DNA of 31,692 nucleotides from Zymomonas mobilis subsp. mobilis ATCC 10988 (GTDB lineage Bacteria > Pseudomonadota > Alphaproteobacteria > Sphingomonadales > Sphingomonadaceae): the NCBI RefSeq assembly GCF_000175255.2, contig NC_017181.1:1-31692 (forward strand), written 5' to 3'. Below, piece by piece: positions 1 to 31,692 of the stretch. Positions within the stretch are counted from its first letter, which is position 1. Each line of letters starts with the position of its first letter. The notes under the pieces were generated by a model. It saw only the letters and a program-made list of their open reading frames with translations, searched no databases and had not been told where the DNA came from. The position numbers were made by a program, and so were the translations under genes.

Positions 1-48
1 TATTTGTTTAAAATCTATTTTATAGATATTGTTTTTATAAATAAAAAA

Positions 49-930
49 TCAATTTTTTTTACGATAAGTATTAGGCAATTTACCAAATTGACGTTGAAAT
101 GCGGCACTAAAATGACTGATATTACTATATCCCAGCTGAATAGCTGTTTCAGTGACAGAGTATTTCTTCAAAAGTATTTTGGCATGCTCCATCCGATGCG
201 CCTGAAAAAGGCTATAAGGCCCGCAACCATAAATTTCCCGAAATCCTGTCTTCAGCCTTGTCGCACTAAGGCCACTATATTTGGCCAAATCAATAATTCT
301 TGGAGCAATATCTTTTCTTGAAAGCAGTAATTTATACGCCTTGTCCAAACGAGCTTTCTCGATTGTTGAAAGTGTGTTTTGTGGATGACTTTCTTGTATA
401 TGTTCAAAAGAATGACCAATCACAGCTAAGGCCATAGCGCAGCGCAAGGGCGCATTATGAAACCCTTTCTGCATAGAAAGGCATAGGCTTGTTGCCGCCT
501 TTCTTAGAGGAAGACATAGCTTGCTTTTGCGAAGAATTTTTCTTTTTGTGAAAATTTCAGTTTCCCATGAGGGTGTTTTTATATCTTCTAAAAATTCGAG
601 TGTTATATGTAATTCTAGACAGGAAAAATCATGACTAGTATTAATTTTGAATCTTGAATCTTGAAGATTAGCCATAACAATATCTTGGCTTGTTAAAATA
701 TAGATATCTTCGTCTATATGTATTTCACAACTTCCAGAAAGAATAACTAAACATCTCACAACCGAAGATGCGTTGTCAAAAACGCCTTCTACAGAACAAG
801 CATTTTCAGATGTAAACCAACTAGCGCTAAGACCACTGTGAAACTGGTTGAATACAGGATGTAACAGTGACTGCCCTACAAGATATGAGGGGTGTTTTAT
901 ATGTATATGGCTAGATCTAATATTTTTCAT
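49..930 (-). CDS. AraC/XylS-family transcriptional regulator
   Basis: 293-aa ORF. The C-terminal ~100 aa is a typical AraC double helix-turn-helix (IIDLAKYSGLSATRLKTGFREIYGCGPYSLFQAHRMEHAKILL...TETAIQLGYSNISHFSAAFQRQFGKLP). The N-terminal domain is not assignable by eye. Confidence 0.88.
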   Translation of the reverse strand: MKNIRSSHIHIKHPSYLVGQSLLHPVFNQFHSGLSASWFTSENACSVEGVFDNASSVVRCLVILSGSCEIHIDEDIYILTSQDIVMANLQDSRFKINTSHDFSCLELHITLEFLEDIKTPSWETEIFTKRKILRKSKLCLPLRKAATSLCLSMQKGFHNAPLRCAMALAVIGHSFEHIQESHPQNTLSTIEKARLDKAYKLLLSRKDIAPRIIDLAKYSGLSATRLKTGFREIYGCGPYSLFQAHRMEHAKILLKKYSVTETAIQLGYSNISHFSAAFQRQFGKLPNTYRKKN

Positions 931-1049
931 TGCTAAACATAATTTCTTCGTAAAATTATAACCCCTAATTTATTGCAAATAATTTTTATTATCAAAATAT
1001 AAATTTTATAAATTAAGACAGAAAATTAACAAAAATTTGAACTTTTAAA

Positions 1050-1090
1050 ACCAGATTAAAATAAATATCCGGTAATTAAAAATACCGGAT
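1050..1090. repeat. Cluster 1 of ATC[C/T]GGTAAT-type half-sites
   Basis: Read directly: ACCAGAT 1050-1056 (reverse complement ATCTGGT), ATCCGGTAAT 1067-1076, AATACCGGAT 1081-1090. The last two form an inverted repeat abutting the stop of the 1090-1377 gene. Confidence 0.6.
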
Positions 1091-1377
1091 TATTTTATGG
1101 CTATATTTTGCTTATATAATTGCCATGCCTCTTCAATAAGAACACCTTGCTGAACGCCTCTGCGCTTTGCTTCATTCGCAATTTCGATAGATGTATCTGG
1201 CATCACTTTAGCATGGACTTGCCCAGTGCGAGGGCTTGGCTTTCTCCCTCTTTTTTTTACGATTTCTCGTGAAGAAAAACCCAATTCTTCAGCAACCTGA
1301 TCTGTTTCTTTAGTCGAGGATGTTTTGGGTTGTTTTTTTAAGCGGCTTAAATCGATACTAAAAGCGTTATTACTCAC
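1090..1377 (-). CDS. Small ribbon-helix-helix partition protein (ParG/ParB-like partner of ParA)
   Basis: 95-aa basic ORF whose start overlaps the parA stop by 4 nt, suggesting translational coupling. It has a flexible Lys/Ser-rich N-terminus, then an RHH-like strand-helix-helix (QVHAKVMPDTSIEIANEAKRRGVQQGVLIEEAWQLY). Assignment rests on position, size and pattern, not on a search. Confidence 0.6.
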   Translation of the reverse strand: MSNNAFSIDLSRLKKQPKTSSTKETDQVAEELGFSSREIVKKRGRKPSPRTGQVHAKVMPDTSIEIANEAKRRGVQQGVLIEEAWQLYKQNIAIK

Positions 1378-2036
1378 TGGGCATCTCCAGTTAATCTTTG
1401 ATAGACAGCTTGGACAAAAAGCGAGGCGTTTTCTATCGCTTTTTCCATATTGCCCTGTTCTGGCATGCTATAGAGATCTCCACCAAATTCGAATAAAGCC
1501 GAAAAAGCTGCCCGCTCCATCAGAGGCGGTTCAATGAGATCAACACCTTGTTCTCGAAAAGACTTTTCAATGCCACTATGCTGTTTTGACTTAACCGCTT
1601 TGGTCATTGTAAAAACCAAAGCATAAGGAATGGAGCGGTCTAGTGCCTCTTCCTCTTCCTCTATTAGCTGTAAAGCTCTTGCGCCGATCGTTGCGTCAAG
1701 AGTTGTCGCACGCATAGGTATAAGCACAAGATCGGCTTGAGATATTGCTCGAGAGACTAATCGCGACGCAATGCCTTCCAAATCGACAATAATAATCTTT
1801 CCATCATTGTCATGGTTTTTAATCGTTTTAACGATTTCTGATTCCGTGACATCTGACAGAACGCGCATGCGTTGAGGCATTGTGCCGCGTTTTGACCATA
1901 TGGTTAAAGAGCGATTGGGATCGCAATCAACCATAACAACTTCAGCTCCAGCATGTGCCAGTCCTGTTCCCAACAGGACTGCTGTTGTTGATTTTCCGGC
2001 ACCTCCTTTGGGGGATGCAACCACAACAGTAGGCAT
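1374..2036 (-). CDS. parA: ParA-family plasmid partition ATPase
   Basis: 220 aa. Deviant Walker A at the N-terminus (VVVASPKGGAGKSTTA), followed by MVDCDPNRS and IIIVDLEG (Walker B-like). Size fits short type Ib ParA proteins. Confidence 0.92.
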   Translation of the reverse strand: MPTVVVASPKGGAGKSTTAVLLGTGLAHAGAEVVMVDCDPNRSLTIWSKRGTMPQRMRVLSDVTESEIVKTIKNHDNDGKIIIVDLEGIASRLVSRAISQADLVLIPMRATTLDATIGARALQLIEEEEEALDRSIPYALVFTMTKAVKSKQHSGIEKSFREQGVDLIEPPLMERAAFSALFEFGGDLYSMPEQGNMEKAIENASLFVQAVYQRLTGDAQ

Positions 2037-2056
2037 AATATGACCCTTTTAAAATT

Positions 2057-2097
2057 ATCTGGTATTTATATTAACCGGATAATTTAAATTATCCAAT
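2057..2097. repeat. Cluster 2 of ATC[C/T]GGTAAT-type half-sites in the parA/SDR divergent promoter region
   Basis: ATCTGGTA 2057-2064, AACCGGATAA 2073-2082, degenerate TTATCCAAT 2089-2097. CCGGATAATTT/AAATTATCCAA forms an imperfect palindrome. Confidence 0.55.
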
Positions 2098-2177
2098 AAT
2101 AAATGATTTTCAAACCATTTTGATGATAGGCATAATATACTTCGAGGATGAGGCCTAAGAAGTAAGGAATAATACGA

Positions 2178-2909
2178 ATGACGAAACCGGTCGCTATTAT
2201 CACAGGCGGAAGTCGCGGTATAGGAGCCGCCATTGCTCAAAAATTAGCTCATGATGGCTTCGACATAGCTATCTCTTTTGCAAGAAGTGCTACCCAAGCC
2301 AATGCAATTTGTCAAAAAATAGAAGCCTTGGGATGCAAGGCTTTATCTATTCAAGCTGATGGCTCAACAGTAGAAGGCAATAAAAAAGTTATATCAGAAA
2401 CAGCCAAACATTTTGGTCGTGTGGATGTTTTGGTCTGCAATGCAGGAATGTTTTCTTATAAAAATATAGATCAGGTAAGCGTTGATGATATCAACGATAT
2501 GCTTAACCTTAATCTTCGTTCTGTCATGGTCGAAGTATCCGAAGCTGTGCGTCATTTGCCATCTGGTGGTCGTATCATCTTGATTGGTTCAACATTTGCA
2601 GGTCGAGCCCCCTTTGCTGGCATTTCTTTATACTCGGCTGCCAAGGCTGGCTTACGAGGCTTTGCCAAAGGCGTTGCGCGTGATCTTGGTCAAAAAGCTA
2701 TAACGATCAATGTCATTGAACCCGGTCCTATCAATACGGATATGAATCCGGCAGATGGCGAAGCCTTTGATTTAATTTCTTCTTTTACAGCGACGAAAGA
2801 CTACGGCCAAGTGGATGATATCGCCCGCACAGTTTCTTTTTTAGCTAGCTCGGAATCCGGTAATATTACCGGCGCAGCTATTGCTGTTGATGGTGGTCTG
2901 CAAGCCTAA
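2178..2909 (+). CDS. Short-chain dehydrogenase/reductase (FabG-like SDR oxidoreductase)
   Basis: 243 aa. Rossmann motif TGGSRGIGAAIA near the N-terminus, NAG motif (VCNAGM), catalytic YSAAK (YxxxK), and a C-terminal PGPINTDM typical of classical SDRs. Confidence 0.92.
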   Translation: MTKPVAIITGGSRGIGAAIAQKLAHDGFDIAISFARSATQANAICQKIEALGCKALSIQADGSTVEGNKKVISETAKHFGRVDVLVCNAGMFSYKNIDQVSVDDINDMLNLNLRSVMVEVSEAVRHLPSGGRIILIGSTFAGRAPFAGISLYSAAKAGLRGFAKGVARDLGQKAITINVIEPGPINTDMNPADGEAFDLISSFTATKDYGQVDDIARTVSFLASSESGNITGAAIAVDGGLQA

Positions 2910-2920
2910 AACCTTAATAA

Positions 2921-2964
2921 ATTACCGGATATTTTAAAATATCCGGTAATTATAAATATCTGGT
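2921..2964. repeat. Cluster 3: perfect 30-bp palindrome ATTACCGGATATTTTAAAATATCCGGTAAT (2921-2950) plus ATCTGGT (2958-2964) and a T-run
   Basis: Read directly. It lies between the convergent 3' ends of the SDR gene and TonB-dependent receptor 1, so it may also act as a bidirectional terminator hairpin. Confidence 0.65.
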
Positions 2965-3006
2965 TTTTTGAAAAATCTTTTAAAAACAGTGCGTTAAAAA
3001 TATTTT

Positions 3007-5247
3007 TTAGAGATCTGCCGTAATTGAAAATTTAAAAGTCTGTGGGGCGCCCATAATCAAATTGCTTTGATAAACGGAATCCCAATAGCGTTGATTGCCA
3101 ACATTATCTATTTCGATCCGTGCAGTAAGCGGCTTATTGCGAACAAGGAAGGTGTATCGCGCTCCCAAATCAAACCTTGACCATGCAGGTAGATGAGCGG
3201 TGTTTGCATTGTTAAATTGTTGCTTTCCTGTGCTGACTACTCGCCCAACAAAGGTCAGACCTTTGACAAAGGGAATATCATATTCGAGATTCCCATTAAT
3301 CGTATAATCTGGAACGCCAATCACGGTTTTTCCGTCGTAACTGCCTCCCGAACTTCGTATCTGTTTGGCATCAATCAGAGTTAGACCGCCATTAAATCGT
3401 AACCCGCGCCAAATTTTTCCATTAAATGTTAGCTCCATACCGCGGTTACGTTGTTTCCCGTCTTGGGTATAAATTAACAAGCCTGTATCCCCATAGGATT
3501 CTACCATCCCATAAGGCATTGCTGTCTGGTAAAAGGAGACGCTGGCAGAAAAACGGCCAATGTCATATTTTGCTCCGACTTCATACTGTGTGCTTTGATA
3601 GGGGGCAAAAGTCTGACCTGCATTAACATAGCTTGCTCCTACCGTTGTGCCTGCGGAAAGGCCTTGGATACGATTAAAATATACAGCAAAATATTTTATT
3701 GGATGAACCACTAATCCGACAACCGGAGAAATAACGCCCGATTCATACTGTGATTGAAGTTTACCTGTGCCATAAGCATAGGAATTGGACAGGATGTTTT
3801 GATAACGGAACCCGCCGGTGAGAGAAATGCGGTCATCCCAGAAATTCATCGTATCAGAAAAAAACAAACTATAGAGCTTGTTCATGGAAACTCGTCCCGG
3901 ATTTTTCATATTACCACTGGCATAGGTTTCATTCGGGGTAAATTGGATAGGGTTATAAATATTCCCTGCTTGGCCGACCAAACTCATGGCATAGGCAGCA
4001 TAGGATTCTTCCCAAATAGCGGATCCTCCTGCATTGATTTCATGCTTGATAAAGCCGGTTTTGAAATGGGCGCGAACACCGGCTTGAGTTGACTTATTAA
4101 GGACATTATAGGCCGTAGCCATCGCACCAACGCTTCCATCTCCTGTGTAAGAATTTTTTAAAGTCGTGGTGGCATAATTGCCTATTTCCTGACCACTCTG
4201 CGCTCCGAATTTACCATAAAGAGTGATATGGTCTCCAAAATCATGCTCTATATTCAGTGTACCGAATAAATAAGATAAATCGGTATAAGCCCATTTCTGT
4301 CCCCAATTTTTTGATGGAGAAGTCGTCTTTGGAACGGGCATATCTGTTCCAAGGCTGGAAACGATAATAGAACTACGCCCCCCAAAAACCTGTTGTTTCT
4401 GGTAGTTCATATTCATATCTATCCGCGTATCTTCATTATGCCAGTCAAAAGCACCGGCAATAGCAATATCGTCACGGCGTTCTCCTTTAATCGCTGTTCG
4501 ACCATTCATGCCTGCCGCATTAAAACGGAATCCATAAGCACGATCCTGACCAAATCTTCGACTTATATCGACCGCACCGCCACCTTGGCCATTACTGGTA
4601 TAATCGCCGGTAACCCGTGTTATATCTGTTGATGTCGCACGTTTGGGGACAAGATTAACATTACCGCCAATAGCGGATCCGCCGGGAGCCGCTCCATTTA
4701 AAAAAGCACTGGCGCCATTTAAAACTTGCACGGAGTCATAGAGCTGTGGAGAAACAAGCTGACGAGGTGTTACGCCATATAATCCATCAATCGCCACATC
4801 ATCACCATACAGGGTAAAACCCCGAATCTGGAAAAGCTGGGCATAATTTCCATATCCTGTTGTCGTCCTGACCGTTGGGTCATTAAGAAGAACTTCACCC
4901 AAGGTTTGAGCCTGCTGGTTCAAAATGAGGCTAGAATTATAACTGCGAATATTGAAGGGAACATCAAGGCCTTTTTTGTTGCCCAAGGCGCCCAAATCCC
5001 CACCACTTGATACATACATTCGATTGTTGCGAGAAGCTGTTACAATAAGATCTTCTTGTTTGGTAACGGCCGGAACGGTTTCTTCTTTTTTAAGATCAGA
5101 TGCTTTTGAAGAAAATAGAAGCGCATTGTTTCTGCTTTGTGATGTAGAATTTTCTGCCCATGCAGGGGTCGAAAGGAACACTGTTCCCATACCGGAAAGC
5201 AAACTGGATAGTCCGATGGTGTTCAGACAAAGCGCTCGAAAATTCAT
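3007..5247 (-). CDS. TonB-dependent outer-membrane receptor (siderophore-type)
   Basis: Plug-domain signatures (DLIVTASR; LFQIRGFTL) followed by a long Gly/Tyr/Asn-rich beta-barrel. I place the start at the internal Met (5247): it gives a signal peptide ending AWA and has AGGTGG 8-9 nt upstream. The ORF track extends to 5313. Confidence 0.88.
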   Translation of the reverse strand: MNFRALCLNTIGLSSLLSGMGTVFLSTPAWAENSTSQSRNNALLFSSKASDLKKEETVPAVTKQEDLIVTASRNNRMYVSSGGDLGALGNKKGLDVPFNIRSYNSSLILNQQAQTLGEVLLNDPTVRTTTGYGNYAQLFQIRGFTLYGDDVAIDGLYGVTPRQLVSPQLYDSVQVLNGASAFLNGAAPGGSAIGGNVNLVPKRATSTDITRVTGDYTSNGQGGGAVDISRRFGQDRAYGFRFNAAGMNGRTAIKGERRDDIAIAGAFDWHNEDTRIDMNMNYQKQQVFGGRSSIIVSSLGTDMPVPKTTSPSKNWGQKWAYTDLSYLFGTLNIEHDFGDHITLYGKFGAQSGQEIGNYATTTLKNSYTGDGSVGAMATAYNVLNKSTQAGVRAHFKTGFIKHEINAGGSAIWEESYAAYAMSLVGQAGNIYNPIQFTPNETYASGNMKNPGRVSMNKLYSLFFSDTMNFWDDRISLTGGFRYQNILSNSYAYGTGKLQSQYESGVISPVVGLVVHPIKYFAVYFNRIQGLSAGTTVGASYVNAGQTFAPYQSTQYEVGAKYDIGRFSASVSFYQTAMPYGMVESYGDTGLLIYTQDGKQRNRGMELTFNGKIWRGLRFNGGLTLIDAKQIRSSGGSYDGKTVIGVPDYTINGNLEYDIPFVKGLTFVGRVVSTGKQQFNNANTAHLPAWSRFDLGARYTFLVRNKPLTARIEIDNVGNQRYWDSVYQSNLIMGAPQTFKFSITADL

Positions 5248-5409
5248 AACAAAACCCACCTGATAGCCCTTTTTTGAAACGCATATCTTATTGGTAATAA
5301 TTTTCAATAGCACTTAATGATATTTAACTATTGGGTTATGATATATCATCAATTTAAATAATTATTATAATGAAACTGTAAAATCAGGCTGTTATGGATA
5401 TTAAAATTT

Positions 5410-5453
5410 ATCTGGTTTTTTAAATTACCGGATAAATAAAATAATCGGGTAAT
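5410..5453. repeat. Cluster 4 of ATC[C/T]GGTAAT-type half-sites
   Basis: ATCTGGT 5410-5416, ATTACCGGAT 5424-5433, ATCGGGTAAT 5444-5453. Located between the yafQ 3' end and the promoter region of TonB-dependent receptor 1. Confidence 0.55.
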
Positions 5454-5479
5454 CTTATATTTCGGACGCTTTTATGGCT

Positions 5480-5752
5480 CTACCCAAATAGTTCAGAATG
5501 GCTTCCCAAACGTACTAATTGAACATAATCATCGCCATTCTTCATATAAATTAGCACTAAATCCGGTTTTACATGGCAATCTCTAAAGCCAAGCCAATTA
5601 CCTGAAAGGGCATGATCTCTATATCTTGGCGGGAGTTCCAAATCTTGACAAAGGCAGTTTAAAATTTCTGCCCATGCGGGGGTAACAAACTCTAGAAAAT
5701 TCTTTTTAGCGTCTTTTTTGAATTGTTTTTCAAGCAAGACCTTACGCATCAT
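5480..5752 (-). CDS. yafQ: Type II toxin, YafQ/RelE family mRNA interferase
   Basis: 90 aa. Characteristic YafQ C-terminal half (HALSGNWLGFRDCHVKPDLVLIYMKNGDDYVQLVRLGSHSELF). Overlaps the upstream antitoxin gene by 11 nt. Confidence 0.85.
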   Translation of the reverse strand: MMRKVLLEKQFKKDAKKNFLEFVTPAWAEILNCLCQDLELPPRYRDHALSGNWLGFRDCHVKPDLVLIYMKNGDDYVQLVRLGSHSELFG

Positions 5753-6023
5753 GGTTCTCTTGTAATACTTTCAAGGCCTCTGCTGCCGTAAAGGCTTCCG
5801 AAAAATCAGTGCGCCTTAATGCCTCCAGCATCGCTTTTTGTGTGGTCGTATTGGGCTCATCTTTAGCATAATCGAAAGATAGCGGAATCGTTTTGGTCTC
5901 GGCCACTTGATTTAAAAATAACTTAAATGCCTGCGCTGCGCTTAATCCATAACGCTCTAATACCGGAAAGGCTCGATCCCGCAAATCCTGATCCAATCGC
6001 AGATTGAAACTTGTTGTCGCCAT
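5742..6023 (-). CDS. dinJ: Type II antitoxin, DinJ/RelB family
   Basis: 93 aa. N-terminal RHH pattern (SFNLRLDQDLRDRAFPVLERYGLSAAQAFKLFLNQVAETKTIPLSF) typical of DinJ. Sits directly upstream of yafQ. Confidence 0.85.
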   Translation of the reverse strand: MATTSFNLRLDQDLRDRAFPVLERYGLSAAQAFKLFLNQVAETKTIPLSFDYAKDEPNTTTQKAMLEALRRTDFSEAFTAAEALKVLQENHDA

Positions 6024-6085
6024 TTTTACACCTATTGATATACATTCATCATATATTTGCTACCAATAATACGCTGAATGTATAC

Positions 6086-6410
6086 TTATTTCAAATAAGA
6101 ATCACTGTATGATAGTCGTTTTTCAATAAAAGCTAGCATCCATTCAATGCATGAATAGACTGTATGAAATTCCGACCATTCCGCATGGAGGCCATCCATC
6201 AGAGATTGAGTGCTGTCGAATTTTTTTAATTTACTGGCGCGTGCGTCTGTCATAGCAATCAATGTCTTTTTGTTTGGAATCAAAGGATCAAAAGGCAGAG
6301 CTTTTTCTTGAACGACTTTTATCAGGCATCATGCGGACAGCATCAGATGCAGTCAGACCAAGGCTTTTGAAGAAAGCAGACGCTTCCTGTTTTAAGCCGA
6401 TGTGTCGCAT
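6086..6410 (-). pseudogene. Frameshifted orphan DinJ/RelB-like antitoxin
   Basis: The minus-strand ATG at 6410 gives MRHIGLKQEASAFFKSLGLTASDAVRMM, then a stop at 6288. Shifting one base near 6326 continues LIKVVQEKALPFDPLIPNKKTLIAMTDARASKL... (the 6086-6283 ORF). This restores a DinJ-like protein. No toxin gene follows it. Confidence 0.55.
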
Positions 6411-6518
6411 AGAATAACTAAGGCAGGGCGCTCTCTATAAAATCATGGACGCGGCATTCGGAAATTTCTCTGAATAACCAACATGTTAGGAATATTAGTT
6501 ATTCAGGAAGAGATGATA

Positions 6519-6983
6519 TTAAATCTCAGTATGGAATATCTGCGGTTGCGTCATCACAATAGGTAGTCTTTGCGCAAGCGATGATGCTATTTTTTGTTTA
6601 AGATTCCATGAGTCTGGGCTTCCGATTTCCATCGGAGCTAACAAACCAAGCAGCATTTTTCGGAGTTCTGTTTGAGTAGGTAATTTTACCGAGGCTTCCG
6701 TGCATTTTGCCTCAGTAATATTCTTTATTACCGAAGGCGTTGGATGATCTTCAAACGCGGCTGCTACAAAAGTTACCCATTCTGGGATACCCTTTGTCTG
6801 TCTATTTTCGAATGCAGATATAGTTTGCTGTTTTATATCTGATATTTTGCCACGAGCTTCTGCCGAGAGTTTGGCTTCTTTTGCTAATCTATTAGCACTC
6901 CATCCGCGAGAATTTCTTTCCTCACGGAGCCATTGCCGCACCTTTTCGATCTTTGTTGTTTCAGATGATGCATGTCTCGTCAT
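6519..6983 (-). CDS. XRE-like helix-turn-helix protein, tandem paralog 3 of 3 (operon order)
   Basis: 154 aa. Shares with the two upstream genes the N-terminal pattern R..R..R.W[ST]A..LA.EA...A..RG......KQQ.IS..E.......P.W and the C-terminal LLGLL.P.E......K..IA..LA..LP motif. Confidence 0.7.
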   Translation of the reverse strand: MTRHASSETTKIEKVRQWLREERNSRGWSANRLAKEAKLSAEARGKISDIKQQTISAFENRQTKGIPEWVTFVAAAFEDHPTPSVIKNITEAKCTEASVKLPTQTELRKMLLGLLAPMEIGSPDSWNLKQKIASSLAQRLPIVMTQPQIFHTEI

Positions 6984-7008
6984 AATATCTATTTATACCA
7001 AAAAGATA

Positions 7009-7518
7009 TTACTGAAACAAACTTATCTGTTCTAAGCCTTTTGGTAAGTGTTTTGCTAATACATTAGCAATTTGATGTTTTGATTCCAGAGAGACATCTG
7101 TCTCAACTGGAATAAGCAGTCCTAATAGCAAGTTTCTTAAAGCCTGTTGGTCAGGTATTTTTATTTTTTTTGAGCAAGTTTTAGTAATATTATGATTTTT
7201 TTGAGTAGTTTCTTCAATCTTTAATTCTTTGGAGGTTTCCAAACCAGCAATAGATACAGACGAGACCTCATTGATTGGGTTGTCTAGGAAAGATGCATTA
7301 ACATACTCAATCCAGTATGGAATGCTTTTTAATCTTCCCAGTTCTAACGCAGAAATTGACTGCTGTTTCAGATGTAAATCTACACCACGGTTTTTTGCAG
7401 CTTTACAAGCTTCTTGCGCTAAACGTGCAGCTGTCCAGTTGCGTAAGCACCGTTCTCTACGCATAGACTGGCGCATGGCCTCGAGTCTTTGGAATTCTTC
7501 TGGTGGAATTATTGTCAT
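7009..7518 (-). CDS. XRE-like helix-turn-helix protein, tandem paralog 2 of 3
   Basis: 169 aa. MTIIPPEEFQRLEAMRQSMRRERCLRNWTAARLAQEACKAAKNRGVDLHLKQQSISALELGRLKSIPYW aligns by eye along its length with 7546-8022. The gap to the next gene is 25 nt. Confidence 0.7.
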   Translation of the reverse strand: MTIIPPEEFQRLEAMRQSMRRERCLRNWTAARLAQEACKAAKNRGVDLHLKQQSISALELGRLKSIPYWIEYVNASFLDNPINEVSSVSIAGLETSKELKIEETTQKNHNITKTCSKKIKIPDQQALRNLLLGLLIPVETDVSLESKHQIANVLAKHLPKGLEQISLFQ

Positions 7519-7545
7519 AAAAGCTGTGATTATGCCAAAAGAATA

Positions 7546-8022
7546 CTATTCAAACAAAGATTGGCCGTGTTTTACCCCAATAGGCAATCTTTGAGAGAGA
7601 ATATCAGCAAGTTGTAATTTCGACTCCAGAGAATTCCCAATTTCTATCGGCCCTAGCAGTCCAATCAGAATTTTTTTTAATAGCGGGGGTTCCGGTAGTG
7701 CTAGAACCTTATCACACTCTTTTTTAAGGGCCTCACTTTTTTCATTTTGCGGTACTGATTGAAAACCTTCAATCTCAACAGGATTATCTTCAAATGCGTA
7801 TAATACGTATTTAGCCCAGACTGGTTCACTTTTCATTCTGCCAGTCTCGAGCGAGGTAATAGAGTATAACTTTAATTTTAGATCAATGCCCCGACGTTTA
7901 GCTGCTTTATTGGCCTCATCAGCCAGCTGTCGAGCTGTCCAATCGCGCATGCAGCGTTGTTGGCGAATGTTGAGTCTCAGTCGTTCTAATCTCTCAAATT
8001 CTATTTTGGGCATTATCGTCAT
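7546..8022 (-). CDS. XRE-like helix-turn-helix protein, tandem paralog 1 of 3
   Basis: 158 aa. MTIMPKIEFERLERLRLNIRQQRCMRDWTARQLADEANKAAKRRGIDLKLKLYSITSLETGRMKSEPVW, with a C-terminal LIGLLGPIEIG...LADILSQRLP motif shared with the paralogs. Confidence 0.7.
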   Translation of the reverse strand: MTIMPKIEFERLERLRLNIRQQRCMRDWTARQLADEANKAAKRRGIDLKLKLYSITSLETGRMKSEPVWAKYVLYAFEDNPVEIEGFQSVPQNEKSEALKKECDKVLALPEPPLLKKILIGLLGPIEIGNSLESKLQLADILSQRLPIGVKHGQSLFE

Positions 8023-8518
8023 GCCTAAATTTTAGGCTAATCTATATAACTAGACATTAATAAAATCGATAGATTTTGTGATTTTTAGATAAAAGTAGTT
8101 GAATTTTATGATTAATCATCATAAAAAATGATTCGTCGATATTTATTTTCTGAAATGATGTGTGCGGAGCCTGATGTGTTATGGATTTTTTATTGAAAAA
8201 GAATATTAATCTCCCAAATACACAGTTTTTTTTCAGAAAAACACATGATGTGATCAATCTTAATGAATCTAAAGATTCTTAAAATGATTCGTTCATCATA
8301 TTTTCTTATAAAAAATATAAATAGATTCGCAACATCTGTTTTTTTTATAAAAAATAAATCTGCGCTTTTGAGGAAGGTCATTACATCAACTCTTAAAAAT
8401 GGGGGATGTAATTACCGTTTCTTATTGCAAATGACCTTTCTGCGCTCTGCACATGAGCGAAATTCTTTCAAAGTTTCTCTGAACTCTCCTCAATCATCAA
8501 AGCCGAAGTTGTGTCAAA
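8023..8518. promoter_or_regulatory. AT-rich divergent control region with short repeats; candidate oriV and/or promoters
   Basis: About 500 bp without a credible ORF, between the HTH operon and the rep-side genes. Contains the palindrome GCCTAAATTTTAGGC (8023-8037) abutting the first HTH start codon, ATGATTAATCAT (8108-8119), TGATGTG three times (8156, 8172, 8246), and AAAATGATTCGT twice (8125-8136, 8281-8292). Confidence 0.35.
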
Positions 8519-8836
8519 ATGACAATTAAAACAGCCGAAAATATGCCTTCTGTGGTCGATGGCGAGATCAGCAGATTCAAGCAGAAGATCAGCAACGCCC
8601 TATATCTTTATATGGGGCAGATGGAATGCGGTCTTCGCCTGTTGATGGATCGCTTGGAAGGTATTCGCCGAGCGGAAGAAACCCGCTCTTATGCTTTACT
8701 GGAAAATGTCTCAAAAGATGAATTTATAAGATTTAATACTGAAATATTAAGTCTTATTGAGGTGATTAAGCGTTCAGCAACTACGGCCAATGATGGCTTG
8801 GCGGGCTTCATTGAAAATTTTGGCTCGTCCTTATGA
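8519..8836 (+). CDS. Hypothetical protein (105 aa)
   Basis: Intact ORF with normal composition, first gene on the rep-side strand. I recognise no family. Confidence 0.55.
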   Translation: MTIKTAENMPSVVDGEISRFKQKISNALYLYMGQMECGLRLLMDRLEGIRRAEETRSYALLENVSKDEFIRFNTEILSLIEVIKRSATTANDGLAGFIENFGSSL

Positions 8837-8960
8837 CCCATTGTTTTTTCAGCCTTTCCTATTTGGAAAAGACCTGTTCTGTTTCCGTCAGTTCTAACCT
8901 TGGGTTTCTGGCCGATGCCTATTCGGCAATCCCTTATCTTCTCATTGGAGAGACTGTCTT

Positions 8961-9212
8961 ATGAGTTCTATTCATGCGACCGAAGAGCTGACTGAAAAGC
9001 TCCAATCCATTATCCGTCTTGAAGAAGAAAAGGCGCGTTTGGATGGCCAGATTGCCGAAGCCTATCGGGATCTGAAAGGCCAGAAATACGACATCAAGAA
9101 GGCCAAGCTTGCGGTCAGCCGTTCGCGAAAAGGGCATCCTGAAAATTCTATTCGTATTCTGATCAACCAGATCGTCAATGATCGGGCGATGAGCCGGAAG
9201 CTTGTCCCGTGA
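8961..9212 (+). CDS. GapR-like / DUF2312-family small DNA-binding protein
   Basis: 83 aa. KLQSIIRLEEEKARLDGQIAEAYRDLKGQKYDIKKAKLAVSRSRKG matches by eye the coiled-coil core of Caulobacter GapR ([48 protein letters not shown]). GGAGAG lies 9 nt upstream of the ATG. Confidence 0.7.
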   Translation: MSSIHATEELTEKLQSIIRLEEEKARLDGQIAEAYRDLKGQKYDIKKAKLAVSRSRKGHPENSIRILINQIVNDRAMSRKLVP

Positions 9213-9262
9213 TCAGAACCGGCGCAGCCTCTTCCCTTTTATCTATTTCAAATTCAGGCCTG

Positions 9263-9295
9263 CCACAGCGGAGAATCTTCGCTGTGGCTTTTTTG
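9263..9295 (+). terminator. Rho-independent terminator after the GapR-like gene
   Basis: CCACAGCG (9263-9270) pairs with CGCTGTGG (9280-9287) and is extendable by G-U, A-U and G-C to about 11 bp with a 3-nt loop. CTTTTTTG follows (9288-9295). Confidence 0.7.
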
Positions 9296-9318
9296 CGTCC
9301 AAGACTGGAGCCCGCACA

Positions 9319-11094
9319 ATGACCGCCTCTTTTTCCTCATCGTCTCATTTCGTGGCGTCATCTCCTATGTCTTCTTCACTTAATGCCGATCTGTCCTCTT
9401 CTGACTCTGCCTCTTCTGCAACCCTCTCCGCATCCTCTGTTCTTTCTCCAAAGCCCAATCTCGCGCCTGCCCCATTATCCGCTGAGTTGTCTTCTATGTC
9501 GCCTAACCTTGTATCGCCTTTGGAAGTTGCTGACTTATCCTTGCCGATCTCCGCTTCGTCTTCGCTATCCTTGGCTTCTCCATTACGTGCTACCATCTTA
9601 CCAGATTCTTCTACAGCTCCATTACCTTCATCTCCCTCCTCTATGTCTTTTGAAGGTAGCCCTTTTGTGGACAGGTTGGGGCGTTTCAAGCGCGGCACTT
9701 ATCGTTCAATGCTGATGCAGACGGGAATGTCCTACGACCATGCAAAAGACATGGCTGATCTCGCTGCTGAGGAATTTAAAAACGCCAAAAAAAGGGAGCC
9801 TGTCGGTGCGACATATGACCGCCAATCACCTCCCTTGGCCAATAGCGCTAATCCCGAAATTCCGGCCTCAAATACCAATCGTGAGGTTACCGCCCCCGCA
9901 TCAGAAGCATTCGACGAAATCGAATATTTTGACCAGATGGTTTCAAACGGCGTTGATCCTGAAACCGCTGCCGATATTGCCCGTAAAACAGCTATTGCAA
10001 GACGTAGAGATCCTCTCGAAAGAGCCACCCGCAATAAAACACGTCGTCGGACTCCTGATCCTGTCCACCGTGACTCTTATGAGGTGGGCGAGCGCGAGAA
10101 GTCGGTCTGGAAGCCGGTCAATCCGCAAGAGATCGGTGCCTATCTGGAAGCGGTCGATCAATATTCGATCAAAACCAAGGGCTTAAGCGATAAGGCCGTT
10201 CGCCTTTTAAAGATGCTGTTTCGGATGGTCGACTTTAAAACTGGCCGTCTGGAGCCAACCCTCGACACAATATGCGATCGTGTCGGCTATGCCCGTGCGA
10301 CGGTCGTTAAATTACTGCGGCAATTACAGGATTTAGGCTTCATCCGCTGGATACGCCGATCAATCAAGATCAAAGCGGATGGCAAAGGCCCCCGCCGCAA
10401 GCAGACCAGTAACGCCTACGGCTTCTTGTCTCCCAAGGCTTGGCCAGAGTTGGCCAGACAGGTTTTCGAGCGTGTGATGCGCCGGAGGAACGCACCTATT
10501 CCTGACGATATCGACCACGCCCAAGAGGCGGACAAAGCCGAAACCAAGGCTATCGTTGAAAGCTTGCCGCCCGAAGATTTCGTCAAAGCGATATCGGGCG
10601 ATAAAGAGCCAACAGAGTTAACAGATTCGTTAATACAGCTCGCCAAATCTATCGAGCGTGCTGAACAACGGGAACAGGAAGAGCAGGTTAAGAAGGCAGC
10701 ACAGGCTGACCAAGAAGGGGTTAAAACACCTTCCCAAACACCTAAGGAGGATACCTCAAAAAAACCCCTAATCTCGGACAATCAACGCGAGTTCAATTCT
10801 TATACTCTATCCTGTTATACTTATTTATCTAATAGCAACCATACAAAACTAAAAACCAAAGAAGAAAATAAGGACTGCACTGATCCTGCTACCACAGACA
10901 GTGCAGATACTATTTATGATCGAAAAACTGACAACGATCCTTTCCTCTTAACTCTTAAAGCTCGCGGTTATCGTCTCGATCAAATCACAGCTTGCCTAAA
11001 TCACAGAGATAAACGGAAAAAGAACAGATGGATGCCTCTGTCACCGGACGAAACCGCCCGCCTCCTTATACAAACAAGACAGATGAAACCCTGA
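9319..11094 (+). CDS. Plasmid replication initiator-like protein (winged-helix) with Ser/Pro-rich N-terminal extension
   Basis: Start placed at ATG 9319 (GGAG at 9307-9310), downstream of the terminator. The ORF track start at 9202 would read through that terminator. The central segment AVRLLKMLFRMVDFKTGRLEPTLDTICDRVGYARATVVKLLRQLQDLGFIRWIRRS looks like the wHTH of alphaproteobacterial plasmid Rep proteins. The family was not verified by search. Confidence 0.65.
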   Translation: MTASFSSSSHFVASSPMSSSLNADLSSSDSASSATLSASSVLSPKPNLAPAPLSAELSSMSPNLVSPLEVADLSLPISASSSLSLASPLRATILPDSSTAPLPSSPSSMSFEGSPFVDRLGRFKRGTYRSMLMQTGMSYDHAKDMADLAAEEFKNAKKREPVGATYDRQSPPLANSANPEIPASNTNREVTAPASEAFDEIEYFDQMVSNGVDPETAADIARKTAIARRRDPLERATRNKTRRRTPDPVHRDSYEVGEREKSVWKPVNPQEIGAYLEAVDQYSIKTKGLSDKAVRLLKMLFRMVDFKTGRLEPTLDTICDRVGYARATVVKLLRQLQDLGFIRWIRRSIKIKADGKGPRRKQTSNAYGFLSPKAWPELARQVFERVMRRRNAPIPDDIDHAQEADKAETKAIVESLPPEDFVKAISGDKEPTELTDSLIQLAKSIERAEQREQEEQVKKAAQADQEGVKTPSQTPKEDTSKKPLISDNQREFNSYTLSCYTYLSNSNHTKLKTKEENKDCTDPATTDSADTIYDRKTDNDPFLLTLKARGYRLDQITACLNHRDKRKKNRWMPLSPDETARLLIQTRQMKP

Positions 11095-11644
11095 TACCGA
11101 TAGCTATCCTTCTCAAAACATACCACCCGTTAATCTCTCGGCGCTGCTCGCTTCGCTCACAAGCTTGGCGAATAAAAATCCGCCTTTCGGTAGGGCTATC
11201 TAATTCCTAAAAATCCGTATTGTTTCAAAAGAGTTTCTCTAATTATAGTAAGCGGTACCTTGTCTTTCATTTCATAAAATTTTTTCAGAGAAATATCGGA
11301 AAACTAGGGATGCAAGATTGTCATCACTCTTTTTTTTCCGTCAAAGTTTTCCGTTTACTTCTATTTGGCAATTTCGACCAGAATCATTCAATATCAATCA
11401 CTGGCCGAAAATCACCTGTATATTGAGCATCTTCGAATTTCCAACTGGAATGTTGGGATTAGGTAAACGCATCTAGGGGGTAAGCAGAAAGTCGGCTGTT
11501 GGGCAGCATGACCACCCAACCGGACATCCTTGTGAACTACTTTTCTAACGGCTTTACGTAACTGTTCAGTTATTCGGGGCAACTTACGTTGCTCCTAAAA
11601 CCGATATTTGTCATTTCGACAACCAAATAGGCTAATATCAATGA

Positions 11645-14164
11645 TTATTCAGATCGTCCCTTTTTGTAGGACTGAATCGTTTCAATCTCTTTGTTCAGGG
11701 TCTCTCGATCCAAATTAGAAAAGAACTTTACATCCTGATAAATATTTCTTGCACTATCAAAATCGCCTATATTGAGGTAATAATTTGCTTCCAATTGAAG
11801 AAACGGCCTATAGTTTGCTCGTAAATCGAATGTAGATCGGTCCATGACGATTCTGCGAGCAATATTTATTTGCTCGATTGCCCGGGAAAAGTTTCTATCC
11901 TTAAGAAGTATCTTTGCATAGAGTTCTAAAGGCGCAAAAAGAGAAGGAGTTTTCTTGAGAGCCTCCAGCACCAGCCTAAGCGCTTCTCGGTTATCTCCAT
12001 AAAAATATTCTATTTCAGCTAATCTCGTTGCATGGAAAGAGCGTCCTTCCTCCTCATCTAACTGTTGGAGAGAATCGAGAAGCTCCAGAACCTCAGGATC
12101 CCGCTTGCAAAGCTTCTTTTTGTTCCTGATTAGGCAAGAAATAAAAATATCGATAATGAAAGGGTTAGCCTTAGCAGCTTCATACGCCTCGCGTGCGTAA
12201 GATTCTGCTTCCTCCGGAAGGTCAAGACTTAAGCACACAGATGCAAGTTCGCGCGACGTAGCACGATTGGTCTGCGATAGTTTATACGCGGAAATCAGTG
12301 TTTCGCGTGCTTCTGTCAGTTTGCCTTGAAGGCGAAGGTTGAAGCCGTTTAGGAAATGTACGATAGCTTCAGACGCATCGTCATCTGCTAAATTTTTCAG
12401 TTGTGTGATACCGAAATTGAACGTTGATTGATCATTGATGCGAGCGGCAGCTAAGCCTAGGTAACGGCAAGCGGCGATAGCACCGGATCTTGATAGGCGA
12501 CCGTGTCCCTCAATTGCTTCTCGCGCCATTCGTATGGCGTCTTTCCATCGTCGTGCATCGTAGTGTTTTTTAGCAAGCCAAACACGATGCGAAGGCAGTA
12601 TAAAAGCTTCCATAAGCTTCGACGTGGGCTCATCCCTTTCAAGAGTCATCAAGATCGCCGATTCGAGAAGCGTGATAGGTGCTTCGCCATCCTCGATGCG
12701 TAATTCCAAAGATCTTGAAAGGGAACGCATTATTCGAGTCCTTTCCTGACTTTTGAGCTCAGTTCTTGGATCGCGTTCAGACGCAATTCTTAAAGCGGGT
12801 GAAATCGAAATCCTCTCATCTTCAACACGAACGATATTCAGATCGAGCATTTTTTGAACTGATCCACTGATCTCAGAAGAGTCTACTTCGGAGAGAACGT
12901 CAGATAAGGATGTGAAATCAAGCTCTGGAGCAATGGAAAATACAGATAATATTTTTAGATCAAGGCTATTTAAATTAGCTGATCTTAGGTACTCTGAAGT
13001 CTGCTTATGTTTCCATTCGATGAAATCTCGAGGATTACTGAGGAATAGATCAACGGATGTCTCCGACACCAGATCGACCATACGATATATATTGAATGGA
13101 TGCTGATCTGCGATATCGACCAGTTTCTCTAGTTGCCCCGACTTTACCCTCACATCACACTCTTTGAGTAATCCCGTGATCAAACGCTCAGTATCCTCTC
13201 TAGTAAGAGCGGATACGCTTAGGTATGCCAAGTCATCAGCGGCTCTGCGTAGCCGCTTTGGGATCATTCTAGGTGATATAAACACTACAGGAGGATGTGG
13301 CCTATCTACAACTCTATCCAAAATGCTTTCAATCTCGGGTTGAAAAGAACCATCCTCACGAAGGACGCCGCCGCCATCAAATACGTATAAAGTTTCTCGA
13401 TCATGGACAATTTCATTGATCTTATCAGCGATTATCTGCGACTTTCGTTTATTGTCTGCATTTTGAAAGCCTTCGATAAGGTCTTTAAGATCCGGAATTG
13501 ATATACTTGGGTTTAGCGATGATATAATAGCCCTGTAAATATCATCATACCCGTCAAAATTATCAAGTTCAACAGTTGGTGGTATTGCGCCAATCTCTGG
13601 ATATTGGTTCTGGAAAAACTTTTTGGCTACCGTCCTACGACCCGAACCAGAATTTCCTGAGACATACAATGCCTTAATTCGAGGTTTATCTAGGTTGTTT
13701 GCTTGCTTTTCAAGAATCTTTAGCTCTGTTTCACGACCAACAAACGGATGAGATTTTATTCTTTTAGAGTGATTCGAAGATATAAGTTTACCTTCAATCA
13801 ACCTAGCGGTACTTTCGGGGCTGCTTGAGCGACGCACCATATTATAGTGTTTTATGAAGTCTTTAGCACTATTAAAAACGTCTTCGTCCAAACAAATCGT
13901 CAGGACACGACTTATTTTCCCACTCGCAATCAGTTCTCTACTGAAGGCAATTTCAAAATTTACGTATCCAGAATTCAGTGCATCTTTCGATAGGAATAGG
14001 CAGAATAGGTCGCAGCGATTTAGCGCCTTTAAGATTTCGTCGGAGTTCAATCCTCCTTCGTCAAAGGTCTGTGAATCAAATTCGTAATTCCCAGGACGCA
14101 AATTATCTTTAACTGCTTGTACATAGCCTTTATCTTTTGACGAGTGAGATAGAAATGCACGCAT
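11645..14164 (-). CDS. TIR domain / P-loop STAND NTPase / TPR-like repeat protein (bacterial NLR-like, Avs-type architecture)
   Basis: Start at internal Met 14164 (GAGG 6 nt upstream). N-terminal TIR (MRAFLSHSSKDKGYV...LFCLFLSKDALNSGYVNFEIAF, conserved Glu present). P-loop YVSGNSGSGRRTVAKKF and Walker B-like TLYVFDGGG. The C-terminal ~330 aa are helical TPR-like repeats. Confidence 0.85.
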   Translation of the reverse strand: MRAFLSHSSKDKGYVQAVKDNLRPGNYEFDSQTFDEGGLNSDEILKALNRCDLFCLFLSKDALNSGYVNFEIAFSRELIASGKISRVLTICLDEDVFNSAKDFIKHYNMVRRSSSPESTARLIEGKLISSNHSKRIKSHPFVGRETELKILEKQANNLDKPRIKALYVSGNSGSGRRTVAKKFFQNQYPEIGAIPPTVELDNFDGYDDIYRAIISSLNPSISIPDLKDLIEGFQNADNKRKSQIIADKINEIVHDRETLYVFDGGGVLREDGSFQPEIESILDRVVDRPHPPVVFISPRMIPKRLRRAADDLAYLSVSALTREDTERLITGLLKECDVRVKSGQLEKLVDIADQHPFNIYRMVDLVSETSVDLFLSNPRDFIEWKHKQTSEYLRSANLNSLDLKILSVFSIAPELDFTSLSDVLSEVDSSEISGSVQKMLDLNIVRVEDERISISPALRIASERDPRTELKSQERTRIMRSLSRSLELRIEDGEAPITLLESAILMTLERDEPTSKLMEAFILPSHRVWLAKKHYDARRWKDAIRMAREAIEGHGRLSRSGAIAACRYLGLAAARINDQSTFNFGITQLKNLADDDASEAIVHFLNGFNLRLQGKLTEARETLISAYKLSQTNRATSRELASVCLSLDLPEEAESYAREAYEAAKANPFIIDIFISCLIRNKKKLCKRDPEVLELLDSLQQLDEEEGRSFHATRLAEIEYFYGDNREALRLVLEALKKTPSLFAPLELYAKILLKDRNFSRAIEQINIARRIVMDRSTFDLRANYRPFLQLEANYYLNIGDFDSARNIYQDVKFFSNLDRETLNKEIETIQSYKKGRSE

Positions 14165-15204
14165 GTGAACCTCGAAATTAATTTGAGCTATTATTAAAAA
14201 ACAATCTATATAATCCAAGTCGAATCGCAAGCTGCTTACTGAATCCTGGCGTTAGACTGTGAGTTATTTCTCCCTCACACCCCTCGAAGTTGTAATTGTC
14301 TATCGGTGCTGAACTTCTGACAAACAATGTTCGCGATGTGGAAAGCTACTTGGGCGACTGCTGCCTATCTTATTCCACATTCCTGAACAGGCAGGTGGAT
14401 CTGGGGTGGAAAGTAATCTGTTTTCTTTAGGCAAATACCACTTGAAAGCGGAGGTCTCCGCTAATGCAGGAGCGGTTCAATATTCCTTTGTCAACAGAAA
14501 CTGGTCAATCTGCAGAAACGGGAAGAATGGCTGAGTAGGCAGTTTGAGGTCCAAAACCAGGGTCGTCAGAGGTGGATTTATGAATGGAAGGAAAGACACC
14601 GACCTGTGAAAGAACAGGCTCATCGCGACATGTCCCTGTTTTGATTTCTGTCCGACAGCAAGCCGTTTTCTGCCGAGCATATAGAATTTAAGAAACTGGC
14701 ATCACAAATGTATCTTAAGGACAACTTGTTAGGGGTAATCCAGAAGCTTAGAAAGAACGAAAGACATAGTCAATTTGGAATGCCATGAGTTTACCAATAA
14801 GGCTGTTCTTAAAAGAATCCGTAGATAGAAGACCACCGATGCTGGACCAGTGATACTGCTAGACTGCGCGTGGAGTTTCTTGATCAGCATCTGACGTCTG
14901 GACAGATACAACTTGATGTTAAAAAGCCAATGAATTTTTCATGGAAAAGTTAAAATTTGTCTTAAAGGATCGCAAGAAAAAACCATTTTTCCAATCTATG
15001 CCGTTGACATATCCAGAGATCGAATGATTGAAAATCTAATATCCAATCCCGGGTTATTCGATCCCTCGAACTAATACAACACCATTAACCCCGGGATTAA
15101 AGATGTAAGAATTCTTGAACAATATACTATAAGAAAAATGTGGGAAATATTACCTATTTTCTATATTTTTCATTACCTTTTTATTATTTTATAATATACT
15201 TTAC

Positions 15205-17919
15205 TTAATTACCACCTATATTCAAGCTCTGATCAAACACTACAGCAATCCCTGGCATCGAACGATTGGCTGTCAGGCCAACGTCAAATATTTGTCGCAG
15301 TTCATAACGAAGCTTAAATTGACGACCCGATTTTTCTAAGAGATCAAATAAAATATTGTATGATCCATACTTCAAAAGCTTTTGAAAATTTTCGTCTATC
15401 ACCGTATTAAACACTAAATCCAAATCGGTTTCATTTTCAGGCTCGCTTATAGCCTCCTCTCGACTATGAGATGCCATGATGCAAGTCCCTGCAGACATCT
15501 CATCAAAGTAAAATCGCAAATCAAGGTCATTAATGGTTGCCCAACGATATTCAGCTCTCCGAGATCCACCATGGAGTATAGGGAGAAAAATATCATCACG
15601 CTGGAATAGTATTGCCTTGAGAGTTGATAAATCAATCGTTGATCCGTCAAAGTATCCTATAGGCAGCGTAAGGGGGTCACCCCCAGCCCAGTACACAGCT
15701 CGAGCAAGTTCCACCTTTTCTATAACTGAAAGTGCTCCGTTTATTCCGACTTGAGCCTGATTTGTAGCCCATTGAGCTAAAGACTTTGGCGATATGGAAA
15801 GTTGAGCTGCTCCTCGAGTCGCTATAGCCGCTTCACCTTCTATAATACCAATATAAGAGGGGACTTGGCTATTGCTGGAGTGCCCAGCTAATAATTTTGT
15901 CCTTACTGGATAGGTTAGACCTCCGACGCGGGCAAAAGACATCATCTCCGATCGTAAATGTCGTGAGTTCAACTGTATTGCTGCACGGCCAACTAAGCGA
16001 CCATCATCATTTTCAATAGGTGTAACAGCTTCTGAATATAGGGTCACATAGTCTGTCTCCGAATGATTTTGATCATTCGTCAAATCTTTTATGAATTCCT
16101 CAGAAGAACGCGAACTCCAATTAGCAGCGTGAGTAAAAGAACGACTGGCAACTTTGTCTACAAATTCAATTTCAACTGCACTAGATGCAGTAAGCCAGCG
16201 GAGATAACTGAATACGTCTGAATGGAATATCCCCGATAAAAAATTTGTCACTTTAGGATGTTTTAAAGTATTATTCTGGGGCAGAAAACCATTAATAGCA
16301 ACTTGATCTGTTACAGCAATCGAAATTCGGGTTGTATATATATCGCTCTGCTCAGATTCTGCCGCTTTTCTCAATATCGGCCGTCTTGTTAGACCGACAA
16401 ATTCTAGCGCCAATCCATTCCCAATGCCGTCCTTGTACCGTCGGGTAACTACTGTAACCTCGTCTCCAAGTAGAAATACCGAGAAAAATCCAATCCCGAA
16501 TTTTCCCGAAATATTTACAGATGCCACACTTATCTCTGGGTTCTCTTGAGCAACATCTTCCGACTTCCAGCCAGACCTGCCAAAATCCAAAAGCCGTCGA
16601 GTAAGTACGCGCTCTGACATACCGATTCCATTGTCTTCAACAATAAGTCTGAGTTGTCCCGTTTCACTTCGCTCCAGCGTGCACCGAATACGCGGAATAA
16701 AACCCTCCCGACCGATACTAGCTCTTAACAAAGTTGCATCTATAGCATTTTGAAGCAACTCCCGGAGCGGCGCATGATAACCATTACCATACAAATTTCG
16801 ACCGCCAAGTGTTTGCGCAAGACTAATAGGATCAGTAACTCGCACTTCGGCATCCACTGGCTCCCAACCGTCGCAATGAACATATTTCGCAAACAGTTTT
16901 GGTCTTTGTGTACCTTCTACTTTCTTTGCAAAAAATTCTTCTGTATCAGATTCTTTAAGTAAAGATGCTGCAGATTGCAGCTCATCTGAAATCATCCGGC
17001 AAGTATCGAAGCAGAGCCACCAAGCGTCGGCTTCAGATCTGCCAAAATCTCTTCCAGAATTGTATATAAGAGCTTGATCACCTCGAGACGGGATACCCAG
17101 TCTATTCTGAAACCCCCAGTGTAACGCTGAAACTCCTTTTGGAGAAGAGAGAATATAGTCCATAAGTGGAGCTCGACGATTATCAATATGTGCAGCATCG
17201 GCACAACGCAACAGTATAGCAATCTTAAGTTCGTTTAATTCCCATTCTGCAGGCAGACTTGGTGGTGGTGCGCGACGTGTCAAGAACTCATGGGCAAGGC
17301 GGTCTACATCCCAATGGTGGCTCTGCGCTATCCGCCCAATTATTTGACCATAATAATCGCGAAGCTCGGTATCTTCAATAATATAGATTACACTCGCAAT
17401 ATTAGGTCTACTCCATTCACGTTCAACCATCTTTACGGCCTGTTTTGCATGCAGCCCTCGGACCGTGGAAAATAAGGCTATGCGCTCGAATTGCCTTCTT
17501 TGATCTTTTGAAAGAGAATTTTTGTCTATTCGTGGCAAGGCTGTCATTTGCGCCATAGCACGTTGCCATTCTGCTGTCTTTTTTAGCCCGTCTAGACCAT
17601 CTTCATACGCAACCACAGCAAGGGCACTGTCATGGAATAAAACGCTGCATCCGAATATGAAGGCTTCTAACGGGTTCAAAGGATAATTATCACCCGCTAT
17701 GATATCCGCAAGTTGCCATAACGCGTCTAAATGACTTTCGTCATGAATTGTGAGGCCTTGACAATCAATATGAGCCTGCCGAACTATCGGCTTGATTCGG
17801 TCATGCGCCGTCTCAAAAGTACTCCTTAACGTCGCTAAAGCACTTTCTTCTCGGGGATTGCCCCCCGTCATACCAATCGTTCGTTTCCACAAGGTCGTTT
17901 CGTCGTATCTAATCGCCAT
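15205..17919 (-). CDS. HD-type phosphohydrolase-like domain fused to a GHKL (Hsp90/MORC/histidine-kinase-like) ATPase plus an unassigned C-terminal region
   Basis: About 904 aa. ATG at 17919 with GGAGA 7 nt upstream; the ORF track uses TTG at 17922. His/Asp motifs in the N-terminal ~250 aa: IHDESH, LFHDSA, GLHAKQ, SHHWD, CADAAHID. Bergerat-fold motifs: N-box LRELLQNAIDAT, G1 IVEDNGIGMS, G2 GKFGIGFFSVF. I recognise no family for residues ~500-905. Confidence 0.85.
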   Translation of the reverse strand: MAIRYDETTLWKRTIGMTGGNPREESALATLRSTFETAHDRIKPIVRQAHIDCQGLTIHDESHLDALWQLADIIAGDNYPLNPLEAFIFGCSVLFHDSALAVVAYEDGLDGLKKTAEWQRAMAQMTALPRIDKNSLSKDQRRQFERIALFSTVRGLHAKQAVKMVEREWSRPNIASVIYIIEDTELRDYYGQIIGRIAQSHHWDVDRLAHEFLTRRAPPPSLPAEWELNELKIAILLRCADAAHIDNRRAPLMDYILSSPKGVSALHWGFQNRLGIPSRGDQALIYNSGRDFGRSEADAWWLCFDTCRMISDELQSAASLLKESDTEEFFAKKVEGTQRPKLFAKYVHCDGWEPVDAEVRVTDPISLAQTLGGRNLYGNGYHAPLRELLQNAIDATLLRASIGREGFIPRIRCTLERSETGQLRLIVEDNGIGMSERVLTRRLLDFGRSGWKSEDVAQENPEISVASVNISGKFGIGFFSVFLLGDEVTVVTRRYKDGIGNGLALEFVGLTRRPILRKAAESEQSDIYTTRISIAVTDQVAINGFLPQNNTLKHPKVTNFLSGIFHSDVFSYLRWLTASSAVEIEFVDKVASRSFTHAANWSSRSSEEFIKDLTNDQNHSETDYVTLYSEAVTPIENDDGRLVGRAAIQLNSRHLRSEMMSFARVGGLTYPVRTKLLAGHSSNSQVPSYIGIIEGEAAIATRGAAQLSISPKSLAQWATNQAQVGINGALSVIEKVELARAVYWAGGDPLTLPIGYFDGSTIDLSTLKAILFQRDDIFLPILHGGSRRAEYRWATINDLDLRFYFDEMSAGTCIMASHSREEAISEPENETDLDLVFNTVIDENFQKLLKYGSYNILFDLLEKSGRQFKLRYELRQIFDVGLTANRSMPGIAVVFDQSLNIGGN

Positions 17920-18116
17920 CAATCTGTCTCCAAATTATAGCCTTTTAGCATGGAATCTCGTCCGAACGCAGCTTCAAAAACGATAGTTTTGCGCTAGCCA
18001 GATTGAATAATAAGGTCGGCAACGATATCTGTATTCTTAGGAATCAATGAGATAATTAGTTGAAATTCAACTCCAAGCTATCAAGCAGCCAGTCGTCAGT
18101 TTATCATCTCCAACAT

Positions 18117-18154
18117 AAAAAAATTGGCATATACTGCTCTTCTTTATGCCAATT
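18117..18154 (-). terminator. Terminator-like hairpin reading on the minus strand, upstream of the HD-GHKL gene
   Basis: AATTGGCATA (18122-18131) pairs with TATGCCAATT (18145-18154), with a 13-nt loop. On the minus strand the hairpin is followed by a T-run (A7 at 18117-23 on the plus strand, whose last two bases also belong to the stem). The stem is AT-rich, so strength is uncertain. Confidence 0.4.
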
Positions 18155-18243
18155 GTGAATTCTATAACGCAATGTTTCAAAACTCATAACCTGAGGCTAC
18201 GCCACTCGCATTCTACGAAAAATGATTTTGCCCTGTTTGGAGT

Positions 18244-18394
18244 GGTAATCCCACCCAAGCCCTCGGCGTAGAGGTGTCGCTTTTTATGCATTTTCTGATC
18301 TTATGCAGGACAGCCATAAATAACCTAGAATACGGCCTTAAGATAGCTTTATTCAATGAAATACGGCCGAAAATCTCTTATGCATATTTATGCA
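18244..18394. repeat. Non-coding module A: conserved leader (GGTAATCCCACCCAAGCCCTCGGCG...TGTCGCTTTTT) followed by TTATGCA x4 and (A)ATACGGCC x2
   Basis: TTATGCA at 18284, 18301, 18378 and 18388. ATACGGCC at 18330 and 18361. The first ~67 bp align at roughly 78% identity by hand with module B. Confidence 0.6.
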
Positions 18395-18955
18395 GCCTTG
18401 TCTATTGGTAGCTTCCCTTGTTTTCCTGTTAAAATACCCCTTGTTTCTCAAAAGCTATGTCCTCTTTTTTATCCTCGGGATTGGGCTTCAGTTAGCTATC
18501 GGCAGAGGAGTTAAAAAAGAGAGAGTGTGAGAAAAATAAGACCGGTATAATTATAGCAATCAGCTAGTAAGAAGGCTCAGGGAAATGCAATGGAATATAC
18601 AGGCTGGATAGAAGTTTGGATCTTTAACTGTTTGGTAAATCAGTCCTTCATTACAGAAGAAGATTCTCCATCATCCATTTTTAGTCAAGGCTTATGGACA
18701 GAAGATTGTAAGCCCAAAAAGCATTAGGATGTCTTCTCAGAGTAAAATATTTCCTCTTCTTGGTCCACTGGTCATATACCTTCTTTCTTGCTGTAGAGGG
18801 CTCTCTGGGCAGATAGCTTTTAGCTTTTGGAAAGGTATATCTCTTAACTATAGCCGATGAAATGGATCAATTCTTTTTAAAGAAGCAGTATCAAAACCCA
18901 TCAGTTGATATAAAAATATCAAGAGAGGTGTTTTTTTGTTATACTCTTAGCGTCC

Positions 18956-19130
18956 GGTTAACCCACCCTAGCCCCCGCGCTATACATGTCGCTTTTCTAC
19001 GCAATTTCTGATTCAACGCAAAATAAAAAATATCGCGTAAAATAGCCTTTAAAACACAAATTTTTTTACAAAAGTGCCTATTTTTACTGTTCGCAAATAA
19101 ACGCATGCTCAACGCATTTTGTAAAACGTA
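18956..19130. repeat. Non-coding module B: homolog of module A leader (GGTTAACCCACCCTAGCCCCCGCGC...TGTCGCTTTTC) followed by [T/A]ACGCA repeats
   Basis: TACGCA 18998-19003; AACGCA 19015-19020, 19100-19105 and 19111-19116; AAACGTA about 19125. TTTCTGAT is shared with module A. Lies immediately downstream of the decayed parG-like gene. Confidence 0.6.
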
Positions 19131-19165
19131 AAAAAGATGCCAAAAAATGCTTATTTTCTCAAAAC

Positions 19166-19397
19166 CTAGACGAACTTTTCGGCTAAAATTTCATGGACTA
19201 GAGTGATCATCATTTCCCTTCATCCATGGCCTGAAGTTTCAGCTTTCTATGAATGTCTGCAGGTATAGACAAAAACGATTTGTCTTTTCTGCGTTATCAT
19301 CAGCGTTCCACTTTGCGACCCACTAATCAACATCAGATGGCTTTTTAACGGCACGCGACGGGCACGTTAAGCTGATTGAAGATGCTGTTTTGGTCAT
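19166..19397 (-). pseudogene. Decayed ParG/RHH-like partition gene (multiple frameshifts/stops)
   Basis: The minus-strand ATG at 19397 overlaps the parA-fragment stop and gives MTKTASSISLTCPSRAVKKPSDVD*. Compare MSNNAFSIDLSRLKKQPK of the intact gene at 1377. Other frames give ...KSFLSIPADIHRKLKLQAMDEGK* and MMITLVHEILAEKFV*, together an RHH pattern broken by frameshifts. Confidence 0.45.
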
Positions 19398-19560
19398 AAT
19401 GAAGCCCCTAACTCAAGTAATTCATTTTTAATGGCTGTGATCTTATCGGCCACAAAATTACGTTTATCTGGATAATCGAATACCGACAGGCCATCCAATG
19501 CGCTCTCGGCAAAGCGGACACGCTGTGATAGCTGACTATTTAATAGAGGTAGCTGATGAC
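19394..19560 (-). pseudogene. 3' fragment of a second parA gene, truncated at the IS boundary
   Basis: The last ~55 codons of ORF 19394-19720 read LPLLNSQLSQRVRFAESALDGLSVFDYPDKRNFVADKITAIKNELLELG, a typical ParA C-terminus. Upstream of 19560 the ORF runs into IS sequence, and no N-terminal ParA part exists beyond the IS. Confidence 0.6.
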
Positions 19561-20177
19561 TAGGTTTTGTTGACAAAGGGTATAATTTAAGATTTTTAGA
19601 GATAAATTGAGAACAAGTTTTGTAGGGCAGACAGGATGCAAGGAGATCTGACGGACGCGGAATGGCAAATAATAGAGGGTCTTCTTCCAAGCGAACGAGG
19701 CCGTTGCGCACGTCCCGCAAAAAGCAATCGGTTATTTCTTAATGGTATGCTTTATGTACTTCGAACAGGCTGCCCGTGGCGAGATATGCATGAACGTTAT
19801 GGGAAATGGAATTCGGTCTATGTTCGATTTCGTAGGTAGGCGGAACAGGGTGTCTGGGATGCTCTTTTTGAAACCATAGTTGAGGGTGACTGAATAGATA
19901 GGACCATCATGTGCGCTTACAATCAAGCGGCTGGCGCAAAAGGGAGAATCTCAAGGAAGGCTTTGGTCGAAGCCGCGGTGGCTTTACGAGCAAGATCCAC
20001 GCCCGTTCCGATGGTCAGGGCTGGCCTCTAACTTTCGAACTAACAGGCAGTGAGGTCTCTATTATTCTGATGCCAATAGCTTGATAGAGATTCCTGCCGT
20101 AGCACTACGACGTTTTCTCACTTTTTTATCTCGCGGCTATAAAATGGTGGCTATCTTCTATGTGTTAACAGAACCTA
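19561..20177 (+). mobile_element. Defective IS5-family insertion sequence (IS427/IS1031-like) with nonsense, frameshift and internal deletion
   Basis: Terminal inverted repeats TAGGTTTTGTTGACAAA (19561-) and TGTGTTAACAGAACCTA (-20177), matching 14/17. Transposase N-terminus MQGDLTDAEWQIIEGLLPSERGR...NGMLYVLRTGCPWRDMHERYGKWNSVYVRFRR, then TAG where Trp is expected (19837-19839). A frameshifted GFGRSRGGFTSKIHARSDGQGWPLTFELTG follows. The DDE core is missing and a C-terminal FSLFYLAAIKWWL remnant remains. At 617 bp it is shorter than the roughly 0.8-0.9 kb I would expect for this IS group. Confidence 0.75.
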
Positions 20178-20374
20178 AGCTTCTGGATATTTTCCTAATT
20201 TATAGAAAATGCTGTCGTAGATTTTTAATTTGATATATTTTAAGGATTATCTTTAAAGTATCATATGGTTACAATATCATTTAAATATATATTTATTAAA
20301 TTAGATGCTTGTAATTATATAAAATACAATATTACTATTGCCGGAATAATATATAATTACAGGAATGGTATTCA

Positions 20375-21559
20375 GTGCCTTTTTCTTACTCTATATATAA
20401 AAAACTCCGTATTTTTGTAGGTATATCTTGCTGTTTTGTTGCGATTCCAGGATATACGGCTTTGGCGAAAATGAAACAAATGCCTGGTTTCGTAACGGCA
20501 TCGTCCTTTTTACCAAAAGCCTACAGCCTTCCGGGCGCAGGACGTTCCTTACGCATTACTTATCTTTCGACCAATGGCGTAACAGGGCAAGGTCTGGTGC
20601 CTGTCACAGCCGAAGTTATTTTACCCGCAGGGAAAGCACCGGCCGGAGGCTGGCCCATTGTCGCATGGGCTCATGGAACGGTGGGTGTCTCGAATAACTG
20701 CGCCCCATCGCGTAACCCTTGGTCGGAACGCAATAGCCGCTATCTGTCCGAATGGATGAAACGAGGCTTTGCGATTGTCGCAACCGATTATCAAGGTTTA
20801 GGAACGTCTCTCCCCCATCCTTATTTGAATACAAGGGCTGAGGCTTATGGTCTGTTGGATGCTGTAAGAGCGGCAATCTCTTCCGCAGCCCCTTTGGAAA
20901 ACAAAATAATGATTGTGGGGCAATCCCAAGGCGGAGGGGCGGCATTTGCTTCCGCAGCCTTTGCCCCCGAATATGCACCAGAATTGAATATTCGAGGCAT
21001 TGTGGCGACGGGCACCCCCTATATGACACCCGAACTTTTAAAACAGATTACAAAGCCATCAGACAATATGGCCTATAATCCAATGGTGGTATATTCTCTT
21101 TACCTCGCGCAAGGCTTTGCTGGCTATCATCCCAGTTTTAAGCCCAGTGAGATTTTTACAGCTCGGGCGATGCCTGCTTATCATGCTGCCGCCAAAATTT
21201 GTGTAGGGCCATTAGCCGCCAAGGTTAAAAAAGAAGGTCTGACTTTCGATAATTCTCTTAAACCCGATTTTTCTGAAAAAATTGCCCCCGCCTTAGCGGC
21301 AATGCAGTATCCGACGATGAAGCTTAAATACCCACTGTTCACTGGGACGGGTGAGCTTGACAAGGATGTGCCTCCAGCTTTGCAATTAGCTTTAGTGAAA
21401 GCGGCCTGCGCGGCAGGAACTACCGTTGAAGCGCATCTTTATAAAGGTTTAGATCATAGCCAGACCGTTAATGCGTCTCTGCCGGATTCGGCTGTGTTCA
21501 CAAATGCCGTTATGTCGGGAAAAATAATCACTTCTCAATGCGGGGCGGTTCCTCAGTAA
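20375..21559 (+). CDS. Secreted alpha/beta-hydrolase (lipase/esterase family)
   Basis: 394 aa with a GTG start. N-terminal signal peptide (KKLRIFVGISCCFVAIPGYTALA). Nucleophile elbow VGQSQGG (GxSxG). A C-terminal GLDHS supplies a candidate catalytic His. Confidence 0.78.
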   Translation: MPFSYSIYKKLRIFVGISCCFVAIPGYTALAKMKQMPGFVTASSFLPKAYSLPGAGRSLRITYLSTNGVTGQGLVPVTAEVILPAGKAPAGGWPIVAWAHGTVGVSNNCAPSRNPWSERNSRYLSEWMKRGFAIVATDYQGLGTSLPHPYLNTRAEAYGLLDAVRAAISSAAPLENKIMIVGQSQGGGAAFASAAFAPEYAPELNIRGIVATGTPYMTPELLKQITKPSDNMAYNPMVVYSLYLAQGFAGYHPSFKPSEIFTARAMPAYHAAAKICVGPLAAKVKKEGLTFDNSLKPDFSEKIAPALAAMQYPTMKLKYPLFTGTGELDKDVPPALQLALVKAACAAGTTVEAHLYKGLDHSQTVNASLPDSAVFTNAVMSGKIITSQCGAVPQ

Positions 21560-21725
21560 TTGAGACGGATTTTTCTGAATATATCGGAATTAGGGGATTT
21601 GCGATTAGATTAGAAATAGAAAAGAGCCGTATAACGCCAGGGCTTAAAGTAAGTGATACGCTATGTCAGGTCATTCGAAATCGCTCAATTTTTCTGCCTT
21701 TTCCGATAGTTTAATCATCGTCTGT

Positions 21726-21759
21726 AAGGATAGGATAGCATCAGTGCCATCCTATCCTT
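21726..21759. terminator. 11-bp-stem hairpin between convergent genes (possible bidirectional terminator)
   Basis: AAGGATAGGAT (21726-21736) pairs with ATCCTATCCTT (21749-21759), with a 12-nt loop. No clear U-tract on either strand. Confidence 0.4.
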
Positions 21760-21769
21760 GATTGGTGGA

Positions 21770-24700
21770 TCAATTTTTATGGCTGTTTGAATCGATTTTA
21801 AAATCGGGACGCCATCGATAAAAAAGATCAAGACCTGTTTGCAAAGCCGCATAGGGCTGATCTGTTATATCGGATGGATTACGAGGCAAAATCTTTGAAG
21901 CGGCTTTCATCTTTTGTTGTTTCTCTTGTAATATTCCAAGAAAATCGGAGGTCGTTTTCTGGTCATATTGAGTGGCGACGGATTCTAGCCCCAAAGCGAT
22001 AGGAAAGCCTTCTTCCATTGCCACCGCATGGGGCGATGACGGTGCCAGAAAACGGGCATGATGCCATGATCGTCCTATTTCACGTCCAAGCGTAAATGTT
22101 AGATAAGCCCGAGCTTGCGGTCGTCTCATATCATGTAACCATCCTCGCCGTTCGGGGATATAGAGGAGTGAACCACTTGATCGCGCTTCGGCCAAGGCCT
22201 CCTCATCGATAAATTGGGGTGTTTCCACAATATTGAGTGCTTGAAAAGGGGGCGACCCAAAGCGACGCACTAGATGGTCAAGCACTAAGAGGGTTTCTTT
22301 ACTGATGGTATCCAAAGCCTGCCCGTGATTTTTACGGAATGTAAAGGTTATGGGGATAGGGGCTGATTTTGGATGTCGCCAAAGAAGCTGTTTCTTTTCT
22401 ACCCCTTTTACGGCGATGATCAGCGGATCAAGGGGGGCGTTATCAGCTGTGGCTTCAAGGATATGTTGTCCATCATGAATTTGCTCTGTCGAGGATATCC
22501 CGCTAGTATAGAGACGGAAGTCGGATGGTGCAGAGATTTTTATGTCGATCACGACACGTCCAGCCGAATCATTTAAAGCCGAGCGAGACGGATCATCAAC
22601 TGGCAACGGCCTTGATGGTAAATGATAGCGAAAGCGTTCATTTGTCTCTGCAAGCTCGCGTTTGCGATCATAATTCAAGCGCGGGAAGGCATTATTGTCC
22701 AATATGACAACATCCCGACCTATCGGCCATGCAAAAGCACCATCAACAAAACCCTGCCATCTCGAATGAAGCATAAAATCGATGGTTGTTTTTTCTCCAG
22801 CGGCCAAGGGATGATCGAACCGATAGATTTGAACCCGTTCCTGATGATCGTCATGGTGGAGAGAAAGACCCAGCGATTTATTGGCCAGTTTTAGGCGGCT
22901 ATTTTCAGGGATATTAACGAGAATAGCCGTGATCGGCTTTGAATCGGGATTGGAAACAGTCCATTTTCCTTGGGTCGTCAATAATCCTTTCGCGGGATTG
23001 ACTGAAGTTGCCAGTGCCATTTCTGTGATGAGTGGTCGCGGTTGGTTCCGCCATTGGCCATAAAGCTGTTCATATAGCGCTTGATCACGATAGTCTTCTT
23101 GCAAGCTCTGGGTATCGTTCACTTCATATAAGTCGCGATATATCGTGGCACCGGCTGTCAGCGTTACTATAAGCATGGCTGCTATGCTGGTGAGCGCTGG
23201 CCACTTTATGGTGATGTGACAGATCCGAATATAGAGGGGCTTTTGTTCGCCTCGAAGGTCTATATGGGAGGCCAAAACAACGATGATGCCGACTATTCCA
23301 AGCCACCAAGCTGCATAAAGCAGATGCCGCCATGTGTCGGCATCAAGCACTGAAAAAGCCGAAAAAATCATCGGCTGTGGCACGCCAAAAAGTGCTAGCC
23401 TTTCATTGATCGTGCCGGTTTCGTGCATGGCGATCCCGCCCCATAAAAGGATCAGGGGTAGTCCTTGCGCGAACAGCTTCTTATGCGTCAGAAGGTCAAG
23501 CGCCAGCGTTAAGATGCCGAATTCGATCAGCGGGAGAAAAAGATGTAAAAAAATCGAACGGATAAAATGCTGTGGTTCAGTTTCCAAGAAACCATTCGAA
23601 AATTGGAAAATGATAATCGACAGGCTTGGTAAGAGAGAGAATAATAGCGCCATATAAATAATAGCGATGAGCCGTCCGCCGATCAGGACGTTTCCGGGGA
23701 CGCTTGTCGCCGATATCAGGGACAACATTTTGCTCTCTCTGTCGCGTGCGGCAATTTCGCCCGCAAAATAAATCATCGCCATGGCGAGTATCATGTAAAG
23801 CGAAGGCTGGACGACGGTAAATAAATATTGGGCATAAGGGCGCATCTGGTTTTCGGGTAGCGCGTAGGCTGATTCAGCGCCCCATGCACTGGTGAGACCG
23901 AGCACAACCAAAGCGGCGACAATGACCCGAAAAACAGGTAATCGGATTGTGGCTGACCAGTGAATAGAGGCCAGATGGAGAAGAAGGCCAAGTCGGCTAT
24001 CGCTTTTGATATACAATAGCTGTCTCGGGGTATGTTTCCGGTGAGAAGATGACGGCGATGATTTCCGTCCTTTATTGAGCATATCTTCCAATCTGAAGCT
24101 GGCAGCTCCCCATATCAAAAAAATTGCCCCTATGGTGATCCAAATTATTCTGTTGCTGATAAGGATCATACTGGGACTAAGAAAATGGGCTGTTCTTTCA
24201 GGCATAGACCAAAATAAGGCCTGCGCATCTAGCGTTTGTTTCCCTATTGGGTCGATCAATTCAACCCATGTGTGATGGCCTGCTGAGGCTTTGAAACTGA
24301 CAAAGAATAAGGTGAATACCGCCATACTTAAAAGCGCAAAGCCGTAGCAAAATAGTAAGCGGCCTGAACGCGCTGCCAAGGCAAAATGAATACTGCCATA
24401 GATAAAACAGGCGGGTAGAACCCATATGATGGTCGCCCAGCCAATATGATTCCAGAGGGTGAAATGGCCAAACATTTGCCCGCCACCGAGAGCATGGGCG
24501 ATCCATGGTATGACAATAATCGTGACAGGAACGCTCATCATAACCATGACGGTTATGACCATGCCTGCCATATATTTTCCCCAGAAATAGCCCTCTTTGG
24601 AAATGGGTGCCGTATAGACAAGGGGTGCCATTTTGGTTCTGATATCCCGCAGCAGGGGAGCGGCCATCAACAAAGGCCCCAGAACCGCCACCCAAAAAGC

Positions 24701-24886
24701 CGAATACATGCCCCAATAATAAATGACAAAGCTGCCGTTATGCGGCACGCCGCCGCCGCCAAGATCGGATGTATCAGCACCAAGAAGTGCCGAGGCGGTA
24801 TAGCAGACCAATACAACCATCAGTAGCCATGGCACCCATGAACGCAAGCGTCGGCTTAATTCGTCTGAAAAAAGGCTCCAAAACAT
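21770..24886 (-). CDS. ABC-2-type polytopic permease fused to an M1-aminopeptidase-like domain lacking HExxH
   Basis: 1038 aa. The first ~560 aa are a run of hydrophobic helices. The C-terminal ~480 aa are soluble, with an M1-like segment FGSPPFQALNIVETPQF...TFTLGREIGRSWHH...AMEEGFPIALG (compare HExxHxW...NEGFA). The start overlaps the stop of the upstream ATPase gene (TGATG). Confidence 0.78.
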   Translation of the reverse strand: MFWSLFSDELSRRLRSWVPWLLMVVLVCYTASALLGADTSDLGGGGVPHNGSFVIYYWGMYSAFWVAVLGPLLMAAPLLRDIRTKMAPLVYTAPISKEGYFWGKYMAGMVITVMVMMSVPVTIIVIPWIAHALGGGQMFGHFTLWNHIGWATIIWVLPACFIYGSIHFALAARSGRLLFCYGFALLSMAVFTLFFVSFKASAGHHTWVELIDPIGKQTLDAQALFWSMPERTAHFLSPSMILISNRIIWITIGAIFLIWGAASFRLEDMLNKGRKSSPSSSHRKHTPRQLLYIKSDSRLGLLLHLASIHWSATIRLPVFRVIVAALVVLGLTSAWGAESAYALPENQMRPYAQYLFTVVQPSLYMILAMAMIYFAGEIAARDRESKMLSLISATSVPGNVLIGGRLIAIIYMALLFSLLPSLSIIIFQFSNGFLETEPQHFIRSIFLHLFLPLIEFGILTLALDLLTHKKLFAQGLPLILLWGGIAMHETGTINERLALFGVPQPMIFSAFSVLDADTWRHLLYAAWWLGIVGIIVVLASHIDLRGEQKPLYIRICHITIKWPALTSIAAMLIVTLTAGATIYRDLYEVNDTQSLQEDYRDQALYEQLYGQWRNQPRPLITEMALATSVNPAKGLLTTQGKWTVSNPDSKPITAILVNIPENSRLKLANKSLGLSLHHDDHQERVQIYRFDHPLAAGEKTTIDFMLHSRWQGFVDGAFAWPIGRDVVILDNNAFPRLNYDRKRELAETNERFRYHLPSRPLPVDDPSRSALNDSAGRVVIDIKISAPSDFRLYTSGISSTEQIHDGQHILEATADNAPLDPLIIAVKGVEKKQLLWRHPKSAPIPITFTFRKNHGQALDTISKETLLVLDHLVRRFGSPPFQALNIVETPQFIDEEALAEARSSGSLLYIPERRGWLHDMRRPQARAYLTFTLGREIGRSWHHARFLAPSSPHAVAMEEGFPIALGLESVATQYDQKTTSDFLGILQEKQQKMKAASKILPRNPSDITDQPYAALQTGLDLFYRWRPDFKIDSNSHKN

Positions 24887-25821
24887 CAGTTTCTCCTGTC
24901 ATTCTTTTGCAGAACGGCGAGAAAATAAGCGTCCTCTAAATCGGGTGTTTTGGGTGTAAAACCTTCTGCTGGTTGGGTTTCCGACTGAATGACAACCAGA
25001 TGTAATCCCCGATGTATTCTACGGAAAACAAGCTGTCCGCTTTTGGAAATTTGGTCAGCCCTTTCCCGATCGACCAAGGCTTGCCAAAGCTGCCCCGATA
25101 ATGACGCGGTTAATTTCTCGGGGTCCCCTTCCGCCATAATCCGACCTTGGTTGATAACCGCAATCCGGCGACAAAGATTGCTAACATCTTCGATAATATG
25201 GGTTGAAAGGATGATGGCGGTATTCTCGCCAATATTGGCAAGAATCTGATTAAATCTGTTCCTTTCTGCGGGGTCTAGGCCTGCTGTTGGTTCATCCACT
25301 ATCAGTAATTTGGGATGGCCGAGCAGGGCTTGCGCGACGCCGAAACGTTGACGCATCCCGCCCGAATAATCACTAACCGGTCTGTTTTTAGCCGCATCGA
25401 GATTGACCATTTCGAGTAATGTTCCGATCTGATGCTCTCTTTCAACGGCGTTCGAGATGCCTTTGAGACGGGCAAAATAATGAAGCAGCTCTTCTGCACT
25501 GGCACCCGGATATGTCCCGAAATCCTGAGGGAGATATCCCAGTTTTGCGCGCATCTCTCGAGGGGACGCGAGCGCATCTATTTCTCCCAGATGGATGCTG
25601 CCCCTATCAGGGCGTTGCAAGGTCGCGATAATACTCATTAAAGTCGATTTGCCGGCACCATTAGGCCCCAGCAGTCCGAAAATACCTGAAGGCACATTGA
25701 GTGAAACATTGTTCAATGCATGAACGGGATTTTTGCCGGGGTAGATTTTACTTACCCCAGACAATCTAAGCATTGATTTGTCTTTTTCTAGTTGAGGCAA
25801 TATAATCCTCCAATGTTTCAA
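24886..25821 (-). CDS. ABC transporter ATP-binding protein (ABC-2/DrrA-like)
   Basis: 311 aa. Walker A GPNGAGKST, signature YSGGMRQR, Walker B LLIVDEPTAGLD, and an H-loop STH. Confidence 0.93.
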   Translation of the reverse strand: MKHWRIILPQLEKDKSMLRLSGVSKIYPGKNPVHALNNVSLNVPSGIFGLLGPNGAGKSTLMSIIATLQRPDRGSIHLGEIDALASPREMRAKLGYLPQDFGTYPGASAEELLHYFARLKGISNAVEREHQIGTLLEMVNLDAAKNRPVSDYSGGMRQRFGVAQALLGHPKLLIVDEPTAGLDPAERNRFNQILANIGENTAIILSTHIIEDVSNLCRRIAVINQGRIMAEGDPEKLTASLSGQLWQALVDRERADQISKSGQLVFRRIHRGLHLVVIQSETQPAEGFTPKTPDLEDAYFLAVLQKNDRRN

Positions 25822-25841
25822 GTTTTATTTGATATTTTTGT

Positions 25842-27557
25842 TTAGGTTAATTTTAATTGTGTATTCCACATATTATAATAATATGATTTATTCTTGATCA
25901 AATCTTCGTGACAGCCTTCCTCTATTATAGATCCTCTGTCTAAGACGATGATCTTGTCGGCTGCTGTGAGTGTATTTAGTCGATGGGCAACCATGATAAC
26001 CGTCTTGCCTTTTATCAAGCTGCTGATGGCTTTTTGAACAGCATATTCCGATTCAGAATCCAAAGAGGCCGTCGGTTCATCGAGAATGATAATCGGGGTA
26101 TTTTTAAGTATGGCGCGGGCGATAGATATTCTCTGGCGTTCGCCCCCCGATAAAGATGACCCGACTTCCCCGACTAAGGTATCGTATCCTTGGGGAAGTG
26201 AACAAATGAAGTCATGGATATTGGCTGATTGGGCTGCGTGAATTAGCTCTTCTTCTGTGGCTTCGGGGCGACCCATTAAAATATTGGCGCGGATCGTATC
26301 GTTAAAAAGCCAGACATCTTGATAAACAATAGATAAAAGGCTGGATAACTGGCTTTGTGTCAGAGAGCGGATATCAACCCCGCCAATTTTGATTTCGCCT
26401 TTGGTCGGGTCTGCAAAACGGGCGATCAACTGAACCAGTGTCGTTTTTCCACAGCCGGAAGAACCCACTACACCCGTCAGAGATTCTGACGGTAACGCCA
26501 GATCAATATCGTGAAGAACAACCGGTGAGTCCGGATATTCAAACGTGACCTGATTAAAGTTGATGTCGAATTTTTGAGGAATGGCCTGCGGTTGGAGCTG
26601 GGGTAAGCCCTTGCTATTCAGAATATTCTTAATTCTTTGGAGTGAGATCTCTGCGATTTCAAATAATTTACTGATCGCCGCGATCGTATTGAGCGGTTCG
26701 ATAATATGAACCGCGATAATAACCAAAGCGACTGTTTTCGGAATATTTAAACTGTGTTTTTGGGCAAGACAGCCTGCAAAAGCGATCAGAATCACAAGGG
26801 CGAGTTGCACAATAAACTGACAGAGTGAAATATAACTGGCTGATGATTTGTTGCCGTGGCTTTGGATATCTTGTTGGTCATGAAAAACGGCCTCCAGACG
26901 AGGCGATTTCGCGCCAGCTTGCGATGTGGCTTTGAAAACCGCGATTCCTTTGACATATTCGATAATACGGGAGGCACTTTCTGCATCGGCTCTGTCAAGA
27001 TCGGCTGAACTACTATTGTAGATAGCCTGTATTTTATACAAAATCGGCAGCATGGCGATCAGCGAAACCGCCAGAATTAGTCCCATTCTGTAATCGAACA
27101 AGGTTATGGCGACCCATAACAAAATGGGTAACGAAACAACTTCAACAAAAATATTGGCTAAGGATGACAGGGCATTGGCGGCATTCATGACATTGCTGCC
27201 CATGATTTCAGAGAGGTCGCCGACATCTTTTTCTCTTAATTGCAATAAAGGCATTTTGTATAAAGCCTCGGCGAGACGAATTCTTTGTTCGCCGATGACG
27301 CATGGCCAATATTGGTAATTAAAATTCATGCTTTTGAGGCGGAAAAAGACTTCAACAACAATAGTTGCCGCATAAAAGCCGACCCATGACCATATTTCAG
27401 TATTCGGCTTGTCGTGGCATATCGCCATCATCAACGGCACCAGAACCGCATAGGATGCCACCTGAATAAGTGTCGCGATTATTGTATAGACAAGGGATCG
27501 CCGGAAATAACGGGCATAGCTTCCTGCAATCTCCATCATCAATTTATAAATTTTCAC
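25842..27557 (-). CDS. Fused ABC permease/ATPase half-transporter (YbtQ/IrtB-like, exporter fold)
   Basis: 571 aa. N-terminal 6-TM domain. NBD with GSSGCGKTT, LSGGERQR and IIILDEPTASLD. Overlaps the upstream gene by 4 nt. Confidence 0.88.
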   Translation of the reverse strand: MKIYKLMMEIAGSYARYFRRSLVYTIIATLIQVASYAVLVPLMMAICHDKPNTEIWSWVGFYAATIVVEVFFRLKSMNFNYQYWPCVIGEQRIRLAEALYKMPLLQLREKDVGDLSEIMGSNVMNAANALSSLANIFVEVVSLPILLWVAITLFDYRMGLILAVSLIAMLPILYKIQAIYNSSSADLDRADAESASRIIEYVKGIAVFKATSQAGAKSPRLEAVFHDQQDIQSHGNKSSASYISLCQFIVQLALVILIAFAGCLAQKHSLNIPKTVALVIIAVHIIEPLNTIAAISKLFEIAEISLQRIKNILNSKGLPQLQPQAIPQKFDINFNQVTFEYPDSPVVLHDIDLALPSESLTGVVGSSGCGKTTLVQLIARFADPTKGEIKIGGVDIRSLTQSQLSSLLSIVYQDVWLFNDTIRANILMGRPEATEEELIHAAQSANIHDFICSLPQGYDTLVGEVGSSLSGGERQRISIARAILKNTPIIILDEPTASLDSESEYAVQKAISSLIKGKTVIMVAHRLNTLTAADKIIVLDRGSIIEEGCHEDLIKNKSYYYNMWNTQLKLT

Positions 27558-29332
27558 GAGAGGCCTCCGGAATCTTTCTTGCCTTTATCGAGATGCCAAT
27601 GGCTGCTTTCTTGATAATGCTGCCATATTTCGGCATATTTCCCTTGTTTTTGTAGTAATTCGGCATGTCGTCCGCCTTCGACGATATGGCCTTTTTCCAT
27701 CACCAAAATCTGATCCGCATCCATGATTGTCGCCAGTCGATGGGCAATCACGATGACGGTCTTGTGCTGGGACAGCGTTTTTAAGGCCATTTGGATTTTG
27801 GCTTCACTTTCGGGGTCAACCCATGCGGTCGGTTCATCCAGAATGACAATCGAGGCTTTGGAAAGTAAGGCTCTTGCAATTGTAATCCGTTGTCTTTGGC
27901 CACCAGACAGACGGTTGCCACCATCGCCGACTTGGGTTTGGTAGCCTTCTTCCAGCTTGAGAATGAAGTCTTCGGCCTGTGCCATCTGAGCGGCTTTCTT
28001 GATCTGCTCATCACTGGCTTTGGGGTAGGCTAGCGCGATATTCTCGGCGACACTCCCTGAAACGAGAAAAGGTTCCTGAAAAACAAACGCAATATGCTGT
28101 AATAAAAGCTGACTGTTGATATCGCGGATATCAATATTACCAAGCCGGATTGATCCGCTGGTCACGTCCCAAAAACGGGGAATAAGGCGCGCAACTGTCG
28201 ATTTTCCTGAACCTGAAGCCCCCACCAAGGCGCAGACTGTTTTTTCGGGAACAACAAAACTGATATCATCCAAGGCGGGTTTTCGCGCGTCATTGTTATA
28301 GCTAAAGCGCACATGGTCGAATGTAATATCAAATTGGTGCGGAATCTGGGAATGCGCCGGTTCAGGCAAGGGCTTCATATCCAGTAATTCACAGATACGA
28401 CTGGCCGCAGCCTTTGCCTCGGAAAGCATTTGCGACAGATACATCAACGGCATCACAGCTTGCACCGGCAAGCTACCGATCATCATCGCGAGCAAGAAAT
28501 CACTGAAGCTGATCCAGTGGCATTGCAGCATAAAAATACCGCAGGCACTTATCAGCAGAAGTGTCGGTAACGGAGTAATGAAAATATTATTAAGTTTGCT
28601 GGATTGGCGTGAGAAAGCCAGCCAGACGGAAACCGTTCGAGTGAAGGTGTCTATAATGCCTTTAAAACGTTTTAAGGCTAGACGGTCGCCATCGAAAGTC
28701 CGGATGACCGGCATACCCTGCACAAATTCGATAACTGCAGTATTTACCGCTTCGCTGGCGTTATTGTAGCGTTTTTGTTGCTCGGCAAAATCACGGGTCA
28801 TAAAATACATACATAAGCCGATAACAGGCAGCATCAGGCTGACGACAAGGAACATTTTCCATTGTATAATCAGCAAAACAAGGAGCGCAGCCAAAGGTTG
28901 GCTAAAACCGACCCCGACGAAAGGTGAGGCATCTGCAACAGCAGCATGTAAGCCCTTTACGTCGTTATGCATGATTTTTTTGATACGTCCTGCGCCAAGC
29001 TGATAAATGTCTCCAAGAGGCAGGCTTGCCAATCTATCTGCAATATTTTCGCGTATTTTGACTTCTAGCCGATAGCTGGCTTCATGGGTGGTCAGATCAG
29101 CCATGCTTCGCAGACCAAATCCACCACTTAAGCCGGCTAATCCGCCAGCAAGATATATCCAAAAATTTTTCGTTATTGGTTCGAAAAGCTGCGAGACCGC
29201 ATAGGCACTAAGGCTTAGACCGATAACCGTTGAAAATCCCGCCAGAATACCGAGAATCATTCCTAAACGGATTTTTGATTTTACTATGGGTAACAAAGCG
29301 ACCAATCTGGTAACGACCTCAAACCCTCTCAT
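27554..29332 (-). CDS. Fused ABC permease/ATPase half-transporter (YbtP/IrtA-like, exporter fold)
   Basis: 592 aa. N-terminal TM domain. NBD with GASGSGKST, LSGGQRQR and IVILDEPTAWVD. Confidence 0.88.
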   Translation of the reverse strand: MRGFEVVTRLVALLPIVKSKIRLGMILGILAGFSTVIGLSLSAYAVSQLFEPITKNFWIYLAGGLAGLSGGFGLRSMADLTTHEASYRLEVKIRENIADRLASLPLGDIYQLGAGRIKKIMHNDVKGLHAAVADASPFVGVGFSQPLAALLVLLIIQWKMFLVVSLMLPVIGLCMYFMTRDFAEQQKRYNNASEAVNTAVIEFVQGMPVIRTFDGDRLALKRFKGIIDTFTRTVSVWLAFSRQSSKLNNIFITPLPTLLLISACGIFMLQCHWISFSDFLLAMMIGSLPVQAVMPLMYLSQMLSEAKAAASRICELLDMKPLPEPAHSQIPHQFDITFDHVRFSYNNDARKPALDDISFVVPEKTVCALVGASGSGKSTVARLIPRFWDVTSGSIRLGNIDIRDINSQLLLQHIAFVFQEPFLVSGSVAENIALAYPKASDEQIKKAAQMAQAEDFILKLEEGYQTQVGDGGNRLSGGQRQRITIARALLSKASIVILDEPTAWVDPESEAKIQMALKTLSQHKTVIVIAHRLATIMDADQILVMEKGHIVEGGRHAELLQKQGKYAEIWQHYQESSHWHLDKGKKDSGGLS

Positions 29333-29354
29333 ACGACCCTCGCAAATGTACCGG

Positions 29355-29375
29355 ATGGATAAGCCGGTTATCCAT
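29355..29375. other. Inter-cistronic palindrome ATGGATAA-GCCGG-TTATCCAT between receptor and ABC genes
   Basis: Perfect 8-bp arms with a 5-nt centre, in the 89-nt gap between the receptor stop (29422) and the ABC gene start (29332). Confidence 0.45.
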
Positions 29376-29421
29376 TCTGATTTATTGATTTTATGTTTTT
29401 TGAGTTTTTATTCTTGAAAGA

Positions 29422-31554
29422 TTAGAAACTGACACCAGCGCGCAAACCGATTTGACGCGGATTGGCTGCAACTACTCTTCCTGAAGGAACGCCACGCGTG
29501 TAATAACCGGAATCGGTCAAGTTATGACCGTAAATCGCGATACTCCAATGCTTCCAGCGTTTTTCTATCTGGGCATCCATAAGAAGATAGGGATCGTTTT
29601 CAACGTTGCTGCTGGGGTGAAGTGTTGATCTCCCCCGCCGTATAATGCTGGCATTAACGGTTAAATCTTTGATCACTGTCCATGCACCCGAAAAGCCGAA
29701 ATTGCTTATCGGAGTGGAATCCATCAATTCACCGCTATAGTCTTTTCCGCCATAGATAAAACGGTCATAAGCCGCATAGGTTAACCCAACAAAGCCATTC
29801 AGTTGGAAGTTATAGATAGGTCTCCAATGGACGGTTGCTTCCATCCCGCGAGAATGCGCCTTTTTTGCCGTAGCAACAACGGTTTCACCTAATTTGCTGG
29901 TTGCTGCGACTTGAAGATTAGAAAGAAAATTAGAAAAGCCGACAACTTCGATCGACCAAATATTTTTTTTGTCGCCAACCCTGTAACCCAATTCGATATT
30001 ATTTCCGTAACTGGAAGAATATGGCACCGAAGCTGTTTCGGCATAGTTGCTGAACGGATTATAGCCTGGAGCCAAGAAACTACGGGTATAGCTTAACCAC
30101 ATAAATTGTCGCAGCGATGAAAAATTCTTGGGACTATATTCTAGCTTGACTCCCGGAAGTGGTACTGTTTTCGATATCGTCTGATCAGGGAGTGATTGAT
30201 ACATGCTGAAAGCGGTGGGTACATCGCCGCTAATTGAACTCGTCCAATTTTTTAAAGAAGATTCAACATGTTCCACCCGAATAGAAGGCACTAATTTCCA
30301 GTTTTGAGCAAAATGCCATCCCAATTCTCCCATAAATGCAATTTCGGTTGTTCCCAAATCAGCGGTAGTATGGCTGATATAATAGGGAGACATATCAAAA
30401 TCATAAGGAGAAGATCGGAGGGCTCTTTGCCCATAAACACCGCCTTTCCAGTCCAGCTTCCCAAATGTCCCCGAAAGCATGAGAGATCCACCGATCTGCT
30501 GGGTCGGTGCCGAATTGCCTGAAACGGCATTAAAAACAGAGCGCGGATTCCAATATTTCCATTTCGTACCAACCCCGCCAAACATCGCATCGATATTCAG
30601 ATGCTCACTAAAACTCCGGTGATATTGGAGTGAACCTAATAGATACTCGGTATCGTTTTTACCTTGGTCGGTGCTGTAAGAAATATGTTTTTTCGCATTT
30701 TCTGGTATTTCAAAATAGTCGTTGCCGCCATGATTGATCATGTGATGCAGACTGATACGCCATTCTCCGCCTGAACTGTCTGTATGCAGAATTTTTAAGC
30801 GTCCCCACCAGCTATGCCAGCCGCCGGTATTATGTTTATCGAGTGCCTTGTTATGAATATAGCCGTCAGCAGTTTCACCCCCTAAGGCAAGGCGAATGCT
30901 GGTCGAGTCATTGACAGGAATATCAGCTGTAAAGGAGCCTCTTTTCCGGTTTCCTGTCCCATATTCAAAACTGGCACTTGCAGAAAGTTTATCCCCTGGA
31001 TCGTGTGAATGCGCGCTTATGAGACCCGCAAAAGCATTGATTCCTTCGGTAAGTTGTGCGCCACGCATCACATCTACATCAGAAAGATCAAATATTTGCC
31101 CTAAGGCAAAGCTCGGAACAGAAACGCCATCGATCAAAATCGGTGTATAGGAAGAAGAGCCATGATCTTCTGAACTCCCCATACCTCTGACAGTAACAAC
31201 AGGGTTACTGGGGGTCATGCTGGTAAAGGATAGGTTCGGAACACGCTCGGCAATATCGCTTACCGTCTGCATCCGGTAGGCTTGCATATCTTCAGCTGAA
31301 ATATGCGTCGAGCTTGAGGCCTGTGTTGAGATAGGTCTTTTTGCCGTAACAGTTATGTCTTTTGGTCTTAATAGAGCTTTATTCTCGGTTGTTGGCTTTT
31401 CTTTATAAGCTGAAGTCGTCTCTGCCTGTATCGAAGAAGCCGCTTCCACAGGATCGGTTATTATAAGGCTAGTCAAGGCAACACATGATAAGACGCAAAG
31501 GTGGTGTGTCTTATTAAAAGGACATTTATGAACGAGTGAAGCTTTGTTTCTCAT
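29422..31554 (-). CDS. TonB-dependent outer-membrane receptor (siderophore-type)
   Basis: 710 aa. Signal peptide ending VEA. Plug motifs ITVTAKRP and VVTVRGMG. Long beta-barrel ending in the canonical C-terminal aromatic residue (RAGVSF). Confidence 0.9.
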   Translation of the reverse strand: MRNKASLVHKCPFNKTHHLCVLSCVALTSLIITDPVEAASSIQAETTSAYKEKPTTENKALLRPKDITVTAKRPISTQASSSTHISAEDMQAYRMQTVSDIAERVPNLSFTSMTPSNPVVTVRGMGSSEDHGSSSYTPILIDGVSVPSFALGQIFDLSDVDVMRGAQLTEGINAFAGLISAHSHDPGDKLSASASFEYGTGNRKRGSFTADIPVNDSTSIRLALGGETADGYIHNKALDKHNTGGWHSWWGRLKILHTDSSGGEWRISLHHMINHGGNDYFEIPENAKKHISYSTDQGKNDTEYLLGSLQYHRSFSEHLNIDAMFGGVGTKWKYWNPRSVFNAVSGNSAPTQQIGGSLMLSGTFGKLDWKGGVYGQRALRSSPYDFDMSPYYISHTTADLGTTEIAFMGELGWHFAQNWKLVPSIRVEHVESSLKNWTSSISGDVPTAFSMYQSLPDQTISKTVPLPGVKLEYSPKNFSSLRQFMWLSYTRSFLAPGYNPFSNYAETASVPYSSSYGNNIELGYRVGDKKNIWSIEVVGFSNFLSNLQVAATSKLGETVVATAKKAHSRGMEATVHWRPIYNFQLNGFVGLTYAAYDRFIYGGKDYSGELMDSTPISNFGFSGAWTVIKDLTVNASIIRRGRSTLHPSSNVENDPYLLMDAQIEKRWKHWSIAIYGHNLTDSGYYTRGVPSGRVVAANPRQIGLRAGVSF

Positions 31555-31563
31555 TCATTTATT

Positions 31564-31582
31564 GATAGTGATTGTTATTATC
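31564..31582. promoter_or_regulatory. Fur-box-like operator upstream of TonB-dependent receptor 2
   Basis: The minus-strand reading GATAATAACAATCACTATC matches the 19-bp Fur consensus GATAATGATAATCATTATC at 16/19 positions. It lies 10-28 nt upstream of the receptor ATG. Confidence 0.55.
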
Positions 31583-31692
31583 TTTGCTACCCGTATAAGA
31601 CCAATACCCTTATTGGGCAGATAAGATTACTTTTAAGATATTAGAGGATCTTTGTTTAAAATAATGATATAATTTAGATATTTATCAGATAA

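Follow-up and report, generated by a model that had tools for sequence, protein, structure and literature searches.

We analyzed a minus-strand gene in the window (the whole 31,692-nt stretch of Zymomonas mobilis DNA under study), and conclude that its product is probably an NLR-like immune sensor of the TIR-NLR family that works against phages as a single protein. Sequence comparison confirmed the window protein as a full-length member of this known and validated single-gene family, and this match lends support to the NLR/Avs-like anti-phage reading of the original prediction. For this particular orthologue we infer the anti-phage and NADase activities, what triggers the protein, its oligomeric state, and how nucleotide takes part. 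Z. mobilis is used in industry to produce ethanol, and its native plasmids and defence systems affect the ease of engineering. The gene adds a TIR-NLR to the plasmid-borne defence repertoire of this organism; it does not alter how NLR-like immunity in bacteria is generally understood.

The gene, its family, and its plasmid slot

In the ORF list of the window, the uninterrupted reading frame extended from 11645 to 14230 on the minus strand. Translation from the ATG at 14164 gave a protein of 839 amino acids with the N-terminus MRAFLSHSS, and an equivalent start was found in all homologues. Because the homologues start at this sequence and a GAGG lies upstream of the ATG, we conclude that the interval originally predicted is the true coding sequence with its stop codon (Table 1). 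The gene is intact, and was shown to be under purifying selection: in a comparison with an 86%-identical homologue, dN/dS was 0.22 overall and 0.03, 0.22, and 0.29 in the TIR, NOD, and TPR parts, respectively. All 36 of the 36 invariant family columns were retained in the window protein (alignment A1); N443, in the winged helix, departed from the branch consensus, which is His in 33 of 38 sequences. The identical protein is recorded in NCBI assembly GCA_006716005.1 (contig VFOI01000005.1), and the same protein was present in several independent read sets. Promoter sites were not found above chance (11 sites versus 8.7 expected), promoter and terminator scans gave results no better than those with shuffled sequence, and an Rfam scan of the whole window gave no match.

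A PADLOC search, one of the checks proposed with the original prediction, returned the TIR-NLR model PDLC03015 over residues 2–829 (model positions 3–819 of 824; E = 5.8e-44, 149 bits). The family profile matched PDB entries 9M0N and 9UMD over residues 2–827 (E = 5e-95). The stretches of 9M0N that were compared were identical to the TIR-NLR of Klebsiella pneumoniae SB5442 (construct pFR90), covering about 400 residues of supplement file 3 of Rousset et al. (2022); a literature search by PDB code and family names found no paper behind 9M0N or 9UMD. Pairwise alignment of the window protein to the Klebsiella TIR-NLR was colinear over residues 1–828, with 24% identity (E = 2e-42). This prototype, from a P4 satellite, blocks many phages and is active in E. 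coli when cloned on its own; NADase activity was proposed for it, without demonstration (Rousset et al. 2022; PMC9122126).

About 790 clusters at 50% identity, drawn from many phyla, reached E ≤ 1e-30 in the TIR-NLR family; these clusters and the full-length PADLOC match exclude a chance resemblance. The window protein belongs to a mainly alphaproteobacterial sub-branch, and because its identity to the validated protein is only 24%, an anti-phage function for this branch is presumed. The closest match among PLSDB plasmids was 25% identical, and the closest among GTDB species representatives, from Seohaeicola, was 67% identical. The TIR-NLR is a stand-alone gene: no conserved partner was found beside its homologues, and the Bombella orthologue stands by itself, with mutS on one side and a GAF gene on the other. 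In a scan made without a background control, the ORFs flanking the homologues included pAgo with SIR2, Hachiman HamA, DpdF, PD-Lambda-1, a type II restriction endonuclease, and others.

Because the two ends of the window lie next to each other in pZA1002, a Z. mobilis plasmid (98% identity), the window represents a complete circular plasmid of 31.7 kb. Direct alignment to two sister plasmids, pZA1002 and pZZM404, set the limits of a variable slot located between the replication-region HTH gene and a lipase gene. The slot exchanges defence cargo, and the TIR-NLR gene is mobile cargo: the equivalent slot of pZA1002 carries type I-C CRISPR-Cas and the toxin-antitoxin RelBE, which are swapped here for the TIR-NLR gene and an uncharacterised HD-CE/GHKL ATPase gene. 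A search of the literature on HD-CE returned only unrelated medical abbreviations. The suggestion that the gene sits in a plasmid accessory island with decayed mobile DNA was borne out, with the insert absent from both sister plasmids and the gene flanked by IS5 remnants; a truncated transposase ORF was located at 19636–19839.

Table 1. Features of the TIR-NLR gene and of the slot that carries it
Feature	Coordinates	Strand or location	Details and basis
TIR-NLR coding sequence	11645..14164	minus	839 aa plus stop codon 11645-11647; ORF list and PADLOC match
Shine-Dalgarno-like GAGG	14170..14173	minus	5 nt upstream of ATG at 14164; read from sequence
TIR domain, residues 1-112	13829..14164	minus	Pfam TIR_2
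STAND nucleotide-binding domain, residues 140-320	13205..13747	minus	alignment A1, profile alignments, NOD model
FVGRE motif		within residues 140-320	F141, G143, R144
Variant Walker A, G170-T178	13631-13657	minus	includes R176 and R177
Walker B D263; sensor-1 R299		within STAND nucleotide-binding domain	
Helical domain 321-388 and winged helix 389-470	12755..13204	minus	GxP-type motif H355-P356 in helical domain; model secondary structure
TPR-like alpha-solenoid, residues 471-839, presumed sensor	11648..12754	minus	Pfam TPR families, model, Foldseek
Variable-slot cargo	11189..17986	absent from pZZM404 and pZA1002	TIR-NLR gene, IS5 remnant, HD-CE/GHKL gene; blastn
Decayed IS5-family transposase fragment	14817..15044	between the two cargo genes	67% identical to IS5 transposase genes of Acetobacter
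23-nt IS-end-like inverted repeat I1	14485-14507 paired with 19557-19579		87% complementary
IS5 transposase remnants	19560..20122	right side of slot	match pZA1002 IS5 transposase fragments
HD-CE/GHKL ATPase gene	15205-17922	same strand as TIR-NLR gene	

Domain organization and the variant P-loop

The predicted order of TIR, STAND NTPase, and TPR was upheld by the full-length PADLOC match together with Pfam TIR_2 and the TPR families. TIR_2 matched residues 4–96 (E = 4.5e-10) above its gathering score. The STAND NTPase, with its helical and winged-helix domains, occupies residues 140–470. Pfam TPR_14, TPR_16, TPR_2, TPR_12, and TPR_19 together span residues 524–800; residues 471–839 were all-helical in the predicted model (pLDDT mostly 85–96), and Foldseek matched TPR proteins as well as the STAND-TPR protein PH0952.

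The sequence VNFEIAF, whose Glu had been singled out as conserved, corresponds to residues 68–74 and contains E71 (codon 13952–13954). S6, H7, and E71 were present in 71/71 family sequences, and the window TIR carries the SH motif and catalytic-position Glu of the TIR-NLR family. Among solved TIRs from other families, Cat1 was the closest (family profile, E = 2e-9); its residues S7, H8, D33, S68, and E74 aligned with S6, H7, D30, S65, and E71 of the window protein. These Cat1 residues line the NADase site, which a second TIR completes (PMC12162218). In alignment A1, D30 was invariant and S65 was at least 90% conserved; thus, as judged by alignment, the five Cat1-like residues of the putative NADase site are conserved family-wide.

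For the STAND module, Pfam AAA_16 matched residues 140–190 (E = 5.5e-6) below its gathering score, and Pfam NB-ARC had no match in the window protein. A NOD-only AlphaFold model (pLDDT 92) was compared with known structures, as had been suggested for choosing between NACHT and NB-ARC types. NB-ARC-type folds matched best, the top matches being plant NLR resistosomes, CED-4, Apaf-1/Dark, and archaeal STAND-like ATPases; TM values against plant NLRs and the NB-ARC/AP-ATPase proteins CED-4, Apaf-1, and Dark were 0.55–0.63 at about 11–15% sequence identity. The NACHT option did not stand, there being no Pfam NACHT match at E ≤ 0.1 and no NACHT protein among the 50 structures that best matched the model. 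The winged-helix part matched MarR/Lrp-type wHTH chains (E = 2e-4). HHpred labelled the NTPase of the prototype NB-ARC/AAA_35 (Rousset et al. 2022).

The P-loop reads G170-N-S-G-S-G175-R176-R177-T178 (G-x-G-R-R-T). It aligned with GIGKTS of PH0952 and GTGKTA of Cdc6 in profile alignments, and therefore has Arg where Walker A normally has Lys, so that its atypical character was correctly predicted. Arg occupied this position in 70/71 family sequences from many phyla, the validated Klebsiella protein included. The further proposal of a distinct clade, set apart by TIR plus TPR and an atypical P-loop, was not sustained: the protein belongs to a described family, in which our survey makes the Arg-Arg Walker A loop a near-universal signature. 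At the Mg-binding Ser/Thr position, family members have Arg, Lys, Ser, Asn, or Thr, and the second Walker B acid was present in 33/71 sequences and is Gly in the window protein. Kept across the family were G175 (71/71), the Walker B Asp (64/71), the Pro of the GxP motif (P356; 71/71), and the Arg of GRE (71/71); FVGRE, G175, R176, and P356 are reported as invariant motifs, with Arg at the R176 position in 70/71.

Because of the Arg-Arg pair and the unfixed second Walker B acid, the STAND module may bind nucleotide without turnover, or may act without nucleotide. On these sequence features the nucleotide switch is probably non-hydrolytic. The Arg-Arg in Walker A and the Gly after the Walker B Asp also mean that an ATP-dependent oligomerisation step may not apply. 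Plant NLRs depend on their Walker A Lys, whose replacement by Arg is a classic loss-of-function change. It is conceivable, although on balance doubtful, that the whole TIR-NLR family is a natural "P-loop-dead" NLR whose prototype nevertheless defends. If true, the proteins would oligomerise either without nucleotide or with one that stays bound for good and is not hydrolysed, giving a one-way immune switch, and the family would break the plant and animal NLR rule of an essential P-loop Lys.

Proposed mechanism and alternatives

In the mechanism that we propose, the TPR solenoid and STAND module would hold the resting protein monomeric or autoinhibited. Upon infection, the TPR domain would bind a phage-made protein, and the STAND module would then drive oligomerisation. 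This would bring the N-terminal TIRs together and create composite NADase sites between neighbouring TIRs. Cleavage and depletion of NAD+ would follow, and the infected cell would stop supporting phage replication (abortive infection).

In one alternative, a pseudo-NTPase scaffold, the STAND module would not bind nucleotide, and ligand alone would drive oligomerisation; the Arg at the Walker A Lys position, the variable Mg-binding position, and the loss of the second Walker B acid from the window protein all fit such a scaffold, as does KpAvs8, whose degenerate Walker motifs have been taken as a loss of ATPase activity (PMC13581612). We nevertheless consider it unlikely, because the other parts of the nucleotide pocket listed above are kept and because an Arg that is invariant, and has not drifted at random, suggests that a phosphate contact has been kept. 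RecA and Rad51 with the same Lys-to-Arg change in Walker A bind ATP and do not hydrolyse it, which also argues for retained binding. A different chemistry for the TIR is the less probable alternative that it makes an NAD-derived messenger, as ThsB and type IV Thoeris/caspase-like systems do, and so activates an effector encoded elsewhere. Sequence alone cannot distinguish TIR chemistries, and there were weak matches of ThsB type (PADLOC ThsB, E = 9e-4; Pfam ThsB_TIR, E = 0.095, below cut-off). Against these stand the lack of a conserved partner next to the homologues, the activity of the validated prototype as a single gene in E. coli, and the fact that the solved TIR most similar in sequence is Cat1, an NAD+-depleting enzyme; we therefore regard a signalling TIR as improbable.

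The plasmid setting suggests two further alternatives. The gene might serve no phage defence in its Zymomonas host, being a silent relic or taking part in plasmid competition or addiction; its plasmid location, the toxin-antitoxin genes at 5480–6023, the lack of a promoter above chance, and N443 in place of the usual His are in keeping with this. It is nonetheless very improbable given an intact frame with a good ribosome-binding site, the full set of invariant family columns, the low dN/dS overall and especially in the TIR, and the recurrence of the protein in independent read sets. The TIR-NLR might instead work together with the adjacent HD-CE/GHKL ATPase, which is encoded on the same strand within the same plasmid-specific insert of about 6.8 kb. 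However, the two genes are separated by a 1-kb gap holding an IS5 remnant and an IS-end repeat, HD-CE/GHKL homologues were found alone elsewhere, and the neighbour was matched in 0/83 homologue loci. On this lack of co-occurrence we rejected the two-gene system, which we hold to be the most improbable of the alternatives. A single-protein TIR-NLR sensor remains our preferred reading.

Comparison with known systems

The Avs/AVAST proteins (Gao et al. 2020, 2022; Lee et al. 2026, PMC13581612) follow the same logic as the window protein, with an N-terminal effector, a STAND NTPase, and a TPR-like sensor, and binding of a conserved phage protein by an Avs-family sensor leads to oligomerisation (PMC13581612). 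The window protein differs in having a P-loop without Lys, and the PADLOC Avs models (Avs1–5/AVAST) gave no match at E ≤ 0.1. Identity with Avs7 was rejected, since Avs7 senses capsid protein and has other effectors, and identity with Avs8 was rejected, since Avs8 is PD-lambda-4 (PMC13581612). With respect to Thoeris, no ThsA-like neighbour was found beside the window gene, and the ThsB matches were weak, as given above. Cat1, a CRISPR-associated TIR NADase (PDB 9MUD), shares the five matched active-site residues; it forms filaments and is switched on via a CARF domain, with cyclic tetra-adenylate as the signal, whereas the switch of the window protein would be the STAND-TPR module.

The plant TIR-NLR resistosomes RPP1, Roq1, and WRR4A have the same order of TIR, nucleotide-binding oligomerisation domain, and repeats, but their repeats are LRR whereas those of the window protein are TPR. 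The best full-length structural match was PH0952 of Pyrococcus horikoshii (PDB 6MFV; STAND plus TPR sensor; Foldseek E = 1e-10), which was also the only non-family STAND protein found by sequence profile. Its FVGR, P-loop, Walker B, TTR/SPR, and GHP motifs align with those of the window protein; however, PH0952 is archaeal, lacks a TIR effector, has a canonical GIGKT P-loop, and has no known defence role.

The closest counterpart is the TIR-NLR of K. pneumoniae SB5442 (DefenseFinder Rst_TIR-NLR; PADLOC PDLC03015; PDB 9M0N/9UMD), which has the same domain order in 824 amino acids, compared with 839. It shares the FLSHSS...E motifs of the TIR, FVGR, the G-x-G-R-R-[ST] P-loop, and the TPR tail. 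The Walker B Asp is followed by a second Asp in the Klebsiella protein and by Gly in the window protein. The Klebsiella gene resides on an enterobacterial phage satellite and the window gene on an alphaproteobacterial plasmid, and their products are 24% identical; both are single genes, and both are cargo of mobile-element hotspots.

Identification of the gene as a TIR-NLR

The minus-strand reading frame is open throughout from 14230 to 11645 in the ORF listing of the window. The ATG at 14164 is its start codon, giving a product that opens MRAFLSHSS, as in 38 of 38 aligned homologues, and GAGG lies 5 bases upstream in the sequence. Because of this shared start and the upstream GAGG, we conclude that the gene had been predicted with its true limits.

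Pfam searches placed TIR_2 at residues 4–96 (E = 4.5e-10), and AAA_16 at residues 140–190 (E = 5.5e-6, under the curated cut-off), with several TPR families matching within residues 524–800; the Pfam NB-ARC profile did not match the protein, and an NCBIfam profile search gave no specific match. PADLOC, a check proposed with the original prediction, returned a single strong end-to-end match, TIR-NLR (PDLC03015; residues 2–829 against positions 3–819 of the 824 in the model, E = 5.8e-44). A search of 5.8 billion proteins recovered 121 relatives, the majority about 835 aa long, colinear, and chiefly from Alphaproteobacteria; they include proteins of Bombella (74% identity), Seohaeicola, Paracoccus, Rhizobium, and Komagataeibacter. 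With a profile built from 39 of these relatives, 790 clusters among 1.84 billion cluster representatives reached E ≤ 1e-30. Remoter colinear relatives (22–30% identity) turned up when GTDB species genomes were scanned; they belong to Beta-, Gamma-, and Deltaproteobacteria, Firmicutes, Bacteroidota, Acidobacteriota, and Cyanobacteria.

Run against solved structures, the 39-sequence profile gave one end-to-end match, PDB 9M0N/9UMD (824 aa, E = 5e-95), deposited as "Tetratricopeptide repeat protein". The compared stretches of the 9M0N chain are identical, over about 400 residues, to the Klebsiella pneumoniae SB5442 TIR-NLR prototype (construct pFR90; Rousset et al. 2022, supplement file 3), whose single gene stems from the defence hotspot of a P4-like satellite. 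Because the window protein aligns with this prototype over residues 1–828 (24% identity, E = 2e-42), sequence comparison identifies it as a distant yet full-length member of the known, validated TIR-NLR family. The end-to-end PADLOC match and the colinear prototype thus uphold the main interpretation of the original prediction, an NLR-like candidate anti-phage sensor.

AlphaFold models were made of the full protein (mean pLDDT 85, pTM 0.79) and of residues 135–472 alone (pLDDT 92), which comprise the nucleotide-binding, helical, and winged-helix part (NOD). Together with the Pfam matches they confirmed the expected order of TIR, STAND NTPase, and TPR. The top fold match of the full model was PH0952 (6MFV), an archaeal STAND-TPR protein, followed by SAMD9. 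The NOD-only model was closest to the plant NLR resistosomes G10, NRC4, Sr35, RPP1, Roq1, and WRR4A, with CED-4, Apaf-1/Dark, and two archaeal STAND-like ATPases also among its best matches (TM about 0.55–0.63); none of its top 50 structural matches was a NACHT protein. These matches, a fold search having been suggested earlier for this purpose, indicate that the modelled NTPase is probably NB-ARC/AP-ATPase-like rather than NACHT.

Features of the window and of the TIR-NLR protein
Feature	Position	Strand	Remarks
YafQ/DinJ pair	5480–6023	minus	two genes; counterpart of pZA1002-annotated YafQ toxin and RelB-DinJ antitoxin genes
Three successive ORFs	6519–8022	minus	154, 169, and 158 aa; unmatched in Pfam and PADLOC; conserved in part among sister plasmids
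Variable slot	11189–20183		corresponds to 20964–39286 of the pZA1002 locus (L085)
TIR-NLR gene	11645–14164	minus	839 aa
Codon 443	12836–12838	minus	winged helix; Asn here and in two closest relatives, His in 33/38 branch sequences; in branch motif L-H-I/V-V; variable across the wider TIR-NLR family
Inverted repeat, left arm	14485–14507		23 nt, arms 87% complementary; decayed IS5 fragment just inside
IS5 debris, decayed	~14817–15044		between the two cargo genes
HD-CE/GHKL gene	15205–17922	minus	905 aa; Pfam HD-CE (E = 1e-49) and GHKL/Hsp90-like ATPase domain
Inverted repeat, right arm	19557–19579		coincides with start of IS5 transposase fragments
IS5 transposase fragments	19560–20122
TIR	residues 1–112		AlphaFold models
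Linker helix	residues 113–139		AlphaFold models
P-loop nucleotide-binding domain	residues 140–320		AlphaFold models
Helical domain	residues 321–388		AlphaFold models
Winged helix	residues 389–470		AlphaFold models
TPR solenoid, all-helical	residues 471–839		AlphaFold models

Plasmid slot and neighbouring gene

Megablast matches of the window were confined to Zymomonas mobilis plasmids. Window segments 21717–31692 and 1–6195 are contiguous in pZA1002 (98% identity); because both window ends adjoin there, the window is one complete circular plasmid, in agreement with the predicted plasmid location. Its counterpart on record is contig VFOI01000005.1 of assembly GCA_006716005.1. The backbone carries ParA, an AraC regulator, an SDR, two TonB-dependent receptors, ABC transporters, a lipase, the YafQ/DinJ pair, a GapR-like gene, and an HTH replication-region protein.

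Both directly aligned sister plasmids, pZA1002 and pZZM404, lack the region at about 11.2–18.0 kb, and no plasmid in PLSDB encodes a close relative of the TIR-NLR protein. This absence and the IS5 debris confirm the predicted accessory island with decayed mobile DNA. The variable slot is flanked by the HTH replication-region gene and the lipase gene. It holds the TIR-NLR and HD-CE/GHKL genes in the window plasmid; RelBE, a complete type I-C CRISPR-Cas system, and IS5 fragments in pZA1002; and unrelated hypothetical genes and gene fragments in pZZM404. Because the cargo differs among these plasmids, we conclude that the slot is a defence-cargo hotspot of this Z. mobilis plasmid family. Since an inverted repeat and IS5 fragments bracket the HD-CE/GHKL gene, the two cargo genes may have arrived separately through IS5-mediated events.

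No PADLOC family matches the HD-CE/GHKL protein, a candidate single-gene defence protein that is as yet uncharacterised. It has more than 1000 homologues, mostly alphaproteobacterial and annotated merely as "HD domain-containing" or "ATP-binding". These occur alone; one adjoins a NaeI restriction-modification system, Vsr, a resolvase, and an integrase, and an integrase/DUF3987 element carries another as cargo.

TIR active site and P-loop

The nearest solved TIR outside the family is that of Cat1, a CRISPR-associated NADase. Its site is formed by S7, H8, N9, N10, D33, S68, and E74 of one TIR and completed by K121 and Y122 of the adjacent TIR; alanine at N10, D33, S68, E74, K121, or Y122 abolished Cat1-dependent growth arrest in vivo (PMC12162218). 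Residues S6, H7, D30, S65, and E71 of the window protein align with Cat1 S7, H8, D33, S68, and E74. S6, H7, and E71 are each kept in 71/71 family sequences from many phyla; in the 39-sequence profile D30 never varies and S65 reaches at least 90% conservation. Given its alignment with Cat1 E74 and its conservation, E71 is the catalytic-position Glu that had been proposed in VNFEIAF.

The P-loop reads G170-N-S-G-S-G175-R176-R177-T178. Profile alignments set the family's Walker A (G-i-G-R-r-t) against G-I-G-K-T-S of PH0952 and G-T-G-K-T-A of Cdc6, and its Walker B (vidkgG), Sensor 1 (isPR), and GxP motif (gHPfN) against IIDDF, ITTR, and GHPLM of PH0952. By these alignments R176 takes the place of the Walker A Lys and R177 that of the Mg-binding Ser/Thr. 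Of the 71 family sequences, 70 carry Arg and a single one carries Lys at the Lys position, and the Ser/Thr position is R in 58, K in 6, S in 5, N in 1, and T in 1. The Walker B Asp is retained in 64; the residue after it is acidic in just 33 and Gly in the window protein. All 71 retain G175, R144, and P356. The sole Lys case, from Pseudomonas serbiensis (GIGKRR; locus L025, match 10001–12145), is an outlier in a second respect: its aligned Walker B stretch, LIFYN, is without the Asp.

Proposed mechanism and relation to known systems

The best explanation for the gene is the mechanism put forward as a proposal for the prototype (Rousset et al. 2022), to which the residue-level evidence here is added. 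The TPR domain would sense a phage product, the STAND module would then oligomerise, composite TIR sites would form, and NAD+ would be destroyed, aborting the infection. Two alternatives that we weighed concern single domains. For the TIR, which might instead signal to a remote effector, the best-supported reading of the aligned residues is an NAD+-cleaving site dependent on TIR–TIR contact. For the STAND module, which might be a nucleotide-free scaffold, pocket-forming residues are kept and catalytic ones lost, a pattern that fits a module holding nucleotide without hydrolysing it.

The remaining alternatives concern the gene as a whole. A two-gene system with the HD-CE/GHKL neighbour was rejected as very unlikely: none of 83 loci carrying TIR-NLR homologues contains a relative of the neighbour, the Bombella orthologue stands alone between mutS and housekeeping genes, and other close homologues had no partner gene in common among the loci inspected. 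We conclude that the TIR-NLR is a single-gene system, like that of Klebsiella. We also weighed a non-defensive or silent gene. The protein keeps 36/36 invariant profile columns, and only three aligned positions deviate from the ≥80% branch consensus, N443 of the winged helix being one of them. Against an 86%-identical homologue, dN/dS is 0.22 over the whole gene (TIR 0.03, NOD 0.22, TPR 0.29). An identical protein is recorded in assembly GCA_006716005.1 (contig VFOI01000005.1, 31,691 bp) and is present in two independent read sets. PADLOC was also applied to the 145 ORFs that flank homologues at 39 loci, where it recognised pAgo with a SIR2 partner, NERD+UvrD, DpdF, Hachiman HamA, PD-Lambda-1, PDC-S02, PDC-S03, a type II restriction enzyme, mad8 (three times), and PbeA (twice), a raw tally, uncorrected for background, that is consistent with defence islands.

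The original prediction had further suggested that the protein may belong to a distinct clade with an atypical P-loop. The loop is indeed atypical; since Arg occupies the Lys position in 70/71 sequences and the validated Klebsiella protein has GVGRRS, it is a signature of the whole family and not of this clade. The hoped-for novelty is absent because standard defence-finding tools would call the gene TIR-NLR. The Arg-Arg P-loop is the most interesting loose end, one that concerns the entire family and whose answer probably lies already in the deposited structures; loss of ATPase motifs has likewise been reported for another Avs protein, KpAvs8 (PMC13581612). The Z. mobilis gene is thus a newly found, divergent, plasmid-borne representative of the already known TIR-NLR family.

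Follow-up and report, generated by a model that had tools for sequence, protein, structure and literature searches.

The gene under study lies on a Zymomonas mobilis plasmid, within a window (the whole stretch of DNA that was analysed) of 31,692 nucleotides. It occupies 15205..17919 on the minus strand, where the ORF list and the translation define a complete coding sequence of 904 aa plus a stop codon (15205-15207), referred to here as the HD-CE-Hsp90 fusion. A preliminary description of this DNA had pointed to a 905-aa ORF with both an HD and an ATPase motif set, and this ORF was recovered: the longest frame (15205..17922, minus strand) counts 905 codons from a TTG start, and an ATG at 17919, one codon 3' of this TTG, yields the 904-aa protein. 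By direct reading of the sequence, a ribosome-binding site (GGAG; 17928..17931, minus strand) is located 8 nt 5' of the ATG. Because the ATG lies one codon past the TTG, the residue numbers given earlier (H97/D98, N392, D430) equal the ATG-based numbers used here plus one. The 904-aa product is 100% identical to the NCBI entry 'HD domain-containing protein [Zymomonas mobilis]', and homologues of 890-910 aa cover 99% of it; the coding sequence is therefore intact. No RNA family was found in an Rfam search, and scans for promoters and terminators stayed at background level. The only notable repeat was an inverted pair resembling IS ends.

Together with a TIR-NLR gene, the fusion gene forms a strain-specific cargo segment of 6.8 kb (11189..17986, unstranded) inside a conserved Zymomonas plasmid backbone. 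In a blastn comparison with pZZM404 (NC_013787.1), homology ends at window position 11188 and restarts at 17987, the slot in pZZM404 being filled by 5.5 kb of different genes. The TIR-NLR gene (11645-14230, minus strand; PADLOC E 4.4e-44, full length) is located on the same strand, 974 bp downstream of the fusion gene, while the region upstream contains the remnant of an IS and a ParA-like ORF that has decayed. This agrees with the defence-island-like setting that had been proposed from the sequence. In the window, the gene has no SMC/ABC-type ATPase ORF beside it. The cargo slot was also considered as a defence hot spot, an idea that found no support, as the alternative cargo of pZZM404 had no convincing PADLOC match.

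Domain architecture of the fusion protein

The protein starts with a segment of 54 residues (aa 1-54; 17758..17919, minus strand) consisting mostly of one long helix (aa 22-52) ahead of the HD core; it is modelled by AF2 with a pLDDT >90 and has a mean pairwise identity of 0.37. Next comes the predicted effector, an HD-CE phosphohydrolase domain (aa 55-315; 16975..17757, minus strand), which was recognised by its Pfam match, invariant residues and an all-helical model. The match to PF24391 has an E-value of 1.3e-49 and 169.8 bits (gathering cut-off 27) and spans profile positions 3-262 of 263; the N-terminal segments of homologues match this family as well (22 out of 22). All HD motifs listed in the preliminary description (IHDESH, LFHDSA, SHHWD and CADAAHID) are present, and the residues of the HD-CE motifs (H59-x3-H63-x-D65, H96-D97, H157, H201, D241 and D246) are invariant across 83 homologues. 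In these sequences the metal-binding pattern of the HD superfamily (H ... HD ... D) is thus intact, with H63 (together with H59), H96-D97 and D241/D246 as its elements. In a Pfam scan the region matched neither HD (PF01966) nor RelA/SpoT-type or other Pfam HD families.

A separate model of the HD-CE domain was all-helical with a pLDDT of 87.6. When compared with the PDB by Foldseek, its best matches were catalytic domains of class-I cyclic-nucleotide phosphodiesterases (PDEs), at weak scores (E >= 0.13, TM 0.25-0.35), and because no match fell below E 0.1 we treat this resemblance as a lead only. The H-x3-H ... HD ... D arrangement, as we read the motifs, also appears to resemble that of class-I PDEs. 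The top 50 Foldseek matches included no dGTPase or SAMHD1. A profile search of the PDB for a solved relative returned a carbonic anhydrase match only, which was discarded as spurious.

The HD-CE family was reportedly named in 2023 by Nicastro, Burroughs, Iyer and Aravind, with CE standing for conflict effector, and is said to have been predicted by them to degrade nucleotides and to have been classed as nucleotide-targeting. The same study (Nicastro et al. 2023) reportedly suggested that HSP90 modules, coupled to nucleotide-targeting effectors, act as analogues of STAND switches. For the sister family Calcineurin-CE, the name 'conflict effector' is traced to Nicastro et al. 2023 as well (PMC12871103). 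The HD-CE-Hsp90 gene is a new plasmid-borne alphaproteobacterial member of a kind already predicted from genomics. The label of candidate undescribed defence gene, which it had received earlier, is therefore half correct: it stands as a conflict candidate and PADLOC v2 has no model for an HD-CE-Hsp90 protein, but 'undescribed' does not hold for a protein whose N-terminal domain belongs to a curated Pfam family, HD-CE. The best PADLOC match, Tiamat (TmtA; E 0.016, 10.9 bits), covers profile positions 47-137 of 1655, i.e. the common GHKL core only, and was rejected. A literature search found no experimental study of any family member. Hydrolysis of free nucleotides by HD-CE is a prediction for which the solved-structure search offered no informative relative; with nothing significant among the PDB matches of its model (best E 0.13), a nucleotide substrate is structurally unsupported. 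Nucleic acid or signalling nucleotides are possible substrates too.

The HD domain is joined to the ATPase by a conserved connector (aa 316-372; 16804..16974, minus strand) with invariant W352, P354 and G372, which ends right before the GHKL core and has a mean pairwise identity (0.50) matching that of the catalytic domains. This connector may act as a strap that links closure of the ATPase to the HD domain. The Hsp90-type GHKL (Bergerat) ATPase itself (aa 373-545; 16285..16803, minus strand) was identified with PF13589, NCBIfam, PDB profiles and hhalign. Its motifs comprise an N box (E387/N391/D394), G1 (D429-G-x-G433), G2 (G472-K-F-G-I-G-F-F) and T530, the last of which may represent motif IV, and E387, N391, D394, D429/G431/G433, G472/G475/G477 and T530 are invariant across the 83 homologues. 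The complete Bergerat fold that had been read from ELLQNAIDAT, DNGIGM and GKFGIGF was confirmed by these residues and by the PF13589 match (aa 385-497, E 3e-9). Partial matches to NCBIfam HSP90/HtpG models (E 2.5e-16 and 4e-14) and profile matches to solved N domains of Hsp90, TRAP1, Grp94 and HtpG (E down to 1e-17) were obtained, and the top NCBIfam and PDB matches all belonged to the Hsp90 family. With hhalign, residues 22-144 of E. coli HtpG aligned with aa 374-495 only (probability 97.6%, 30% identity). As none of the metal- and ATP-binding residues varies among the 83 homologues (31-64% identity), both enzymes are under selection, and to judge from these residues the HD hydrolase and the Bergerat ATPase are apparently both active.

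Since HD domains include true nucleases, e.g. Cas3, the same defence architecture could also house a Cas3/Cas10-like nuclease that attacks phage and/or host DNA/RNA after the Hsp90-like switch fires. However, Pfam gives no nucleic-acid-binding, helicase or clamp-for-DNA domain, and the sole recurring structural likeness, although weak, is to cyclic-nucleotide PDEs, which are small-molecule enzymes and whose class-I layout the motifs appear to share. HD-CE is, moreover, reportedly classed by its curators as nucleotide-targeting. These points make a nuclease unlikely in our view, even though the HD-CE model leaves the substrate unfixed, the GHKL domain is also common to the BbrUII/HgiDII restriction enzyme family (E 8e-6), and the only validated one-protein GHKL-effector defence that we found, VcSduA, employs a nuclease (PMC12137116).

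The last ~400 aa had been described as matching nothing, which gave an 'HD + GHKL + X' protein. At the sequence level, a Pfam scan (E <= 1), a PDB profile search and hhalign against HtpG indeed all ended at ~aa 500. The AF2 model of the whole protein (pLDDT 89, pTM 0.84) now identifies X by its fold as an Hsp90 middle domain followed by a short and variable tail: Foldseek aligned 460-490 columns of this model to N+M structures of Hsp90, TRAP1 and Hsc82 (E 1e-10), with a TM of 0.53 normalised to the TRAP1 N-M fragment 4ivg. The ATPase is followed by a hypervariable low-confidence loop (aa 546-568; 16216..16284, minus strand; mean pairwise identity 0.08, pLDDT <50 at aa 557-563) at the position of the Hsp90 charged linker. 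The alpha/beta region beyond it (aa 569-850; 15370..16215, minus strand), as aligned by Foldseek of the whole model, is an Hsp90 middle domain by predicted fold alone, not by sequence. A short, variable alpha/beta tail (aa 851-904; 15208..15369, minus strand), delimited from the secondary structure of the model, completes the protein. Mean pairwise identity is 0.23-0.29 in the middle region and 0.19 in the tail versus 0.50-0.53 for HD and GHKL, and aa 569-850 is a candidate surface for client or trigger binding. Within this region G644-R645-A-A is nearly invariant, R645 being a possible catalytic-loop arginine.

With only 54 residues after the middle-like region, the ~130-aa C-terminal dimerisation domain of Hsp90 has no equivalent. 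In many family representatives (850-900 aa), the alignment to the 889-position profile is confined to positions ~3-771, which leaves the C-terminal ~110 positions unaligned. We rejected a canonical Hsp90/HtpG chaperone as identity of the protein, as this dimerisation domain is absent and the equivalog cut-offs are missed by a wide range (52 bits vs 371 for HtpG NF003555, 59 vs 455 for PRK14083), with the ATP-binding core alone being aligned.

Distribution and genomic neighbourhoods of the family

The family comprises about 1,485 representative clusters (50% identity, E <= 1e-30) and was detected in at least 208 species among 185,579 representatives (~0.1%), distributed over many bacterial phyla and one archaeon. 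This spread is patchy, as with horizontally transferred defence genes. Among the best 120-150 matches listed, all have the HD-CE architecture. No homologue was found in 50,697 phage genomes; PLSDB gave one match, on an 11.8-Mb record, and four contigs of IMG/VR have a family member.

The neighbourhoods of homologues are rich in defence genes. The 116 immediate neighbours matched 222 PADLOC families and 110 genes located 7-10 kb away matched 19, a comparison that counts families, not proteins, and in which the size of the enrichment is uncertain because PADLOC models are redundant. Of the family loci, 13 contain integrases and 8 serine recombinases. An island with integrase, HTH_17 and DUF3987 genes carries the closest homologue as cargo, and a Hyphomicrobium copy has NaeI/Vsr restriction-modification genes in its vicinity, together with a resolvase and an integrase. 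Some other homologues are surrounded by ordinary metabolic genes and have no defence neighbour; examples are a Bradyrhizobium copy between DegP/MCP and a Sphingobium copy between GGDEF/lig genes. Such locations, and the fact that genuine chaperones are the nearest relatives of the ATPase half, might be taken to indicate a housekeeping or stress Hsp90 paralogue that couples protein folding to nucleotide or alarmone metabolism and has no part in conflict. We find this hardly credible for genes that are scattered at such low frequency over unrelated phyla, that reside on integrative islands and on plasmid cargo absent from the sister plasmid, and that have defence-rich neighbours. The low score against the HtpG equivalog and the absence of RelA/SpoT-type and other HD families from the Pfam matches argue against it as well.

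The adjoining TIR-NLR gene raised the question of a joint pathway, for which the preliminary description had proposed TIR-derived nucleotides. In this case HD-CE would not be an effector itself but a phosphodiesterase that cleaves signalling nucleotides, either cyclic oligonucleotides or ADPR isomers made by TIR, and tunes or ends another immune pathway, e.g. that of the TIR-NLR, in line with the position of both genes on one strand of the same cargo segment and with the weak Foldseek matches to cyclic-nucleotide PDEs. No TIR-NLR homologue was detected, however, among ~1,270 ORFs flanking the gene at 72 other loci of the family, which leaves the proposal without support, and a TIR gene is absent beside the closest homologues (64% identity). 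We therefore rejected a functional tie between the two genes. No cyclase or CD-NTase partner is conserved among the family loci either, TIR-NLR-type proteins are usually self-contained, and a 900-aa ATP-driven switch would be an odd means of regulating a simple ring nuclease. Altogether, a signalling PDE is quite improbable.

All-against-all clustering of the 1,270 neighbour ORFs revealed no general conserved partner, and most loci lack one. In ~13 of the 72 loci, an ABC/SMC-type ATPase of 765-880 aa is encoded directly upstream on the same strand, with gaps of mostly -58 to +85 nt. These ATPases match LmuB/mad3 partially or PDC-S06 over the full length (E to 1e-192), and one clade retains the operon across several bacterial classes. 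Because of these loci, the term 'single protein' may fail for the family as a whole. The fusion could then be a subunit of a multi-gene SMC/ABC-type ATPase system (LmuB-like/PDC-S06-like), with the window copy as an orphan that is maybe non-functional. Yet the partner-bearing copies chiefly belong to one or two clades distant from the Zymomonas clade, all members of which are solo, and decay of the window copy is disfavoured since it has kept its full length and every catalytic residue. Moreover, the adjacency may just reflect a defence island, because PDC-S06 is catalogued as a candidate that consists of a single gene. We consider it very improbable that the Zymomonas protein is such a subunit.

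A proposed Hsp90-like immune switch

Our main reading is that the HD-CE-Hsp90 fusion is an abortive-infection-type immune protein consisting of a single polypeptide, of an effector-plus-Hsp90-switch class, to which we assign a probability of roughly 55%. We infer its defence function, and likewise the substrate, trigger and coupling mechanism in the following scheme. Residues 373-904, i.e. the GHKL ATPase and the middle domain, would form an Hsp90-like ATP-driven clamp. The fast-evolving surfaces of the middle region and the tail would detect a cue of infection, which is most likely a phage protein held like a chaperone client, and binding of this cue would allow or stabilise a closure of the ATPase that depends on ATP, along with its N-terminal dimerisation. 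That the clamp acts as a dimer is an assumption, because the C-terminal dimerisation domain of Hsp90 is absent. The connector (aa 316-372) would relay closure to the metal-dependent HD-CE domain, which would be switched on or paired up; the active HD-CE would hydrolyse free nucleotides, so that the pool for phage replication collapses and the infected cell is arrested. More specifically, and more tentatively, the protein might be an Hsp90-fold pattern-recognition receptor, in which the phage 'client' is caught by the middle/tail and ATP-driven clamp closure causes an uncharacterised HD clade, unlike known dNTPases, to destroy nucleotides; this conjecture we would rate below even.

If the main reading is true, the set of prokaryotic immune switches, with STAND NTPases, GTPases and SMC/ABC ATPases, gains Hsp90-like ATPases, and HD-CE becomes a nucleotide-depleting effector alongside Calcineurin-CE. 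The receptor version, if true, would provide the first experimentally tractable chaperone fold exapted as an immune switch, together with new HD enzymology and, in one clade, wiring to SMC/ABC ATPases. As a single protein with two readily mutated active sites, the fusion is a compact test case for how a chaperone-type clamp senses infection. Zymomonas is an industrial ethanologen, and the two-candidate cargo may affect phage resistance and plasmid/transformation behaviour of this strain relative to ZM4. At the level of annotation, 'HD domain-containing protein' is replaced by a specific, checkable architecture.

Among the known systems, the Hsp90/HtpG/TRAP1 chaperones share with the fusion the ATP motifs, including G-x-F-G-[IV]-G-F-[FY]-S, the N + middle fold and the flexible linker in between. 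They differ in having the ~130-aa C-terminal dimerisation domain, which the fusion lacks, and in lacking its 370-aa HD-CE N-terminal extension, and their spread is universal and vertical whereas that of HD-CE-Hsp90 is patchy and mobile. Among viral proteins, phage RIIA proteins gave the best structural matches to the ATPase and middle region (480-570 columns, E 1e-9 to 1e-7); these lack HD-CE, are phage-encoded and serve counter-defence or lysis inhibition, and the likeness exists only at the level of the GHKL-plus-transducer fold. Lamassu-like and other ABC-ATPase-centred systems have an adjacent SMC/ABC-type ATPase, which is absent beside the window gene. Like STAND/NLR sensors (Avs, bNACHT and the adjoining TIR-NLR), the fusion combines in one polypeptide an effector at the N terminus, an NTPase switch in the centre and a sensor region at the C terminus that evolves fast, but the switch is a P-loop STAND NTPase in those sensors and of GHKL/Hsp90 type here, where TPR/LRR/WD40 repeat sensors are lacking.

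The HD defence enzymes that deplete dNTPs (bacterial dGTPase/dNTPase, Clover CloA, human SAMHD1) starve the virus of nucleotides (PMC12265719), and the outcome proposed here would be the same, with a metal-dependent hydrolase of the HD superfamily starving the virus. Beyond the superfamily, however, HD-CE is not detectably related to them, as judged from PF01966, PDB sequence and Foldseek matches, and the allosteric nucleotides or NTase partner by which they are regulated would be replaced by a fused Hsp90-like ATPase. A precedent for the predicted logic is PUA-Calcineurin-CE-HAD, a sister conflict effector of the same computational study, for which dNTP depletion upon danger-signal sensing and anti-phage activity were demonstrated experimentally (PMC12871103). 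It differs by its calcineurin-like fold, its PUA sensor binding m6-dAMP and its two genes, as compared with HD and an Hsp90 module here.

VcSduA (Shedu) of Vibrio cholerae is a one-protein anti-phage system in which a GHKL ATPase with a clamp-like middle controls a fused effector, and mutants of both the ATPase glutamate and the effector were made, which tested whether each is required (PMC12137116). The fusion has the same composition, i.e. GHKL ATPase, clamp-like middle and fused effector within a single protein, but the domain order is reversed: the effector of VcSduA is a C-terminal DUF4263 PD-(D/E)xK nuclease, while here HD-CE is N-terminal and neither Pfam nor PADLOC gave a DUF4263 match. 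The nearest counterparts are the HD-CE/HSP90-module systems that Nicastro et al. reportedly predicted in 2023 (Nucleic Acids Res 51:11479). Hsp90-clade GHKL motifs, a middle domain (by fold only) and a mobile, defence-rich and patchy spread, as in HSP90-module immune systems, are all found here, and a strong PF24391 member fused to an Hsp90-type ATPase plus middle shows nothing essential that is different from them.

Domain architecture of the HD-CE-Hsp90 protein

The HD-CE-Hsp90 gene occupies the longest ORF of its region in the ORF listing, a TTG-initiated frame at 15205..17922 (-). From the sequence, the likely start is an ATG at 17919, one codon inside this frame. A GGAG motif lies 8 nt 5' of the ATG, and the resulting 904-aa product is 100% identical to the NCBI entry 'HD domain-containing protein [Zymomonas mobilis]'. 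The ORF and all HD and GHKL motifs quoted in the preliminary description were present in the translation, but since the start lies one codon further in, the residue numbers used there are one too high relative to the ATG numbering adopted here.

As had been claimed, the N-terminal part carries an HD-type domain. Residues 55-315 match the whole Pfam HD-CE model (PF24391, E 1.3e-49), while no other Pfam HD family was matched in any of the 22 family members scanned. We aligned 83 homologues, with identity to the query as low as 31%, and found the HD metal ligands H59, H63, D65, H96, D97, H157, H201, D241 and D246 to be invariant. The same was true of the GHKL motifs, namely the N box (E387, N391, D394), G1 (D429, G431, G433) and G2 (G472, G475, G477). 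This invariance at identities down to 31% argues that both enzymatic centres have been kept by selection.

A separate structural model of residues 1-362 (pLDDT 87.6) gave no Foldseek match better than E 0.13. None of the top 50 matches was a dGTPase, SAMHD1 or Cas3 structure, and a profile search of PDB sequences with the HD-CE region returned nothing real. We consider it unlikely that HD-CE acts as a nuclease effector. The weak matches that recurred were catalytic domains of class-I cyclic-nucleotide phosphodiesterases (TM 0.25-0.35). At the sequence level, the order H59-x3-H63 ... H96-D97 ... D241/D246 recalls the class-I order H-x3-H ... HD ... D, which may serve as a lead.

The proposed Bergerat/GHKL ATPase was confirmed as well. 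Its core (residues 385-497) matches Pfam HATPase_c_3, and NCBIfam ranked HSP90-family and HtpG models ahead of those for restriction enzymes, sacsin and topoisomerase VI-B. A profile of the 83 homologues matched Hsp90-family N domains in the PDB (TRAP1, Grp94, HtpG and Hsp82; E 1e-17 to 1e-13) and aligned with E. coli HtpG residues 22-144 at 30% identity. The C-terminal half had been said to match nothing. By sequence this is a fair statement, since Pfam, the PDB profile search and alignment to E. coli HtpG all gave no match there, but by fold it does not hold. In a Foldseek search of the PDB with an AlphaFold2 model of the whole protein, built on the 83-sequence alignment (mean pLDDT 89.1, pTM 0.84), the top matches were exclusively Hsp90-family chaperones. 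These covered 460-490 aligned columns (E ~1e-10), with a TM-score of 0.53 when normalised to the 477-residue N-terminal-plus-middle fragment of TRAP1 (4ivg). Because the GHKL domain comprises only ~170 residues, the alignment must include an Hsp90-type middle domain. In the model, a low-confidence loop (residues 546-568) takes the position of the Hsp90 charged linker and is followed by a middle-like region (residues 569-850) and only a 54-residue tail, and nothing corresponds to the C-terminal dimerisation domain of Hsp90. Judged by the model, the C-terminal half is an Hsp90 middle-domain fold and not an unknown domain. The architecture is thus HD-CE + Hsp90(N+M) + short tail instead of the 'HD + GHKL + X' suggested before.

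When the same model was compared with BFVD, the viral proteins that best matched the ATPase and middle part were RIIA proteins of phages, annotated 'protector from prophage-induced early lysis', with 480-570 columns aligned (E 1e-9 to 1e-7). A giant-virus Hsp90 and proteins of phages labelled 'HSP90 family' matched likewise. The RIIA matches indicate that this host protein has its clamp fold in common with counter-defence proteins of phages.

Spread and neighbourhoods of the family

Searched exhaustively with HMMER, 1.84 billion cluster representatives gave 1,485 proteins at E <= 1e-30; nearly all of the best 150 were 840-930 aa long with an identical end-to-end architecture. Among the matches listed, the closest relatives (64% identity) came from metagenomes. 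When a single genome was pattern-scanned for each species, relatives were found in at least 208 of 185,579 species, spanning Alpha-, Beta- and Gammaproteobacteria, Verrucomicrobiota, Acidobacteriota, Firmicutes, Actinomycetota, Chloroflexota and Planctomycetota, as well as one Saccharimonadales MAG and one Methanophagales archaeon. No homologue was detected in 50,697 phage genomes; one match came from PLSDB, and four IMG/VR contigs carried a homologue. Accessory genes that move horizontally show this kind of thin spread across phyla. That this protein, with its Hsp90-like fold, is a housekeeping chaperone paralogue is barely credible.

Mean pairwise identity was 0.50 for HD-CE, 0.50 for the connector and 0.53 for GHKL, compared with 0.29 and 0.23 for the two middle-like halves, 0.19 for the tail and 0.08 for the linker loop. 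The last ~110 profile positions were unaligned in many full-length representatives. Single-chain immune sensors likewise combine catalytic modules that are conserved with a distal region that diverges fast.

Clustering of ~1,270 neighbouring ORFs from 72 loci revealed no general partner gene; integrases, in 13 loci, and serine recombinases, in 8, were the most frequent neighbours. An integrase / HTH_17 / DUF3987 island carries the 64%-identical homologue as its terminal cargo. Close to the Hyphomicrobium copy are NaeI/Vsr restriction-modification genes together with a resolvase and an integrase, and the Methylobacterium copy adjoins a resolvase and an IS21 element. The Bradyrhizobium and Sphingobium copies stand alone among ordinary genes. 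We applied PADLOC at E <= 1e-8 to the closest gene on either side that encodes 150 aa or more (116 proteins, 60 loci). These near genes matched 222 defence-family models, including LmuB-like, mad3, AbiL, PDC-S06, AriA and restriction-modification methyltransferases, versus 19 for the outermost genes of these loci (110 proteins, at a distance of 7-10 kb), both figures counting redundant models and not proteins. The comparison shows that defence genes are enriched around the homologues, an enrichment whose size such counts do not give.

In about 13 of the 72 loci, the gene immediately upstream, on the same strand, encodes a 765-880-aa ABC/SMC-type ATPase; in most cases the two genes overlap or are at most 85 nt apart. 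Seven of these (L043, L048, L053, L063, L068, L070 and L042) form one tight clade from Alpha-, Beta- and Gammaproteobacteria, with 75-88% identity among their HD-CE-Hsp90 proteins. Here a small ORF precedes an ~830-aa SMC/LmuB-like ATPase ~3 kb upstream of the match, and the ATPases match the LmuB and mad3 models only partially. This suggests that the recently spread clade holds a three-gene variant of the system. A full-length PDC-S06 (AAA_13-type) ATPase, a candidate defence protein, adjoins the gene on the same strand in four other loci (L036 7305-9599, L072 7324-9957, L076 7230-9872 and L075 12751-15105; E down to 1e-192), and a complete AbiLi+AbiLii pair lies immediately upstream in three Firmicutes loci (L033, L060 and L084, ~7960-9930). 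Either recurrent functional pairing or defence-island clustering would account for these adjacencies. The family may plug into ABC-ATPase systems in some lineages, and the Zymomonas gene could be an orphaned subunit of such a system. We hold this to be very unlikely: the Zymomonas protein belongs to a separate clade whose members have no ABC/SMC-type ATPase partner, so that a one-gene system is the best reading of its gene.

The cargo segment of the Zymomonas plasmid

The window shares a backbone with pZZM404 of strain ZM4 (88-98% identity). This homology ends at window position 11188 and restarts at 17987, and the intervening 6.8 kb (11189-17986) is replaced in NC_013787.1 7714-13227 (L095 7070-12583) by 5.5 kb of unrelated, mostly hypothetical genes without a convincing PADLOC match. 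The exchange marks the segment as a variable cargo slot of Zymomonas plasmids, and the HD-CE-Hsp90 gene is absent from every other Zymomonas plasmid in PLSDB.

The gene lies 974 bp upstream of the TIR-NLR gene on the same strand (11645-14230 (-); 839 aa from an internal ATG according to NCBI), whose product has a TIR, P-loop NTPase and TPR layout and aligns with the complete PADLOC TIR-NLR model (E 4.4e-44). The TIR-NLR gene is the segment's other candidate for an immune role. HD-CE could then be a phosphodiesterase for immune signalling nucleotides, possibly linked to TIR-NLR. We give this little chance, as there is no TIR co-occurrence at all elsewhere, with no TIR-NLR homologue beside the gene in 72 other loci.

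The flanks at 14231-15204 (~1 kb) and 17923-19393 (~1.5 kb) contain no convincing ORF and no Rfam match; from 17987, the upstream flank is 87-92% conserved in other Zymomonas plasmids and unannotated there too. Upstream of this ORF-poor stretch, a short ORF at 19394-19720 (-) looks by eye like a ParA C-terminal remnant, and a two-frame, frameshifted transposase remnant at 19636-20084 (+) looks IS5-like, which agrees with the decayed plasmid genes and the IS remnant noted earlier. A 23-nt inverted pair with 3 mismatches (14485-14507 (+) and 19557-19579 (-); none expected in 100 shuffles) flanks the HD-CE-Hsp90 gene plus 1.6 kb of backbone. As its right arm directly precedes the transposase remnant, the pair may represent IS ends, and the left arm may be a solo IS end between the two immune genes.

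Elsewhere in the window, the backbone carries a type II TA module by Pfam annotation, a RelB antitoxin / YafQ-ParE toxin pair (5480-6023 (-)). Transport cargo unrelated to the HD-CE-Hsp90 gene occupies 21770-31554 and 3007-5313 (-); its cluster comprises a 1038-aa ABC-2-type permease, three ABC ATPase/exporter genes and a TonB-dependent receptor, with a second TonB-dependent receptor elsewhere.

Proposed mechanism and known systems

We put the probability of a conflict or defence role at about 0.7. The analysis shows two conserved active sites, a modelled Hsp90 N+M fold, a conserved HD-ATPase connector and a diverging distal region, in genes that are solo, mobile and defence-associated. The Hsp90-like module would be the sensor and also the switch. 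ATP-dependent closure would be licensed by a cue from the phage, probably a protein bound client-like on the middle and tail surface. Closure of Hsp90 involves a strand and helix swap between protomers; the connector just N-terminal of the ATPase would take the place of the swapped strand and helix and relay the movement to the HD-CE domains, causing their activation or pairing. HD-CE would then hydrolyse nucleotides, and the infection would be aborted. This complete scheme has somewhat better than even odds, its substrate being the weakest link.

The abstract of Nicastro et al. 2023 reportedly predicts Calcineurin-CE, HD-CE and PRTase-CE to be immune effectors that degrade nucleotides, and is said to describe a class of systems in which modules related to HSP90 and HSP70 are coupled to effectors of this type, as analogues of STAND and GTPase domains. 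The HD-CE-Hsp90 architecture fits this description. A literature search found no paper with an experiment on an HD-CE-Hsp90 protein, and PADLOC-DB v2.0.0 has no model for it. The earlier proposal of a candidate undescribed defence gene was partly right: its observation was confirmed and sharpened, and the gene is a good defence candidate outside any named validated system, but its kind (HD-CE) had already been described by computation, and this plasmid copy is an added member. The gene offers a compact experimental entry to Hsp90-type immune switches and HD-CE enzymology.

A preprint of 2026 (PMC12871103) on Calcineurin-CE, the sister family, spells out CE as 'conflict effector', credits Nicastro, Burroughs, Iyer and Aravind (NAR 2023) with the CE families and shows by experiment that Calcineurin-CE depletes dNTPs in anti-phage defence. 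VcSduA, which protects against phage, joins a Shedu nuclease to a GHKL ATPase whose middle domain is clamp-like, and ATPase and nuclease point mutants were made to test the need for each activity (PMC12137116).
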